From the NCBI GenBank assembly GCA_963752595.1, contig CAVVYZ010000001.1, forward strand, positions 7,747 through 71,746: a stretch of DNA of 64,000 nt, given 5' to 3'. How positions within the stretch are numbered: the stretch's first letter is position 1; the number at the start of each line of letters is the position of its first letter. The notes beneath the pieces were generated by a model, which saw only the letters and a program-made list of their open reading frames with translations, made no database searches and was not told the origin of the DNA. Positions 1 to 64,000 of the stretch are shown piece after piece. Source of the DNA: an uncultured delta proteobacterium (GTDB lineage: Bacteria; Desulfobacterota; Desulfomonilia; UBA1062). Made by a program: the position numbers and the translations under genes.

Positions 1-1
1 G

Positions 2-907
2 ATAGCTCACCGTCCCGAGATAAACCGTGAAACTCTTGATGCGCTTGCAACTGCCATGAATTCAGATGCCATCCCGGAAGGGAGCGGTGTAATTGAAGTA
101 TCAGAAATAGCCAAAGGACACGAGCCCTGGGTGCTCCAATCATTTGATCAGTTGTCTGTCGTCAGGCGTTTGGAAATGGATTTTTCTGCCCTAGAAGATG
201 CCGGATGTAAAGTCGGAATAGGTGTTGCAACCGGTGCCGATAAAATTTTTATAGGTCCCTTTAAACAGTTGGATGTAGAACCGGATCGGAAGTTGCCGCT
301 TGTAACGACGAAAGATATTGAACGTGGAATTGTGGAATGGAAAGGGCTTGGCGTGATCAATCCGTTTTCAGATGACGGTTTTCTCGTTGATCTTACCCAC
401 TACCCGAAACTTGCAAGATATTTTGAAGAGCACGCCGAGATAATTCGCAAGCGGAATTGTGCCAAAGGAAACCCTAAATCCTGGTACCGGACTATAGATC
501 GGATTTATCCGGATCTCGCCCGGCGCACCAAGCTTCTTATCCCTGACATAAAAGGAGAAGACCACATCGTATACGAAGACGGCCATCTTTATCCGCACCA
601 CAATCTGTATTACATCGTATCGGATGAATGGGACTTAAAGGCTCTTCAAGCTGTTCTCCGGTCAGGAATTGCAAAGCTCTTCGTATCCATATACTCGACT
701 CAGATGCGGGGAGGATATCTCCGTTTTCAGGCTCAATACCTGCGAAGAATCCGCCTCCCCAGATGGAAAGATGTTCCCGTGCCTCTCCGTAAGGCTCTAG
801 AGGATGCTGCCAGGAGTGGAGACATAGATGCCTGCAACACGGCTGCGTTTGATCTGTATCGACTCACTACCAAGGAAAGAACTGCAATACAAAATAACGG
901 CAGATAG
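2..907 (+). CDS. Type II R-M DNA methyltransferase, C-terminal part (5' end lies outside the window)
   Basis: Frame 2 is open from nt 2, upstream of the ORF-track ATG at 56. It carries TaqI_C/Eco57I-like target-recognition signatures ([37 protein letters not shown]). The stop lies 8 nt before the XhoI-family nuclease gene. Confidence 0.65.
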
Positions 908-915
908 GACAACCG

Positions 916-1659
916 ATGAGCGTAAACTTAGCTGATTACCAGGCCAAGGCAAGGGAAGCTGCCAAGGCATTTTGGGGGAATCGCGAAGCAGCCAGGCAGA
1001 AGCAGATTGAAAGCGGCAAAGCTGACCAGGGAGAACGAGCAGGAGTCCCGGCCGGAAAAAATATGGATGGGTTCCCGGCGTTGATAAAAGATGTCATACT
1101 CTTAAATGGACTTGATCACGCAGAAATCTGTTTAAAACGCCGGGTGCTCACCCTCCCCGGATTCTTCAGGCCCACAAAACTCTGGGATATGCTCGTGATG
1201 AATGAAAAGAGGCTTATTGCGGCCATTGAGTTAAAGAGCCAGGTCGGGCCGTCATTTGGAAACAATCTCAACAACAGGACAGAGGAGGCTATCGGCACCG
1301 GCCTTGACTTCTGGAAAGCATACCGGGAAGGGGCTTTTGGTGATAATCCACGACCATTTGTCGGTTGGTTGATCCTTGTTGAAGATTGTGCAAAATCTCG
1401 TTCTCCAGTGCGTGATTTCTCTACACACTTTCCGGTGTTCAAAGAGTTTATCGGAGCCTCCTATGCCGAGAGATATAACATCCTGTGCAAAAAACTTGTT
1501 CAGGAGCAGTTGTATACGAGTGCATCAATTATCTTATCACCCCGTTCTGTAGTCAGCTCAGGGGATTATTCAGAGCTTTCAGAGATGACAAGCCTAAAGA
1601 CGTTTATCAGCACATTAGCTGGTCATGCAGCTGCTGAGGCATCACGGGTGTATGGTTGA
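916..1659 (+). CDS. XhoI/PaeR7I-family type II restriction endonuclease (247 aa)
   Basis: Size and the M-then-R operon order match what I recall of the PaeR7I system (endonuclease about 246 aa). The central [23 protein letters not shown] block looks like the XhoI family. Recognised by eye only. Confidence 0.6.
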
Positions 1660-1756
1660 TTCTATCTGCGAAAAGGGGCCTTCTTTCTATAAGCAGTAGG
1701 GAAATGTTCACTCTCCCCTCTTAAAAAAGAAACGTCCCCTATTCCGTCATTAAGTA

Positions 1757-1778
1757 AGGGGATAAAAATAAATCCCCT
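1757..1778. terminator. Hairpin between convergent genes (AGGGGAT-N8-ATCCCCT)
   Basis: A perfect 7-bp stem with an A-rich loop sits between the nuclease stop (1659) and the minus-strand membrane gene stop (1790). There is no long U-tract. Confidence 0.4.
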
Positions 1779-1789
1779 GATACTATTCT

Positions 1790-2416
1790 CTAAATCCAGC
1801 CGAGCGCGCCGAAGACTACAAAACCTGCCAGATTGATCGCGCCGAGGATTCCGATGAACGCGAAGCTCTTTTTCAGCGGCGCATCATAGCACCAGACCGC
1901 AGCAGCGAAGAACGGGATGTAAACGGTCACGAAAACCGGGAACGCCCCCCAGAAGGGATAGACCCAGACAAAGGTCGGCGTCCTCACGAGGAAGATTTCG
2001 ATGATGGCAGCAGCCGCGGCTGTCGAGACGGCGACAAAGATCCTGCTGTTGATCCCCAGCATCTTGGCCGAAGGGTCTTTGGGAAGGAGTTTCGTGGTAA
2101 CGATGCCCGCAATGGAGAACATGATGCTGATCTCGATGCCCACGCCCACCATGATGGAGAATGCGGTTCCAGTGGGCACGGTCCAGAGTGCATGTCCGCT
2201 AACATGCTGGATGACGGCGTTGCCTATCTCCACGAACCAGTGGACCATGTACAGGCCGAGTCCTGCAGCTATGGCCTTATAGTTCCCCCGCTCATACTCA
2301 TTCCCGTAGATATACATGACAATGACCAAAAGCGGGATCGCAAACCACTGAAACTGATCGCCCGACCTTACAATACCGAGCGCCTGACTCGTTGCTTCCG
2401 GATGATTCAAGACCAT
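1790..2416 (-). CDS. Integral membrane protein, unknown function (208 aa, about 6 hydrophobic segments)
   Basis: Uninterrupted ORF with hydrophobic helical segments throughout. I recognise no family. Confidence 0.55.
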   Translation of the reverse strand: MVLNHPEATSQALGIVRSGDQFQWFAIPLLVIVMYIYGNEYERGNYKAIAAGLGLYMVHWFVEIGNAVIQHVSGHALWTVPTGTAFSIMVGVGIEISIMFSIAGIVTTKLLPKDPSAKMLGINSRIFVAVSTAAAAAIIEIFLVRTPTFVWVYPFWGAFPVFVTVYIPFFAAAVWCYDAPLKKSFAFIGILGAINLAGFVVFGALGWI

Positions 2417-2651
2417 GCTTACCTCCTCTTTCTCAGGGACAGGATAATGACTGAAAACAATGAATATTTATATAATAGCTATTAACCAATCAAAAGAAAA
2501 GCAATTAATAACAGTACAATAAACAATATTAATAAAAAGTCATAGCATCCCGGGCAGCATCTTTCGGGCTGAGTCGATTGAAAAGAAAAATCTTCTTTGA
2601 TTCCGTATTGCCGGTTTCTTACATAAGAATTTGTGAAGCAGAGTTCTTTTC

Positions 2652-2680
2652 TTGACAATGGTTTGACATCAAACTAAATA
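2652..2680 (+). promoter_or_regulatory. Sigma70-type promoter of the MarR gene with an embedded operator-like palindrome
   Basis: TTGACA (2652-2657), a 17-nt spacer, then TAAATA (2675-2680). The ATG at 2688 is only 7 nt downstream. The spacer contains the perfect palindrome GTTTGA-CA-TCAAAC (2661-2674). Confidence 0.55.
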
Positions 2681-2687
2681 TGAGTTC

Positions 2688-3110
2688 ATGAAGAAAGAGC
2701 TGATTATCCTCCAGATAGGCAGGATACGGGACAAGGCGAACAGCTTTCTGGCCGGAGAGCTTGCCCGGCGCAATCTGAAGGGGATAGCGCCATCCCATGG
2801 AGACATCCTCTGGGCATTGTTCACCCATGGCGATCTTCCCATGAAGAAACTTGCAGAGATCATCAATAGGGATAAATCCACGATCACGGCCCTGGTGAAC
2901 AAGCTCATCGAGTTCGGGTATGTCGGACGAAAAACCCATGAATCCGATCTCCGCAGCAATATTATCTCTCTGACGGAAAAGGGAAAGGCCGTGCAGAAGG
3001 ATTTCCGGCAGGTGTCGGATTCCTTAAGGAAGAAGGCATACCAGGGATTGACTGATGAGGAGATGGAGACCCTCATGCGGCTGCTTACCAGGGTCCACGA
3101 CAACCTGTAA
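2688..3110 (+). CDS. MarR-family transcriptional regulator
   Basis: 140 aa with a winged-helix core (LAEIINRDKSTITALVNKLIEFGYVGR ... DLRSNIISLTEKG) typical of MarR. Confidence 0.85.
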   Translation: MKKELIILQIGRIRDKANSFLAGELARRNLKGIAPSHGDILWALFTHGDLPMKKLAEIINRDKSTITALVNKLIEFGYVGRKTHESDLRSNIISLTEKGKAVQKDFRQVSDSLRKKAYQGLTDEEMETLMRLLTRVHDNL

Positions 3111-3230
3111 AAATATTATATTATTGGTTTGGCATCACCGGAGTGAAGTGCGGAGGCTGGGGGCACATCGTGATGGAAATCAGGGTTGAAGATCGCATAA
3201 AGGCAAATCGGGCAAAGTGAGGTTAATTGT

Positions 3231-3638
3231 ATGATGATGACAAAGGAACAAGCCAGGGAATTCGCATCGCAGTGGCTGCCTGCATGGACCGGGAACAATC
3301 CGGAAAAGCTGGCTGCCTTTTATTCCGATGACGCTCTGTACCTCGACCCGGTCATACCCCGGGGCCTCAAGGGGAAGGATGCATTGATGAAGTACTTCCG
3401 CAAGCTCCTTGCCGCCAACCCTGAATGGGTATGGACACAGATCGAGCCCATCCCGATGGAGGACGGCTTCCTGAACAAGTGGCTTGCGAAAATCCCTGTC
3501 GGGCCCAAGGTGATCGAATGCATCGGCGTTTGTTTTGTGCAGTTTAACGATCAGGGAAAAATCAGACGCAATGAAGTCTATTTTGACAGGCACGAATTAG
3601 TTTCCGAAATCCTGAAATATTCAGAGAAAATAGAATGA
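3231..3638 (+). CDS. NTF2/SnoaL-like small protein
   Basis: 135 aa. The N-terminal W..AW...N.E.LA.FYSDDA pattern is typical of SnoaL/NTF2-like folds. Confidence 0.55.
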   Translation: MMMTKEQAREFASQWLPAWTGNNPEKLAAFYSDDALYLDPVIPRGLKGKDALMKYFRKLLAANPEWVWTQIEPIPMEDGFLNKWLAKIPVGPKVIECIGVCFVQFNDQGKIRRNEVYFDRHELVSEILKYSEKIE

Positions 3639-3742
3639 GAGTTTCATGATCGCCTGGGACCTTGCAGGCACTGCAAAGAGCGTCCTTTAGTAAATCAAAA
3701 AACTCCGGGGGCCGGATCTCGACAAGGGATAACGGCAAGCTG

Positions 3743-5517
3743 TCAGCCGGGCACGATCGACTCCGGCATGTCGATGAGTCTGGCGCGCAGGTATTCGCCC
3801 AGGGTTTTGGCCTGTGGGTCGAGGCGGAGCGATGCGGCGGCGCCTTCGCCAAGGATGCCCCTGATGTAAAAGTTCACGGCCAGCAGATTGGGCAGCTCAC
3901 AGCGCTCGATGCCGTAGTCATGGAGGTCTTTGAGAAGATCCTTAAGCCTTTCCGTGGTCAGGAACTCCTTCAGGAAGGAATAAGCCTCCGGCGTCTTTGC
4001 CCACACCCCGAGATTGGCGTTTCCCCCCTTGTCTCCTGACCTGGTTGCAAACACCCGTCCGAAGGGCATCCGGACGGTTCTGCCACCCGGAACAACGGGG
4101 ATATCCGTCTCCGGGGTCTCGATGGCAGGAAAGCCGGCCACAGGCTGTACGCAGTTCACCGTGAATTCCCGGTCTTCGACCGTCACCTTCTGGCTGATGC
4201 ATGAGCTTGAAACCAGAGCCGGCCAGTACACGATAGCAGGGGTGCCCTTTGCAGGCGGGGCGGTGCCTGCAAAGCCGGGAATGTTGGCCAGGGCGAGCTC
4301 CACCATCTTCGACGATATCTTGTCCACCTTCTTCTGGTCCGGGTCGATCACCGTGATGCGCAGGTAGGCAAACGCCTCCTCGTTCGTGGCAGGGTCTTCC
4401 TTGTCGGATCGGATGAGCTGGATATCTGCCTTCTGGAACTGCTCCCTGCCACCCAGCGCATCGAAGAGGGTCTCTTCGAGAATGCGCGCCTTTTTCTCGA
4501 TATCGAGGCCGGTGAGGATCACGGTCATGGAGTTGCGGTAGCCGCCGAGCGTGTTGATGCAGACCTTGGCCGTAGCGGTGGGCGGTTCGCCCTTCACTCC
4601 CTGCACCAGCACCCGGTCGGGGCCCTGTCGAGAGATCCTGATGGTGTCGAAGCGGGCTACCAGGTCAGGAGTCAGATAGCGCTCGTCACCGATCTCATAG
4701 AGAAGCTGGGCTTTGACCGTGTCCACTGAAACGAGGCCGCCGGTGCCCGGATGCTTGGTGATGACGAAGGAACCGTCGTCATGGATCTCGGCAATAGGGA
4801 AGCCAACCTTCTTAAAGCTCGGGACCTCTTCGATAAAGGAATAGTTGCCCCCTGTAGCCTGGGCGCCGCACTCGATGATATGCCCGGCCGTGGTTGCGCC
4901 TGCAAGCCTGTCCCAGTCATCCTGCTTCCAGCCGTGCCACCAGGCCGCAGGTCCGACCACGAGCGAAGCGTCCGCGATGCGTCCGCCCACCACGATATCC
5001 GCGCCCTCTTCGAGAGCCTTCACGATGCCCCAGCACCCCAGGTAGGCATTTGCGGAGATCGTAATGGCCTTGGAGTCTTCGGAGCGCAATGCCCTTGTCC
5101 AGGTGAATGAACTCTTCCCCGGCAGCCTGGAGGTCACCCAGGCGGGCCATGAGATCGTCCCCCTCGATGTAGGCGATCTTAGGATGAAGGCCCAGCTCGG
5201 TTGCGATGCGCCCGAGCTCTGCAGCCAGGCCTTTCGGGTTCAGGCCGCCCGCATTCGATACCACGCGGATCTTTTTGTCGAGGCATTCGCCCATGATCCT
5301 GTTCCATCTGCCTCAGGAAGGTCGGGACATAGCCGCCGTTCGGGTCTTTCATCTTTGTCCTGAAGAGGATGGCCATGGTCAACTCGGCAAGGTAATCGCC
5401 GGTGAGAAAATCGATGGGGCCTCCCTGCACCATCTCCTTGGCGGCGCTCAGCCGGTCTCCGAAGAATCCGCTGCAGTTCGCGATAATGACCTTGTCTTTG
5501 CCGGTTCTTTCGTTCAT
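3743..5517 (-). pseudogene. AtuA-like acyclic terpene utilisation protein (DUF1446), interrupted by at least 2 frameshifts
   Basis: Three ORF pieces (5179-5532, 4917-5294, 3743-5137) join into one roughly 590-aa AtuA-like protein (IIANCSGFFGDRLSAAKEMV..., ANAYLGCWGIVKALEEGADIVVGGR...). GGAGG lies 6 nt before the ATG at 5517. The frameshifts could be sequencing errors. Confidence 0.75.
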
Positions 5518-5528
5518 GCCATCCTCCT

Positions 5529-6300
5529 TCACTTGCCTTTGAAAACCGGCGTCCGCTTTTCGATGAAGGCCGTGATGCCTTCCCGGGCATCTTCGGTCGA
5601 AGCCACCTCCACCAGCTTAGCCGAAAGGAAATCCAGGGCCTCAGTAAGCGTCATGCTTTCCGCCGCGTTGAATGCCTGTTTCCCGATCTTCATGCCGATG
5701 GGGCTCTTGGAGGCAAGACTTTTCAGAACAGCTTCAACCACGCCTTCGAGCTCCCCTGCAGGTACCACCCTGGTGACCAGGCCCATGGCAAGCGCATCCT
5801 GTGCGTCTAGCCGTCGCCCAGCAGGATCATCTCCATGGCCTTTTTCCTGCGGCACGTTGCGGAAGATGAGCGCGCCGATCATCATGGGCCACAGGCCCAC
5901 ATTGACCTCGGGCGTGCCGAACCGGGAGTCGTCGCTGGCGATGACGATGTCGCAGGCGAGCATGAAGCCCATGCCTCCTGCCAGGCAGTATCCTTTCACC
6001 CGGGCAACCGTGGGCTTCGGGAAACGTCGCGAGGCGTTTCAGGAGCTGTGCATAGCTCGCAAAGGTCTTCTTCCCTTCGGCAGATATGCCGTCGCCCAGC
6101 TGGGCGCCCGTGCAGAAGGCCTTGTCCCCTGCCCCGGTGATCAGGACCGCCCTGACGTCGCAGTCGTTCTCGGCCCTGTCCAGATACTCCAGGAAAAGCG
6201 CGATGGCCTCAGGGGTGATGGCATTTCTCTGCTGCTCACGGTTGATCGTGATCCAGGCCACATTATTTTCCACATGGTAGAGAAGGTGCTCATCCGCCAT
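5529..6300 (-). pseudogene. Enoyl-CoA hydratase/isomerase (crotonase, AtuE/LiuC-like), frameshifted
   Basis: The N-terminal piece (VAWITINREQQRNAI...VLITGAGDKAFCTGA) and C-terminal piece (GYCLAGGMGFMLACDIVIAS...GITAFIEKRTPVFKGK) are in different frames. A further shift is suggested around EKGHGDDPAGRRLDAQ. Confidence 0.75.
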
Positions 6301-6322
6301 TTTTTAAGCTCTCCTTTTACGC

Positions 6323-8361
6323 TCAGGCCGCTGATTTCTCATCCTGCTCGATGTCCACGAGGATCTGGCCCGGGCATGACCTTGTCGCCCTCGGCGACAT
6401 TGATCTTGATAACCTTACCCGTAAACGGCGCCTGGATAGTCGTCTCCATCTTCATGGCCGAGACCACGACGACACCCTGGCCTTTCTCCACCGGGTCGCC
6501 CTCGGTCACCAGGATGCGCACGACCACCGAGGGCATGGGCGGGGTGACCTCCTGGGGAAGCTCCTTGTGCCCACTCCTGCGGGTGCTTGCCCCGGCAAGG
6601 GCATCGGCATCCTGGACCGCGTAGGTGGTGCCGTCGATATTGATGAGCTTGCCTCGCGGATCATCTGCCAGAAAGACATTCGCACAGACGCCGTCCACCT
6701 CCAGGTGGATCCGGTTCTCCGAGACGATGCGGTAAAGGGCCTTGACGTTCCTTCCGCCGATCGTTGCGGTCACGATGCCTTCTTCCTGCAGATCGGCCTC
6801 GACGGGAATATCCTGTCCGGCGATCTTCAGGTATAGTTCATATCATATCTCCGTCATGAGCCGTGCTACGGCCGGAAGTGGCCCAGTGTCTGCCATGGCG
6901 AGCAGGCTTCGATTTCGGCTGACAGCTGCGGCTGCCTGCTGCTTCCGGTTCGCCATGGCATCGACCACGTATGCCAGCGCTAGAGGTCCGTATCCGTCAT
7001 CGTTGGGCTGCCAGGCAGCTGAAATGGGTGTCGATGAAGTCGGTGTATGTCTCCCCTTTTGAAGGCCTCCGATGAGAGGATGTCGACGAGGAACGGGATG
7101 GGGGTCAGCACGCCCAGGATCACGTAGTCTTCAGCGCCCTGATCATCCGGCTGATGCACTCCTGCCTGCTGCCCGCATGGACGATCAGCTTCGAGAGGAT
7201 GGGGTCGTACTCCACGGGCACGGTGATAGCCCGAATAGACGCCGCTGTCGTTCCTGATGCCCGGGCCCCTGGGCTCCTTGACAAAATGGATCTTGCCCGG
7301 TGACGGCATGAAGGCGTTCAAGGGATCTTCCGCATAGATGCGGCATTCGATGGCATGGCCGCGGCCCACGATATCGTCCTGGGAGAGCTTCAGGGGTTTC
7401 CCGCGGCGATCTCGATCTGCTGGCGCACCAGGTCGATGCCGGTGATCATCTCGGTGATGGGGTGCTCCACCTGGAGGCGGGTGTTGACCTCGAGAAAATA
7501 GAACTTGCCCGCTGCGTCGAGCAGGAACTCCACGGTTCCGGCATTCACATAGCCCGCAGCCCTGGCCGCGGCCACGGCCGCCTTCCCATGCGTCTTCCTG
7601 AGCGCGGGGTCAGCGCCGGAGAGGGCGTCTCCTCGATGATCTTCTGGTGCCGTGCTCTGGATGGAGCATTCCCGCTCCAGCAGGTGGATCACGTTTCCGT
7701 GCATGTCGGCCAGGATCTGGAACTCCACGTGCCGGGGCTTTTCGAGATATTTTTCCAGGTAGATGTCCCCGTTGCCGAAGGCGCTCTTGGCCTCGCTGGA
7801 TGCCGAGACGCAGGCCTCCCTGAAATCTTCCGGCGACCGCACGACCCGCATGCCCTTGCCGCCGCCGCCTGCCGCGGCCTTGATGAGGACCGGGTAGCCG
7901 ATCTTCTCCGCCTCGCGGGCCAGGATATCGGGTCCGCCTCGGGCTCGCATCATGCCCGGAATGACGGGCACGCCGCTTCCGATCATGGTCCGCCGTGCCA
8001 CGGTCTTGTCTCCCAGATCGCGGATGGCCCTGGCCGGGGGGCCGATGAAGATCATGCCTTCCTGCTCGCACCGCTCGGCAAAGAGGGGATTTTCCGCCAG
8101 GAACCCGTAGCCGGGGTGGATGGCCTGGGCCCCGGTCTGTTTGGCCGCCGCAATGATCTTGTCCATGTTGAGGTAGCTTTCCGCAGGCTCGGAAGCTCCC
8201 AGGCAGACGGCCTGGTCGGCTTCGAGGACATGCAGGGCGTCCCGGTCCGCCTCGGAATAGACTGCCACGGTCCTGATGCCCATTTCCCGGCAGGTGGCGA
8301 TGATGCGCACGGCAATTTCGCCCCGGTTGGCGATGAGTATCTTGTCGAACATGGTCATCAT
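6323..8361 (-). pseudogene. Acyl-CoA carboxylase alpha subunit (biotin carboxylase + BCCP; AtuF/MccA-like), multiple frameshifts
   Basis: Biotin carboxylase N-terminus [21 protein letters not shown]-grasp loop [14 protein letters not shown]-domain AIECRIYAEDP and biotinylation motif AMKMET are all present. The pieces lie in at least 4 frames. The C-terminus reads PGQILVDIEQDEKSAA* if one base is removed from the G/C run at 6367-6375. Confidence 0.8.
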
Positions 8362-8384
8362 CTTCCTTTGCACACTATTCCTTT

Positions 8385-10035
8385 TGTCATACACTACATC
8401 CTGAATATCCCGAAGCCCGGCACATCGTCCCGGATGGGCGCATTCAGCGCGGCCGAGATGGCAAGCCCCAGGACGTTCCGGGTATCCGCCGGGTCGAGGA
8501 TGCCGTCGTCCCAGAGGTTCGACGTGCTGTAGTAGGCATCGCCTTCCTTTTTGGCCGCCTCGACGATGGGCATGCGGATGAGCGTCCTCCTCCTCCGTGG
8601 TCATGGGCGGCAGGCCCGCCTTGGCGTTCTGGTCGTTCTTCAGGGTGATCAGCACGCCGGCGGCCTGCTCGCCGCCCATGACCCCGATCTGGGCGTTGGG
8701 CCACATCCAGAGGAAGCGCGGGGAATAGGCCCGGCCGCACATCCCGTAGTTGCCCGCCCCGAAGGATGCGCCCACGATGACCGTGAACTTCGGGACCGTG
8801 CAGGTGGAGACGGCATTGACCATCTTGTGCCCGTCCTTGGTGATACCCGAGCCGCTCGTACTCCCTGCCGATGATGTAGCCGTTGATGTTCTGCAGGAAG
8901 ACCAGCGGGATCTTCCGCCGGTCGCAGATCTGGATGAACTGGGTGGCCTTGAGCGCGCTGTCGGAGAAGAGGATGCCGTTGTTCCCCAGGATGCCCACGG
9001 GATAGCCGTGGATATAGGCGAACCCGCAGACCAGCGTCGGCCCGTAGAGCTCCTTGAACTCCAGGAACTCGCTGCCGTCCACGATGCGCGCGATGATCTC
9101 CCGGCAGTCATAGGGCACCTTCAGGTCCCGGCTCACGATCCCGTAGATCTCCTTGGGGTCGTAGAGGGGCGGCTTGGGCTCCCGCATGGTGAGCCGTGCC
9201 TTCTCGTTCTTCGGCAAGGCCTCCGACGATCTTGCGGACGATCGAGATGGCATGGGCATCGTCCTCGGCGAAATAGTCCGAGACGCCGGACTCGATGCAG
9301 TGCACCTCGGCCCCGCCGAGCTGATCGGCGGTCACCTCTTCGCCGGTGGCCGCCTTGACCAGGGGCGGCCCGCCCAGGAAGATGGCGCCCGTTCCCTTGA
9401 CATGGACGACCTCGTCGGACATGGCGGGGACATACGCGCCGCCTGCCGTGCAGAGCCCCATGACCGCCGTGATCTGGGGGATGCCCATCTTGGAGATGAC
9501 GGCCTGGTTGTAGAAGATCCTGCCGCCGTCGTCGATATCCGGGAAGATCTCCGATTGCATGGGCAGGTATGCCCCGGCCGAATCGAGCAGGTTGACCATG
9601 GGCAGGCGGTTTTCCATGCAGATGGTCTGGCAGCGCAGGTTCTTCTTCACGCCCATGGGGTAGACCGCCCCGCCCTTGATCATGGCGTCGCTGGCGATGA
9701 CCAGCACCTCGTGCCCCTCCACGATGCCGATGCCGGCACACCAGCCCGGCCCCATGGACCTTGCCGTCATACATGCCCCTGGCGGCCAGGGGCGCGATCT
9801 CCAGAAACGGGGTATTCCTGTCCAGGAGCAGATCGAGCTTCTTGCGCACCGGCATCTTGCCCTGGGCGGCCAGGCGGTCGATGTCCTTCTGGGGGCGTTC
9901 CTCCCTGGCCTTTTTCAGTTCCTGCTTGAGGTCCGCCACCAGGGCTTCCATGGCCTCATAATTTTTCCTGTACTCTTCGGAGTCTGTGTCGATCCTGGTT
10001 TCGATGACATCCATCGTACGTTCACCTTTGATCAA
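8385..10035 (-). pseudogene. Acyl-CoA carboxylase carboxyltransferase beta subunit (AtuC/MccB-like), multiple frameshifts
   Basis: Consecutive homologous blocks are scattered over three frames ([16 protein letters not shown]; [15 protein letters not shown]; [24 protein letters not shown]; [28 protein letters not shown]; C-terminus [16 protein letters not shown]). Confidence 0.8.
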
Positions 10036-10070
10036 AGATTCCCGTCAGCCTGCTGCCGGGTACCTCATTT

Positions 10071-11240
10071 TTACGCCTGAAGAAACCTGTCCAGCTCGTT
10101 TTTGGCGATCAAGTGCCCGCTGCATCTCCGATGTGCCCTCGCAGATCTCCCCGAACTTGGCATCGCGGTAGAGCCTCTCCATGTCGCTCCCCGCAAGGTA
10201 CCCATGGCCGGCAAAGATCTGCATGCCCCAGTCGGCGATCTTTGTTACCGCCTCACTGGCAAAGAGCTTCGCGCACGCAGCCAGGACTCCGGCCTCCTGC
10301 TCTCCGGTGTTGATCGCCCAGGCAGCCCGCAGGGCCAGCATCCGCCCCAGATCGTTGATAGGTGAACATGTCCGCCAGCTTGAAGCCCACGTCCTGATAC
10401 AGGCCGATGCGGCCTGCCGAAGGCGGTCCTGGCTCTTGGCATGGCTCGTGGAGATCTCCATGCAGGCGTTCCCGATCCCGACGCACAGAGCGCGCGATGC
10501 CGACCGTGCCCATGGTCAGGATGCGGTCTACCTGTTCGTATCCTTTCCCGGCGACGCCCCCCAGGATGCCCGAGGCCGGCAGTTATACAGGGATACGGCC
10601 GCGATGGGAACGCCCCGCAGACCCATGGTCTCGACGGGGTCGGCTATCTTCAGACCTTCGGCGCCTTTTTCCACGATGAAGATGCTCATGCCTCTTTCGG
10701 CGCCGGCGTCTTTGTCACGTGTAGGCAAGGACCAGGATCACATCCGCTATGGGCGCGTTGACCACGATATCCTTTGTCGCCGCTGAGCAGCCACGCGTCG
10801 CCGTCTTTGCGGGCGGCCGTCGTGATCGCCGCCAGGTCCGAGCCGGCCTGGTCTTCCGAGTAGGCAAGGGCGCCCACCATGCTCCGCCTTCAGGAGGGCG
10901 GGGATATATTGCTGCTTTCTGCTCCGGCGTGCCGAACAGCCTCAATGCCCCGGCGCACAGGAAGGTGCTCGCCCGGGCGCTCAGATAGGTGGCCGGGCAG
11001 GCCTTTGCGATCACTTCGCCCGCCAGGTAGATCGTCGACCAGATCCATGGCATCGCCTGCCTGGCCCGCCTCCAGCCAGCCGCCCTGGGCCAGCATCTGC
11101 AGGTTTCCCTCATGTACGCGCCCGCCTCTTCGCGCGTGCAGCCGATCGAGCATCTTCGCCCTGGGCGCGATCTCGGCCTGGCAGAAAGCGGCCAGATCCT
11201 GCTGCAGCTTCACCTCTTCCGGAGAAAGCTGATAATCCAT
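10071..11240 (-). pseudogene. Acyl-CoA dehydrogenase (AtuD/LiuA-like), at least 4 frameshifts
   Basis: N-terminus MDYQLSPEEVKLQQDLAAFCQAEIAPRA, middle GMSIFIVEKGAEGL and C-terminus FAGHGYLAGSDMERLYRDAKFGEICEGTSEMQR are present. The natural end IAKNELDRFLQA* appears after a 1-nt shift. Confidence 0.75.
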
Positions 11241-11266
11241 CTGCTTTCACCTCCTTTCACAGCCAA

Positions 11267-12420
11267 TTACATCATCATGATCCTGGACACGATCATGCGC
11301 ATGATATCCGATGTGCCCCCGCCGATGGCCGCCAGCTTGGAATCGCGGAAGTTTCTCTCCACCGGGTACTCATGCATGAAGCCGTATCCGCCGAAGATCT
11401 GCACGGCCTCCGACGCCATCTCGAATCCCCGGTCGCCCGGCATAGACCTTGCTGACTGCCGCCTGCAGAGGGTTGAGCATCTGGCCCGTTGTCCTTGGCC
11501 GAGGCAACCCGGTAAATGGCGAGCCGTGACGGCCTCGATAAAGACCTTCATATCGGCGATCCGGTGCTGGATGGCCTGGAAGCTCCGGATGGGGCGGTTG
11601 AACTGGTGCCGCTCGTTGGCATAGCGGGCGCACAGCATCCAGGTTGTTGAGCGCCGCGCCCAGCATGGGCGAGAGCAGGGTGCAGCGGTCCCACTCGACG
11701 CCGCTGAGCGCGATGAACCAGCCCTTGCCCTCGCCGGCCAGACATTTTCCTCCGGGACTTCGCAGTCTTCGAAAAAGACCTCCGAGGTGGCGGAGCACTT
11801 GCACCCCATCTTGTGGAAGGGTTTGCCGGTCGAAAGCCCGGGGGTTCCCTTTTCGATGATGAAGGCGGTGATGCCCTCGTGCTTTTTCGACGCGGTCCAC
11901 ATTGGCAAACACGACGAAGACATCCGCCACCGGGGCATTGGTGATGAAGGTCTTCGAGCCGTTGAGGATATACCGGTCGCCCTTCTTCACCGCCGTGGTC
12001 CTCAGGGAGGCGGCATCCGAACCGGAGCCCGGCTCGGTGAGCCCCATGCAGCCGATCCACTCGCCCGATGCGAGCCTGGGGACATACTTTTTCTTCTGCT
12101 CCTCGGTGCCGAAATCAAAGATGTTATGGGCGCACAGGTAGGTATGGGCGCCCCAGGCAAGCAGGCTGCCGCCGTCCACCCCCGCATGCCCCAGGGCCTC
12201 TCCGGCCAGGCAGCAGGTGACGATGTCCGCCCCCGACCCGCCCAGTTCCTCGGGAAAGGGCAGCCCCAGTATCCGCATGAGCGCCGAGCTTGTTCCAGAT
12301 CTCGAAGCTGAACTCACCCCTGAGATCGGCTTCTTCGCAGAGAGGGGCGATCTCTTCTCTGCCGTAGCGGAAGACGGTTTCCCTGAACATCTTCTGTTCC
12401 TGCGTGAGGGAAAAATCCAT
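11267..12420 (-). pseudogene. Acyl-CoA dehydrogenase (second copy), at least 3 frameshifts
   Basis: Blocks MDFSLTQEQKMFRETVFRYGREEIAPL, GLTEPGSGSDAASL, GITAFIIEKGTPGLS and IFGGYGFMHEYPVERNFRDSKLAAIGGGTSDIMR lie in different frames. GGGAGG precedes the ATG at 12420. Confidence 0.75.
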
Positions 12421-12451
12421 GGATAACCTCCCTATTCGCAATAAAAATACT

Positions 12452-12618
12452 ATAAGTTAATAATGCTACTGACAGTAATATTTAAACCATAGTTAACTTA
12501 TTGTCAAGAGCATTGCGTGCAGTTTTCAGCTGACCGAGGTGTCAACCCGAGGTATAATCCTCTATATTTTCTTACAATCTGCATCCATGGTGATGTATAC
12601 TTAACTATCAGTAGCATT
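12452..12618. promoter_or_regulatory. Divergent control region with operator-like repeats (candidate TetR sites)
   Basis: AATGCTACTGACAGT (12462-12476) recurs inverted as ACTATCAGTAGCATT (12604-12618) with 1 mismatch. ATAAGTTAA (12452-12460) pairs with TTAACTTAT (12493-12501). Local palindromes are TACTG-A-CAGTA and GTAGC-ATT-GCTAC. Confidence 0.4.
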
Positions 12619-12653
12619 GCTACTTATGGTCACTTAGAGCGTTAATCCGAGGC

Positions 12654-13340
12654 ATGGAGAAAAACATGGATGCAGAAACATCAAGAAGTGATACAGGAAA
12701 GGAAAAAGAGAGAAAAGGACCAGCGCATCCAGGGCATCCTGCCGCCGCCAAAAAGGTTTTTTTCTCCAAAGGCTATCTGAAGACGACCATGGACGAGATC
12801 GCCTTTGAGGCACAGATCAGCAAACCCACCATATACCAGTACTTCAGGCACCAAGGACGAGCTCTACTCATCTCTCATGCTGCCCTTCCTGGAAGAGTTC
12901 GGCTCCCAGTTCGAACGCATCGAAAAGAAACTTCCGGCATGCAAATACGCTACAGGGCCGGCAAAAATCTGGTGAAGGACCTATTCAAGATCTTTTCTGC
13001 GAAAGCTACGAAAGGCGCCCGACTCCCTCAGGGTCGCCAACACCTTTTTCCAGCACCAGGACCTCATCAATGAACTCAATGCGGAAACCCGCTCGGCCAT
13101 CAGCAGCAGGGGCAAATACGATTTCGAGCTGGCCAGACGGGTTCTCGAATCGGCCGACACACCAGGGCCTGATCAGGGATGTCGACACTTCGCGCTCTCC
13201 GATATCATCTGGGGACTGCTCCTTGGCATAACCCAGGTCATGGACATGAAGGCCACGAAGCGCTCCGGACCGGACAAGTATCTCAAGTCGACCTTGCAGA
13301 AGCGGAAAGGCTCATAGCGGATGCTATAGCCCTGAAATGA
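12654..13340 (+). pseudogene. TetR-family regulator (AtuR-like position), frameshifted
   Basis: The HTH block AAKKVFFSKGYLKTTMDEIAFEAQISKPTIYQYF is present. Frame breaks occur before it (at the CTGCCGCCGCC run) and after it. The 3' end is my reconstruction (…AEAERLIADAIALK*). Confidence 0.6.
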
Positions 13341-13579
13341 TATGAACCATCCCCGCATGGTGCGGGGAATGAGCGGGCGGGCGCGCGAACGTGCGACAAA
13401 AAAACTGCGGGGAAAGCCGGCCGGGAAAATGACTTTGCAATGGGAGGATTCGGCCCGATCTCAGTGATCAACAGCCATGCTTGTCAACCATGAAATGTTG
13501 AGATCCTAAAACCCCTTCGCGTTTCGAACTTTGAAAGACAGAGCCTTCGAGGCCTGTTTTTGAAAAAGGAGGCGGCATT

Positions 13580-15294
13580 ATGGATAGAGATCGATTCTGG
13601 AAGAAGTCGTATGATCCCGGGCTGGAGGATATCGACCCTGCCGCATGGGAAACCACGTATCCCGAAGTCTGCCGGCAGACATTCAGCGAGCTACACCGAC
13701 AAGACGGCCCTGGCCTTCATGGGGGTGCACATCACCTTTGCCGAGCTGGACCGCTATGCAAACAGGTTTGCCCACATGCTCCTGTCCCTCGGGACTGAAA
13801 AAGGGCTCGGTGGTGGGGATCAATCTCCCCAATATCCCGGAATATGTGATCGCATGGCTGGGCGCCCTGCGGGCGGGATGCGTCGTCTCCGGGGTATCCC
13901 CGCTCCTTTCACGCCGAGGAAATGGAGCATCAGCTCAAGGATTCCCAGGCCACGGGTGCTGGTCACCCTGGATGCCCTGTATGCGGCAAAGCTTGCCCCA
14001 GGTCGCCTCCAGCCTCCCGGATCTCAGGGCGGTGGTCGCAGCCAGCGTAGGTGGTTTCCTCCCCGGTGTAAAGAGGTTTCTCGGGCACGCTGCTGAGAAA
14101 GATCCCCAAGGGCAAGGTGACCCCCTGCGAGGGAAAAACGGTTATTTATCTTCAAGGAAGTCATTAAACCGGGAGGTTCCCCGACCAGGATCCCAAGATC
14201 GACCTTACCCCGGATGATATCGCCTATCTCCAGTATACCGGAGGAACAACCGGAATGCCCAAAGGCGCTATGCTGAGCCACAGGAACGCCGTGGCCGATC
14301 TCCTGATATTCCAGAAATGGCTCGGATGGGAAAAGGGTAAAGGCGTGGGGCTCTCGGGATTTCCCTTTTTCCACATCGCCGGAATATTCACCAATGCCAA
14401 CTGCGTGTACCTGGGCTGGCCCCAGGTCCTCATCCCGAATCCCAGGGATACGGACCATATCTGTAAGGAGCTGGCCAGGTACAAGCCCAACATAATGGCA
14501 AATGTCCCTCCGTTCTATCTGCTCCTGACGGCCAGACCCGAAATTCAAAACCCTGGACCACTCCAACATGAAGACGTGCGTGTCGGCGGCGGCTCCGTTC
14601 CCTGAGGAGGCACAGAAGGAATTCGAAGCGATCGTCGGCGCAGGAAAGATCATGGAAGGGCTATGGAATGACGGAAACGTCGCCTCTGACCGTCGTTCAA
14701 TCCCGATCAAGGGCAGAAAGAAAGTCGGCACGATCGGACTGCCGCTTGCTCAATACGGACATCCGGCTCGTCGGACCCGGCTACAGGCAAGGAAGTGGGG
14801 CCCGGGCAGCCGGGCGAGATCTGCATAAAAGGACCCCAGGTGATGGTGGGCTACTACAATAAGCCGGAAGAGACCAGGCAGGTCATCGATGCGGAGGGAT
14901 AGCATGCATACCGGGGATGTGGCCATACAGGATGAGGAAGGATACTTAAGGCTCGTGGACCGCACCAAGGATATGATCAATGTGGGCGGCTTCAAGGTGT
15001 TTTCCCGGAAAGTGGAAGAGGTGCTGTGCCGTCACCCGGCCGTCAACATGGCAGCCACGATCGGCATAGACAATCCGGAACGGCCCGGCTCGGAGGTCGT
15101 GAAGGCGTATCTGACCCTCAACCCCGATCATCAGCCGGTGGAGGATATGGAAGCCGTCAAGAGGGAAATCCTCGATCATGCCAGGGAGAAGCTGACCCCG
15201 TATGAAGTCCCCAAGGAGCTGGAGATCCGGACACGAGCTCCCGCTGACCAATGTCGGCAAGATAGACAAGAAGGTCCTGAGAAAGGAGGGCTGA
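13580..15294 (+). pseudogene. AMP-dependent acyl-CoA synthetase/ligase (AtuH/FadD-like), many frameshifts
   Basis: AMP-binding motifs YLQYTGGTTGMPKGAMLSH, GYGMTETSP (split by a frameshift), MHTGDVA and a C-terminal LPLTNVGKIDKK are spread over three frames. AAAGGAGG precedes the ATG at 13580. Confidence 0.8.
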
Positions 15295-15354
15295 GGACTC
15301 GGCATCCACGCCTCCTCACGCTTTCATAACCGGATAGATGCCGGTCTCGCCTCT

Positions 15355-16995
15355 TCAGTCGGGATAGAACCGCTTGACACATTCCGGGCAGAGGCTGTGG
15401 GTGAAGACGGCATCGGAGTGCTTGGTGATATAGCTTTCGATCTGATTCCAATACCCTGTATCATCCCGGATTTTCTTGCAGCCGGCGCAGATGGGGAGCA
15501 TGCCGCTCAGGGTCTTGACCTCCGCAAGGGCCTGCTGGAGCTCTCTGACCAGATTACCCCTTTCCAGGGCGGCCTTCCTGCGCTCAGTGATGTCTCTCGA
15601 CACCCCGTGTACCCCGATGATCCTGCCGCTATTGTCGCGAATAGCGGTGCAAAGGAGTTCCATCCATACCGTTGAACCATCCTTGCGGAAATACTCCAGT
15701 TCAAGCCTGATCGTCCTCCCCGGATCGACTCCCTCCTCATGATCTCGCTTGAGCTCTGCATACAATATATCCATGATATAACCAAGAGATGCGGGGGTCA
15801 GGGATTCACTCTGGTATTTCTGCATAAACTCTTCCGGTTCGAATCCGGTTACTTTTTCAATGGAAGGGCTGATATAGGTAAGGTTAAAATCCAGATCCAT
15901 TGTCCAGACGACATCGTTTGTCTTCTCGGTCAGGAGGCGGTACTTTGCCTCGCTCTGGCGTAAGAGCTCTTCCTTCTGCATCCGGCTGTCCTCGTTGCCG
16001 ATGGCCGAGGCGATAAACCCGAGGACACGCTTATCGTCGTCACTCGGTAAATAATCCGTCTTGTATACGACGCAGAGGGCTCCTACAGGCTTGCCCTCAC
16101 ACTTCACCGCCTGGCCGAAGTAGGTCTTCAACCCGTACTGACGCACATGGGGATCGGATTCAAAATAGGGAGTCCGGGGCAAATCGGTGACCAGCACCGG
16201 TTTGTCATCACTGTGGTGGATCACGTCGCAACAGATGCGCCCTTCGGGTAGACTTCCTTCAAGGAAATCAGGAGGGATCTGCCACCTGCCTACGGAATAG
16301 AGCAAATCTCCTTGCATACGGTTGTACAGAGCGCAGTCGGCACCGAGCATCTCGCCGCAGATGGCAGTCAGCCGGTTGATATTCGACACGTGATCAGCGC
16401 CGAGCTCCAGGAGACAGCCATTGATCTTCTCCAGTCGATCCCTTTGTTCTTTGAGTTCGGCCTCTGCCCGTTTGTGTTCGGTGATGTCAAGGATGCCTCC
16501 CACGAGGCCGGCAACGCGGCCATCGGCATCAACAAACGTCGCCTTGTTGAAAACAACATCGTGTATGCTTCCATCGGCGTGGAGGACGGACGCCTCATGC
16601 ACCTGTGTTTCCGGGTGGCTGAACAATGCCGTGTCTGCCTTGTAATATACTTCCGCCAGGTCATGGGGGTACGCTTCGTAAACGGTCTTTCTGACAATCT
16701 GATCCTTTGTCGAGCCGAGAAATTTCTCAAATGCACGATTGCATCCGCAGTATACCCCCCTGATGTCTTTGTAAAACACCGGGATGGGAATAGCATCAAG
16801 CAGCTGTTGGAAAAAAATCAGCCTTCTGTTCCGATCTTCTCTCAGTTCTCTCCGGGATGCTGATTCTTCCATTTCAACAACTCGCCTGCTCTCTTCGTTC
16901 AACTCTTCCGAATGCTGCCTCTTAAATCTCTGATCATCTTTCATGCCGGCTACCTCAACCATACAAGCCATGTATCGCTGAGAAATGCATTCCAT
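15355..16995 (-). CDS. Cytoplasmic PAS-GAF-PAS sensor protein with a C-terminal Cys4 (CxxC...CxxC) module
   Basis: Intact 546-aa ORF with two PAS-like blocks, one GAF-like block (GKPVGALCVVYKTDY...) and the terminal LPICAGCKKIRDDTGYWNQIESYITKHSDAVFTHSLCPECVKRFYP. There is no kinase, GGDEF or HTH output domain. Confidence 0.8.
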   Translation of the reverse strand: MECISQRYMACMVEVAGMKDDQRFKRQHSEELNEESRRVVEMEESASRRELREDRNRRLIFFQQLLDAIPIPVFYKDIRGVYCGCNRAFEKFLGSTKDQIVRKTVYEAYPHDLAEVYYKADTALFSHPETQVHEASVLHADGSIHDVVFNKATFVDADGRVAGLVGGILDITEHKRAEAELKEQRDRLEKINGCLLELGADHVSNINRLTAICGEMLGADCALYNRMQGDLLYSVGRWQIPPDFLEGSLPEGRICCDVIHHSDDKPVLVTDLPRTPYFESDPHVRQYGLKTYFGQAVKCEGKPVGALCVVYKTDYLPSDDDKRVLGFIASAIGNEDSRMQKEELLRQSEAKYRLLTEKTNDVVWTMDLDFNLTYISPSIEKVTGFEPEEFMQKYQSESLTPASLGYIMDILYAELKRDHEEGVDPGRTIRLELEYFRKDGSTVWMELLCTAIRDNSGRIIGVHGVSRDITERRKAALERGNLVRELQQALAEVKTLSGMLPICAGCKKIRDDTGYWNQIESYITKHSDAVFTHSLCPECVKRFYPD

Positions 16996-17424
16996 GATAT
17001 TTCCAATTCTTAATAATAATGCTCACCTATTAAAATGATAGTACCTGGATAAAAAATGATTCCTTTTTCCCCGTTACGACCTCCTGTCGATAATATCGGG
17101 TGCAAGGGAGAATTCAGCCCTTGAGCGGATGGCATTCTCCCGGTCAGCGAAAAATACCTGCGTGCGGATAATCGATGATAGTCCAAGGTTACCCCCCGAC
17201 TTGCACCGCATCCTGCAGCATGGAAGAGCTTCCTGGACATTATCCGTGATGTTGCCGCCATCGACCGTTACCATTGCGGGGTGATCTACCGCGTGCTATG
17301 CCGGCGGGAGAACGCAGGCGCAAGATAATGCCGTCCACCCCCGAATTCGACGGCAGCCTTATGCACACACAGGGGAGATGCGTCGGCAGTGTCAGACTCT
17401 CCTTCCTCTGACAGAAAGGACGAT

Positions 17425-18207
17425 ATGGGCACGACGATTTTTTACTACACCGGAACAGGCAACTCGTTGTGGGTGGCGCGTAAGCTTAGCGATAAGCTGG
17501 GCGGCACCGAGCCGGTTTCGATTTCAACGCTCAAGGATGAAACGAAGGCCGTTGATGCGGATGCCGTCGGTCTTGTATTCCCTGTGTACATCTGGGGCGT
17601 TCCTGCCCCGGTCATCCGGTGTATCGACAAACTGGACCTGCCCAAGACCGGATATGTATTTTCAATCGCCGTGAATGCCGGCCAGGTCTCCAACACCCTG
17701 GTGCAGCTGAAAAAGATCCTGGCGCAGAAAGGCATTGATCTCTCGACAGGCTTCGAAGTGAAGATGCCGTCGAACTACATCCCCTGGGGAGGCCCGGGGG
17801 CTAAGGAAAAGCAGCACAAGCTTTTCGAGCTTGCAGAGCGGAAGATAACCGGCATCGCCGCTGCAATAAAAGGAAAGCAGCATCTCCCTGTTGAAAAGGG
17901 GCCGCTCTGGCAGAGGATTTTTTTTACCGCCTTCTACAAAATGACCTTCAATCAGGTGCCCAAGATGGACGGCAAGTTCCGGGTCGATGACAAGTGCAAC
18001 GAGTGCGGGATCTGCGGCAAGGTATGCCCTGCAGCCAATATCACCATGCGAGAAGGCAGGCCTTTCTGGAACCACAGGTGCGACCAGTGCTTCTCCTGCC
18101 TGCAGTGGTGCCCGCAGGAGGCGATACAGTACGGAAAGAAGACACCGGCATACGAGAGGTACCACCATCCGGAGGTTCGGCTTAAAGACATACTGAAGAC
18201 GAAATGA
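17425..18207 (+). CDS. EFR1-type flavodoxin-like / 2x[4Fe-4S] ferredoxin protein
   Basis: N-terminus IFYYTGTGNSLWVA (flavodoxin-like) and two CxxCxxCxxxCP clusters (CNECGICGKVCP, CDQCFSCLQWCP). The ATG at 17425 with an AAAGGA upstream is preferred over the GTG at 17389. Confidence 0.75.
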   Translation: MGTTIFYYTGTGNSLWVARKLSDKLGGTEPVSISTLKDETKAVDADAVGLVFPVYIWGVPAPVIRCIDKLDLPKTGYVFSIAVNAGQVSNTLVQLKKILAQKGIDLSTGFEVKMPSNYIPWGGPGAKEKQHKLFELAERKITGIAAAIKGKQHLPVEKGPLWQRIFFTAFYKMTFNQVPKMDGKFRVDDKCNECGICGKVCPAANITMREGRPFWNHRCDQCFSCLQWCPQEAIQYGKKTPAYERYHHPEVRLKDILKTK

Positions 18208-18260
18208 TTATCGAGGCAGGTAAAAGGGAGGAATGCATGGGTATTTTCCCCCCCCCTCTA

Positions 18261-21157
18261 TCACATCTCGATCGCCCGCCTCACGACTGCTTTCAGTTCG
18301 CCGGTGCTGGACGGCTTATGAAGCAGCTCTTTTATTCCCAATGATTTCGTTTCATTTTCGTTGATGACATCACTGAAGCCCGTACTGAGTATTATGGGGA
18401 TGTCGGGACGGATATTCAGGAGGCTTCTTGCGAGCTCTACGCCTGTCATCTTCGGCATGGTCAGATCGGTAATGACCAGCTGGAATTCTTCGGGATGTTT
18501 ACGAAAAAGATCGAGAGCTTCCATGCCATTTTTCACCGCAGACACATGGTAGCCCAGGTGCTGCAATACACGCTGCAGGCTGGAAAGGATCATTCCCTCG
18601 TCATCTACCAGGAGAATCCTTCCCATACCTTCCTTCGACACATCCCTGCGGGATTGACGTGACTGTTCACCGGATTTCTCTTCAAAGAGAGGAATATGCA
18701 CGGTAAACTTCGATCCCTTCCCAGGCTCGCTCTCGACCGAGATAGTTCCGCCAAGGCTTTTGAGGATGCCATGGGCAAACGGCAACCCCATTCCAGTGCC
18801 CTTTCCGACCTCCTTTGTGGTAAAGAACGGCTCGAAAATCTGCTCCCTTACTTCCTCAGACATTCCACAACCCGTATCGCGTACGGTGAGCTCGAGGTAT
18901 TCTCCTTCTTTTGTCTCCTGACTTGATGCAAGGTGCACTTCGGAAAGACCGACTTCGATGGTCCCTTGCAGTGATTCCAATGCATCTGCAGCATTCCTGA
19001 TGAGGTTCATGATTATCTGGTGAATCTGTGTGGGATCGCCCATCACCACATCCAAATGAACATCGATATGCTGCTTTATCTCGATAGTGCTCGGAAGAGA
19101 GGATCTGGCGAACTTGAGGGCCTCCTGCAGGAGGGGCGTAACCTTAACGGGCATGAGCTTCTGCTCGCTTCGCCTGCTGAAAGAGAGAATCTGTTTCACC
19201 AGGTCTCTTTGCCGGTAGGCAGCTTCGATCACCTCCTGCAGCATCTGATGCTGATCGGTGTCTGCCTGCGACTCTCCCAGAAGGATCTCGGTATTGACCA
19301 CTATCGGATACAGGATGTTATTCAGGTCGTGGGCTATCCCCCCGGCAAATCTTCCAATCGCCTCCAATCTCTGGGTTTGCATGAGCTGATCCTCGAGCCT
19401 TTTCTTTTCTTCCTCCGCTTTCTTGCGCTCGGTGATGTCAAATCAGGAAGTTCAATGTTGCAGGCCTGTCATTCCATGAAACCCGGATTGCAATGATTTC
19501 AACCCACTTCACATTATCCGTCCTTATCCACGATCCTAACGTCATACGTCGCAGGCATGATCCTCGCCCTTCGTCCGTTTCTGGAGACTGGCAACCACCA
19601 TAACCCTGAAACTTCATGGTTCATGTATCGGTCTTGCAAAAGGATACGAGATCAGCTCTTCTTCCGGATAACGAAGCAGCTCTACGGTCCTGGAATCGAT
19701 GAACCGGATAATTCCATCCTGAGCCACGATAATGGCCTCATATGCGTTATTCCACTACTGTCCGGTATTTCTCCTCCGAAGCGGCAAGGGCCTCTTCAGC
19801 CTTTTTGCGTTCGAATATCTGCTGCTCGAGCTGCGTGTTCCTCGCCTCGACCTCGGCTGTCCTTTCCTTTACGAGCTCTTCCAGGTGGCTGCGATATCTG
19901 ACCAGTTCCTCTTCTGACTGCTTGCGCCCGGTGGTGTCCAGACAGATTCCCGTCATCCGTAAGGGGCGACCCTGATCATCGTATAATCCCCTTCCCATGG
20001 CGCTGATCCATCGGATCTGGCCATCAGGGTGAATGACCCTGAATTCATTAACCATCAGGGAATGTTCCTTCAATGCCTTGTCTATCCGCGAGACAGTACT
20101 CTTGCGATCATCAGGATGCAGGACGGCTTCCCATGTCTCGAATGATGCGTTGTCTTTCTGAGGGTCAAGCCCGAAAAGATGAAACATTTCAGGATCCCAC
20201 TCGAGCCTTCCCGGTTGTGATATCCCAGTCCCACACCCCCTCGCCGGCCGCAAGCTGCGCCATCTGCAGGCGCTCATTCGCCACGCGCGTTGCTTGTTCA
20301 GCCTGTTTCCGCTTGGTGATGTCGATGCCGAACGATACCGTCCCAACGACCCGGCCGTGTTCGCTCACTTCATTGTTCTGCCAGATAATATAGCGTTCTT
20401 CGCCTGTTTTGGTCAGGATGGGATTCTCATAATTCTTGGGCATCTCTCCCGACGCTAACCGATCGAATTCAGACCAGACCTGAGGGTAACGGTCCCTTGG
20501 CACGATGAGCTCGAACCAGTTGCGATTTTTCACCTCATCCCTAGTATACCCCGTAATCTCTTCAGCTGCCTTATTGAAAACCCTTACATTCCCTTTCAGG
20601 TCCAACCCCACAACCATTGCATTGGCAGTCTCGATCAGGCTTTCCGCATAGTCCCTGGCCTCTTGCAGGGATGTTCCGGCTTGCTTACGCCCGGTTATTA
20701 CTTCCGTAAACATGATGAGCCCGCCGATCTCTCCGGTTTGTTCGTACCATGGAATCGCTTCCCAGCGTACCCAGTCGAGGCTGCCATCCAATCGGGGGAA
20801 AGGATCTTCGTCGCATCTCTCGGGTTCTCCGGCCAGAACGCGTTGGTGGATCTTTTTCCACTTCTCCGGAATCTCCGGGAATACCTCGTAATGGGTCTTA
20901 CCGATGATGTCCTGATCACCCAGACCGTAATCGGAGAGCCATCGGCGGCTGACGGCAATGTACCTCATATGGTAATCAAACATCGCGATGGCTGCCGGTG
21001 CATGCTCGATACACATTCTCAATTGTTCATTACTTTTCTGCAGAGCCTCCTCCGTCCGCTTGCGTTCGGATTCCAACTCTTTCGATCGGGCGATGATCCG
21101 GCGTGCTTCTGCCAGCTCTTCCATGAGCTGCTTTTTCGTCTTATGGGTCTCGCTCAT
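18261..21157 (-). pseudogene. Multi-PAS hybrid sensor histidine kinase (HisKA-HATPase-REC), frameshifted in the PAS region
   Basis: ORFs 20189-21157 and 19747-20346 (PAS domains) and 18261-19382 (H-box GGIAHDLNN, G-boxes DTGCGM/GTGMGL, receiver LLVDDE) are colinear. The 19383-19750 segment translates as another PAS domain only when several frame changes are allowed. Confidence 0.8.
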
Positions 21158-21572
21158 TCCGGTTCTCTCCAGGTCGAAGAGGTTGCATCGACTCTTCCGT
21201 ATGCCACTTCTCCTGTTCAGGCCAGGATAGCCTCATTGCATGACCTAAAAAGGTAACGCCTTGATCACAACGGATGGGAGTTTATTTCAGCTGCCGGTAG
21301 TGGAACATGTATTCTCTGCATACTTATATAGACATATTATAAGAATCGACGATTCTATAAAGTAAGAACATCCGTTATATGAAGAATTCTATAGAAACTA
21401 TCGGTCCGGAGCAAGACAGATTTATTAAATACGCATATGCTGATGTAATCATCTCGTTGAGCTCAAGGCTTCCAGAGATTAATTTCCGGGTCGGCTGACC
21501 CCTAACATAATGATACTGATTGACTTTCATTGGGCATGCTGGTTATGCATTTGTTTTAAACATTTGTTTGAA

Positions 21573-22335
21573 ATGAGGTTTTCAGTGTCACAGGATGCGG
21601 CATTACTTACGGATGCCCGAACCCTGATCCTTGAGGCTGCAGGGGAAATCTTTGCAGAAGACGGATTTGCCGGGGCCACCATCAGAAAGATATGCTCCCG
21701 GGCCGGCGTCAATATAGCCCTGGTGAGCTACCACTTCGGCGACAAGGAGGGGCTGTATCTTGCCGTCATGAAATATTACCGTGCAAAGGCCTTAGAAGAG
21801 TATCCCCCTGATCTCGGCATAGACGGGTCGTCTTCAGCAGAACAGAGGCTCCATGCTTTTATCCGTTCTCTGATGTTCCGTCTGCTCGGCGAGGCCCGGA
21901 CATCCTGCTTCTGGAAGCTCTTTGCACGGGAGTTCATCGAGCCGACAAATGCCTTTGCCGTCATGGTGGAGGAAACCATCCGGCCGTCATACCACCACCT
22001 CATGAATCTGGTCAGGGAGTTCGCGGGCGCAGATAAAGACGAGCTGATCTTCAGGCTCTGCACGGCGAGCATCGTAGGCCAGTGTCTCTATCTACCGCAA
22101 TTCCCGCGAGGTGATCAGCAGGATCGCCGGGAAAGATCATTTCAGTGCTGAAGAAATCGAGGTTATAACAGATCACATCTTTCATTTTTCCCTGGCTGCC
22201 GTGAAGGCGTGCTACGGAGAAGGAAACAGCACGGCATCGAACGGCAGCTTGCAAGGGGATTCCAATAGTCTTGAGCGTCAGAAGACTCATTCAGGAGGAG
22301 CGCATGGAAGGAAAAGGGCAGGAAAGCCCGGCTAA
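21573..22335 (+). pseudogene. TetR-family regulator of the downstream efflux operon, one frameshift near 22090
   Basis: The HTH block ILEAAGEIFAEDGFAGATIRKICSRAGVNIALVSYHFGDKEGLY is present. The C-terminal helix continues in ORF 22111-22335. The true 3' end is uncertain. Confidence 0.6.
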
Positions 22336-23401
22336 ATCAGGCAAATCTCATGTATTTCTGGTGTTCGGAGTGATTACGCTCATCGTCATTGCCGGGGTGT
22401 TTTTCTATGTCAGGCACATACGATTCAATATCTCCACCGATGACGCCTATGTGACCGGAAGGATCCATTCCATAGCGCCGAAGGTCGCGGGAACGATAAA
22501 GGCCGTATATGTGGAGGATAACCAGCTGGTGAAGAAAGGTGCCCTCCTCCTGGAGATCGACAGCAGGGATTATGATGTCAAGGTCGGCGATGCCATGGCA
22601 ACCCAGGATTCAGAGCAGTCGAAGAAGGCCGAGCTGGCCGTGCGGGTAGACGTGGCCGAAAAGCAGCTTGCCGAGATACAATCGAAGATCGATACGGCCC
22701 GGGCAGCCCTTGCTCTGCAGGAGGCCACACTGAAGCAGGCAAGCCAGGATCTTGCCAGGGCGGGTAAGCTCTACGACAAAGGGATCTTTGCCGAGGCGAC
22801 GCTCGAGAAGGCGACAACGGCTTATGATGTTGCAACAGCCCAGGTCAATGCCGCCCGCGAGCAGGTCAACCAGGCCCTGGCATCCTTCGAAACCCAGAAG
22901 CTCGTGATCGAGCAGTCGAGGACAGCGCTGAAGTCTCAAGGGTATGTCGTGGAGCAGAAAAAGCAGGTGCTTGCATCCGCGAGCCTCATGCAGGGTTATA
23001 CAAAGATCTACGCACCGGCGGACGGGTACGTCACCAAGAAGAGTGCGGAAGTCGGAAACCAGGTGGGCGCAGGCCAGCCGCTCATGGCAATCGTCCCCTT
23101 GAACGATGTATGGATCGTTGCCAACTACAAGGAGACGCAGCTCACCAACGTGAAGCCGGGGCAGGGGGTTCGGATCAAGGTGGATATGTACCCCGGCAAG
23201 ACCTTCTCGGGCAAGGTCGACAGCATCATGGCCGGGACCGGGAGCGTCTTTTCCCTGTTCCCGCCCGAGAATGCCACGGGCAACTATGTCAAGGTCGTGC
23301 AGCGCATCCCCTTAAAGATCTTACTGGAAAAAGGCGCCGACCCGGAGCACGTCCTGCGTATGGGCATGTCGGTCAGGCCCACCATCGCGGTACGAAAGTA
23401 A
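22304..23401 (+). CDS. HlyD/EmrA-family membrane fusion protein
   Basis: An N-terminal TM segment, a long coiled coil, and beta-barrel/lipoyl motifs (YTKIYAPADGYVT, VWIVANYKETQL) are present. AGGAGGAG precedes the ATG at 22304. Confidence 0.85.
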   Translation: MEGKGQESPAKSGKSHVFLVFGVITLIVIAGVFFYVRHIRFNISTDDAYVTGRIHSIAPKVAGTIKAVYVEDNQLVKKGALLLEIDSRDYDVKVGDAMATQDSEQSKKAELAVRVDVAEKQLAEIQSKIDTARAALALQEATLKQASQDLARAGKLYDKGIFAEATLEKATTAYDVATAQVNAAREQVNQALASFETQKLVIEQSRTALKSQGYVVEQKKQVLASASLMQGYTKIYAPADGYVTKKSAEVGNQVGAGQPLMAIVPLNDVWIVANYKETQLTNVKPGQGVRIKVDMYPGKTFSGKVDSIMAGTGSVFSLFPPENATGNYVKVVQRIPLKILLEKGADPEHVLRMGMSVRPTIAVRK

Positions 23402-23417
23402 GCTCCGGAGACGACAC

Positions 23418-24980
23418 GTGACGATGCAGTCATCGCCGGCCCCGGCGAACAAATGGCTCGTGGCCTCCACCGTGATGCTCCCCATGTTCATGGTGGTGCT
23501 GGACACCTCGGTGGTCAATGTCGCGCTCGACCATATCCGGGGGAGTCTTTCCGCGGGCATCGACGAGGCGACCTGGTCCATCACGGCGTATCTCGCTGCA
23601 AATGCGGTCATCATCCCCATGACCGGATGGATCAGCAGGCTCGTCGGCCGGAAGCGTTATCTGCTCTTTTCGATCGTGATGTTCACCGTGAGCTCTTTTC
23701 TGTGCGGTGCTGCATGGAACATCGAGAGCCTCATCATCTTCAGGATTCTGCAGGGCCTCACCGGCGGATCGATGCCGCCCCTTTCCCAGGCCATCCTGCT
23801 CGAGTCTTTTCCGCCAAGCCAGTACGGAATGGCCATGGCCATCTTCGGACTTGGCGTGAGCTTCGGGCCCATCATCGGACCGGTCCTCGGCGGGTGGATC
23901 ACCGATGTCCTCACCTGGAACTGGGTATTCTTCATCAATATCCCCATCGGCATCGTCTCGGTCATCATGGCGATCTTCGTCATCGCCGATCCTCACTACG
24001 TGAAAGGGATGAAGATGAAGATCGACTACCTGGGCCTTGTTCTGCTCGCGGCAGGGGTAGGGTGCCTCCAGCTCCTCCTGGACCGGGGGCAGAGAAACGA
24101 CTGGTTCAATTCCAACCTCATGATCGTCCTGGCACTGACCGCGGTGTTTTCTCTCGTTCTGTTCGTCCTGAGGGAGATCAGGGCAGAGAGTCCCATCGTA
24201 GACTTAAGGGCGTTCAAGAGCTACTCCTTCTGCCTGGGCAACATAGCCATGTTCGTCTTCATGGCGAACCTTTTCGGAACCCTTGTCCTGCTGCCCATCT
24301 TTCTCCAGACACTCATGGGCTATACCGCCATGCTCGCGGGCCTCGCGCTTGCCCCGGGGGGAGTGGCAAACCTGCTGATCATGCCCATCGTCGGCAGGTT
24401 CCTCCACAGGTTCAACCCAAAGACCTTTGTCCTGGTCGGCATACTCTTCACCGCATACTCCACATTCCTCATGTCGGGATTCTCTCTGGGCGTGGATTTC
24501 GATACGGTTCTCTGGCCCAGGATCTTCATGGGCATCGGGATGGGCATGCTCTTCATCCCGCTCACCACGCTGACGATAGCAGGCATCAGGAAGGAAGACA
24601 TGGGCAATGCGACTGCCTTGTATAATCTGATACGAAACATCGGGGGCAGCATCGGGATCGCCATTATCACGACCATGGTAAGCCGCAGGGCCCAGTTCCA
24701 CCAGTCACGCCTGGTAGACCATCTGACCCCGTATGACCCGGTGTATTTTCTCCGTACCCAGCAGGCAACGGACCTCCTTCAGCAGAAGGGGATCGACCCG
24801 TCCATGGCAAAGCACGGAGGGCTCGGCGTCATATACGAAAACACAGTCAGGCAGGCCTCCATGCTCTCGTTTGCGGATGTATTCTTTATCCTAACCCTGA
24901 TGATGCTTGCCCTCATTCCCCTGGTGCTCTTCATGAAAAATACCGGGCCCGCACAGGAGCCGGCACCCGTAGCAGAGTAG
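23418..24980 (+). CDS. MFS DHA2 (EmrB/QacA-type, 14-TM) drug efflux transporter
   Basis: The N-terminus has LDTSVVNVALDHIRGSL, typical of EmrB/QacA, and the ORF is 520 aa and hydrophobic throughout. Confidence 0.9.
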   Translation: MTMQSSPAPANKWLVASTVMLPMFMVVLDTSVVNVALDHIRGSLSAGIDEATWSITAYLAANAVIIPMTGWISRLVGRKRYLLFSIVMFTVSSFLCGAAWNIESLIIFRILQGLTGGSMPPLSQAILLESFPPSQYGMAMAIFGLGVSFGPIIGPVLGGWITDVLTWNWVFFINIPIGIVSVIMAIFVIADPHYVKGMKMKIDYLGLVLLAAGVGCLQLLLDRGQRNDWFNSNLMIVLALTAVFSLVLFVLREIRAESPIVDLRAFKSYSFCLGNIAMFVFMANLFGTLVLLPIFLQTLMGYTAMLAGLALAPGGVANLLIMPIVGRFLHRFNPKTFVLVGILFTAYSTFLMSGFSLGVDFDTVLWPRIFMGIGMGMLFIPLTTLTIAGIRKEDMGNATALYNLIRNIGGSIGIAIITTMVSRRAQFHQSRLVDHLTPYDPVYFLRTQQATDLLQQKGIDPSMAKHGGLGVIYENTVRQASMLSFADVFFILTLMMLALIPLVLFMKNTGPAQEPAPVAE

Positions 24981-26061
24981 CCTTTCCCTCCCATTAACAG
25001 ATCTGTCCTGTTTCCTGCTCAGGTATTGGACCAGATGTTCGGAATTCCCCGGACCGTTAGACATAAGTCCCCTCGCCCCTTGCGGGAGAGGGACAGGGAG
25101 AGGGGGTATGCTCGCCCGGAATTGCCCATCCTTCACCGTGATGCTCTGCCGGGTACTAGGATCGGCCGGGGCAGCCGTCACGCTGGTTACCGCCAGGTCC
25201 GGGCCTTTCACGGTGATGAAAAAAGCCCAGGGGTTGTTGTTATCATTGTTCTCTTTAACCGCATTCTGCGGGTCCACCATCATCCGGATTTCGTGAGCCC
25301 CGGGCCGGGTCAGCTTTACCGCAGGGATCTCGAATTCGTAATGGATCCCCTTTTCGGCCTTCATGATATGGGTGTCGGCCACCACATAGGCTCCCACGGG
25401 CTGTCCGTTCTCGGTTGCCTGTATCAGAAGCAGCCCTTTCGGCAGAAAGGCCGGCTGTTTTCCGATGTTCTCCAGGGCATGCAATGCGACCGTGACCGAG
25501 CTGCCGGATGTTATCTCTCTATTCAGCCCGGATACTGTTCTCCCATCGCACTTTGTATAAAAATCCCGTATAAACAGATCCGGCCATCCCGGGTCCCCCT
25601 TGGTCGGATCAATCACTTCCACCTGTAAATAACTTGTGTTGTCTGCCGGATTCAGATCTTCGGCGAGGTTGTAATGATTTATCGTTGCCTCGACAATATG
25701 TCTTCCTGCCGGCAGAGTGCCGGTACCAGACCCGAATAGACGATCGACACGGCAGTCATACGTCTGCCCCGGGCTCAAGGTTATGGATTGCGACCCCCAC
25801 GGCCGGGTGGTGGCGCTTTACATGACATCGTCGTTCCGCTCAATCCCGAGATCCTTCAAAGGAGCCGGCGTACTGCCAACGTTCCTGATGGTCACAAAGT
25901 AGGTGAAGCCGGTACTGATCGTCCCCTGGAAAGGCTCAACCCCTGAAAGCTGTTACGGCAAGATCATATTGTCCGGCAGCATACGCCTGCGGGCCTCCGG
26001 TGAGCGTCATTGCAATGGTAAGAAAAATGAAACACAGTCCGTGAATAAAAAGCCTCATCAT
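24891..26061 (-). pseudogene. Secreted CARDB-repeat protein, frameshifted; 3' end doubtful
   Basis: GAGGAGG plus ATGATG at 26061 and a signal peptide MMRLFIHGLCFIFLTIAMTLTGGPQAYA are present. CARDB-like YDLAVT/PDLAVTSV starts occur. The reading frame changes between 25780 and 25940. The last 90 nt overlap the MFS gene and read through a G/C-rich palindromic element. Confidence 0.5.
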
Positions 26062-26275
26062 TGGTTGCCTCCTCTTGCCTTTTGTTACCGCGGTGTCGTT
26101 ACGTATTTTATTGAACTCCATTTCCATGCTGCATTGTCCTTGAAATCTTAATACATTACAAGCAGAAGTATAGAGTCGATCCTGAAACTTTCTCTTGAAA
26201 ATCATTTGCTCCTCAATTATAAACAATAAAGTAATACTTTAATGTTTAATTAAAAACATCCGCCAGGAGGGCATT

Positions 26276-27312
26276 ATGAAGACAAGAATCACCGAAATGA
26301 TGGGCATTCAGTACCCGATCTTTCTTTCCGGCATGAGCTGGATCAGCGTACCCGAGATGGTGGCTGCCGTTTCGAATGCAGGCGGCCTGGGCATCCTCGC
26401 CACCGGTCCTCTGGAAAAGGAGCAGACCCGGGCATCCATCCGCCGGATCCGCAAGCTCACGGACAAACCCTTCGGGGCCAATGCCTCGCTTCTCTTCCCC
26501 GGCGCCAAGGAATCGGCGAAAGTCCTTCTGGAAGAGCAGGTCCCCGTCATCAACTTCGCCCTGGGCAAAGGGGACTGGATCGTCGAGGAAGCACACAAGT
26601 ACGGCGGCAAGGTCATCGCCACGGTGGTGAGCCCCCGGCATGCAAAGCGTGCGCAGGAGTACGGCTGCGATGCGGTCATCGCCACAGGCAACGAGGCTGC
26701 GGCCCACGGTGAATTCGTCACCACGTTCTGCCTTGTCCCGAGCCTGGTGAATGCCCTTTCTATCCCGGTGATAGCAGCCGGAGGCATAGCGGACGGCAGG
26801 GGCCTGGCCGCAGCGCTCGCGCTGGGCGCCGAGGGAGTGGCCATGGGGACCCGGCTCATGACCACCAAAGAAAGCCCGCTGCACCGGAACTATAAAGACC
26901 TCTCCATCACCAGGGATACACGGATACCCTCTACTCAAAGCGTATCGACGGCCTCTGGTGCCGCGTCCTCAAGACCGATACTGCGGAGCGGCAGAAGAAA
27001 AAGGGCCTGGACCTGCCCGCAGCATTCTTCAATGCTCAGGATATTGCGAGATCGCTGCATCTGCCCTTCCTGAAGCTCTTCATCGGCGTGCTGCTGTCCG
27101 GATGGAAGACCTCCATGCAGTTCGCTTATCTGGCCAACGCATCCAAGGCCTTCCAGCTGGCCACGGAAGACGGCGACCTCGAGAAGGGCATCCTGCCGGT
27201 TGGCCAGTGCACCGGCCTGATCAAAGACGAGCCTACGGTCAAGGAGCTGATCGACCGGATGGTACAGGAGGCGGAAGGCATCGAGAAAAGGATGGCCGCC
27301 ATCTTCTCATGA
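26276..27312 (+). pseudogene. NAD(P)H-dependent flavin oxidoreductase (nitronate monooxygenase / FabK-like), one frameshift near 26920
   Basis: YPIFLSGMSWISVPEMVAAVSNAGGLGILA and IPVIAAGGIADGRGLAAALALGAEGVAMGTR are typical of the family. The C-terminal third continues in ORF 27088-27312. Confidence 0.75.
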
Positions 27313-27349
27313 GCGCCCGGTAGGAAACGCACAAAGGACTGAAAAAGAC

Positions 27350-28063
27350 ATGGGCCTCAAAATAGGTGAGATAGCGAAGAGAAGCGGGGTCCCGGCCTCC
27401 ACGATCCGGTATTACGTGAAGGAGGGGCTCCTCCCTTACCCGGAGAGGATCAACAAAAAGATGGCCTACTATGACGAGGCCTGCATCAGGAAGCTCGAAG
27501 CGATCCAGCACCTCCAGGAAAAGAAGTACTACCCCCTCTCCGTGATCAGGAACATCCTCCGCCGCATGGATGACGGCTTCAGCCTCGAAGAATCCGAGGA
27601 AGTGGAGAATGCCGTGTTCTCCCCCATGGCCGGAGGCGAGACGGATCTGGTGGACCGCCCTGAGTTCCTGCGATTGACCGGGCTTACTCCCGGGCAGCTC
27701 GACGAGGCGGAGAAGATCGGTCTCGTCATGCCCTACTTAAGGGAAAAAAAGAAGGTGTTCTACAACCAGGAAGACATCACCATAGCCCGGGATGCTGTCC
27801 GGCAGGTCTACCGGTACGGTCTCGACCCCAAGGATCTGGAGTTTTATGTCCGCCTCGCCCGCGAGATTACCGACCACGAGGTGGCGCTCCGCAGGAAGAT
27901 CACCAGCGGCATGTCCGCAAAGGGCAATGCCCGGATAACCACTGACCTCACCCGGGCAGCCAATCTTTTCCGCAGCTATATCTTAAGGAGGCTCCTCCAG
28001 CAGAAGATCCAGACCCGCATCCAGCGGAGCCTCGGCAGGACGAAGAACGATCCGCAGGAGTAG
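27350..28063 (+). CDS. MerR-family transcriptional regulator
   Basis: The N-terminal HTH LKIGEIAKRSGVPASTIRYYVKEGLL is typical of MerR. Intact 237-aa ORF. Confidence 0.85.
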   Translation: MGLKIGEIAKRSGVPASTIRYYVKEGLLPYPERINKKMAYYDEACIRKLEAIQHLQEKKYYPLSVIRNILRRMDDGFSLEESEEVENAVFSPMAGGETDLVDRPEFLRLTGLTPGQLDEAEKIGLVMPYLREKKKVFYNQEDITIARDAVRQVYRYGLDPKDLEFYVRLAREITDHEVALRRKITSGMSAKGNARITTDLTRAANLFRSYILRRLLQQKIQTRIQRSLGRTKNDPQE

Positions 28064-28147
28064 CACTCTGATGACGAGAGATGCTGAAGAATGGGCATCA
28101 AGTTGTCATTCTTGGCAGGACAGTGACAAAGCCTCTCTGACCAAGAT

Positions 28148-29104
28148 TCACCCCAATTCTTTATCCTTGTCAGTCCTATGAATTCTATCATGACAAACAG
28201 TACAAAGCGTCTTGAGGTTCTCTTCAGTATTATCACCCTTCTGGACATGGGGTTTGATATGGTGCAATTCCAAATGGCGAGGATCAGATGGATTCCATTC
28301 TTCATGTGACCATCCGCAATTCTTACATCTATAACTATCACGCCTGAGGACTTCTCTTCTGACATCGTCAGGGATTTTACGATCATGTTCTGGGCTTTGT
28401 CGATCCGCTTGTAATACATAAGCGCCCACCGGTAAATCCGGGTTGCCTGTTGTCTTGGTCATAATAGGCCAACCGAATTCGGTACGAAGTTCACGGACTC
28501 TCCTGGCCCACTCGGTCTTATTACCGGCCACATAACGAAGTTCTTCACCGGTTACGGGAAGCCCGACATTCTCCCTTAAAAATCTTAGGATCTTATCACG
28601 CACCGATGCTTTTTCTTTGCGTATCCTATTGGCAATATTCCATCGGTGTGCAGCATCGCGGTCTTGCTGTTCGCTGAGGAGAATATATTCATCCGGTTTC
28701 ATCTTTTTCAGTTCTTCGGGAATCTCCTCTTCTTCTGCATCTTCCATTTCCTTGATCGTTACCCCTGTAGCTATCGACCAACCGAACTGAACTCTCAATT
28801 CTCTAATTCTTCTTGCATATTCCTGGATACCGGATACAACAAGAAGCTCATCTCCTTTAATGACTACTTCCGGATAGCTTCGGAAATACTGGAGGATACG
28901 ATCCCTGGCCGCAGATTGATACTTTTCCGGAATCAAGGATTTGCCGAGATTTCTCAGGCTTTTAAAAATCGGTATAAGGGCAAGGACCTTTGGCCGTAGT
29001 CCGCTCGATTGAAGCTCGGTTTTAAATTCCTTGATTAAAATCTCTACCTTTTGCCTTAGTTCTTCCGGATCAGTTGCTTTCGATGAGCCCTTAACTTTTG
29101 CCAT
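28148..29104 (-). CDS. HNH endonuclease with two tandem winged-helix-like repeats (candidate restriction subunit)
   Basis: The C-terminus carries an HNH/zinc motif (CKNCGW...LELHHIKP...NLKTLCTVCHDRIH). GGAGGGG lies 8 nt before the ATG at 29104, which overlaps the vsr stop by 14 nt. Internal repeats are at 28766-28912 and 28457-28609. Confidence 0.8.
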   Translation of the reverse strand: MAKVKGSSKATDPEELRQKVEILIKEFKTELQSSGLRPKVLALIPIFKSLRNLGKSLIPEKYQSAARDRILQYFRSYPEVVIKGDELLVVSGIQEYARRIRELRVQFGWSIATGVTIKEMEDAEEEEIPEELKKMKPDEYILLSEQQDRDAAHRWNIANRIRKEKASVRDKILRFLRENVGLPVTGEELRYVAGNKTEWARRVRELRTEFGWPIMTKTTGNPDLPVGAYVLQADRQSPEHDRKIPDDVRREVLRRDSYRCKNCGWSHEEWNPSDPRHLELHHIKPHVQKGDNTEENLKTLCTVCHDRIHRTDKDKELG

Positions 29105-29507
29105 GTAGAAACCCCTCCAGTTTACCGAGCAATTCATCAGGTTTTCTCGTTTCGCATTGCCAGATAACGAGAACCTTCCATCCTTGAGATATCAATTCCG
29201 ATTCAAAGCGCTTATCACGCTCAATATTCAGATCAAGCTTCCGGTTCCAGAACTCTACATTCGTTGTCGGCCTTTTAGATCGCGGACAGCCTTCATGACC
29301 ATGCCAGAAACAGCCATGAACGAAGATCACTTTTTTATGTCTCTGCAAAACGATATCCGGATTTCCGGGAAGGCGGCGTACATTGACCCTGAACCGATAA
29401 CCCATTTTATGTACTGATGACCTCACAAGGATCTCCGGCTTTGTATCGCGTCCTTTGACGCGCCCCATTATCCGGCTTCGTTTCTCCGGTGAAAAAACAT
29501 CGGTCAT
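29091..29507 (-). CDS. vsr: Very-short-patch repair endonuclease
   Basis: Canonical Vsr blocks are present: RSRIMGRVKGRDTKPE, GNPDIVL, IFVHGCFWHGHEGC, FWNRKLDLNIERD, VLVIWQCE. Confidence 0.9.
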   Translation of the reverse strand: MTDVFSPEKRSRIMGRVKGRDTKPEILVRSSVHKMGYRFRVNVRRLPGNPDIVLQRHKKVIFVHGCFWHGHEGCPRSKRPTTNVEFWNRKLDLNIERDKRFESELISQGWKVLVIWQCETRKPDELLGKLEGFLHGKS

Positions 29508-29508
29508 G

Positions 29509-30726
29509 TTATTTAGTGTTCATCGTAAGAAGCAGATAGACGACATCAGCCACACGGGCCGCTAAGAGAGGGGGAACAGCATTCCCTATTTGTTTGGCGA
29601 TCTCGATTTTCGATCCTTTGAAAGCAAAGTCGTCGGGGAATGATTGTAATCGCGCTGCTTCGCGATGCGTTATCGGGCGATGCTGTTTAGGATGAAGATA
29701 TCGCCCCTTCTCAGGTTTGAAGAATTCCGTCCGAATCGTGAATGCCGGTCTATCCCACCATAATCTTCCGAAGAGGTCGGTGCCTCCGCTTTTCTTCCGT
29801 ATCCAGCAGTCAGGTGTGAGGTCCGGTGCCATTCTCTGTAGGTCGAACCGGTTCATTCCCTCATCAGGTATGGATTTGTACCTTGCAATGCTCAACGGAG
29901 TCGGTGTCCTGCCGAAGTGAAGGTCCATAGGCGGATCGATATTTCGGATTTCAGTACCTTCCGGCTGAGGTAAATCAGCTATAGCATCCTGGACGGTTCG
30001 CCATTTTTCTGCATTCGGCAAGTACCCATCTCTTGAACCATCAATCAATGTTGATTGGACCACACCTTTTGACGGATCGAAATGTGACTTCCGTGGCGGG
30101 AAGACGAGAGCCGGGTTGAAATGCTTACAGCCGATAATAAATGCCCTTTTCCTTGCTTGAGGGACACCGTAGTCGGTAGCACAAAGTTTGTCGCTCCATA
30201 CATGAAAACCCATTTCTTTAGCCATGTGAATGATTTCGTCATGTTCAGAAGATCCCAGGATTTGCGGAACGTTTTCCATTACAAAGATTCCGGCTCCCGA
30301 CCGTTTGACGACTTCGAAAAACGGTCGCCAGAGTTCTTTTCTCGGATCGACCTCGCGATTTTTATTCAAAAGGCTAAAACCCTGACAAGGCGGCCCGCCG
30401 ATGACCACATCGGCTTCCGGAATTTCTATCTTCGGGTTTTTAAGTATGTCTACGACATCACCAGGAAGACAGTGATCACCAAAGTTTGCATTGTAAGTTT
30501 TGACACAATAGCCATTAAAATCATTGGCCCATACAGAATCGAAAGCATGACCGAACCTCTTGGAAAATCCCAGCGTCATGCCTCCGGCCCCGGCGAATAC
30601 ATCTATAAGTCGATATCTTTTAGGAGCTGTTATAATGCTTCCGCTGACTCTCGCATCATATACAAGCTGCTCTTCTCGTAACAACCATTCGGAATAAGAT
30701 ATTTCCTCTGCGATCTCATATTTCAT
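29509..30726 (-). CDS. DNA (cytosine-5)-methyltransferase
   Basis: m5C-methyltransferase motifs I (DVFAGAGG), IV (GGPPCQGFS), VI (ENV), VIII (QARKR) and X (GNAVPP) are present. The stop is 1 nt from the vsr start. Confidence 0.92.
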   Translation of the reverse strand: MKYEIAEEISYSEWLLREEQLVYDARVSGSIITAPKRYRLIDVFAGAGGMTLGFSKRFGHAFDSVWANDFNGYCVKTYNANFGDHCLPGDVVDILKNPKIEIPEADVVIGGPPCQGFSLLNKNREVDPRKELWRPFFEVVKRSGAGIFVMENVPQILGSSEHDEIIHMAKEMGFHVWSDKLCATDYGVPQARKRAFIIGCKHFNPALVFPPRKSHFDPSKGVVQSTLIDGSRDGYLPNAEKWRTVQDAIADLPQPEGTEIRNIDPPMDLHFGRTPTPLSIARYKSIPDEGMNRFDLQRMAPDLTPDCWIRKKSGGTDLFGRLWWDRPAFTIRTEFFKPEKGRYLHPKQHRPITHREAARLQSFPDDFAFKGSKIEIAKQIGNAVPPLLAARVADVVYLLLTMNTK

Positions 30727-30743
30727 AAATATATTTTAGCATG
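30727..30743 (-). promoter_or_regulatory. Extended -10 element (TGcTAAAAT) directly upstream of the methyltransferase ATG
   Basis: The reverse complement of 30727-30743 is CATGCTAAAATATATTT followed by ATG. There is no Shine-Dalgarno sequence, and the spacing implies a leaderless or near-leaderless mRNA. Confidence 0.35.
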
Positions 30744-30874
30744 TTTATCCTTACACATCTATGTGGACTTATGATTATCGGCCTGCATTATTTTCGGGTA
30801 ATCGGGATAGGCTCGGGAAGATAATTAAATATGCTGTCCCCAGAACTTCAAGGACCCCTGGTGTATCGTTTCGA

Positions 30875-31363
30875 TCAGCTGGTTCTTTTTTTTACTCCAG
30901 CCTTGCTCTTCGTTCCCTTACGTTTGCGGTATGCATTATAATCGGGCAGCAGGCGATTGTATTCTCCCTCCATCAGGGGCGAGGAAATCATGAAATCAGC
31001 AGATGACCGGTTGCAGGCAATGGGGATGTTCCAGACTACTGCCATCCGCAAGAGGGCTTTAACATCGGGATCGTGGGGCATCGGCTCGAGGGGGTCCCAG
31101 AAGAAGATCAGAAAGTCGATCTCGGCATCCGCAATCTTGGCCCCGATCTGCTGATCGCCGCCCAACGGCCCGCTCTGGAGCTTCGTAATCCCGAAGCCGA
31201 GCTCCCGTTCCAGGATGTCTCCGGTGGTACCTGTTGCATAGATCTTGTGGTGCGCCAGGAGGTCGCGGTTGAACTTTGCCCATTCAAGAAGGCCGCTCTT
31301 CTTATGATCATGGGCCACCAGGGCTATCCTTTTATCATGCTCCATGACGATTTTCTGATCCAT
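30875..31363 (-). CDS. mgsA: Methylglyoxal synthase
   Basis: The blocks [50 protein letters not shown] are typical of MgsA. GGGAGGA precedes the ATG at 31363, so the ORF-track start at 31516 is an upstream extension. Confidence 0.9.
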
Positions 31364-31599
31364 ACTTCCTCCCTTTGATTGTGCTGAAACACTGCTGGCA
31401 GGACGGCAGGCTATCCGGTGAATGTCCGAGGTGCCGGTGTTTCTGAACACGATCTCTTTGAAAAGCTGTGGATTAATATATTGTAAATAATTAGGAACCA
31501 TCCGGAACGGTTTCAACCCCTAAGGCCGGCATAGAATAAATGAGATGGAGCTTGACCGGCTCGATAAACAGGGCATACCTGAAGATGAGGAGATTTTTG

Positions 31600-31803
31600 A
31601 TGAACGGAAGGAACCGTAGCGATATCAAACCGGGATCGCGTGTACGAATAGTACAGAAACAGGACCAGCAATCCGGAAGGCTGACCGAGGGAACAGTAAA
31701 AGACATCCTGACGAACTCGCCGACCCATCCCCACGGGATCAAGGTGCGCCTGGTGAGCAGTGAAGTGGGGCGGGTGAAAGAGATCCTTGCCGGACAATCC
31801 TGA
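31600..31803 (+). CDS. YwbE-family small protein (DUF2196)
   Basis: The 67-aa sequence RSDIKPGSRVRIVQKQDQQSGRLTEGTVKDILTNSPTHPHGIKVRL matches my recollection of the YwbE family. Confidence 0.7.
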   Translation: MNGRNRSDIKPGSRVRIVQKQDQQSGRLTEGTVKDILTNSPTHPHGIKVRLVSSEVGRVKEILAGQS

Positions 31804-32052
31804 CCCTCAGGCACGTTATTTCCGTTTCTTGCCGGCTCTTACGGTGCCGTTCTTTCCCATTTATTCCTATTACATTATCAGTGCTTCCTTGATGGCCGAG
31901 AGGCCTGCGAAATAGGCCCTGGTCCACATCAGGGGGATCTGGGGCAAATAGCAAGACCTGACCTCTGATAACCCAAGAACCTTTAGGTTCCATAAATTAT
32001 ACATATTTATATTTCTCATAATGGATTCTCTTCCATGCAATAGGAGGTTCCC

Positions 32053-32532
32053 ATGAGGACGATGTTTGTTTTCAGAAAAATGAGAGGACTTTCTCTTTTT
32101 CTGACCATATTTTTCGTTTTCGCATGCAGTGGAGGCGGAGACGGAAGCGATGACAGTGACCCTCTATCAAGGGAGGACAATGACTCAGCAGCAAGCGAGG
32201 ATACCGCACTCGCTGTTGTTTCGGCATCCCCGTCAAACGGATCATTGGGGGTTCAAACGGATACTCAGATAGACATTACTTTCAATAATGCCATTGATCC
32301 ATGTACGATTAACATCAATACCTTCACGGTAAGCGTAAACAGGGTTTCTATCCCGGGAGACATATGTATAAACGACAACATACTTACCTTTTACCCGCGG
32401 CATCTGTTGTCAAACGGCGAAACCTATACGCTTAAGCTATCAACCGGAGTGAAAGATCTTGACGGCAATCCTCTGCCTCTCGATTTCATCGCTACATTCA
32501 CTACTGCAAATACTGATCAGATGACCCTTTAG
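32053..32532 (+). CDS. Lipoprotein with an SbsA-type Ig-like domain
   Basis: A signal peptide with lipobox FVFAC is present. The block VVSASPSNGSLGVQTDTQIDITFNNAIDPCTIN is typical of Ig-like (Big_5/SbsA) domains. Confidence 0.65.
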   Translation: MRTMFVFRKMRGLSLFLTIFFVFACSGGGDGSDDSDPLSREDNDSAASEDTALAVVSASPSNGSLGVQTDTQIDITFNNAIDPCTININTFTVSVNRVSIPGDICINDNILTFYPRHLLSNGETYTLKLSTGVKDLDGNPLPLDFIATFTTANTDQMTL

Positions 32533-32802
32533 CTGTCCTCAGGGTCAGTAAAGGGGATAGTTTTTACCAGTAAAGCGAAACCTGACACTGATACCGTTAA
32601 AGAGAAAAGTGAACCCGTCCCGATTTACCCGGCTAAAGCCTGTTTGGTGAGGCTTAAGGCAGGATGCGAAGATGTCGCCTTGTCTTCGAGAGATATAGCT
32701 GTACCATGTAACAGTAGACACGTTTCAATAGCCTCTACGGCAGCCGGATTATTCTGAAGTCGCAGCGGTGGCCGGAACCAGGGCGAGCGACTCGAGAACC
32801 TT

Positions 32803-34754
32803 ATGCAGAATGCAAGTGATGCCGTTATCATTGCCGGCGAGGATCTCAAGATCATGGAGGCAAACACCTTTGCCCGGGAAATGTATGGATACGGCAAGGA
32901 TGAGTTTACCGGCATGGATCTGATCGATCTCACGGCGCCGGATAAAAGAGACAGCATCGAGACCGTCATACGCCTCATCAGAGAGAAACACCAAGACAGA
33001 TTCGAAACAATGCATGTAAAGAAAGACGGAACCGTGTTCCCGGTTGAGATCAGCATCAGCGAGATGGAGATCTCGGGTATAAAGGTTTTGATGAGCATCA
33101 TCCGCGACCTCGCCGAACGCAAGCGATCCGCAGAGGCTTCATCCTGCATCGACCGTCAGTTCAGGCTGATCTTGGATGCAGGACCTACGCTGCTTTCGTA
33201 CATAGGCGCTGACACCCGCTATCGCTGGGTTAACGGAAACTATGAGAAATGGTTAGGCCGAACCGCCGAAGAGTTCCGCGGGATGAAGGTGCGGGAAGTT
33301 CTGGGCGAGGCGGCCTGGCGCAGCATCCGGCCGTACATAGAACGGGTACTGTCCGGGAAACAGTCACCTACGAGCAGGAACTGCTTCTCCCTAAAATAGG
33401 ACCGCGCTGGGTGCACATAACCTATACGCCCGACCGCGACGAATCAGGGCGCGTTCGAGGGTTTGTACTGCACGTCATAGATATCAGTCATCACAAGAAA
33501 GCGGAAGAGGCATTGCGCATCTCCGAAGCACGCTTCCGGAATCTTTTCGAACAAACGCCGCTGAGTATACAGATCCTCCATCCTGGCGGACGGACACTTG
33601 AAGTCAATAATGCATGGAAAAGTCTCTGGGGGCTGACGTACGACTTGGTAAGAGAGTACAACATACTCCAAGACAGGCAACTGGTAGATAGCGGCATCAT
33701 GCCTTACATACAGAAAGGTTTTGCCGGAGAGATAACCGATGTTCCGGTGACTCTGTATGATCCGGCCAAGATCGGCATTCCCGGAAGGCCCCGGTGGGTA
33801 AGGGCCTTGATCTATCCGGTAAAAAGTGAAAACGGTAGTATTCTTCAGGTTGTACTGATGCATATAGACGTAACCGAACTTGTGGAGGCGCAATCTGCTT
33901 TGAGAAAAGCCAAAGATAATCTGGAAAGCCTCGTAGAGGAGCGGACGAAAGAGCTCGCGGAAAGGAACAAAGAGCTGATTCAGGAAGTGGCAGAGCGCAG
34001 AAAAGCCGAAGAAGAGAAGAGCAAAGTAGAGATGCAGCTCGTTCAATCCCAGAAAATAGATGCTCTGGGAAGGTTTGCCGGCGGTATTGCCCATGACCTG
34101 AACAATATCCTCTATCCCATCATCATCAACACCGAGATGCTTCTTGACGATGCCGACCCGGGGACAGAGCTTTATGAAATGCTGGATCAGACGTTGCAGG
34201 CAGCTCGCCGGCAAAAGGACCTGGTAAGGCAGATCCTCTCCTTCAGCAGGAAGAGCGAGCAGAAGCTTGAGCCCATAGAGACGGCACCCCTGGTAAAGGA
34301 GACGCTCGCATTTTTACGCTCTTCACTGCCCAGCACCATCGAGATCAGATCTCATATCAATGTTCGCGAAGATATGATCATGGGAGATTCGGGCCAGATT
34401 CAGCAGGTTATCATGAATCTCTGCAGAAATGCCGCAGATTCACTGGAATCTCAGAGTGGTGTTATCGAGGTAAGCCTTGAAAACATCCGGGTAGAGTCGC
34501 TCCCGGGTCATCCGGAAATGAAACCGGGCGAATATCTTCGTCTGAACGTGAAGGATACGGGCCGCGGGATGACAGCCGATGAGCTTGAGAAAATCTTTGA
34601 GCCGTTCTTTACTACAAAGGAAGTCGGGAAAGGCAGCGGAATGGGACTGGCCATCATTCATGGGATCGTGAAGGACCACGGCGGCGTCGTTACGGTGGAG
34701 AGCGAGCCGGGAAAAGGTTCTCTCTTTACCGTGTATCTACCCTCTCTCCGCTGA
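32803..34754 (+). pseudogene. Triple-PAS sensor histidine kinase, one frameshift near 33361
   Basis: ORFs 32803-33399 and 33249-34754 are colinear. The frame is restored by adding one G at CAG-TCACC (33361-33368). An H-box GGIAHDLNN and HATPase motifs DTGRGM/GSGMGL are present. It is a paralogue of the kinase core at 18261-19382. Confidence 0.8.
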
Positions 34755-34809
34755 AAAACTCAGATAAAACGAAAGAGCATCAAAGCACTCATAATAACCA
34801 TGGGAAAGA

Positions 34810-34851
34810 GGGGAGACCCACGTATAGAGAACCCGGCCTCCCCATTTTTTT
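34810..34851 (+). terminator. Rho-independent terminator candidate after the histidine kinase
   Basis: GGGGAGACC (34810-34818) pairs with GGCCTCCCC (34835-34843), a 9-bp stem with 1 mismatch, and is followed by ATTTTTTT. Confidence 0.5.
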
Positions 34852-34858
34852 CTCAAGC

Positions 34859-35365
34859 TCAACCCAGGCAATCGGCGAGCTTGTCGAAGGATTCGCTCCA
34901 TCCCTGCTGTATATCGTTACGATCAGAGTCTTTGATCCTGTCGATGCCTGAATGCTTCAGGGTGAGCTTCGTCTTTCCTCCATCTTCTTCGAACGTCACC
35001 GTCACCAGCATTTCAAGCGGCCGGTCTCCGCTCATTCCATAGTACGAAGCAGGGACAATGTTGCCTTTCTCATCCGCAAAGGAATCGGTCATGACGAGCC
35101 GTTCCGATTCTTTGATTTCGCGAAACTCGCCTTTGCTCCAGAATTCCTTGCCGTCGGGCGATCGCATGCTGTTGATATATTTTCCTCCCACGTGGGGATC
35201 TATCTTACATGCAGGGGCAGTGAAGCCTTTGGGCCCCCACCATCGAGTCAGGCGGTCACAATCCGTCCAAGCCTTGAACACACGCTCGCGCGGTGCGTCG
35301 AAGATGCGCGTGATCACAAGCTCATCCTTCGCGGACTCTCCGGAAGAACTTCCTATCGTAGCCAT
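34859..35365 (-). CDS. SRPBCC / AHSA1-family protein
   Basis: The block ITRIFDAPRERVFKAWTDCDRLTRWWGPKGF is typical of Aha1/SRPBCC proteins. Intact 168-aa ORF. Confidence 0.85.
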   Translation of the reverse strand: MATIGSSSGESAKDELVITRIFDAPRERVFKAWTDCDRLTRWWGPKGFTAPACKIDPHVGGKYINSMRSPDGKEFWSKGEFREIKESERLVMTDSFADEKGNIVPASYYGMSGDRPLEMLVTVTFEEDGGKTKLTLKHSGIDRIKDSDRNDIQQGWSESFDKLADCLG

Positions 35366-35517
35366 GTTTTCTCTCCTTTCTTGTTATTCAGCTTTGCGGC
35401 CGTGTGCGATCCGGCCGGTGCACTATCGGTGCATTATTATATTTAGATGCAAAAAATTATGAGATGGATCATCTGCATTCTCAGGTGACGCCAAATGAGT
35501 GACCGCGCCGGGGAAGC

Positions 35518-37365
35518 CTATCTAAGCAGGCATTCGCGGCCGTTCTGGATGAAGCATGATTTCAGGTCCTGGTACTTCTCCGGGGTCAGGAGGTAATAGT
35601 TCTCATCCCCCTTGGTCCGGTAGTACACCACCATGTCGGGATTGCTCTCGATGTTGTAATGATCCCGCTTGTAGGGACGGACCACGATCTTGTGCGTGTC
35701 GGTCACGGGGAAGCTGTCGATGACCCGGATGAAGTCGGGCATCCACTTGGGGTCCATGCCTCCATCCTGCTGCTGCCGGATCAGCCAGGCATGGACTGCT
35801 TCAGGGTCGAACCGGGCATCTTTCTTGAGCTGGACCGCCACCATGACCTTCTCGTCTGCCACGTCGCACGGCGCGCCGTAGGCAATGGCGCAATCCACCC
35901 CGGGCATCTCCTGGGCATACTGCAGTACATTCTCTGCGGAGAAGTTTTCGCCGTCCTTGCGTATCCAGTCGTCGGTGCGGCCGTTGAAATACAGGTAGCG
36001 CTTGCGGCCTATCATCCGGACATGGCCCAGGTCGCCCGAATGGTAGATCCCGTCTCTGAACTTCTGCGTGGTGGCCTTGGCGTCGCCGATATAGCCCTCG
36101 AACCTGAGGTTGTCGCTGTCCACCCTGCTGCAGATCTCGCCCACGGCCTGGTCGTAATTCGTGAGATATCCGTTCGCGTCCGTGATACCGGGAGCGCATT
36201 CCCGGCACTGCTCATCGAGGATCACGACCGAGCCCGTCACCCGGCCCACGGAATCGATGGGGTCGCCCGGCCGGTTGGCTGTGGTGATGACCGCCTCCGT
36301 GGACCCGTAGATCTCGAAGATGTGTTCCATGCCGAGCCAGCGCATCAATTTCTTGCGGTCCACCGCCGAGGCCCCGTTTCCGTAGGCGCGCCGGAACCGG
36401 TTCTTCGGATGCCTTGCCAGCGCCTTTTCCACGGCCTCGGGGCTGCCGTATTTCTTTTCCAGGGCATCGATAATGTAGTGGAGCGGCTGGCCGACATAGT
36501 TCAGGAAGGTCACGCCATGGGCCAGCATGTCCTCCTCGAAGGCCCGGGCGCTGAAGCGGGGCTTGAGCACGAAGCTGCTCCCCGCGATCATCTGCGGCAG
36601 GATGCCGATGTACCAGGCATTCGAGTGGAAGAGCGGCATGGAGATGTAGCCGCGGTCTTTTTTGGTGAGGCGGACATCGGACTCGACGACGAACCCTGCT
36701 CCCACGAGCTTGATATGCGTGCAGGGCACCGCCTTGGGGAGACTGGTGGTGCCGGAGGTATAGATGATGAGAACCGGGCTGAAATTGTCGATGGGCACCA
36801 TGCCTGGTTTTACGGCAGCAGGCAAGGCCTGTGCGATGGCTTGTTCCAGCACACGGTAGCTCCTGCCGGCGACCTCTTTTTCGCTGCCTGCAAACAGGAT
36901 ATCCCTGCGGCCGAGCACGGTGATGCCCGGCAGGGCGCTTTCCACTTCCGCGGCCGAGCCTAAGTTCGTTATCAGGCGGGCGATCTTCGCCTGGTTGATG
37001 ACCTTGGCCAGTGTGTCCCCGCGGAAACCGGTGTTGATGGCAAAGAGAATCGAATTGCTCAAGCCTGCGGCGAGTGAGGCGAAGATGAACTCCGGGGTGT
37101 TCTCCATGTAGATACCCAGCGCCAAGCGCTCGCTGCCGGCCAGTTTTCCGCCCTCCACGAGCCTGCTGCGCTCGGCGAGGAAGAAATCGGCATAGCGCTG
37201 TGCCTGACTGTAGACCTCGCCATAGGTATATTCCCTGCCTTCAAAGATGAAGAAGGTCCGGTTGCGCCTCAGCAGAAGCCACGACATGGTGAGTTTGATC
37301 ATAGTCCTGAAATTGACAAACCCAAAGAAGGTGCGGATAATGGTTTTCAAGTTAATGCGTTTCAT
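35518..37365 (-). CDS. Long-chain acyl-CoA synthetase / FATP-like AMP-binding enzyme
   Basis: Intact 615 aa with AMP-binding motifs IIYTSGTTSLPKAV, EIYGSTE and YHSGDLG. Confidence 0.85.
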   Translation of the reverse strand: MKRINLKTIIRTFFGFVNFRTMIKLTMSWLLLRRNRTFFIFEGREYTYGEVYSQAQRYADFFLAERSRLVEGGKLAGSERLALGIYMENTPEFIFASLAAGLSNSILFAINTGFRGDTLAKVINQAKIARLITNLGSAAEVESALPGITVLGRRDILFAGSEKEVAGRSYRVLEQAIAQALPAAVKPGMVPIDNFSPVLIIYTSGTTSLPKAVPCTHIKLVGAGFVVESDVRLTKKDRGYISMPLFHSNAWYIGILPQMIAGSSFVLKPRFSARAFEEDMLAHGVTFLNYVGQPLHYIIDALEKKYGSPEAVEKALARHPKNRFRRAYGNGASAVDRKKLMRWLGMEHIFEIYGSTEAVITTANRPGDPIDSVGRVTGSVVILDEQCRECAPGITDANGYLTNYDQAVGEICSRVDSDNLRFEGYIGDAKATTQKFRDGIYHSGDLGHVRMIGRKRYLYFNGRTDDWIRKDGENFSAENVLQYAQEMPGVDCAIAYGAPCDVADEKVMVAVQLKKDARFDPEAVHAWLIRQQQDGGMDPKWMPDFIRVIDSFPVTDTHKIVVRPYKRDHYNIESNPDMVVYYRTKGDENYYLLTPEKYQDLKSCFIQNGRECLLR

Positions 37366-37556
37366 GCCAGGCCCTCCGGGAGTAAAGATCTCTCAACCTT
37401 CTTAATATACTATGAATATTGAGATTATGAAACGTATTTTATAGACAGAAAGGTCATGTGCCGGTTCCGAATGTACGATGCGAAACCGTCGGGGTGATCG
37501 GGAGCGGATTAATGAATGGGGCCAGGGTACATTTTTCTGTTGTGCAGAAGCTTGGT

Positions 37557-37910
37557 TCAAGGCTTTTCCTGAACAGTATAGTGAATGGTCATGACCCTGA
37601 TGCGGCCGTCTTTTATCCAATAAGAATCCGCCCCATCGTCTATGCGTGCGCGGTCAGTATCCGCAGTCCATTCGAGAAAGGCCAGCTCTCCATGCCAGAG
37701 ACGTGTGCGGTATTCGTACCGGGTCTTCCCGATCTGCTCGTCCAGGAGGTCGGCGGCTTTACGCGCCCCATCCAGGCCCGAGAAAACACCGTAGCCGGTA
37801 AGGAGGACGCAGTCTTCGGAGAAATTGCGACGTAGATCTGTTTTGACATCTCCTTTCTGAGCCAGATCGAGATGATCTTCAAAGACTTCCTGTGTTGAAC
37901 GGATCTGCAT
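37557..37910 (-). CDS. NTF2/SnoaL-like small protein
   Basis: 117 aa with a pattern consistent with the SnoaL-like fold (weak, by eye). Confidence 0.5.
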   Translation of the reverse strand: MQIRSTQEVFEDHLDLAQKGDVKTDLRRNFSEDCVLLTGYGVFSGLDGARKAADLLDEQIGKTRYEYRTRLWHGELAFLEWTADTDRARIDDGADSYWIKDGRIRVMTIHYTVQEKP

Positions 37911-38177
37911 GGCACATCCCTCATTCTTGCAGAGTCATTGGATAGACTTGAATTATACAATATATAATAGCAAAATAGCACCCGGATGGGTCTCTTCAAG
38001 CTTGAAAAAGGATGCAATGCCCTCGAAGGATAAATGGCGGGATAAATGGGGACGTGCTCACATTAAGAGAGAAATATGAATCCGCTCCCGGTTCCCATTG
38101 ATCAGCTGTTACAGAGCTCCGGAAAGCTCATAGTTTTCTGGTACCCTCTGTCGTCTTCCGGAGCCCGGTTATCGATT

Positions 38178-38648
38178 TCAATTGCACTCCCCCACATTGG
38201 ACAATGCTGCATAGACGACCACCTTCTGGCCGGCCATATTTGCAACCTTGTAATATGAGCACTTGGCCTCGGGAGTATTGTTGTTCTTAGGGTTGGGCCA
38301 CAAGTAGCTGGTCCACCCAGCCCCGTCCTTCTTTGCCTTGCCGAGCATTTCCGCACCAAAATATTTCCCGCCTGCATCTTTGATAGTCATGCAGTTCTTT
38401 CCCAGGAGCTCCTTTGCAACCGGATGCATGATGACTACCGCATCCATATTCGTCACATAGATATAGCCCTCTCCCCCTGCAAAACGATACGGTTTCAGCT
38501 CATCCAGGCCTGCTTTTCCCTTGCTTTCAACCACCTTGACTCCATAATCCACCCCATCCATCAATTCTTTCTTCCGATCTTCTGCGAAAGCAGGATGACT
38601 GAGAGCAATGGCCACAAGACATACGAATGCCGTTTTGAAAATCTTCAT
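38178..38648 (-). CDS. Periplasmic single-Cache-domain protein with no output domain
   Basis: GGAGGA plus ATG at 38648 and a signal peptide MKIFKTAFVCLVAIALSHPAFA are present. The blocks GEGYIYVTNMDAVVIMHP...GKYFGAEM...GAGWTSYLWP are typical of sCache_2. Confidence 0.7.
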   Translation of the reverse strand: MKIFKTAFVCLVAIALSHPAFAEDRKKELMDGVDYGVKVVESKGKAGLDELKPYRFAGGEGYIYVTNMDAVVIMHPVAKELLGKNCMTIKDAGGKYFGAEMLGKAKKDGAGWTSYLWPNPKNNNTPEAKCSYYKVANMAGQKVVVYAALSNVGECN

Positions 38649-38989
38649 AGTGTATTCCTCCAGAGATGTTTTATTGATTATTTTATCGGATAATATGTGA
38701 CCGGTTATAATGAAAATATCCGGCATGACGCCTTGTTATCGAGAGATGTGGCGGTACCATGGGATACATTGCACTCACCACAGATATCTATGGAAACGGC
38801 CATGTTGCGAAAGATCGGAACGAAGAAAAAGCACTTTCCGAAAAATTCATGCAGGGCGACCGCAAACTCCTCCTGGACTTTGCCGAGATATTCAAATAGG
38901 CAAAGGGAGAGCAAAGCCCGTGTCCCGCTTAAACTCTTCAGTATCGTCCAATCTTGATTTGTATAAAAAAGACAATTAAGTATAAAGGC

Positions 38990-39280
38990 TTATACATAGA
39001 GGCCTTCATCTTTTTTATACCAGAATGCAAATATCCAGCTTCCCGTTTCATTGATAGTTACCGGGAGGGGGTCGGATAAATGTACGATGGTCCCGACACT
39101 GTTGGGAACTTCATGAACCGTGAATCCCGCACCCTTATATTCGCCGTCAGCGAACTCTGTCTCATCCTGGGTAAACCCATAAGCACCACAGGAACACCTG
39201 ACGAACCAGAGGTCCGCATCTTCATTATCCAGCACGTGACGTTTTCCACAGAAGATGCATCTTACAATTAGAGTAATCAT
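38990..39280 (-). CDS. Hypothetical small Cys-rich (zinc-ribbon-like) protein
   Basis: A 96-aa version starts at MITLIVRCIFCGKRH...RCSCGAYG. I recognise no homologue, so the gene call itself is tentative. Confidence 0.3.
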   Translation of the reverse strand: MITLIVRCIFCGKRHVLDNEDADLWFVRCSCGAYGFTQDETEFADGEYKGAGFTVHEVPNSVGTIVHLSDPLPVTINETGSWIFAFWYKKDEGLYV

Positions 39281-39458
39281 AAGATTATGTGTGTGGGTGA
39301 GTGTTTTAAATGTCAACCTGTGTAAAAGGTCAATATTTACCGGATGATTCGGGCACAGAGCCGCATTTCTCATGATACAGCACGGGAAATACGAGCAGGA
39401 ACAATCGGCTTCCTGCAATATTCCTGCTGAGAGAGTTGACCATGAAGCCTTTGTGCCT

Positions 39459-39506
39459 CACCAGGGCCATCCTCTTATCATGCTCCATGACGATTTTCTG
39501 ATCCAT
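39459..39506 (-). repeat. 48-bp copy (46/48 identical) of the first 16 codons of mgsA
   Basis: 39459-39506 aligns with 31316-31363 with 2 mismatches. The copy starts exactly at the ATG and lacks the mgsA Shine-Dalgarno sequence. Confidence 0.9.
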
Positions 39507-39627
39507 TAAGACCCTGATTGTTCAGACGTAATAATACAAAATCTGATCCGTGTTTGCGTGTTCATGCCAGGCAGCCGTAGCTCATAGAGAAACGGCTGCT
39601 TTCTGCTATAATTAATCTTCATTACCC

Positions 39628-40782
39628 ATGAATGATCAAACCGATGTGCCTTTCTCTCAGGGAACAGTCAGCTTCAGTAGGATAAATAATGAAACTCTGC
39701 TGGTAAGGCTAGCGGGGGCCTGGGAAACAAAGTCCGAAGTGCCCTCGGCAGAAGAAGCCATGAAGCGGACCGGCTTCGATCCGGATATGCGGTTCATGAC
39801 ATTCGAAAGTTCGGAGCTCGTTTCCTGGGACAGCAGTCTGCCGGCATTCCTTGCCGGTCTGAAAGATCGGACGGATGCCAAGGGGATCACGATGGTTTCT
39901 GCCGGTCTCCCAGAGGGTGTTGTGCGGCTGCTGAAAATTGCCTCAGAAGCAAAGGATCTCAAAGGCATACTTGATATGCCTGCAAAAATGTCCTTTGTCG
40001 AATCCATCGGTGCGAGAACAATTTCCCTTGCCCGCTTTGCCTGGGATGTGCTGGCCTTTGTCGGTCAATCATCCCTGGCCTTATTCAATCTTTTCAAGGG
40101 CAGAGCACGGTACCGGCCTTCCGACATGGCCCTCTTCATCTATGAAAGCGGCGCACAGGCACTGCCCATCGTGTCACTGATCAGCATCCTCGTGGGGCTC
40201 ATCCTCGGCTTCGTCGGCGTGATCGAACTGCGGACGTTCGGTGCGGAGATCTTTATTGCCGATCTCGTGGGGATCTCCATGGCCCGGGAGATGGGCCCGA
40301 TGATGACGGCCATCATCATGACAGGACGTACAGGCGCAGCCTATGCTACGCAGATCGGAACCATGGAGACGAATGAAGAGATAGATGCATTGAAAACAAT
40401 TGGTTTTCCTCCCCTGGAATTTCTCGTGGCACCCCGGATGCTTGCCTTGATTCTCATGATGCCTCTCCTGTGCGTGTATGCCGACATCATGGGTATACTC
40501 GGCGGAGCGATTGTGGGTATAGGGATGGCCGGGATTCCCGCTTCCCAATATTATACGGAATCCGTGTCGGCACTCACGTTGACGGAATTTACCATCGGTG
40601 TTGTCAAAAGCGCTTTCTATGCTGTTCTCATCGCCCTGTCAGGCTGCTTCTATGGGATAAGGGCTTCGCGGAGCGCTATGGCGGTGGGCTATGCAGCAAC
40701 GAGGGCAGTTGTCACGGGAATCGTTTTGATCGTAGTTGCTGACGGCATTTTTGCTGTCATCACAAGCATTCTCAATATCTAG
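39628..40782 (+). CDS. MlaE-type ABC permease with an N-terminal STAS (MlaB-like) extension
   Basis: 384 aa. The first roughly 120 aa look STAS-like (LLVRLAGAW...FESSELVSWDSS). The remainder is a typical MlaE/YrbE permease (EIDALKTIGFPP...). Confidence 0.85.
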   Translation: MNDQTDVPFSQGTVSFSRINNETLLVRLAGAWETKSEVPSAEEAMKRTGFDPDMRFMTFESSELVSWDSSLPAFLAGLKDRTDAKGITMVSAGLPEGVVRLLKIASEAKDLKGILDMPAKMSFVESIGARTISLARFAWDVLAFVGQSSLALFNLFKGRARYRPSDMALFIYESGAQALPIVSLISILVGLILGFVGVIELRTFGAEIFIADLVGISMAREMGPMMTAIIMTGRTGAAYATQIGTMETNEEIDALKTIGFPPLEFLVAPRMLALILMMPLLCVYADIMGILGGAIVGIGMAGIPASQYYTESVSALTLTEFTIGVVKSAFYAVLIALSGCFYGIRASRSAMAVGYAATRAVVTGIVLIVVADGIFAVITSILNI

Positions 40783-40785
40783 CGT

Positions 40786-41592
40786 ATGGCACAGTCACGG
40801 AAGGAAGAGAAAGCAGACAGACCCCATATCACGGTGCGCAATCTCACCCTTGCCTATGGCAGCGCCTTGGTTTTGAAAGATATCGATTTTTCCGTGGACA
40901 GAGAGGACATCTTCATTATCATGGGTGTGAACGGCTGCGGGAAGAGTACGCTGCTGAAGTCCATGATCGGCCTGAAGCAGCCTGTAAAAGGCCAGATATT
41001 CTATGACGGCATCAACTTCTGGGATACAGCCCCTGATATCCGCAGCCGGGTTTTGATGCGGATCGGCATTCTGTACCAGAAAAACGCCCTCTGGAGCTCC
41101 ATGACCCTGGGAGAGAACGTAGGGCTTCCCCTTGAAGAGTTCACTGAACTCGGCAAGGACCGGATCCGGGAGATCGTTTCGTTCAAGCTGTCTCTCGTTG
41201 GTCTCGGGGGTTTTGAAAAGTACTTTCCTTCACAGCTCAGCGGCGGGATGCAGAAGCGGGCAGCACTCGCCCGTGCCATGTCCCTGGACCCCGAGATCCT
41301 GTTTTTCGATGAACCCTCGGCCGGGCTTGACCCGGTAAATGCAGGCCTGCTGGATGATCTGATTCTGGATCTCAACGAGAGCATGAAGACGACGATCGTC
41401 GTCATATCCCATGACCTTGAAAGCATATTCGCCATCGGCAACACGGCCATATTTCTCGATCCTGAAGCAAAAACGGTCATAGCTGCCGGCAACCCGAAGC
41501 AGCTTCTGGAGGAATCCCAAAACCCGAAAGTGAGGCTGTTCCTGACAAGGGGACGGGCGAATATCGGGAAAGGGTATTCTGCCGGGAGCTGA
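40786..41592 (+). CDS. MlaF-type ABC transporter ATPase
   Basis: Walker A GVNGCGKST, signature LSGGMQKRAALARA and Walker B ILFFDEPSAGLD are present. Confidence 0.9.
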   Translation: MAQSRKEEKADRPHITVRNLTLAYGSALVLKDIDFSVDREDIFIIMGVNGCGKSTLLKSMIGLKQPVKGQIFYDGINFWDTAPDIRSRVLMRIGILYQKNALWSSMTLGENVGLPLEEFTELGKDRIREIVSFKLSLVGLGGFEKYFPSQLSGGMQKRAALARAMSLDPEILFFDEPSAGLDPVNAGLLDDLILDLNESMKTTIVVISHDLESIFAIGNTAIFLDPEAKTVIAAGNPKQLLEESQNPKVRLFLTRGRANIGKGYSAGS

Positions 41593-41619
41593 TCCGGCTA
41601 TTTATATGATTATGAGGGC

Positions 41620-42597
41620 ATGATGAAGAAGCTTAATGTTACCTTGATCGGGGTTTTTGTCCTGGGTGCAGTAATACTTGCCATAATAGGAGTCGTTGCC
41701 CTTGGAGCGGGAAGATTCTTTACCAGGCACCCTACGTTTGTGATGTATTTCAGAGGGTCGGCAAAAGGTCTCGATACAGGGGCATCGGTCGTGTTCAAAG
41801 GTGTGAAGGTGGGCAAGGTGACCAGTATCGGGCTTGAGTATAATCCTGCTGGAAAGTCTGTCCTCATAGTCGTGCTTGCCGAGATAAACCTGAAAGCCAT
41901 TACCCGGACGCCCGGTGAAACAGCCACGCAGGATTTCTTTATGCAGCTTATACATGAGGGCCTCAAGGCACAATTCCAGTACGAGAATTACATGACCGGC
42001 CAGCTTCTCATCGACCTCGATTTCTTTCCGCAAAAGCCTTTCATCCTGGTGAAATCCAATCTGGCATACCCCCAGATACCTACCATGCCTTCAGCCATTG
42101 AAGAGCTGTCCAAAGCGTTCGAAAGCCTGCCCCTCGAAGAGCTTGCAACCAAATTGATGCGTTTGATGGAAGGTGTCGAGCGTGCTGCGAATTCATCGGA
42201 TTTCAGAAACACATTGGTTTCCCTGAAAGCCGCACTTGATGAGATCCGAAGCCTGACAGAGAACATAAACAGGAACGCGGTTCCCCTGATATCGGACATG
42301 AGATCGACCTTAAAGGATTCAAGGAAGCTGCTGCAGGATTTCGATAAGCGCTCGGTATCCCTGCTGGCAAGTATGGAGAAAACCACCGAGGCTACCCGAT
42401 CGGCAGTCATAAAGGCCCAGGATACACTCAAAGCGGTCGAGCGTTCCGGAACAACCGATTCGCAGCTCCTATACCAACTGACACAAGCCCTGGAAAAGGT
42501 CGCGGCTGCAGCTGATTCGATGCGGGCCCTTTCCGATTATCTCAACCGCCACCCTGAGGCGCTCCTGCGCGGTAAAGGTGCATCGGATGAAAAATAA
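41620..42597 (+). CDS. MlaD/MCE-domain protein
   Basis: An N-terminal TM segment is followed by an MCE fold signature (GLDTGASVVFKGVKVGKVTSI) and a long helical C-terminus. Confidence 0.85.
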   Translation: MMKKLNVTLIGVFVLGAVILAIIGVVALGAGRFFTRHPTFVMYFRGSAKGLDTGASVVFKGVKVGKVTSIGLEYNPAGKSVLIVVLAEINLKAITRTPGETATQDFFMQLIHEGLKAQFQYENYMTGQLLIDLDFFPQKPFILVKSNLAYPQIPTMPSAIEELSKAFESLPLEELATKLMRLMEGVERAANSSDFRNTLVSLKAALDEIRSLTENINRNAVPLISDMRSTLKDSRKLLQDFDKRSVSLLASMEKTTEATRSAVIKAQDTLKAVERSGTTDSQLLYQLTQALEKVAAAADSMRALSDYLNRHPEALLRGKGASDEK

Positions 42598-42601
42598 AGC
42601 C

Positions 42602-43225
42602 ATGAAAACCGGATATTTTCTTGTCATGACAATGATCAGCATCACGTTGTTCTTCTTGAATGGATGCGCTGTATCCCAGCCCACGAGGTTCTATACCCTG
42701 AGCGCCATGGAGAAACCGAAGATATCACGACCATGCTCCGATACAAGCCCGATAACGATAGCGATCGCCCCGCTTGCGATTCGGAAATATCTCGACAGGC
42801 CGCAGATCATGACGCGGGTCGATGAAAATGAGCTTCAGCTGTCCGAGCTCGATCAATGGGCAGAGCCCCTCAATGAAAATATCTCGAATGTGATTGCGCA
42901 GAATTTAAGATCCCTCCTGTGTGCTGATATTGAGACATTCCCTGTGACGGTTAACGGGCAGACTGACTTCCGGCTGTCAGCATCCATAATCCGCCTCGAA
43001 GGCAAACCCGGCGGCGATGCATTTCTGGAAGTCAGGTGGTCGGTCTCCGGTGATCAGTCCAAGGCGCCGTTATTCGTAAAGGAATCATTTTACAAAGAGT
43101 CTGTGCGGTCCCAAGATAATAAAGGACTGGTTTCGGCCTACAGCAGCCTGTTCGCATCATTCAGCCGGGAAATCGCCGGCTCTCTCGAACCGTACCTCAC
43201 AGCCGGATCCGGTAATAAGAAATAA
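42602..43225 (+). CDS. PqiC/YmbA-like ABC-transport auxiliary lipoprotein (DUF330)
   Basis: Lipobox FLNGC followed by PTRFYTL is typical of PqiC-like lipoproteins. Alternative starts exist at 42578 and 42587. Confidence 0.75.
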   Translation: MKTGYFLVMTMISITLFFLNGCAVSQPTRFYTLSAMEKPKISRPCSDTSPITIAIAPLAIRKYLDRPQIMTRVDENELQLSELDQWAEPLNENISNVIAQNLRSLLCADIETFPVTVNGQTDFRLSASIIRLEGKPGGDAFLEVRWSVSGDQSKAPLFVKESFYKESVRSQDNKGLVSAYSSLFASFSREIAGSLEPYLTAGSGNKK

Positions 43226-43246
43226 ATATCTTTTAATCAGAAGACT

Positions 43247-43286
43247 CTTGACCGGCTCGGCAAACAGGGCATAGCTGAAGATGAGG
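43247..43286 (+). repeat. 40-bp copy (37/40) of the sequence just upstream of ywbE
   Basis: 43247-43286 (CTTGACCGGCTCGGCAAACAGGGCATAGCTGAAGATGAGG) aligns with 31551-31590 with 3 mismatches, in the same orientation. Confidence 0.9.
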
Positions 43287-43289
43287 TGA

Positions 43290-44150
43290 TCATGAGAAAA
43301 GATCAAGCCACTCCGTTGTATGCTTCCAGAGCGTCTGCCGCATCTTTTCCTTGAAAAAGCCCAGGTGCCCTATCTTGCCGGCACCCAGCTCGGATGCCCT
43401 GATCCTGCGGCGCTCGATCCTCGCTTTGGGATACTGGGACAGAAGATGCTCGATGGCTGCTTCCGGGGCATAAGTGTCGTCATCAAAGCTATAGGCCAGG
43501 ATCGGGAACATAAGCTCGGCGTATAGCCTCGTGTCGATGCCGAACTTTTTCGTGAACAGATGGTCTTTCTGTCGTGCCCACTGTGCCCACTGCGAGATGA
43601 TGCCTGTGGGAACATTGACCGATGAAATGCCGAAGGCCCGCGCAGGGAAATTATCCCGCCCGAAAGACAATACCGGTACGATCACATGCATCAGAAGGAA
43701 GATGACGATACAGAAGGGCCACGGATACATGTGCCGGTTTGCAGTCGATGCAGGGGCGAAGACGACTCCGGACAGTCTTGAAGACAGGGGAGCCAGGCCG
43801 ATGAGCTGGCCGCCTGCGCTGTGGCCCACAAGAAAGATGCGCTGTGCGATCCCTTCTGCGATTACTGTACCCAGAACTGCCTCCAGGTCCTGTGCCCCCC
43901 AATCAATCATTCTCAGGTCGCGGCCGCGGATAACATCGGTCCGCGACTCTCCTATGCCCCGGTTGTCATAGGTGACGGCGGCATATCCCTGCTCTGTCAG
44001 GAAGCGTGCAAATGGTTCATAGAATTCCTTGAGGACTCCCAAGGCAGCGCTGATGACCACAATTCCTTTCGCTGTATCCTGAGGCAGGAAGAGATATCCG
44101 CTCAATGCGACGCCGTCCTTGCAAGTGACGGGTATCTTTCTTTTCTGCAT
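43290..44150 (-). CDS. Alpha/beta-fold hydrolase
   Basis: Intact 286 aa with nucleophile elbow GHSAGG. Confidence 0.8.
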   Translation of the reverse strand: MQKRKIPVTCKDGVALSGYLFLPQDTAKGIVVISAALGVLKEFYEPFARFLTEQGYAAVTYDNRGIGESRTDVIRGRDLRMIDWGAQDLEAVLGTVIAEGIAQRIFLVGHSAGGQLIGLAPLSSRLSGVVFAPASTANRHMYPWPFCIVIFLLMHVIVPVLSFGRDNFPARAFGISSVNVPTGIISQWAQWARQKDHLFTKKFGIDTRLYAELMFPILAYSFDDDTYAPEAAIEHLLSQYPKARIERRRIRASELGAGKIGHLGFFKEKMRQTLWKHTTEWLDLFS

Positions 44151-44261
44151 GTACTCTCCCCCTCAAGAGCTCAACTGCGGCTGCAGTTCCTGAAAAATAT
44201 ACATTCTTTAGATGCTCGTATGTAATAATAAATTACGAACCATAATAATCAAAGGTGCCAT

Positions 44262-46526
44262 TCATGCCAGAGGTTCTTCCGGATCAAAAGAAGGACTTCC
44301 TTTTTTATGCCTCCCTCTCTTCGTCGATTGATTGCATCTTCCCAATGCTTGGTCATAATCGGCTGTCGCGTTCTTCCTGAAAAGATCCTGTATAACGGTT
44401 TCGCGGTTGGAATCGGTTATTCTGCTGTATCCGTTCTCGCATAAAATAAAATCGACTTGTGAAATCGGGATGATGTCTTCCCGGGGATTATATAAGAAAA
44501 TCCTCCTGATCATACTTTTATCCCTGATATCAGTTTCATCCTGGCATAGTGACTTCATCGCTTCCTTATCTTTGAGAAGCCAAACAGATTCACGCATGCT
44601 CACGATCTCATTTTTCAGGTATGTATATCCTTCGATACAGTAACGCTCTTTTCTGTTATTTTCAAAAATTGTGCTCACGGAATCGATTTTCCCCAGGTAA
44701 GGATGCTCCTGATGGCTTTCAGGCAGGTATTTCTCGCCTGAGCATACCAGCAGGATCAAAGGCTGGTTTAGATCATTCTCCTGCCTGGAACGGTATTCCC
44801 GGGCTAAGTTTATGATAGAGCTGTGCCCTGCAGAATGCCTGAAATACTGGTCGTTGATTCCGTTTGCTCCCACTATAACGAGGTGAATGGGCATACTTTC
44901 TATTACGTGACCTGCCACGATGTCGGGGATCAGAGCGATGTTGCAGAAATTCCTCCTCCGCAAATGTAGGCAGTATTGTGTCCCGTCATGGTAAATGAGA
45001 TGATCCCCGTAACTGCTTTGCGTTTTCGGCTGGCCTTCACATACGAAGATGTTGATCTTTTTTGAAATAATATACTCACGACGTGAGCCCCGGATCTCTT
45101 CAAACCTTTTGTCACGATAGGCATGCTCGATCAGTGCCTCCCGGAACCCGCACAATACCGTTGATACCATCTCACTATAACCGTACAGCAGCACGTTGAA
45201 CTCATTCTTTTTGTTATACAGACTCATCAGCTCATTCATAAAAATATTTCGGGAATTAACGCGGATCTTTTTGCGATGTGTATAGTGATCTCTATACAAT
45301 TCCAATATTACATTCAGGATCTCTTCTCTATCCGTTTCTTGTTTATCATCGATCCTTTCTTTAAGGATTCGTACAAGCTTATGCAGGCCAAGGTGGCAGG
45401 ACCGTTTTTTTAACGGGTTTTCGGTAAGGTAATTGAGGAATTCTTTCAGTTTCTTTTGGTAGCCGTCATATATCTGGAAATCATACAACTTTATAGTTCC
45501 ATCTGTATCCCTGTAGAGGGAATAACCAAGGATATTGGCTACCGAGATAAGAATCATTTCCAGCAGCTTGGAAGCACTCGGCGCCATCATGATATCATAA
45601 TTCAATACCATTTCTCTCAGGTCGATTTCCATTTGGTTGGTGACTTCAAAAGGAGACACCTTATGCTCGATATCCAGATAAAAAGTAATCCCCTCCTCTA
45701 TCAGAACATCAGCGATGCTGAAAAGCTCGCTCTTGAGATCATCGAGAACCATTCTGATAATCGATTGTAATTTGACACGCATGAATAACTTGATGTTTTC
45801 ATCAAGTTGAGAAACATCAAACCGGGGTTCCTTGAAGATAATCTGGATCTTGTGAGTGGTGAAATCCACATCGATGCTATGGATTATTCTGCTTTTTATC
45901 CAGTGAATTTTTGACTCGATCGGAATATCATAGGTGAGGCACATGGAATAGGGACCGTCGGGTACGCGTGAAGCACTGATATCAAGGGCATCCGCCAGTC
46001 TCAGATACGCCGACAGGAGCCTGAGCCTCACGCGGTCATTATTCACGGGTAGTTCTTTATCGCAGGTGTTAATGTCCTCTTGCTTCCTATGATAGCGGCA
46101 TAATTTGCCCAGGGCTTCTTTGTGGAATTGATCAACTCCAAGCTCTGCATATTTTTCCACGATGCATTTTTCGGATAATACATGGTGTTTGTTTCTTATC
46201 TCATTAGGTTTTCCTCTTGAGCCGGCAGGGAGATACGTTTCCACTAAGTCCGGAAGCATCCCGACATCATGGAGCCAGGCTGATGCCAGGAGAAAGAATC
46301 GCTCCTTCTCTGAGAGATCAAGATACTTTTTTTTGGGTATTAATTTATGGATAATATCTTCAACTGCCTGGAAATGGTCTACTCCGTGTGGGGTGAAGAA
46401 CGGCAGGTCTCTTTTATTATTATTGCAGAGCCAGGTAACTTTTTCGCGGATGTTAATTAATTTTTGTGAATAGCTTTCTCCAAGCCAACTTTTCCAGTGT
46501 TTTTCATCGGTGTTATCCATGTGCAC
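44262..46526 (-). CDS. HD-domain phosphohydrolase fused to an eIF-2B/MtnA-like (IF-2B family) domain; function unknown
   Basis: Intact 754-aa ORF with AGGAGG 5 nt before the ATG. HD motifs lie at aa 45-185 (HGVDH, WLHDVGM, NKHH, CRYHRK, LRLADALD). IF-2B-like motifs lie at aa 443-702 (NVLLYGYSEMVSTVL, IFVCEGQP, ALIPDIVAG, LVIVGANGI, HSAGHSSIINLAREY, PLILLVCSGEKY, YNPREDIIPISQVDFILCENG). Confidence 0.75.
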   Translation of the reverse strand: MHMDNTDEKHWKSWLGESYSQKLINIREKVTWLCNNNKRDLPFFTPHGVDHFQAVEDIIHKLIPKKKYLDLSEKERFFLLASAWLHDVGMLPDLVETYLPAGSRGKPNEIRNKHHVLSEKCIVEKYAELGVDQFHKEALGKLCRYHRKQEDINTCDKELPVNNDRVRLRLLSAYLRLADALDISASRVPDGPYSMCLTYDIPIESKIHWIKSRIIHSIDVDFTTHKIQIIFKEPRFDVSQLDENIKLFMRVKLQSIIRMVLDDLKSELFSIADVLIEEGITFYLDIEHKVSPFEVTNQMEIDLREMVLNYDIMMAPSASKLLEMILISVANILGYSLYRDTDGTIKLYDFQIYDGYQKKLKEFLNYLTENPLKKRSCHLGLHKLVRILKERIDDKQETDREEILNVILELYRDHYTHRKKIRVNSRNIFMNELMSLYNKKNEFNVLLYGYSEMVSTVLCGFREALIEHAYRDKRFEEIRGSRREYIISKKINIFVCEGQPKTQSSYGDHLIYHDGTQYCLHLRRRNFCNIALIPDIVAGHVIESMPIHLVIVGANGINDQYFRHSAGHSSIINLAREYRSRQENDLNQPLILLVCSGEKYLPESHQEHPYLGKIDSVSTIFENNRKERYCIEGYTYLKNEIVSMRESVWLLKDKEAMKSLCQDETDIRDKSMIRRIFLYNPREDIIPISQVDFILCENGYSRITDSNRETVIQDLFRKNATADYDQALGRCNQSTKRGRHKKGSPSFDPEEPLA

Positions 46527-46834
46527 CTCCTGTCATGGCTATTTCCAAACAAGCGACAAGTGTAACGGTAGCGTACGTTTTATTGGGCTAGAAAAACACA
46601 AGGCTGCTTCTGGCACGTTGCCGGCCGGAATATCGAGGTGAAATTAAAAAATACACGATAAGAGGATAAATTGATAGTTAATTTTTGCCAATAAACCCTA
46701 AAGATGAAAAAGGCACCCAAGGTATATCGATATACTCTGAAACCCGTCCAGTACCAGCGAAGCTGTTGCCTGGAAAAATTGTCTTGCTTCTCCCGGATGG
46801 ATCATTAATCTTAACCAAGAAAGGAATATCCTTT

Positions 46835-48178
46835 ATGACAACCGTAAACGACGTGGCACGGGAGAAGTATGGCCGGATACTCCGCACAGCAGACGAAGTA
46901 GTCCGGATGATCAATTCAGGTGACAAGATTTTCTTCAGCGAGTTTATGCTTTACCCCGAGGCCCTCGATGAGGCCCTTGCAAAGCGCGCCCCTGAGCTCA
47001 AGGATGTCGTAATCGAGGGCGTATGCATAACGCGTGTACCCCATTTCATCAAGGCGGACCCGGCCAGGGAGCACTTCATCTACCAGGACTGGCATATGTC
47101 CGGAGTCGGCCGCAAGCTCTACCAGCAGAACCTGTGCAACTATATCCCGAACACCTACCACCAGGGCCCGAGGGTCATCAGGAAGTACAACGAGTATGAC
47201 TATGTGTTCGTGAATGCCTGCCCCATGGATTCGCGGGGGTATTTCAACTATGGAATCTGCAACTCGCTCACCTCTGCCGTCATCACCAAGGCAAAAAAGG
47301 TCATTGTGGAGGTGAACGAGAACATACCCCACTGCCTCGGCGGCAACCAGGAGTCGGTGCACATCTCACGGGTCGATTATGTGGTCGAAGGGAAAAACAG
47401 TCCGCTGCTTGAAATACCCCCGGCGAAGCCGTCGGAGACCGATATCATGATCGCCGAATTTATCATGAATGAGATAGAGGACAACGCCTGCCTGCAGCTG
47501 GGCATCGGCGGCCTTCCCAATGTTATCGGCGAGATGATCGCGGAGAGTGACCTCAAGGACCTGGGCATTCATACCGAGATGATTGTCGATTCCATGGTGG
47601 ACCTCTACAATGCCGGGAAAATCACAGGCAACTTCAAGATCATCGACCGGTTCAAGATGGTCTATACCTTTGCCATGGGCACGAAAAAGCTCTACGATTT
47701 CCTTGAAGATAACCCGGCCTGCGCATCCTACCCGACCAATTACACGAACGACCCGCGGGCCATTGCCATCAACAGCAAGGTGATCGCCATCAACAATGCC
47801 ATTGAGATCGACCTCTTCAGCCAGGTGTGCTCGGAATCTGCAGGCACAAGCCACATCTCGGGCACAGGCGGGCAACTCGACTTTATCTTCGGGGCATTCA
47901 TGTCAAGAGGCGGAAAAGGAATCATCAGCCTGAGCTCCACCTTCAAGGACAAGGACGGCATCATCAAATCGCGTATCGTACCTACTCTTACACCGGGGGC
48001 CATCGTGACCGTGCCGAGGTCCATCATCCAATACGTCGCAACCGAATACGGCATCGTGCAGCTCAAGGGCAAATCGACCTGGGAAAGGGCCGAGGCCCTC
48101 ATCAGTATTGCGCACCCAGACTTCCGGGAAGAGCTCATCAGGCAGGCCGAGGCCATGAAAATCTGGGGAAAGCGATAA
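46835..48178 (+). CDS. Acetyl-CoA hydrolase/transferase-family CoA-transferase (Cat/AbfT-like)
   Basis: Blocks LQLGIGGLPN and SGTGGQLDFIFGA are present. The ATG at 46835 is preferred over the TTG at 46685. Confidence 0.85.
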   Translation: MTTVNDVAREKYGRILRTADEVVRMINSGDKIFFSEFMLYPEALDEALAKRAPELKDVVIEGVCITRVPHFIKADPAREHFIYQDWHMSGVGRKLYQQNLCNYIPNTYHQGPRVIRKYNEYDYVFVNACPMDSRGYFNYGICNSLTSAVITKAKKVIVEVNENIPHCLGGNQESVHISRVDYVVEGKNSPLLEIPPAKPSETDIMIAEFIMNEIEDNACLQLGIGGLPNVIGEMIAESDLKDLGIHTEMIVDSMVDLYNAGKITGNFKIIDRFKMVYTFAMGTKKLYDFLEDNPACASYPTNYTNDPRAIAINSKVIAINNAIEIDLFSQVCSESAGTSHISGTGGQLDFIFGAFMSRGGKGIISLSSTFKDKDGIIKSRIVPTLTPGAIVTVPRSIIQYVATEYGIVQLKGKSTWERAEALISIAHPDFREELIRQAEAMKIWGKR

Positions 48179-48193
48179 GGAGGACTGGATCCT

Positions 48194-50074
48194 ATGATGA
48201 TAAACTGGCATGAAACCTATAAAAAAAGGCTCATGGATGCGGGTACCGCGCTCTCCCGGATCAGAAGAGGAGCGAGGATATTCATAGGCTCTGCCTGCGG
48301 CGAGCCTCAGCTCCTTGTCAAAACCCTCATCGACGTAGCGCCGAACCTTGCCGACACCGAGATCATTCACTTTCTGGATCTCGGTGTCGCTTCCTATACG
48401 GATGAGAAGTATAGCGAATATTTCCGCCACAATGCACTGTTCATAGGCTCGAGCACACGTTCTGCCATCCGGGAAGGCCGGGCTGATTATACGCCTGTTT
48501 TCCTCTCGGAGGTTCCCCTTCTTATGCAGCGCGGGACCATGCCCATCGATGCGGCACTCATCACGGTATCCCCTCCCGACAACAGCGGGTATGTAAGCCT
48601 GGGTATCTCGGTTGATATTACCAAGGCCGCAGCCGAGGTTGCCCGATACGTGGTGGCAGAAGTTAATCCGAACATGCCGAGGACGCTCGGGGACAGCTTC
48701 CTGCACGTGAGCGAGATCGATGCCTTTGTGGAAAACGATGCCCCTCTTCTGGAGTTCGTACAGAAGGCGCCGGGCAATATTGCAAAAGCGATCGGAGAAC
48801 TTATCGCCGATCTGATCGAGAATGAATCCACCATTCAGACCGGTGTGGGAAGGATACCCAGCTCGGTATTCCCCTACCTCATGAACAAACGGGACCTGGG
48901 TATCCATACCGAAACGTTCACCGAGGGGCTTATCGATCTCATCGAGGCGGGCGTCATCACCTCCAGAAAGAAGTCTCTGCATCCCGGAAAAATCGTCTCA
49001 TCCTTCTGCATGGGTACGAAACGCCTGTACGACTATGTCCACAATAATCCGCTCTTCGAATTCCGGCCATGTGATTATGTCAACGATCCCTCTGTGATCG
49101 CCCGGAATGACAGGATGGTCTCCATCAATTCCGCCCTCACCGTGGATCTTACGGGACAAGTGTGCTCCGATTCTCTAGGTTTTGAATTTTACAGCGGCAT
49201 CGGCGGACAGGTGGATTTTGTCCGGGGTTCTGCCATGTCAAATCGGGGCAAATCCATCATGGTGCTGCCGTCCACCACGGACGACGGGAAGATATCCAGG
49301 ATCGTCCCGTATCTGTATCCCGGCAGCGGTGTGACCGTCACCAGGGGCGACATCCATTATGTGGTCACGGAATACGGGGTTGCCTATGTGCATGGGAAGT
49401 CCATACGTGAACGTGCCATGTTGCTGATCAACATAGCACATCCCGACTTCCGCGAGGAGCTGCTGGAAGCGGCGAAGAAGCAGGCCTACATTTATCAGGA
49501 CCAGACTCTGCCTGTTGTGCTCTATCCGAAGGAATACGAGACAAGCTGGACAGACAAACAAGGGGCCAGGATTTTCTTCCGTCCGGTAAAGGCAACTGAT
49601 GAACGGGCAATCCAGGATAAGATTTATGCCCTCCCGGAGCAGGACATCTACACCCGGTTCTTCCACAGCCTCAAGTCCTTTTCCCATAAGGTAGCCATGC
49701 CCATGGCTGCCATCGACTACAACGACAAGATGTCCATTGCTGCGGTCACCGGTAAAGAGGAGCCTGAGAGCCGGGAGCAGATCGTGGCCATCGGGCAGTA
49801 CATCCGAGACCCCCAGACCAACTTTGCCGAAGTCGCCTTCACCACGGGCAAGGATTGGCAGAACCGGGGCATCGGCACGTTCCTCCTCCAGTATCTGATT
49901 CGCATCGCCAAAGAGAAGGACATCAAAGGATTCACGGCAGATGTCCTGGCAAGGAACACCCCTATGATGAAGGTGTTCTCCAAGACCGGATACCCCATCA
50001 AGACCCACCTGGAATCGGGTGTGTATGAACTCGAGATCACCTTCGATGAAGAGGAGAATAAGGAAGCCCTCTGA
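48194..50074 (+). CDS. CoA-transferase-family domain fused to a C-terminal Pat-type GNAT acetyltransferase domain
   Basis: aa 1 to about 440 are CoA-transferase-like (IQTGVGRIPS, SGIGGQVDFVRGS). aa about 450-626 are GNAT (IFFRPVKATDE...AEVAFTTGKDWQNRGIGTFLLQYLIRIAKEKDIKGFTADVLARNTPMMKVF). Confidence 0.85.
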   Translation: MMINWHETYKKRLMDAGTALSRIRRGARIFIGSACGEPQLLVKTLIDVAPNLADTEIIHFLDLGVASYTDEKYSEYFRHNALFIGSSTRSAIREGRADYTPVFLSEVPLLMQRGTMPIDAALITVSPPDNSGYVSLGISVDITKAAAEVARYVVAEVNPNMPRTLGDSFLHVSEIDAFVENDAPLLEFVQKAPGNIAKAIGELIADLIENESTIQTGVGRIPSSVFPYLMNKRDLGIHTETFTEGLIDLIEAGVITSRKKSLHPGKIVSSFCMGTKRLYDYVHNNPLFEFRPCDYVNDPSVIARNDRMVSINSALTVDLTGQVCSDSLGFEFYSGIGGQVDFVRGSAMSNRGKSIMVLPSTTDDGKISRIVPYLYPGSGVTVTRGDIHYVVTEYGVAYVHGKSIRERAMLLINIAHPDFREELLEAAKKQAYIYQDQTLPVVLYPKEYETSWTDKQGARIFFRPVKATDERAIQDKIYALPEQDIYTRFFHSLKSFSHKVAMPMAAIDYNDKMSIAAVTGKEEPESREQIVAIGQYIRDPQTNFAEVAFTTGKDWQNRGIGTFLLQYLIRIAKEKDIKGFTADVLARNTPMMKVFSKTGYPIKTHLESGVYELEITFDEEENKEAL

Positions 50075-50084
50075 AAAAAGATTC

Positions 50085-51880
50085 TTACACGGCCTGCATG
50101 AGGGCCTTGATCTCGTCCTGGTCGATCTTCTCCTTTTCAAGTAACAGACACGCCCCTCTGACGAGCGTTTCCTTCCTGTTCATGAGAATATCCAGGGCCA
50201 CCTTGTACTGGTTTGATATGATCTGCTGGATCTCGGCGTCAATGGCCTGGGAGGTGAGCTCGCTGTAGTCGCCGGGCTCCTGCCGTTCCATGTCGAGGAA
50301 CCGGGAGCGCCTGTCGTGGGCAAGATAGACCTGCCCGAGGTTGCTGCTCATGCCGTATTCCTTGATCATGCTTTTGGCGATATCTGTGGCGCGGGAGAGA
50401 TCGTTATGCGCACCGGTGGATATGTCTCCGAAGATGATTTCTTCTGCAGCCCTGCCGCCGAGCAGTGAGGCGATCTTGTTCAGGAGCTCGGTCTTCCTCA
50501 TGAGAAACCTGTCGTCGGTAGGCACCTGCATGGTGTAGCCGAGCGCGGCAATACCGCGAGGGATGATCGAGATTTTCTGCACCGGATCGGTGCCCGGGAG
50601 GCTCATGGCCACGATGGCGTGCCCCATTTCGTGGTGGGCGACGATCTCCCGCTCATCTTTGTTGATCAGCCTGTTCTTCTTCTCGAGCCCGCCGATGATC
50701 CGCTCCACCGCTTCCTGAAACTCGGGCATGCCCACAAGCTTCTTGTCGTGCCGGACCGCCAGCAGAGCCGCCTCGTTCACCAGGTTGGCAAGGTCTGCAC
50801 CCACCATCCCCGGGGTCATGGCGGCGAGAGTTTCAATGTCGATGTCCGGTTCGGTCTTGATGTTTCTGAGATGAACCTTGAGGATCTCCGCCCGGCCGAC
50901 CTTGTCCGGCCGGTCCACAAGGACGTGGCGGTCGAACCTTCCCGGCCTGAGCAGTGCCGGATCGAGTATTTCAGGCCGGTTGGTGGCTGCCATAAGGATC
51001 ACTCCCACTTTGGGGTCGAAGCCGTCCATTTCAGAGAGGAGCTGGTTGAGCGTCTGCTCGCGCTCGTCATGGCCTCCCGTCATTCCGCCGATGCCCCGTG
51101 CCTTGCCCAGGGCGTCGACCTCGTCGATGAAGATAATGCAGGGGGCCTTTTCTTTGGCCTGAACGAAGAGGTCCCTGACTCTCGCTGCACCGAGCCCCAC
51201 GAACATCTCCACAAAATCCGAGCCGCTCATGCTGAAGAACGGGACTCCGCTCTCTCCTGCCACTGCCTTGGCCAGGAGTGTCTTGCCCGTGCCGGGCGGG
51301 CCCACGAGCAGGATTCCCTTGGGTATTCTGCCGCCGAGCTCGCCGAACTTCCCAGGGTTTTTCAGAAAGTCGATCACCTCCACGAGCTCCTGCTTTGCCT
51401 CGTCCACGCCCGCCACATCGGTAAACGTATTTTGAGCTCGTTCTCCATGTAGATCTTTGCCTTGTTTTTACCAAGCGACATGAAGCCGGGCTGCTGTCCC
51501 GCCATGCGCTTCATGAGGAGGTACCAGACCCCGACGAATATGAAGACGGGCAGTACCCAGGATATGACATCACGAAGGATGGTAGATTCGATCTTTCCCT
51601 TGAAAACGACATTGTATTGCTCCAGGGTCTTTGAGAGCTCGGGGTCCACCCGCACGGTCTTGAATTCCTCCATCTGGCCCTGCGGGTTTTTCATCTTGCC
51701 CTGGATCTCGTCTTGCGAAACCGCGATCTCGGTCACCTTTCCCTGCTTCAACGAATTCATGAACTGACTGTAGGGGATGGTCTTCACCGCGAGCATGGAA
51801 GCTATGTAACTCTGGACCAGGAGCACCACCCATATCCCGATCAGGACATACCAGATGGAGACCGCATGTTTTTTTTCCAT
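50085..51880 (-). pseudogene. ftsH: ATP-dependent zinc metalloprotease FtsH, single frameshift near 51430
   Basis: The N-terminal TM/periplasmic piece (51374-51880) and the AAA+/protease piece ([25 protein letters not shown]) are colinear. The join YMENELK / [13 protein letters not shown] needs one extra base. Confidence 0.9.
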
Positions 51881-52081
51881 AATTTCTCCAGCATTTCAGC
51901 GGATTATTTTTTAAAAATACTACTTATCTTATAGAGCTAACACCTTGAAATTCAAGGCTACTCAAAAAATCACCTTAATATTTCACTAATACATTCTCTA
52001 TGAAATGTACGTGAAGAGTTGCCATTGCAGGCCTCTCCAGGGACTATAGCATGAATGGGTCATGTTTACACCAAGCCTATC

Positions 52082-52898
52082 CTACGGCATGGCGGCCCTG
52101 ATCGGCCCGGGCATTTCGCAGGTGAGCCGGATCTCTGATTCGGTGCGGAGGAAGCAGGACGGATCTTCGCTTAAATAATCGCCTGAGTAAGCCATAGACC
52201 GTCCCCTGCAGCAGCCGCAGATGCTCCGGTAGCCGCACTCGCCGCATTTGCCCTTGAGCATGTTCTCACGGTTTCTTAAATGTTCGAATATCTCGCTGCT
52301 GCGCCAGATATCGTCGAAGGGCCGGGTGCGGACATTGCCTGCGCTGATCTTTACGAAGGGGCAGGGCCATGCATCACCGTTCGACTTGATGTAGACGTCC
52401 TGCTGCTTTTTTGCAAGGAACTTGAGCAGCCGCTCGTTCTCGTTGATCTTGAGCGTGGCGTCTTTGATAATCTCGCCCCTTCCCACGGGCACGAGCTGGT
52501 ACATGAGCATGATGCCCGAGCCCAGGTCGCCGGCAAGCTCCACGAGCTCGTCCATGTCGTGGATGTTGTACTGCATGGCCGTGCAGTTGATCTGCAGGGG
52601 GATTCCTGCCCTTTTCATGGCCCGGATGCCCCGCATGGCGAGCTCAAAGGTGTTGGGCTTGTTGCGCACGAAGTCGTGCACCTCGTCGTGCCAGGAATCG
52701 AGACTCACCGCAAGCCCATGCCGATGGACCCCGCAGCAATGGGCAGGGAGTTGAAGCCGTGTGTACATCCCAGCGGGGGAACTGCTTCCACTTGATCATG
52801 TGGGAAAAGAGCAGGGCGCTCCCCAGCTGGCGCATGACCAGGCTCGGGGGCCAGAAAATGGATTTCAGGGGCCAGTTCGCAATCTCGGTTATCTTCAT
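52082..52898 (-). pseudogene. Radical-SAM/SPASM-type protein remnant (no CxxxCxxC segment; frameshifted)
   Basis: The C-terminal two thirds match radical-SAM barrel plus SPASM motifs (AVSLDSWHDEVHDFVR..., CPFVKISAGNV, GKCGECGYRSICGCCRGR). Only about 66 codons lie upstream of the SLDS block, and no frame there contains the cluster-binding cysteines. Confidence 0.55.
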
Positions 52899-52902
52899 GG
52901 TG

Positions 52903-53868
52903 TTATCCCTTGAGAATAAGCCCTGCGCTGTAGGCAGCAGGGATGAGGAGGTTCGTTATGATTGTCGCTGCGCACATCCGTTCGAGTTTCTGCCTGTCCT
53001 GATACTCTCCCCGGGCCATGCCCAAGGCAGGGTAGAGGCCGCACAGGGCGACGACGGGGAAGAAACCCCAGGTGATCTCAGGTGCACCGGCCGGGATCGC
53101 CAGGGGGAAGGCAGCCACCGCACCCACTTGTGCCAGGGCATACAGCCATGCTGACTTCTGTTTCCCCAGCCGCACCGCGAGCGTCTTCTTGCCGGTCATG
53201 ACATCCGCCGGATAGTCGGGGAACTCGTTGATGAAAATCACGTTGAAGATGGTGAGCGCAATGGGGATACTCATCCAGTGGACCAGGGGATCGAACCGGG
53301 ATGTCTGGAGGTAGTAGGCAGCGGCAACCGGCAGCCATCCGTAGCAGAACCCGATGATGATCTCGCCGATGCCCCGCTCCACGATCCGTATGGGCTTCGT
53401 GGAATAAAAGAACCCCGAAAACAGGCCGATGGCGCCGAGCGGGATGGTCCAGGGACCGGTATCGTAATAGAACCGGAGGATGAGCCCGATGGCGATCGCA
53501 GCACCGGCGGACAGGTAGCCGGCGATCAGGGCATGGGAGGGCGGGACAACGCCCTGGGCGACAGCCTGGGACCCTCCGGTGAACTGGTTTCTCTCCAGCT
53601 TTGCCGAGAGCCTGTCGCCTTCCAGGTCATAGTATTCCCCCGACGTATAGGTCATCAGCATGATGAGGACCGCGGCAAGGATGCTCAGCGCGAACACGGG
53701 GAGATTGAATGTGCCGGTCGTCTTCCATGCGAGGACGGCACCCAGGAGAAAGGGCATGATCCCTACGGCGTGGAAAGGGAACCGTGCCATGACGAGCCAG
53801 CCTCTGATAAGGCCGGCCGTATCGTCGTGAGCCTGTGACCGTGCCATGCGATCCGCCTCTGCCCTCAA
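52903..53868 (-). CDS. UbiA-superfamily (MenA-like) prenyltransferase
   Basis: Polytopic membrane protein with two Asp-rich motifs (SGEYYDLEGD and NEFPDYPAD). Confidence 0.85.
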   Translation of the reverse strand: MRAEADRMARSQAHDDTAGLIRGWLVMARFPFHAVGIMPFLLGAVLAWKTTGTFNLPVFALSILAAVLIMLMTYTSGEYYDLEGDRLSAKLERNQFTGGSQAVAQGVVPPSHALIAGYLSAGAAIAIGLILRFYYDTGPWTIPLGAIGLFSGFFYSTKPIRIVERGIGEIIIGFCYGWLPVAAAYYLQTSRFDPLVHWMSIPIALTIFNVIFINEFPDYPADVMTGKKTLAVRLGKQKSAWLYALAQVGAVAAFPLAIPAGAPEITWGFFPVVALCGLYPALGMARGEYQDRQKLERMCAATIITNLLIPAAYSAGLILKG

Positions 53869-54116
53869 GGCAAGCCGGGCATATGTCCGGAAGACCTTTG
53901 TAAGTATATGAGGATATGTGAAAAAGGAAGCTAGTAAATATCCCGGGCTATGTCAATGACAGGAGAGATATCACCAACTAGAGACAATACATAGTCATTT
54001 CAATTCCAGTTTGCTTAAGATTTCTCCGAATAGCATAGTCAGAGGCCGGCCACGATCAAGAGACTGCTGCTGAAATGGAGTTCGCCACTGACCCCATCAT
54101 GCGACCCTATCTTGAT

Positions 54117-54509
54117 TCACTCATACCCTAGCTCGATAAGCCTTTCTTCGCTTATTCCGAAGTAGTGGGCGATCTCATGCACGATTGTGATCTCGATTTC
54201 CTGCTCCAGCTCGGACATGTCTCTGCAGATGGCAAGGAGCGGCTCCTTGAACAGGATGATGGTGTCGGGATACGGCGACGGCCAGGTAGCGGACCGCTCG
54301 GGGAGCGAGGTCCCGGTGTACAGGCCTAGAAGGGGCTCGTCGGCAGGCAGGCCCAGGTCATCGAGCAGCTCGGGCCACGGTCTGTCCTCCACAGTGATGG
54401 CGACATTACTCACCTGCTGCATGATCTCATCGGGTATCCGGTCAAGCGCGCTGCCTGCGATCCGGGCAAATTCCATATCGCTTAAGCTCATCATGGAAAA
54501 ATGATACAT
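54117..54509 (-). CDS. Small zincin-like metallopeptidase-family protein (DUF1025 type)
   Basis: 130 aa with HEIAHYFG near the C-terminus. Confidence 0.7.
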   Translation of the reverse strand: MYHFSMMSLSDMEFARIAGSALDRIPDEIMQQVSNVAITVEDRPWPELLDDLGLPADEPLLGLYTGTSLPERSATWPSPYPDTIILFKEPLLAICRDMSELEQEIEITIVHEIAHYFGISEERLIELGYE

Positions 54510-54824
54510 GAAAACGTGGGTGAAATCGATTGTTGCATGTACGTGTAACCGGCAATCCCCATGTGATTCTGTCCTTGGCCCTTTGTATTTTTTGCAAGAA
54601 TCCGCAATTTCAAGAATGTGGCGGTCACATATTGATTTCCAGTCCCAGAACTTTATTATACTGTAATATTATATTTTACATTTTGACTTTTGTAATGAGA
54701 CGCAACTCAGACGCGATCATTTTAATAACAGGAGGGAGCGCCTATGACCTGAAAAGTCTTTTGTCTCATACGTTCGGCGGCAGTCGTGATTTCAAGGCAA
54801 TTAAAAATCGAGGAGGTTGAAAGG

Positions 54825-56150
54825 ATGAAATCTCGTAATGTATTCATCACACTTGCAGGAGTTTTATTCATTGCGTTCTTTGCAGGCAGTGCCTTTGCGG
54901 GCGATACATTTAAGCTGGTCTACTATGACGGGCACATACACACCTACCGTTCCGACGGCAACGGCTCTGTTGTCAACATCAAGGAAATGGCGCTGAGACG
55001 AGGTCTGAACGCGGTCGTCGTCACCGACCATTGCAGGATGCTGACCAGGGAAGAATGGGCGTCTCTGGTTTCGGAATGCAGTGCGGCCTCGGATGAAACC
55101 TTCCTTGCCCTGCCGGGATTTGAAGTCACCGGCAGCGACGGCATCTTCAACCGCACCCACATAAACGCACTCGGCGTTTCGGATCCCTTTGCCGGAAACG
55201 ACAGTGACTGTCTCTGCCCCGAGGAGGTATGGCCGTCCCCACCCAACCCGGCCGGTACCGGGGCTTTGTATCCGGAAAACCTGACGGAATGGGTTGGCTA
55301 TATCCACTCCCAGGGAGGAATTGCAGTGCACAACCATCCGTCGGGAACCACCAAGCTCATGTACGGTGTAAATGCCATGGAGGTCTATAACCAGGGCCAT
55401 GTCGACGATGTTGCCGGCTATGCAAAAATGCTCGGTTACTCGGATTCACAGGCCTGGCAGTTCGGCATGACGCTGAATAATTTTGCACTCTACGGCGAAA
55501 GGGACGTGAATACACTCGTTCCGTTCCCCGGCTACGGAATGATCCCCCTGAGGTACGCTCTGTATTATGCGACGCAGTACTTCGAGCCCTATGTCGGCCA
55601 GTGGCTGGGCGCACCACAGGCGCCCTTGAGCTCGTGGGACCAGCTTCTCATGGCCTATGTGAACGGCACTGCCCGCGATCCCATCTTCGGCCTGGCCAAT
55701 AGCGATGCCCACAACACAAACGATCTTGACTGCACGGACGGCAGCTGTTCGAAGGTAGGGATGGGCAAGAACGGTGCCTATGTGAAAGAGCTCACTGCCG
55801 GGGAGCTATATAAGGCCATCAAGGCCGGACGCACCTTTGCCACTACCGGTCCGTCACTTAACCTCGACGTCAACAGCGAGCTCATGGGTGATACGGCATA
55901 CATCCTCGACGGCGCGGCCGAGATCAACCTGAGTGTTGATTCGGAAACTCCCGGCTTCATAGTGGCCAGGATCGACATCATAAAGAACGGCGTGGTCTGG
56001 AAAACGATAACACCGTACCTGCCCGCCTGTGATTTCTCGTTTGAAGATGTCGTGGCCGGGGACGGTTATTACCGGGTCGAGGTCACTACCTACAGCAGCA
56101 GGGGCTACCAGTTCGCCTGGTCGAATCCGGTGTTTGTCAGGGTAGAGTAG
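54825..56150 (+). CDS. Secreted PHP-domain (CehA/McbA-like) metallohydrolase
   Basis: GAGGAGG plus ATG at 54825, a signal peptide ...AGSAFA and PHP motifs YDGHIHTYRSDG, VVVTDH, VHNHP and NSDAH are present. Confidence 0.75.
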   Translation: MKSRNVFITLAGVLFIAFFAGSAFAGDTFKLVYYDGHIHTYRSDGNGSVVNIKEMALRRGLNAVVVTDHCRMLTREEWASLVSECSAASDETFLALPGFEVTGSDGIFNRTHINALGVSDPFAGNDSDCLCPEEVWPSPPNPAGTGALYPENLTEWVGYIHSQGGIAVHNHPSGTTKLMYGVNAMEVYNQGHVDDVAGYAKMLGYSDSQAWQFGMTLNNFALYGERDVNTLVPFPGYGMIPLRYALYYATQYFEPYVGQWLGAPQAPLSSWDQLLMAYVNGTARDPIFGLANSDAHNTNDLDCTDGSCSKVGMGKNGAYVKELTAGELYKAIKAGRTFATTGPSLNLDVNSELMGDTAYILDGAAEINLSVDSETPGFIVARIDIIKNGVVWKTITPYLPACDFSFEDVVAGDGYYRVEVTTYSSRGYQFAWSNPVFVRVE

Positions 56151-56183
56151 TACGTACCCGCTTTATTGAGATTGCACGTCTTT

Positions 56184-56226
56184 CATGCGGTCCGGCCGCA
56201 GGAGCAAGAGAGGGCTGGACCGCATG
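56184..56226 (+). other. Perfect 10-bp-stem hairpin between the PHP hydrolase and amidase genes
   Basis: CATGCGGTCC (56184-56193) pairs with GGACCGCATG (56217-56226) around a 23-nt loop. There is no U-tract, so it could be a terminator-like or a regulatory stem. Confidence 0.35.
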
Positions 56227-56368
56227 GGGGAGGCTGACCCGGGAACAGCACGGATTCATTCTTGAATGGGAAGAGGAAGGTTGATTATTTATTATCGCTT
56301 AGCCTCGTTTTAGTTTCCATATCCGATAATCTGAAGTAAAATCCGACCATTTGCAGGAGGAGGGTGAT

Positions 56369-58048
56369 ATGAATACAAGTTTCCGGTGCTGTTCGGCGGG
56401 GAAAATACTTGCGGCGGCCTGTTTCGCGGTATGCTTCTTCTTGGTGACGGGCCTGTTCTTCACCGCCTCTGCCGATGAGCCGGCAGGTGAGGCACTGTCA
56501 CGGCACGATCTCGTGTTCCTGCCTGCGTATAAACTTGCCGAGATGATCCGTACCGGCAAGGTCACTTCGAGCGAGGCCGTAGAGGCATACCTGGACCGGA
56601 TCGCAAAGGTCAATCCCCGCCTGAAAGCCATTGTCACCCTGGATGCCGACGGGGCACGGAACCGTGCCCGGGAAGCAGATGAGGCCCTGCGCCGGGGTGA
56701 GGTCTGGGGGCCGCTCCATGGCGTTCCCATAACCATCAAGGACAACATAGCAACCAAAGGGATAAAAACCACCAGCAGCATGCCGGATCTGGCCGAATAT
56801 GTACCTCAATACGATGCAACAGTCGTAGTGCGGCTGAAGAAGGCAGGTGCGGTCATCCTCGGCAAGACAAACCTTCCGCCCATGGCTATGGACCTGCAGA
56901 CCAACAGCTTAATCTTCGGCATTGCGAACAATCCGTGGGATCTCAAGCGGACCACCGGAGGATCTTCCGGCGGAGAAGCAGCTGCTGTGGCCGCCGGACT
57001 TACCGCTCTCGGCTTCGGCAATGACATCGGCGGGTCTATCCGTATCCCCTCGCACTTCTGCGGTATCTACGGCATCAAGCCGACTGAGAACTTCACCTCC
57101 ACCTTCGGCGTCTCTCCGGGGAGAAGAAGCTACGGCATCCGGGCTGTCCGCCACCTGACCTGCAGCGGCCCTCTTGCCCGTTCCATCGAAGATCTGAAGC
57201 TGGCGCTGTCCGTCATTGCCGGGCCGGATACGAAGGAGCCTGACATTCCCTGGGTAGATCTGGCACAGGCCCCTGACAGGGAGATAAAAGATCTTCGCAT
57301 CACATGGACCGATAATTTTGACGATGTCCCGGTTTCGGCGGAGACTAGAGCGGCACTGAAAGCCTTTGCCGAAAAACTCGAAGCCCGGGGTTGTAAAGTG
57401 GAGAGGCTGAAAGGCAGTATCTTCGAACCCCACCTTAAGGTCATGAGCGACGAGTGGAAGGATCTTTACGCTGTGAAGTCATCGGAGGTCATGGCAGTCG
57501 ATTTCAAATCCGCATGGACCACCTACGGCAAGCTCATGGACTTCGAGCTCGGGGAATACCAGCCATCCTTTTTCAGGCTTGTGAGTTATCTGAGCGGGCG
57601 GTGGTACCGCAAGGGTGTCCCCATGATCACCATGGCCTATCCCCACAGCTATGAGAAATACCTGAAGACTATGACGGAAAGAGACTTTTTCGTCTCAGCA
57701 ATGGATGCCTTTCTCTCGGAAAGGGATGTCCTCCTCTGCCCGGTGACCTCGACCCCTGCCTTCGAGCACATTGCTCCCTGGATGTACTTCGGTCCGTTCG
57801 CGGTTTATAAAGACCCGATGATCGTAGACGGCCGGCCCGTGAAATACCTGGTGGCGAATATGTCCTATACCACCATTTTCAACCTCACCGGCAACCCTGT
57901 AGTGGTGATCCCCATCGGCTATACGAAGGACGGCCTTCCCATCGGCGTCCAGATCGTCGGGAAGCGCTGGCGCGACATGGAGCTGCTCGCTATCGCCGGG
58001 CAGATCGACAAGGTTGCATCTGCATACCGGAAGCCCTCCGGGTATTAA
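56369..58048 (+). CDS. Amidase-signature family amidase with an N-terminal signal/anchor
   Basis: The amidase-signature motif GGSSGGEAAAVAAG with upstream KDN and a hydrophobic N-terminus are present. GGAGGAGGG precedes the ATG at 56369. Confidence 0.9.
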   Translation: MNTSFRCCSAGKILAAACFAVCFFLVTGLFFTASADEPAGEALSRHDLVFLPAYKLAEMIRTGKVTSSEAVEAYLDRIAKVNPRLKAIVTLDADGARNRAREADEALRRGEVWGPLHGVPITIKDNIATKGIKTTSSMPDLAEYVPQYDATVVVRLKKAGAVILGKTNLPPMAMDLQTNSLIFGIANNPWDLKRTTGGSSGGEAAAVAAGLTALGFGNDIGGSIRIPSHFCGIYGIKPTENFTSTFGVSPGRRSYGIRAVRHLTCSGPLARSIEDLKLALSVIAGPDTKEPDIPWVDLAQAPDREIKDLRITWTDNFDDVPVSAETRAALKAFAEKLEARGCKVERLKGSIFEPHLKVMSDEWKDLYAVKSSEVMAVDFKSAWTTYGKLMDFELGEYQPSFFRLVSYLSGRWYRKGVPMITMAYPHSYEKYLKTMTERDFFVSAMDAFLSERDVLLCPVTSTPAFEHIAPWMYFGPFAVYKDPMIVDGRPVKYLVANMSYTTIFNLTGNPVVVIPIGYTKDGLPIGVQIVGKRWRDMELLAIAGQIDKVASAYRKPSGY

Positions 58049-58071
58049 CCGCGGAAGTGGTCTGATCACCT

Positions 58072-58120
58072 TATCTGCCTGCCGGTGAATTCTCGTTTGA
58101 AGATGTCATGGCCGGGAACG
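58072..58120 (+). repeat. 49-nt relic resembling the 3' coding region of the PHP hydrolase gene
   Basis: 58072-58120 aligns with 56026-56074 with 7 mismatches. It would encode LPAGEFSFEDVMAGNG versus LPACDFSFEDVVAGDG. That frame is closed just upstream (TGA at 58062). Confidence 0.8.
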
Positions 58121-58312
58121 GCGGAATCTTAAACGAAAAAAGAGTAATCGTTGCGGGAAATTTCCTCTCGCATTCTCATGAACCTATTCATTTTAAGCAA
58201 CATCATTATACTATGTGGTAGAACCATAAATCCTCAACCGGGAGGACAGCTCGCGTATCCCTTTTTGCGTGCATGAAAACGATAGTACCCGGTTCTCATC
58301 AACCATAGCCGA

Positions 58313-59172
58313 TTGAGAGCAAAAAAGAACGTGGATGAAAAGAACCGTTCAAAGCATAACGAAACAAGGATGAGACAGGAGTTCGAAGAGCTCAGTGCAG
58401 TCTACAGCTCGGTGCCTATCGGGCTGTGCGTCCTCGACAGGCACCTGAGGTATGTCAGGGTAAACAGGCGCCTGGCCGAGATCAACGGCGTTCCCGAAGC
58501 CGAACACATGGGAAAGAGTTTAAGCGAAGTCATCCCTTTTCCAGTCTCCGACACGATCGAGTCTCTGGCCCGTAAAGTACTGGAAACCGGTGATCCGGTT
58601 TACAATAGAGAAATACCGGGGCCTTTGGTTTCCGGGCAGGCAGGACAGCGTTGCTGGAACGTTCATATGTTCCCCATCAAAGAAGAAAACGGCCAAGTGC
58701 GTGCAGTCAACATGACGGTCGAAGAGATCACCGAGCGCAAGCAGACCGAGTCGGCCCTGCGGGAGAGCGATGAACAATTCCGCGCCATGTTCGATCAACG
58801 AATGTGGGAATTGCCCAGGCCGAGCCTTTCACGGGGAGGCTTCTGCGCGTAAACGAAACCTCTGCAAACATGCTCGGCTTCACCGTTACGGAATTGACCG
58901 GTACCCCGTTCTCTCAAGTGACGCACCCGGATGACCGTCAGGAAAACTGGGAAGGGTTCTCACGCCTCGTGCGGGGGGAAATAGGCACCTACATGGTCGA
59001 GAAGCGATTCCTCCGCAAGAATGGCGACATCGTATGGGCCCTGGTCACGGCCGATCTTGTCCGGGTTCGGCACGGTGACCCTGAACGCCGTCATGTTCAT
59101 CCACTCGAGAGGCGACTCGGCCCTGTTATCCCCTCAATTACATGCAATTTTTTACAAATGTTTTACCCATGA
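58313..59172 (+). pseudogene. PAS-PAS sensor fragment without an output domain (frameshifted, 3'-truncated)
   Basis: Two PAS blocks sit in different frames (58313-58852, 58804-59172). The second degenerates after DIVWALVTADL, and no kinase or other output follows. Confidence 0.6.
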
Positions 59173-59330
59173 CATGCTCGAAACAGGATATAAGGACGGC
59201 ATGCTGACCTATGTCATCATGATTGCCGGGGCATTCACCTTAAAGCCGCACTGCATACGCAAAAGCGGTTCTGGTGTGAGCGAACATGCGCAAACCACTT
59301 CTTGGAACTATGGTTGGAGGATAGAGGGTA

Positions 59331-60416
59331 ATGAATTATGATCTGTTGTTTCTTGCCGGGAAAAACGCATGGGAGCGGATTCATGACGGAGGCCTCGCCC
59401 CCGAAGACATCACGGTTGTAGCAGGTGCCGCAGGGGCAGCCAAGTGGCTGGTCATCTCCGAGCTCGACAAGATCATCTTCAGCCGGTGGATGAAAGACCG
59501 CATCAAGCCGCTTCTTCTGTACGGGACTTCAATCGGCTCATGGAAGCTTGCCTCAGCCACCCTGAGCGACCCGGTATCCGCGATCGACGCCCTTGCGGAT
59601 GCCTATACCCAACAGCGATACAATGGCCGCATCACACCGAAGAAGGTCAAGGAGGAATGCCGCAAGATACTTGATGCATGCTTTCCCAAGGAGCGTATTT
59701 CGGAAATCCTCAACCACCCCGTGATGCGCTTCAACCTTACTGCAGTCAGATGCAGAGGCGTTACCGGCTCCGAAAAAATTTCCGTCCAGTTTCTCGGGCT
59801 CGCCTTGGCGTTTCTGCTCAACAGGGTCAGCCGTAAGTTTCTCTCGGTTTTCTTCGAGCGGGCGTTCTTCTACGATCCCCGGGAGAATCCGGCCTTCTTC
59901 CAAAAAAGCGAGTTTCCCATCCAGAGGGTGCCTCTGGATGACGAGAATTTCCGTCATGCCCTGCTTGCCACAAGCTCCATACCCTTGGTTATGGGAGGGA
60001 TACGGGACATCGCCGGCGCAGAAGCCGGTGTCTACCGGGACGGCGGTATCCTCGACTACCACCCGGCATCATTTTCTCCGAAAGAGGAGAAAGGCATCAT
60101 CCTCTATCCGCATTTCTCCACCAGGCTCATTCCCGGATGGTTCGACAAGAAGATTCGCAGGCGCAGCGCCGACCCTGAACACATGAAGGACATGCTCATG
60201 CTGGTTCCCTCGCCTGAGTTCGTTTCCCGCCTCCCCTACGGCCGCATCCCCGACAGGGCGGACTTCAAGACCTTTGACGGCCGTGATGCGGAGCGGATAG
60301 CCTTCTGGAAGGAAGCGACATCCAAGGGAAAAAGGCTGGCAGACGCCTTCATGGAAAGCGTGCTCAGCGGATCGATCCGGACACAAGTCAGGAGACTGGA
60401 AGCTCTTCCGAGTTAG
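59331..60416 (+). CDS. Patatin-like phospholipase-family protein (divergent)
   Basis: A GxSxG block (YGTSIGS) and a DGG block (YRDGGILDYHP) are correctly spaced. The glycine-rich loop is degenerate (AGAAGAAKW). Confidence 0.6.
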   Translation: MNYDLLFLAGKNAWERIHDGGLAPEDITVVAGAAGAAKWLVISELDKIIFSRWMKDRIKPLLLYGTSIGSWKLASATLSDPVSAIDALADAYTQQRYNGRITPKKVKEECRKILDACFPKERISEILNHPVMRFNLTAVRCRGVTGSEKISVQFLGLALAFLLNRVSRKFLSVFFERAFFYDPRENPAFFQKSEFPIQRVPLDDENFRHALLATSSIPLVMGGIRDIAGAEAGVYRDGGILDYHPASFSPKEEKGIILYPHFSTRLIPGWFDKKIRRRSADPEHMKDMLMLVPSPEFVSRLPYGRIPDRADFKTFDGRDAERIAFWKEATSKGKRLADAFMESVLSGSIRTQVRRLEALPS

Positions 60417-60521
60417 CCGGCGTGCCGGGACCGTTATGCCAATCGGCCGATCCTCGCTCTGACCGGGCGGGAAGCAAGACCTGATCCACATTCGATTAAC
60501 CGTCCTTCCGGCATCCGTCCT

Positions 60522-60785
60522 TCAAGCAGGCGGAAAATAGTGGCTCAAGTAATCCGCTATCTCCAGCGGAGGGTAGGGGAATGCGAGCAGGCAACCAGTG
60601 CTGTCAGTAAGCGCATCCATATCCTGCCGGATGACATCCGAAGGCATCACCTCCTGTTCATAGTCTCCGGGGATATTTTCATTTCCTGTCCGGTAACTGT
60701 CAGTCCGCATTGTCCTTTCCATTCCTCCCTTTGTTCGCGATCTTTCATCTCCCAGTGCTGAAGGGCATTCAGATCTCGTTGACAT
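60522..60785 (-). CDS. Hypothetical 87-aa protein
   Basis: A strong SD (AAAGGAGGTG) lies 6 nt upstream of the ATG at 60785. I recognise no family. Confidence 0.4.
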   Translation of the reverse strand: MSTRSECPSALGDERSRTKGGMERTMRTDSYRTGNENIPGDYEQEVMPSDVIRQDMDALTDSTGCLLAFPYPPLEIADYLSHYFPPA

Positions 60786-61005
60786 AGTCCCACCTCCTTT
60801 GAAGCCTCTCTTCTGTCGTTGGGTGATAGGAGGTAATGTGTCTGTAGGGTCTCTTTAGGAATATTCAAGATAGATGAGATGATTCCAGTTCTTTCTTTTG
60901 TGCCCGGATACGAAATTGGGATTCTCACTGCAAAGCTGAATTGATTTACCTTCTTGGGAATTCATTATTCATTATGTAGATCATCAAACAAGATAGCACG
61001 ATAAG

Positions 61006-61407
61006 ATGACTGTAAAAGGATATATCATAAGAGAAGCTGAGACGCATGATGCATCCGCCATTGCCTCGCTCATCACCCAGCCGGGGTACCCCGTTTCCAC
61101 GGAAGAGATGGCGGGGAGAGTAAAGATCCTGTTCTCAATGCCGCAATATATGACCTTTGTCGCAGAGGCTGGGGGCGATGTTGTCGGGCTTGTCGGGGCC
61201 TATATGGGGCATTCCTGGAGTTCTCAGGGATGTATGGAAGGCTGCGGTAAGCATACCTTCAGAGAAGAAGCTGCCTTACGGCTAATGACCGTGCAAAGGG
61301 GATGCGAAATGCCGAGTGAGAACACGAGGCTCTCGCTTTCACGCCGGACTCAACATTTGCGGCATTTGGGTCTACCCGGATTTTTCTCCTTAATGTCTAT
61401 GCATTGA
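61006..61407 (+). pseudogene. GNAT acetyltransferase 5' fragment
   Basis: The first roughly 70 aa look GNAT-like (IREAETHDASAIASL...FVAEAGGDVVGLVGAYMGH). The acetyl-CoA-binding R/QxxGxG/A block is absent from all frames downstream. Confidence 0.45.
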
Positions 61408-62273
61408 TGAGACCCGGGAGAGAAAGGGGACAGGTGCCTGTGACACGGAAGAAAGGGCTTAAGACCGATGCTGTTCCACCCGTATATATCGTGTCCGGGG
61501 GGACCGGATCCAGCGGCGAGCAGATCGTGAACACGGTTCTTGCTCAGTTCCCTGAGAGCAAAGTTCCCATGATTACCATCGGGAGCGTGTGCGATAAGGA
61601 GCAGGTCGAAAGCATTATCACACAGGCAAGAGAGACCGGCGGCACGATCGTGCACACCCTGGTCGATGGAAGACTCAGGGGCATGCTGACGGACTCGGCA
61701 CGGGACCGGAATGTCGAGGAGGTGGACCTCATGGGCCCGCTGCTGAAACGTCTCTCGTCAGTTCTCTACCGGGAACCTCTCGGCAGGCCGGGTCTCTATC
61801 GCAAGCTCCATGAGCCGTATTTCATGCGTATCGCTGCTATCGAGTACACCCTGGACCATGACGACGGGCAAAACCCTAAAGAATGGTACAAGGCTGATGT
61901 CGTGCTGGCCGGTGTATCCCGCAGTGGAAAAACCCCGCTCAGTATATATTTATCCGTTCTGGGCTGGAAGACAGCCAATTATCCTGTTGTCCCCGGAGTT
62001 TCCGTTCCCAAGGAACTGTTTGGACTGGACCCTAAGCGGGTTTTCGGGCTGATTATCGACCCGGACCGTTTGATGAAGACCCGGTCGCAGAGGCTCGCCC
62101 GGTTCGGCGTATCAGATCATACGCCCTACACGGACCCGTCCATGATCGAAGAAGAGATCCGGACTGCCAGGAAGATATTCAGGAAAGGCGGGTTCCACGA
62201 AATAGACATGACGGATAAAACCATTGAGGCCTGCGCATCAGAGATCATCAGACACATCAGCCGGATTCAATGA
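61407..62273 (+). CDS. PEP synthetase / pyruvate phosphate dikinase regulatory protein (kinase/pyrophosphorylase, DUF299)
   Basis: VYIVSGGTGSSGEQI and the P-loop block VVLAGVSRSGKTPLSIYL are typical of PpsR/PDRP. Confidence 0.9.
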   Translation: MRPGRERGQVPVTRKKGLKTDAVPPVYIVSGGTGSSGEQIVNTVLAQFPESKVPMITIGSVCDKEQVESIITQARETGGTIVHTLVDGRLRGMLTDSARDRNVEEVDLMGPLLKRLSSVLYREPLGRPGLYRKLHEPYFMRIAAIEYTLDHDDGQNPKEWYKADVVLAGVSRSGKTPLSIYLSVLGWKTANYPVVPGVSVPKELFGLDPKRVFGLIIDPDRLMKTRSQRLARFGVSDHTPYTDPSMIEEEIRTARKIFRKGGFHEIDMTDKTIEACASEIIRHISRIQ

Positions 62274-62807
62274 AGAACTCTTTACGCCGGGCTCAAGAGG
62301 AACCCTCTGATTGATCAACCATCGGGCGGGAATGAGAGGTGAGGGCTTCAGTGTTTTTCGGGTCTGGTTCGCTTTTTTCCTCTGATTACAATTTATCCCG
62401 CAGTACCGGCTTATGGCAAGATGTACAGCGATCAGGCCGGTGACGGTTTCCGTGTCGGGTCTTTCGTGCTTGACTTATCCATACTTATTGCATAAGGATG
62501 GGCTCCATCTGAATTGCGATTTAGTTTTACCGGGTCTTTTATCCACGTTGATATCAGATAGCCTTATCAGGGCTTGCCGTTGATACTTCTTCCGTTGTTC
62601 AGAAATATAAGAACAAATACGGCATGGAGAAAGTAGCACGGTATTGAGGAACAAAAGGTCATCAATCATCAGGAATGCATCTTTTCAAGAGTAATCTTAA
62701 ACGAATAAGCTTCATTCTGAAGAGCGAATGTCCGATAGTATCGTGGAAAACCCGGCGGGCTAATTTGATATGCCGCTGATAAGGCTGCTGTAACGAAGGA
62801 AAATTAT

Positions 62808-63005
62808 ATGGCAAGAAAAACGAATTATTCTTTTCAGAAATCAGAACGCGAAAAGATCCGCCAGAAAAAGAAAAAGGAAAAGCTGGACAGGAAGCAGGAA
62901 GCCAAGGATCGCAAGACTGCCTTAAATGAAGAGGGCGAAGAAATCGACCCCGATATTGCCGGCATTGAACCGGGCCCGCAGGCTGCCATCAAGCCGGAAG
63001 AATAG
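62808..63005 (+). CDS. Small, highly charged protein (65 aa, Lys/Glu-rich)
   Basis: An ORF with GAAGGAAA upstream and low-complexity KKKKEKLDRKQEAKDRK composition. The coding status is uncertain. Confidence 0.4.
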   Translation: MARKTNYSFQKSEREKIRQKKKKEKLDRKQEAKDRKTALNEEGEEIDPDIAGIEPGPQAAIKPEE

Positions 63006-63098
63006 CCCCCCATAAAACCGACAAAACACTTTGACCCGGAAAGTTCCGGCAAAAAGAAAATCTATGGAATAACACCAGATAAAAACAAAGGAGTATTA

Positions 63099-64000
63099 AT
63101 GAAATTTGATGCATTTGATCTTCACCAGGACATTATCAGGGCCATTGCAAACAACGGGTACGAAGTGCCGACCCCCATTCAGGCAGAGGCCATTCCATCC
63201 ATACTGACAGGGCACGACCTTCTCGGCCTGGCACAAACCGGAACCGGCAAGACCGCAGCATTCGTGCTGCCGATTATCCATCATCTCATGGAAGGGCATC
63301 GCCGGTGCGTACGTGCACTGATCCTCGCCCCGACACGCGAGCTGGCTGCCCAGACAAATGAAGCTGTAAAGCTTTTCAGCAGAGGCACCGGTCTCCGCAG
63401 CGTGGTCATCTACGGAGGAGTGGGCATGAGCCCCCAGATCGAGGCCCTGAAACGCGGCGTCGAGATCGTGGTGGCATGTCCGGGCCGTTTGCTCGACCAT
63501 ATTTCCCAGAAAAGGATCGATTTTTCCCGGCTTGAGACCCTCGTAATCGACGAGGCAGACCGCATGTTCGATATGGGCTTCCTTCCGGACGTCCGCCGCA
63601 TCGCCGGCCATCTCCCCAGGAAGCGGCAGACACTGCTTTTTTCCGCCACCATGCCCGATGATATCCGCCACCTGGCCGATGATATGCTGCACGATGCAAT
63701 TACGGTGCAGATCAGACATACGAAGCCGATTGAAACGGTATCCCATGCGCTCTACCCGGTGGAGCACCACCTGAAGACGGCACTTTTGAGGGAGCTGCTG
63801 AAAGCCACCGATACGGATTCGGTTCTCGTATTCACCCGCACAAAACATCGCGCCGAGCGTCTTGCGCACCAGCTTACGCATGCAGGCTTCCGTGCGACTT
63901 CGCTCCAGGGCGATCTCTCGCAGAGCAAGCGCGAGAAGGCCATCGAGGGCTTCCGCAGGGGCTCATTCCAGATACTCGTTGCCACCGATATCGCTGCGCG
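63099..64000 (+). CDS. DEAD-box ATP-dependent RNA helicase (RhlE-like), 3' end beyond the window
   Basis: It is absent from the ORF track because no stop is reached. My translation from the ATG at 63099 gives Q-motif YEVPTPIQ, motif I AQTGTGKT, PTRELA, DEAD (VIDEADRM) and SAT. AAAGGAG lies upstream. Confidence 0.95.
   Translation, partial: MKFDAFDLHQDIIRAIANNGYEVPTPIQAEAIPSILTGHDLLGLAQTGTGKTAAFVLPIIHHLMEGHRRCVRALILAPTRELAAQTNEAVKLFSRGTGLRSVVIYGGVGMSPQIEALKRGVEIVVACPGRLLDHISQKRIDFSRLETLVIDEADRMFDMGFLPDVRRIAGHLPRKRQTLLFSATMPDDIRHLADDMLHDAITVQIRHTKPIETVSHALYPVEHHLKTALLRELLKATDTDSVLVFTRTKHRAERLAHQLTHAGFRATSLQGDLSQSKREKAIEGFRRGSFQILVATDIAA

Follow-up and report, generated by a model that had tools for sequence, protein, structure and literature searches.

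An Atu-like carboxylation gene cluster in a Desulfomonilia MAG and the probable assembly origin of its frameshifts

Gene content and distribution of the cluster

The window, i.e., the whole 64,000-nucleotide stretch of DNA that was analysed, contains a gene cluster whose Pfam domains identify, on the minus strand, two acyl-CoA dehydrogenases (ACADs), a carboxyltransferase, a biotin carboxylase (BC), a BCCP, an enoyl-CoA hydratase and AtuA, with a divergent TetR regulator and acyl-CoA ligase. The original prediction, made from the sequence alone, named the same content and is borne out by Pfam, but it counted eight genes. Nine were found, since BC and BCCP are separate open reading frames in intact relatives. 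The features are as follows (frame breaks refer to the window copy):

3743..5517, minus strand: AtuA-family gene (PF07287 plus AtuA ferredoxin-like domain; Pfam 1.8e-120); true product 590 aa, two one-base insertions near 5077 and 5301
5531..6300, minus strand: enoyl-CoA hydratase (Pfam ECH_1; AtuE/LiuC-like); three frame breaks near 5812, 5849 and 6019-6024, all three missing in the read-derived contig L106
6325..6841, minus strand: free-standing BCCP of about 170 aa (Pfam Biotin_lipoyl); two frame breaks; an ORF of its own in G001, G015, G011 and L107
6868..8352, minus strand: biotin carboxylase subunit of about 495 aa without a BCCP domain (Pfam, NCBIfam); eight frame breaks
8396..10014, minus strand: carboxyltransferase beta subunit of the MCC/GCC lineage, 538 aa (Pfam, PDB searches); four one-base insertions; Gly163 at the MCC Phe191 selectivity position
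10073..11240, minus strand: acyl-CoA dehydrogenase 2 (ACAD2), about 386 aa (Pfam); 11 frame breaks
11269..12420, minus strand: acyl-CoA dehydrogenase 1 (ACAD1), 382 aa (Pfam); seven frame breaks
12670..13338, plus strand: divergent TetR-family regulator, about 220 aa (Pfam); 5-7 frame breaks (5 against L107, 7 against G001)
13580..15320 (end approximate), plus strand: AMP-forming (long-chain-type) acyl-CoA ligase, about 565 aa (Pfam, NCBIfam); 13-16 frame breaks (16 against L107, 13-15 against G015/G011)
4306..15313, no strand: patch of assembly errors and strain variation (comparison with read-derived contigs)

A fused alpha subunit (BC-BT-BCCP in one chain of about 650 aa) is absent, BC and BCCP being separate in four independent intact assemblies. 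Pfam searches detected neither an SDR domain (AtuB/AtuG) in the fragments of 3.7-15.3 kb nor an HMGL-like domain (HMG-CoA lyase, LiuE) in the cluster, and both are also missing from the intact orthologous cluster on L107. The G+C content is 0.60 across the cluster (0.52-0.64 per kb) and 0.52 in the rest of the window; it is thus elevated as predicted, but does not reach the suggested 65-73%.

The same nine-gene architecture is found intact on a 225-kb JGI metagenome contig (L107), and the operon with its TetR gene is intact in the same-genus genome G001. AtuA is present in three of 11 other genomes of the genus, where the cluster is consequently accessory. Intact 382-aa homologues of ACAD1 with 85-94% identity number in the hundreds. 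When near-identical intact copies of ACAD1 or the ligase were sought among 5.8 billion proteins, identities reached at most 94.6% (partial sequence of 258 aa), 93.5% (full length) and 80%, so none of the matches comes from the same population as the MAG; the reference cluster on L107 came out of these searches. Intact copies of the cluster are common in MAGs and genomes of Desulfomonilia, Syntrophales, Smithella and Desulfatitalea; its occurrence in an anaerobe, which had been considered noteworthy, is therefore not unusual. The underlying biology is in this respect ordinary: Atu/Liu-type carboxylation modules are widespread and intact in related anaerobic Desulfobacterota.

The frameshifts and their spectrum

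All nine genes are split across several frames, with about 58 shifts relative to two independent intact relatives. The prediction that every gene is frameshifted is hence correct, while its estimate of 25-30 frame changes was too low by about a factor of two. Shifts were counted with our own frameshift-aware dynamic-programming alignment of protein to DNA, plain tblastn having been dropped since its HSPs crossed shifts. Against G001 57-59 frame changes were found, the range reflecting the use of two ligase references (G015 and G011), as G001 has no ligase at this locus. The count against L107 is 58, distributed as AtuA 2, enoyl-CoA hydratase 3, BCCP 2, BC 8, carboxyltransferase 4, ACAD2 11, ACAD1 7, TetR 5 and ligase 16. 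A codon-model frame tracker gave 2.8 same-strand frame switches per kb in the patch; the figure for the remaining 53 kb of the window is 0.53 per kb. The excess is far above the level of chance or of gene boundaries.

Single extra bases account for 47 of the 58 shifts in the L107 alignments (81% +1; binomial p = 2e-6), and the nucleotide alignment to G001 displays 29 one-base insertions against eight one-base deletions. All 58 lesions are 1-2 nt in size, and there is no large deletion. After repair of the frames the products are full length and 65-94% identical to those of intact relatives, and not a single in-frame stop was found in about 3,600 repaired codons compared with L107. Given 290 neutral substitutions, 3.2% of which would create a stop, 9.4 stops are expected, and the probability of observing none is 9e-5. 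Homopolymer-driven error was considered as a source and ruled out: 22 of the 29 inserted bases lie outside any run, and most of the insertions and deletions relative to G001 are not in homopolymers.

The lesions are present in the deposited sequence, in a cluster that is accessory in the genus and has a G+C content eight points above the rest of the window, as would be the case if a high-GC Atu island had been acquired horizontally and were decaying in the MAG strain while a co-occurring strain (the haplotype of the Logan contig described below) kept it intact. Bacterial pseudogenes show a deletion bias. Genuine decay would be expected to leave a mixed spectrum of nonsense codons, varied deletions and a surplus of deletions, but such a spectrum was not found: there are no nonsense codons and no deletions longer than 2 nt, and the 81% insertion bias runs in the opposite direction.

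Programmed ribosomal frameshifting or an unusual decoding rule, by which the frame changes would be read through, agrees with the repaired frame being free of stop codons and with nothing further. The 58 sites share no slippery motif or context and are randomly scattered, similar patches occur throughout the genome, and one continuous frame suffices for the same proteins in the relatives and in the Logan copy. Programmed frameshifting is ruled out by the lack of a common motif, and the existence of an intact allele already effectively refutes recoding, to which we attach a negligible probability.

Read-derived contigs and error patches in the genome

The Logan contig ERR10755943_3369122 (L106) is 100% identical to positions 1566-4305 of the window. 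From 4306 to 6036 it differs by 47 substitutions and five one-base indels. AtuA is intact on this contig, with 590 aa, and the enoyl-CoA hydratase is in frame; the contig's indels coincide with the predicted breaks at 5077, 5301, 5812, 5849 and 6019. A second Logan contig (L105) is identical over 15314-17418 save for a SNP at 16732; the additional base of the window at 15288, in the 3' end of the ligase gene, is not present in it. Direct comparison with read-derived contigs covers six of the approximately 58 sites, and six of six indels are at or near window frame breaks. The check proposed with the original prediction, whether reads restore the frames, came out in favour of artefact wherever read-derived contigs allowed it, as all five covered breaks in AtuA and the hydratase are restored and the sixth indel lies at the 3' end of the ligase gene.

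The damage extends from 4306 to 15313, and outside this stretch the window matches the read-derived contigs exactly apart from the substitution at 16732. Since the damage begins at 4306, the last 560 nt of AtuA lie outside the patch. Inside, the divergence is about 2.7% substitutions plus the one-base indels over the comparable 1.7 kb. As the Logan contig represents a different haplotype (2.7% diverged), what it strictly demonstrates is that an intact allele coexists in the population; it does not prove the integrity of the allele in the MAG itself. Between the haplotypes, 16, 4 and 27 substitutions fall on codon positions 1, 2 and 3, respectively (chi-square p = 2e-4), and the amino acid replacements are conservative. 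The avoidance of position 2 implies that the patch is a real, selected strain variant and that the window haplotype evolved under purifying selection; the relaxed selection for which a test had been suggested is not seen on the broken allele. That the patch is a distinct haplotype would fit a decaying allele. However, the selection acting on this haplotype itself, and the in-frame contig copy with its six of six indels at or near window breaks, do not.

Similar damage is found elsewhere in the MAG, which comprises 31 contigs and is 84% complete with an estimated contamination of 6.8%. Long-ORF coverage per 10 kb was abandoned as a frameshift detector because high-GC DNA yields long spurious ORFs, and was replaced by a two-model codon HMM, a heuristic that is noisier at high G+C. 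By this census there are about 89 dense frame-switch patches, altogether about 250 kb or roughly 6% of the genome. Shifts of +1 are in excess inside the patches (681:468) and not outside them (1433:1405). The sole PGK gene of the MAG is in frame pieces, with 13 shifts in 1.2 kb, while it is intact in six of six relatives. The CODH/ACS operon is also broken, as are, judged by path translation alone, GatCAB, MetK/AhcY, AroC/K/B, EF-P and TPI. Pfam thus verified one patch (CODH/ACS) and comparison with intact relatives another (PGK), the remaining core genes coming from path translations. Lesions are not confined to dispensable genes but have equal density in PGK and CODH/ACS and, by path translation, in GatCAB, MetK and EF-P. 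A strain in which identical lesion-dense patches had wrecked the single-copy essential PGK and, by path translation, GatCAB and EF-P would not be viable, and genuine pseudogenisation is considered very improbable. The G+C content was also considered as sole driver of the patches and finds only partial support: frame switches do become denser with increasing G+C (Spearman rho 0.29), yet about one in four windows above 0.60 G+C is clean, and an intact 615-aa ORF is found at 35518-37365 with a G+C content of 0.62.

The borders of the patch are sharp, with flanks 100% identical to read-derived contigs and an interior that is about 3% diverged, and three of three examined Logan contigs end at or near patch borders. 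Together with the estimated contamination, this is what a chimeric assembly would look like, in which an 11-kb patch from a low-abundance related organism had been spliced in at low coverage and the cluster were foreign to the genome. L106, however, is continuous from the unique flank, containing the MarR and SnoaL genes, into AtuA and the hydratase, and the cluster therefore occupies this position in the dominant haplotype as well. Furthermore, core genes such as PGK have no other copy in the MAG than the one within a patch; the patches must thus be replacements, not additions. A chimera is judged unlikely, if worth keeping in mind; it concerns which allele was assembled and leaves the verdict on the frameshifts unchanged.

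The interpretation that we prefer, with a probability of about 0.93, is that the nine genes form a real, intact and functional module, and that the approximately 58 frameshifts are consensus errors of the assembly and not gene decay. Of the two readings offered originally, an intact pathway hidden by uncorrected indel errors is thus retained, while an acquired island decaying into pseudogenes is not. The frameshifts would be residual single-base consensus errors, mainly insertions, left in 11 kb (4306-15313) of a metagenome assembly of long-read style; the sequence assembled here probably follows a strain variant about 3% diverged from the read-derived haplotype and was poorly polished. What is observed is the patchy pattern, the errors and an intact alternative copy; as the cause of the patches we infer strain heterogeneity or low local coverage. 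Indel-ridden stretches of long-read or hybrid metagenome assemblies display the same features, i.e., clustered single-base indels, sharp borders, affected essential genes, absence from accurate-read contigs and coincidence with strain-variable segments, and nothing substantive differs. About 6% of this MAG, core metabolism included, is full of single-base consensus errors in sharply bounded patches, and any pseudogenes, gene loss or genome reduction deduced from it would be false. Its completeness of 84% is probably an underestimate.

The carboxylase and related pathways

In PDB searches the carboxyltransferase gave bit scores of 642-658 with MCC beta of P. aeruginosa and of 466-481 with GCC beta; the scores fall to about 190-255 for PCC-type enzymes and to about 150 for glutaconyl-CoA decarboxylase. 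Its alignment with MCC beta begins at residue 2 and thus includes the N-terminal extension, which PCC beta lacks (PMC4673880). By sequence, then, the enzyme belongs to the MCC/GCC lineage and not with PCC or glutaconyl-CoA enzymes, and the predicted pathway holds at the family level, as the bit scores do not give the PCC or glutaconyl placement that would speak against it. Where P. aeruginosa MCC has the Phe of 'DREHFGRIFF', which is Phe191 by alignment offsets, the window and its relatives have a Gly in the acyl pocket. This is the selectivity position, with Gly162 in GCC and a blocking Phe191 in MCC, and the F191G substitution in MCC opens the pocket to geranyl-CoA (PMC4673880). The MCC-type three-residue insertion is kept, there being no gap relative to MCC beta in this segment; the GCC-type deletion is absent here, while other AtuA-linked carboxyltransferases do show it ('IFVP---GGRGF').

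The module would consist of TetR, the acyl-CoA ligase, two ACADs, a three-protein MCC/GCC-lineage biotin carboxylase (carboxyltransferase beta, BC and free BCCP), the hydratase and AtuA. By analogy with the Atu and Liu pathways of Pseudomonas it would be expected to remove the beta-methyl block of 3-methyl-branched acyl-CoAs. As putative steps, activation and alpha,beta-desaturation would be followed by gamma-carboxylation at the methyl branch, hydration and acetate cleavage. Somewhat doubtfully, the intact cluster could represent an anaerobic route of Atu type by which Desulfomonilia/Syntrophales-type bacteria process beta-methyl-branched (isoprenoid-derived) acids, built on a distinct three-protein, split-alpha carboxylase whose beta subunit has an MCC-like length and a GCC-type Gly and is always AtuA-linked. 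The combination of a split alpha subunit with a hybrid MCC/GCC selectivity signature in the carboxylase of this clade is of modest interest.

The closest known system is atuR-atuABCDEFGH of Pseudomonas aeruginosa and P. citronellolis, with which the cluster shares an AtuA-family protein, a divergent TetR, ACAD, an MCC/GCC-lineage carboxylase, enoyl-CoA hydratase, acyl-CoA ligase and, in the beta subunit, the Gly at the position of GCC Gly162. The description of an Atu-type set is therefore apt for these genes, but not in the strict sense: the cluster lacks the AtuB/AtuG short-chain dehydrogenases, has two ACADs (three in L107), has its alpha subunit split into BC and a free BCCP, and has a beta subunit that scores higher with MCC beta (658 bits) than with GCC beta (481 bits) and keeps the MCC-type insertion; its host belongs to a strict-anaerobe lineage (Desulfomonilia/Syntrophales-like). 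To the Liu (leucine/isovalerate) pathway with its 3-methylcrotonyl-CoA carboxylase (PDB 3u9r) it is related by the common logic of ACAD, carboxylase and hydratase, and P. aeruginosa MCC beta is the best structural-sequence match of its beta subunit, while it differs from Liu in lacking HMG-CoA lyase, in having AtuA and in the replacement of the selectivity Phe by Gly.

Gene content and frameshifts of the cluster

Between about 5.1 and 15.3 kb the window holds nothing but short, overlapping, frame-hopping ORFs. Pfam assignments of the fragments agree with the gene content of the original prediction, an Atu-type acyl-CoA carboxylation set. All genes are frameshifted as it claimed, but they number nine and not eight, the biotin carboxylase (BC) and the biotinyl protein (BCCP) being separate. 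The same-genus genome G001 has the syntenic operon and the TetR gene intact, with 78% nucleotide identity to the cluster and no ligase at this locus. The 225-kb JGI metagenome contig Ga0373875_000061, here L107, carries all nine genes unbroken and in the order of the window, with ligase and TetR on one strand and, divergently, two acyl-CoA dehydrogenases (ACAD), carboxyltransferase (CT), BC, BCCP, enoyl-CoA hydratase (ECH) and AtuA; its ACAD1 and CT show about 94% protein identity to those of the window. In L107 a third ACAD (18870-20006) lies immediately past AtuA, a position occupied in the window by SnoaL-like (3231-3638) and MarR (2688-3110) genes.

Shifts were counted with a purpose-written protein-to-DNA aligner that allows frameshifts. 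This gave 57-59 for the cluster against G001 (the ligase measured against the relatives G015 and G011) and 58 against L107; the breakage claimed earlier is thus confirmed, while its extent, put at 25-30 or more frame changes, was underestimated.

Genes of the cluster (Pfam on fragments) and their frameshifts relative to L107
AtuA, minus strand: 2
Enoyl-CoA hydratase (ECH), minus strand: 3
Biotinyl domain (BCCP), minus strand: 2
Biotin carboxylase (BC), minus strand: 8
Carboxyltransferase (CT), minus strand: 4
Acyl-CoA dehydrogenase ACAD2, minus strand: 11
Acyl-CoA dehydrogenase ACAD1, minus strand: 7
TetR regulator, plus strand: 5 (7 against G001)
AMP-forming ligase, plus strand: 16 (13-15 against G015/G011)

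One extra nucleotide accounts for 47 of the 58 shifts; the other 11 belong to the two-nucleotide (or minus-one) type. Nucleotide alignment with G001 gave 29 extra and eight missing single bases, the majority outside homopolymers. After frame repair the translations are full length, with no in-frame stops across about 3,600 codons of the cluster, and no large deletions were found in the cluster alignments.

Frameshift-dense patches in the source genome

The frameshifts could stem from decay of a horizontally acquired island or from uncorrected indel errors. Contigs assembled from the reads of ERR10755943 (Logan) were retrieved via exact-protein look-up of intact flanking genes. L106 (4,468 bp) corresponds to window 1566-6036 and is 100% identical over 1566-4305; beyond 4305 it differs by 47 substitutions and five one-base indels. 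These indels (5077, 5301, 5812, 5849 and 6019) are the AtuA and ECH breaks predicted by the alignments, and L106 encodes an intact 590-aa AtuA plus the in-frame 3' part of ECH. L105 (window 15230-17418) lacks the extra base at 15288, in the 3' end of the ligase, and is identical from 15314 on except for one SNP at 16732. The damaged patch is therefore 4306-15313, and the direct comparison with read-derived sequence covers six of the approximately 58 sites.

The 47 substitutions are distributed 16:4:27 over codon positions 1, 2 and 3 (p = 2e-4), and the amino acid changes are conservative (R/K, I/V, T/S, D/E). Because of this they are real polymorphisms filtered by selection and not random errors. 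In the patch the window thus carries the sequence of a real strain variant, which differs from the Logan-contig haplotype by about 2.7%, with consensus indel errors lying on top of it.

The source MAG (4.12 Mb, 31 contigs, estimated 84% complete and 6.8% contaminated) was scanned over all 4.1 Mb with a 13-state frame-tracking Viterbi, using codon models from its own long ORFs. Same-strand frame switches amount to 2.8/kb in the cluster region and 0.53/kb across the remaining window. About 89 sharply bounded patches have an equal switch density, totalling about 250 kb (about 6% of the MAG). Inside the patches +1 shifts are in excess (681:468, p = 4e-10), while outside they are balanced (1433:1405), and switch density climbs with local G+C.

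Example patches in the source MAG (contig:positions)
C2:16000-29500
C9:232800-239800
C26:30400-36200
C28:14800-24800
C17:233000-239000

The CODH/ACS operon is broken, with Prismane, CdhC, CdhD and RACo fragments in alternating frames (Pfam). Patches also hold GatCAB, MetK, AhcY, AroC/K/B, EF-P, TPI, cobalamin synthesis and PotABCD, identified by reading path translations alone; on this reading GatCAB, MetK/AhcY, AroC/K/B, EF-P and TPI are broken as well. The PGK family model matches one intact gene in six of six relatives and, in the MAG, frame pieces at a single locus, where comparison with the G001 PGK gives 13 frameshifts within 1.2 kb. Since broken core genes such as PGK are incompatible with a living cell, the patches are artefacts.

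The third Logan contig, L108, ends close to the CODH/ACS patch, at a distance of 42 nt from the patch border. All three contigs examined end at a patch border or at most 1.7 kb inside, which suggests that the patches fall on strain-variable segments at which k-mer assemblies break as well. The likeliest cause would be a long-read consensus poorly supported or unpolished in segments where strains vary or local coverage is thin, and these same segments would break the k-mer assembly.

Pseudogene decay is rejected on the core-gene patches, the lack of in-frame stops, the mostly +1 shifts and the intact AtuA in L106. With read-derived contigs in frame and core genes equally hit, the frameshifts are very probably an assembly artefact (probability about 0.93). 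Gene-loss or pseudogene calls from this MAG are unsafe, and its completeness figure is probably too low.

Distribution and inferred function

The G+C content is raised as originally noted, 0.60 over the cluster and 0.52 in the remaining window, but does not reach the 65-73% of the sampled lines. Orthologous clusters are likewise G+C-rich; an old transfer is possible. The named relatives are MAGs and genomes of Desulfomonilia, Syntrophaceae/Syntrophales, Smithella, Desulfatitalea and Desulfococcaceae, and intact ACAD1 and ligase homologues number hundreds in environmental assemblies. The cluster is therefore ordinary in an anaerobe, and not notable as had been proposed. Within the genus it is accessory, AtuA being found in three of 11 other genomes.

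AtuB/AtuG dehydrogenases and an HMG-CoA lyase are absent from the cluster, and by analogy with the Pseudomonas literature AtuA would be the only candidate within it for the lyase step. The module most likely, at slightly better than even odds, degrades 3-methyl-branched acyl-CoAs larger than methylcrotonyl-CoA. Some ligase homologues (about 670 aa; P0170, P0172-P0174, P0187, P0197) have an N-terminal PilZ domain (PF07238), a hint that c-di-GMP may control the activation of fatty acids in some Deltaproteobacteria.

Carboxylase lineage and subunit organization

PDB matches of the CT beta subunit
P. aeruginosa methylcrotonyl-CoA carboxylase (MCC) beta (3u9r): 642-658 bits
Geranyl-CoA carboxylase (GCC) beta (5ikl): 466-481 bits
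Propionyl-CoA carboxylase (PCC)-type enzymes: about 190-255 bits
Glutaconyl-CoA decarboxylase: about 150 bits

These scores set MCC and GCC above the PCC and glutaconyl-CoA enzymes, as expected under the original prediction, and by sequence the beta subunit is of the MCC/GCC lineage. In MCC beta, a 3-residue insertion stands ahead of Phe191, the residue that blocks the geranyl pocket; in GCC beta the insertion is missing and Gly takes the place of Phe (Jurado et al., PMC4673880). Residues 157-168 of the window CT (about 9520-9560) have Gly at the aligned Phe191 position and keep the MCC-type 3-residue insertion, and 12 related Desulfobacterota-type loci read as the window across this 12-residue segment, where P. 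aeruginosa MCC has 'FPDREHFGRIFF'. Gly at the Phe position combined with the MCC-like length gives the beta subunit of the window clade what appears to be a hybrid MCC/GCC signature. Other AtuA-linked carboxyltransferases (among loci L025-L104) form two further classes: one is GCC-like, 'IFVP---GGRGF', and the other, of SAR86/Gammaproteobacteria, has an insertion of 4-16 aa that ends in 'HFAESGRLFYE'.

In four intact assemblies, independent of one another, the alpha subunit consists of two separate proteins, BC (about 495 aa) and a free BCCP (about 170 aa).

Split alpha subunit (BC and BCCP)
6325-8352, window
9989-11998, locus L011
14108-16129, contig L107

In canonical MCC and GCC the alpha subunit is fused, whereas it is split in all intact relatives of the cluster.

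Follow-up and report, generated by a model that had tools for sequence, protein, structure and literature searches.

An HD-CE phosphohydrolase domain joined to an IF-2B-like domain in a low-G+C gene of an uncultured delta proteobacterium

Background

In the genome of an uncultured delta proteobacterium of the Desulfomonilia we have found a gene of unusual composition, which joins in one polypeptide a phosphohydrolase domain of the HD type and a domain of the IF-2B family. What can such a protein do, and where does its gene come from? We have studied these questions in a stretch of 64,000 nucleotides (the window, in what follows) and in the relatives of the gene found in other Bacteria and in Archaea.

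The gene and its surroundings

The gene is alone on the minus strand. It is flanked by an alpha/beta-hydrolase gene and by two acetyl-CoA hydrolase/transferase genes; the annotation of these neighbours confirms the isolated position between a hydrolase and a CoA-transferase pair which was described in the initial annotation. The open reading frame of 754 aa, 44262..46526(-), is not interrupted by any stop codon and is indeed intact. The start given at first has to be modified. The canonical Shine-Dalgarno sequence is present, but the GTG codon is not the likelier start: upstream of the coding sequence we read in this order AGGAGG (46531-46526), TGCAC and ATG (46520). The GTG listed mechanically (46526) is overlapped by the Shine-Dalgarno sequence, and in a contig of 98.5% identity the start chosen by the gene caller is also the ATG at 46520; therefore the true start is probably this ATG, with a product of 752 aa. 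The features of the gene are collected in Table 1.

Table 1. Features of the HD-CE/IF-2B gene. Positions are those of the window; residues follow here and in the text the 754-aa numbering (from GTG 46526).
Feature	Position	Strand	Basis or remark
HD-CE / IF-2B-like fusion CDS	44262..46520	-	752 aa from ATG; mechanical ORF extends to GTG 46526
Shine-Dalgarno AGGAGG	46526..46531	-	5 nt upstream of ATG 46520
HD-CE phosphohydrolase domain (aa 41-236)	45819..46406	-	Pfam match and conserved residues
HD dyad H86 D87 in AWLHDVGM	46266..46271	-	Alignment of relatives
Linker module (aa 237-295)	45642..45818	-	Long helix and strand packing on the HD-CE extension (model)
Helical N-terminal subdomain of IF-2B fold (aa 296-440)	45207..45641	-	P316, H378 invariant
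Rossmann-like subdomain of IF-2B fold (aa 441-730)	44337..45206	-	Foldseek, profile search, hhalign
LLYGYS loop (aa 446-451), position of the MtnA/R15P isomerase catalytic-Cys loop	45174..45191	-	Alignments
CEGQPK (aa 496-501), counterpart of CETRP in MtnA	45024..45041	-	hhalign; K501 invariant
GAN (aa 553-555) replacing isomerase GAD (Asp to Asn)	44862..44870	-	Alignments
NPRED (aa 680-684), counterpart of NPAFD in MtnA and R15P isomerase	44475..44489	-	Alignments

A peculiarity of the gene is its G+C content of 43.1%, which is the lowest among the 49 ORFs of at least 150 aa in the window (mean 54.9, sd 5.0). Its GC3 is 50%, versus 65%. Another six ORFs are below 50% G+C: four restriction-modification genes, one with a Big_5 domain and one with a Cache domain. 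The atypically low G+C had already been pointed out by comparison with the carboxylase region; this region has 63-64% in 1-kb windows, and not the 70-73% then given for it. The composition of the gene is foreign, and it appears to be horizontally acquired. No relatives were present in plasmid and phage collections searched by tblastn, nor in a scan of IMG/VR; therefore no mobile vehicle has been found. A fold search in BFVD gave nothing significant. At the borders of the gene we see no tRNA, integrase, direct or inverted flanking repeats, and no convincing promoter or terminator signals were found there. An empty site was sought in metagenomes by means of the neighbouring CoA-transferase: none of the 79 loci obtained (up to 82% identity) shares the hydrolase or the HD-CE gene. 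No locus has common flanks and therefore the boundary of the insertion is not definable.

The HD-CE domain

The N-terminal part of the protein belongs to the Pfam family HD-CE (PF24391). The match at aa 41-236 spans model positions 1-238 of 263 and passes the gathering threshold, with 122.3 bits against a cut-off of 27 (E 3.7e-35). It covers nt 45972-46394, where a full HD signature had been recognized from the beginning. None of the 62 relatives deviates from the metal ligands H47, H51, H86-D87, H114, H146 and D179; R111 and R176 are also invariant. As judged from this conservation, the metal-ligand set is complete and the HD active site intact. The linker module (aa 237-295) has no match in the databases.

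The nearest solved folds are those of nucleotide phosphohydrolases and phosphodiesterases (GppA, class-I PDEs and HD-GYP proteins), all of them weak matches (best E 1.6e-3); domain III of Ppx/GppA is also weakly matched. Cas3-type HD nucleases and SAMHD1 are absent among the 50 fold matches listed for this part; nor does this part resemble the dGTPase/SAMHD1 clade significantly, in sequence or in fold. Since the fold neighbours are weak, the class of substrate is a guess.

The name HD-CE presumably goes back to Nicastro, Burroughs, Iyer & Aravind 2023 (NAR 51:11479) and their terms for 'conflict effectors'. In the naming of the Aravind laboratory 'CE' means 'conflict effector', and the same 2023 paper is cited for the Calcineurin-CE family (PMC12871103). 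In the relatives the HD-CE domain has different partners: IF-2B, TPR, trypsin, metallophosphoesterase and unidentified C-termini. No experimentally characterised HD-CE member was found in the literature searched, and no description of the HD-CE/IF-2B fusion either; the search did not include the 2023 paper. The architecture had been considered at first as not assignable to any characterised family. This is right as far as experiments are concerned, but the HD part does belong to a named family.

The IF-2B-like domain

A single-sequence phmmer search of the whole protein against the PDB finds no match; profiles and a fold search were needed. Pfam PF01008 is matched with 33.8 bits against a cut-off of 22.4, only in part (aa 356-557, model positions 31-185 of 280); in archaeal relatives the match extends over the whole model. 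The AlphaFold model of the whole protein has pLDDT 85.5 and pTM 0.85. When it is compared by Foldseek, about 420 columns are aligned to eIF2B alpha/beta/delta, R15P isomerase and MtnA (E ~1e-9), with a target TM of 0.54-0.72, the upper value being that of Pyrococcus horikoshii R15P isomerase. The family profile matches MtnA 1t9k in the PDB (E 4.6e-9), and hhalign to Bacillus MtnA gives a probability of 96.4% (E 1.2e-9). According to the model, aa ~296-730 are predicted to adopt the IF-2B fold, with a helical N-terminal and a Rossmann-like subdomain. The latter has two insertions when compared with the compact archaeal relatives. An IF-2B-like C-terminus with the block order of this family had been proposed in the initial annotation, to be abandoned if searches pointed elsewhere: Pfam, Foldseek, the profile search and hhalign all lead to IF-2B.

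With R15P isomerase and MtnA the domain has in common not only the fold, but also the order of motifs: CEGQP corresponds to CETRP, GANG to GADR and NPRED to NPAFD. Differences are found in the residues of the active site. The change of GAD into GAN, which had been noticed early, is upheld by the alignments: N555 falls on Asp204 of P. horikoshii R15P isomerase and on the GAD of MtnA, where the catalytic Asp of the B. subtilis enzyme is D240. Asn is found at this position in 95 of the 97 scorable relatives, GAD in the other two. The best PDB sequence match of an archaeal relative is precisely the D204N mutant of R15P isomerase, whose entries are substrate complexes according to their titles. At the presumed place of the catalytic Cys, the strand-loop 443-451 (FNVLLYGYS) has a Cys in no family member, and the segment LLYGYSELV is aligned to LVYGCSSLV of human eIF2B-delta. 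In the hhalign alignment to MtnA the catalytic-Cys segment (C135 in P. horikoshii R15P isomerase) has a gap of 10 residues and its register is uncertain; a near-invariant C459 is found inside a helix, 8-10 residues downstream of the loop. The canonical ligand motif of KIGT type is replaced by HSAGH, two large insertions are present in the bacterial clade and there is no salvage operon. The NCBIfam MtnA subfamily model TIGR00524 gives 27.6 bits, far from its cut-off of 185.85, and the equivalog models of MtnA and R15P isomerase give 12-13 bits versus 271-528. On the evidence of these alignments the isomerase site is predicted to be catalytically dead. The motifs which line the pocket are invariant or nearly so: S451, E497, K501, D514, D535, G553-A-N-G, H564, G567-H568 and N680-P681.

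Distribution of the family

The HD-CE/IF-2B family is rare and uncharacterised. It has about 390 clusters at 50% identity, with a patchy distribution across bacterial and archaeal phyla and a concentration in syntrophic and anaerobic lineages. Synteny is not conserved among the loci of relatives; the conserved housekeeping synteny envisaged as a refutation in the initial annotation does not appear. The genes around it in the window, and around most relatives, serve ordinary metabolism or transport and form no defence island. In a raw observation, locus by locus, defence genes are found within 5 kb in some relatives, and none in the window and in several others. The nearby genes include WYL, HIRAN, ORF6N, DUF1016 and type-I Cas genes, elsewhere a DNA methyltransferase and HigBA, and elsewhere again Ppl (E 8.5e-119) together with a SIR2/pAgo-associated-like protein. 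In one relative a metallophosphoesterase domain is added at the N-terminus. None of the system-defining models of PADLOC-DB v2.0.0 is matched. The sole hit in this database, the weak and partial one to RT_UG24 (E 1.7e-7, aa 108-259 with model positions 798-941 of 1036), corresponds to a common HD-like segment and not to the RT.

Some copies may be degenerate. In a complete Formimonas genome the gene is broken up into two separate ORFs. The copy of the 98.5%-identical sister contig has 6 gap openings, versus 0-1 in the flanking genes, due either to decay or to long-read errors. Both cases fit a dispensable, costly gene.

Methanothrix offers a particular case. Two near-identical strains have flanks which are 98% identical, while the family members in between are only 31% identical and have opposite orientations. 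In this comparison the family member is exchanged as a variable cassette. One Methanothrix member is fused to trypsin and has an adjacent Trypco1/Pepco gene; Pepco is a death effector activated by proteolysis (PMC12642450). In two Methanothrix loci the large subunit of RuBisCO directly adjoins the family member, in this single archaeal lineage only. We have rejected a RuBisCO-linked role in pentose-bisphosphate metabolism: the inverted orientation and the divergent inserts between nearly identical flanks indicate a strain-variable hotspot and not an operon. Neither mtnK nor AMP phosphorylase nor RuBisCO is found near the bacterial members in the loci examined.

Possible function

A sensor domain together with an HD effector fits the organization of single-gene defence or signalling proteins, as it was suggested at first. 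We give about even chances to a stand-alone, horizontally acquired defence protein of the anti-phage or abortive-infection type, which would degrade nucleotides under the control of a ligand. What we infer for this fusion protein, from the sensing of a ligand and its nature to the HD-CE substrate and a defence phenotype, is as follows. The IF-2B-fold module, having lost the isomerase residues, would be a receptor, with a phosphorylated ribose or a nucleotide-derived small molecule as its ligand; it would probably also be the core of oligomerisation, as in all solved IF-2B proteins. Once the ligand is bound, the metal-dependent HD-CE phosphohydrolase would be released from control or placed under it, and this domain may break down free nucleotides by hydrolysis (NTP/dNTP, NAD-type or signalling nucleotides). 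Phage replication or the growth of the host would then be arrested. There are precedents for both parts: the non-catalytic eIF2B-alpha binds sugar phosphates (titles of PDB 7kmf/7kma), and for Calcineurin-CE, a sister family, experiments have proven that it is a defence effector which depletes dNTPs under the control of a ligand (PMC12871103). The defence reading is favoured by the membership in HD-CE with its conserved ligands, the nucleotide-type fold neighbours, the Asn at the isomerase position, the lowest G+C of the window and the restriction-modification genes among the other low-G+C ORFs, the lack of conserved synteny, the defence genes near several relatives, the exchange in Methanothrix, the fusions to trypsin and metallophosphoesterase and the possibly degenerate copies. 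Against it stand the ordinary neighbours in the window and near most relatives, the absence of a PADLOC-DB model, the lack of a mobile vehicle in the collections searched and of insertion marks at the borders, and the weakness of the HD fold matches. A more precise proposal, in which the dead isomerase domain would be an immune receptor for a 'danger' metabolite from ribose-phosphate or nucleotide breakdown, gating HD-CE within one polypeptide, can only be put forward tentatively. Ribose-1,5-bisphosphate, PRPP or an ADP-ribose derivative are examples of such metabolites.

The protein might instead be a regulator of housekeeping or stress signalling: a phosphohydrolase which senses sugar phosphates and degrades an alarmone or a polyphosphate-type substrate, with no role in immunity. 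Examples of substrates are (p)ppGpp and cyclic nucleotides, and the protein would link the carbon or nucleotide status of anaerobes to the control of their growth. The weak similarities of the HD part to Ppx/GppA domain III, GppA, PDEs and HD-GYP would agree with such a role, as would the metabolic neighbours in the window and most loci, the preference for syntrophic and anaerobic lineages and the metabolic sensing already known for the fold in eIF2B-alpha. A core regulator is expected to be inherited vertically and to be syntenic, which counts against this explanation: the distribution is patchy, the composition foreign and synteny absent, alleles of 31% identity replace each other in the 98%-identical Methanothrix strains, some relatives are fused to a trypsin/Pepco death-effector module and some copies are putative pseudogenes (Formimonas, sister contig). 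We consider it unlikely.

The role of the IF-2B module could also be limited to a scaffold for oligomerisation, or a platform for proteins or nucleic acids, which holds HD-CE inactive and senses no small molecule; a phage protein or a changed state of assembly would be the trigger. Solved IF-2B proteins are all obligate oligomers (MtnA dimers, R15P-isomerase hexamers, the eIF2B decamer), the regulatory subunits of eIF2B bind phospho-eIF2alpha and viral NSs (7f67, 7rlo), and both the change of KIGT into HSAGH and the insertions of the bacterial clade would be compatible with this role. A pure scaffold is not expected to keep the motifs of the pocket, however, and these are conserved in very distant members; besides, Asp to Asn is a conservative change, and the R15P-isomerase D204N complexes keep the substrate bound (PDB titles). 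This explanation appears quite improbable.

A bifunctional enzyme of nucleoside or methionine salvage, with an active R15P or MTR-1-P isomerase and a nucleotidase linked to archaeal type III RuBisCO, would account for the RuBisCO neighbours in Methanothrix, for the automatic JGI/NCBI name 'methylthioribose-1-phosphate isomerase' of some members and for the two relatives with GAD, but it is hardly credible in view of the Asn in all the other scorable relatives, the loop without Cys, the low score with the MtnA subfamily model, the restriction of the RuBisCO adjacency to a variable hotspot of one lineage and the lack of salvage genes and RuBisCO near the bacterial members.

Comparison with known systems

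A close parallel to the ligand-gated defence protein proposed above is PUA-Calcineurin-CE-HAD, in which the binding of a danger signal derived from nucleotides leads to nucleotide depletion (PMC12871103). The logic is alike, a small-molecule sensor with a CE phosphoesterase, in our case predicted from sequence. The components are different: the sensor is PUA there and IF-2B here, the effector is calcineurin-like there and HD here. A partner HAD gene is required in that system, whereas no conserved partner is found in ours. Clover CloA and the bacterial dGTPase/SAMHD1-like proteins are antiviral effectors with an HD fold, allosterically controlled, which deplete nucleotides (PMC12265719). They share the HD fold with our protein, but its regulatory domain is unrelated and it does not match this clade significantly.

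On the other side, eIF2B alpha/beta/delta and our protein both have an IF-2B fold without isomerase chemistry, and in eIF2B-alpha the ancestral pocket binds sugar phosphates (7kmf, 7kma). Our protein is prokaryotic, fused to an enzyme and outside a translation-factor complex, and the identity is only 11-15%. The relation is one of analogy, not of membership.

Significance

Nucleotide-depleting effectors gated by small-molecule danger signals (PUA-Cal-HAD, Clover) are an emerging theme in bacterial immunity. Among the predicted 'CE' effectors, the HD-CE/IF-2B family is a compact test case in a single protein. Its sensor would derive from an enzyme of known chemistry, with the pocket kept and catalysis turned off, so that the search for its trigger is narrowed to metabolites similar to ribose phosphates. 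If the immune receptor reading is true, no sensor with an IF-2B fold would have been described before in the immunity of prokaryotes, and these would have a counterpart of the way in which non-catalytic eIF2B subunits sense metabolites and stress in the antiviral integrated stress response of eukaryotes. The family would also show a recruitment of the eIF2B-type fold for regulation, rather than catalysis, in prokaryotes and eukaryotes alike. If the protein is instead a metabolic regulator, the HD phosphohydrolases of syntrophic anaerobes and methanogens would still have an input domain of a new kind.

Gene structure and base composition

The HD-CE/IF-2B gene had been described as an intact ORF standing alone on the minus strand. 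It is indeed uninterrupted through all of its 754 codons, and it is the only gene of its strand in the immediate surroundings. The GTG start of this mechanical ORF overlaps the ribosome-binding site of the gene, and in a metagenomic contig with 98.5% identity the gene caller places the start at the ATG matching 46520. The product is most likely a protein of 752 aa which starts at this ATG. The first acetyl-CoA hydrolase/transferase gene shows a similar surplus: its mechanical ORF begins at TTG 46685 on the plus strand, with 46685-46834 in excess. A true start at ATG 46835, giving 447 aa, is indicated both by the related contig and by the Pfam match; the AT-rich intergenic region which it shares with the divergent HD-CE/IF-2B gene is therefore 314 bp long.

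Features of the window which are discussed in the text
Feature	Position	Strand	Remarks
HD-CE/IF-2B gene	44262-46526	-	754-codon ORF
Shine-Dalgarno AGGAGG	46531-46526	-	followed by TGCAC, then ATG at 46520
alpha/beta-hydrolase gene	43290-44150		downstream of HD-CE/IF-2B gene
Acetyl-CoA hydrolase/transferase genes (two)			upstream of HD-CE/IF-2B gene, divergently transcribed
TaqI_C-type methyltransferase specificity fragment	56-907	+	enters from window edge
XhoI-family restriction endonuclease	916-1659	+	PF04555, E 2e-91
HNH endonuclease with winged-helix domain	28148-29137	-
C-5 cytosine DNA methyltransferase (Dcm)	29509-30726	-	PF00145, E 9e-58

With 43.1% G+C the HD-CE/IF-2B gene ranks lowest of the window's 49 ORFs that reach 150 aa (mean 54.9%, sd 5.0), and its GC3 is 50% vs 65%. 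The contrast drawn in the initial annotation holds, but its value of 70–73% for the carboxylase operon was too high: we find 63–64% in 1-kb windows. Of the six other ORFs with less than 50% G+C, four make up two restriction-modification pairs, one on the plus strand (56-1659, 47–48%) and one on the minus strand (28148-30726, 45–47%); the other two contain a Big_5 and a Cache domain. Low G+C in the source genome is largely a mark of acquired defence genes.

The two halves of the protein

The HD signature noticed in the N-terminal half corresponds to the HD-CE family (PF24391), found at aa 41-236 (E 3.7e-35; 122 bits, cut-off 27). Pfam's general HD model remains below threshold. In an alignment of 62 full-length relatives H47, H51, H86-D87, H114, H146 and D179 are invariant, as are R111, R176 and R187. 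Since the ligand residues are invariant, the metal site is intact. Foldseek found no close solved relative of the AlphaFold model of aa 1-300 (pLDDT 88.7). Its best match is E. coli GppA (E 1.6e-3), followed by trypanosomatid and human cyclic-nucleotide phosphodiesterases and an HD-GYP domain. A profile search of the PDB agrees, with matches to Ppx/GppA domain III and a PDE-like H-x3-H...HD segment. These matches tentatively place HD-CE with the nucleotide phosphohydrolases and phosphodiesterases rather than with Cas3-type nucleases or SAMHD1-type dNTPases.

The C-terminal half was also correctly recognized as IF-2B-like, although the Pfam IF-2B model is above threshold only for aa 356-557 and the protein falls far short of the NCBIfam MtnA cut-offs. 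The full-length AlphaFold model (pLDDT 85.5, pTM 0.85) has about 100 Foldseek matches at E <= 1e-3. The best 50 of them are all IF-2B-family structures, including eIF2B alpha, beta and delta, MtnA, and the ribose-1,5-bisphosphate (R15P) isomerases of Thermococcus and Pyrococcus, for which the target TM is up to 0.72; about 420 columns are aligned. A C-terminal profile built from 13 diverse relatives matches MtnA 1t9k (E 4.6e-9), 2yrf (5e-7), eIF2B-delta (2e-5) and R15P isomerase (6e-5) in the PDB; in hhalign, comparison with an annotated MtnA of Bacillus velezensis has a probability of 96.4% and E 1.2e-9. The order of the IF-2B blocks is maintained: LLYGYS, CEGQPK, GANG and NPRED are the counterparts of LVYGCS in eIF2B-delta, CETRP in MtnA, GADR and NPAFD.

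As had been proposed, the Asn of GAN takes the place of the Asp of the MtnA GAD motif; it also aligns with D204 of the Pyrococcus horikoshii R15P isomerase. For an archaeal relative the best PDB sequence match is the D204N mutant of the latter enzyme; according to the PDB titles, C135S and D204N are mutants solved as substrate complexes. Scoring by regular expression of 111 fetched relatives with the three marker motifs of the family gave GAN in 95 and GAD in 2, the remainder being unscorable. In the enzymes the catalytic Cys lies in a loop whose counterpart here is aa 443-451, where the first Rossmann strand ends and runs into a loop. In the alignments this stretch has an invariant G-Y-S and no Cys; as the hhalign register is uncertain there, the catalytic Cys is probably, but not certainly, absent. 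The IF-2B module reads as a dead isomerase. Other residues of the pocket region, S451, K501, D514, D535, H564, G567-H568, R645 and N680-P681, are invariant in Bacteria and Archaea, which argues that selection maintains a binding site and more than a scaffold. HSAGH stands where the canonical KIGT segment would be; together with K501 and R645 it makes the pocket basic and rich in His, which would suit a phosphorylated ligand.

Distribution of the family

When 1.84 billion cluster representatives were searched exhaustively with an HMM, 390 clusters scored E <= 1e-30, a number that rises to 2106 at E <= 1e-10. The family is genuine, though rare. Among species-representative genomes the closest full-length member is found in Syntrophaceae (62% identity). 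Others occur in SAR324, Acidobacteriota, Thermodesulfobacteriota, Caldisericaceae, Aminicenantia, Syntrophorhabdus, Bacteroidales, Planctomycetota and Bacillota (Desulfosporosinus, Formimonas), and in the archaeal Methanothrix, Methanosarcinales and other Euryarchaeota. Such a patchy spread is typical of horizontal transfer. Architectures also vary. The metagenomic protein P0036 (1083 aa) has a calcineurin-like metallophosphoesterase, HD-CE and a full IF-2B domain, a single IF-2B module with two different phosphoesterases; in other relatives HD-CE is joined to TPR or uncharacterised C-terminal regions.

Two copies appear to be degraded. In the complete genome of Formimonas warabiya DCMF (NZ_CP017634.1; locus L020, 9989-12128) a homologue with 46% identity is present as ORFs of 346 and 313 aa with a gap of 158 nt; it is a pseudogene, or else the split into two genes is natural. 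The sister contig L001 (ENA ERZ25039596 contig_40966) is 98.5% identical to the window at 36-56 kb; its copy (10001-12260) has 6 gap openings, all in the 3' third, and the gene caller breaks it into 615 + 76 aa. Its five flanking genes have 0–1 gap openings each. This is either early pseudogenisation or a homopolymer error, since the contig may be a long-read assembly.

Genomic neighbourhoods

No neighbour is conserved at the loci examined, and the gene behaves as an accessory cassette. Some loci are rich in defence genes. WYL, HIRAN, ORF6N, DUF1016 and type-I Cas genes come after the closest homologue; a DNA methyltransferase and HigBA are present at a second locus, and in Solibacteraceae Ppl (E 8.5e-119) and a SIR2/pAgo-associated-like gene lie directly downstream. 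Other loci, the window among them, have only metabolic or transport neighbours. At loci L003, L004, L006 and L008 several homologues are followed by 480–650 bp without a called gene, and two are preceded by 740–1000 bp of the same kind.

The most telling case is found in two Methanothrix MAGs. Members only 31% identical occupy the same strain-variable slot in opposite orientation (L029, 4300-6315; L030, 8798-11830), between AFOR/FBPase and RuBisCO/V-ATPase, whereas the flanking RuBisCO and AFOR proteins are 98% identical. The L030 member is a Trypsin_2-HD-CE-IF-2B fusion of 905 aa with a Trypco1 (Pepco) gene upstream; in L029 an unannotated 410-aa gene adjoins the member. The original definition of Trypco1 was that of a domain which co-occurs with trypsin in conflict systems (PMC7159879); as Pepco, it has been reported to be a proteolysis-activated death effector (PMC12642450).

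Possible function

The best-supported model, to which we give about an even chance, is a sensor and effector in one protein. The non-catalytic IF-2B module would bind a ribose-phosphate or nucleotide-derived metabolite and probably oligomerise, as do all solved family members. In this state it would control the HD-CE phosphohydrolase, which would break down nucleotides and halt phage replication or host growth. Among characterised systems, the most similar logic is found in PUA-Calcineurin-CE-HAD, in which m6-dAMP released during infection turns on a dNTP sink (PMC12871103). Clover has an HD dGTPase under similar regulation (PMC12265719), and eIF2B-alpha is a precedent for an inactivated IF-2B pocket which senses sugar phosphates (7kmf, 7kma). 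The domain identities, the state of the two active sites and the accessory, cassette-like behaviour of the gene are results of the analysis; ligand, substrate and phenotype are inferred.

It is unlikely, though conceivable, that the protein regulates metabolism or stress responses, for example by hydrolysing alarmones or cyclic nucleotides under the control of a sugar phosphate. We consider it more doubtful still that the IF-2B module is a pure scaffold or a protein-binding platform. An active bifunctional salvage enzyme is very improbable, as it is contradicted by both the catalytic residues and the synteny.

Relation to known systems

The initial annotation could assign the architecture to no characterised family. 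The HD half does belong to a named family, HD-CE, but to our knowledge no member has been studied experimentally. The IF-2B half has branched off, without catalysis, from a well-known fold. No model in PADLOC-DB v2 represents the protein; the only match is to positions 798-941 of the RT_UG24 model (E 1.7e-7), a segment in the C-terminal part of this defence reverse transcriptase, which suggests that UG24 enzymes carry an HD-CE-like domain.

The group behind the HD-CE name routinely catalogues domain architectures. The name presumably stems from Nicastro et al. 2023, which lay outside the literature search in which we found no mention of the fusion; the fusion may already be listed there, so we do not claim it as categorically new. 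In Aravind-lab nomenclature CE means 'conflict effector', as used in a 2026 preprint on the sister Calcineurin-CE which cites that work (PMC12871103). The protein is a putative variant among the CE-type nucleotide-targeting effectors. It is a well-defined and testable candidate, whose enzymatic ancestry allows the chemistry of its sensor to be guessed.
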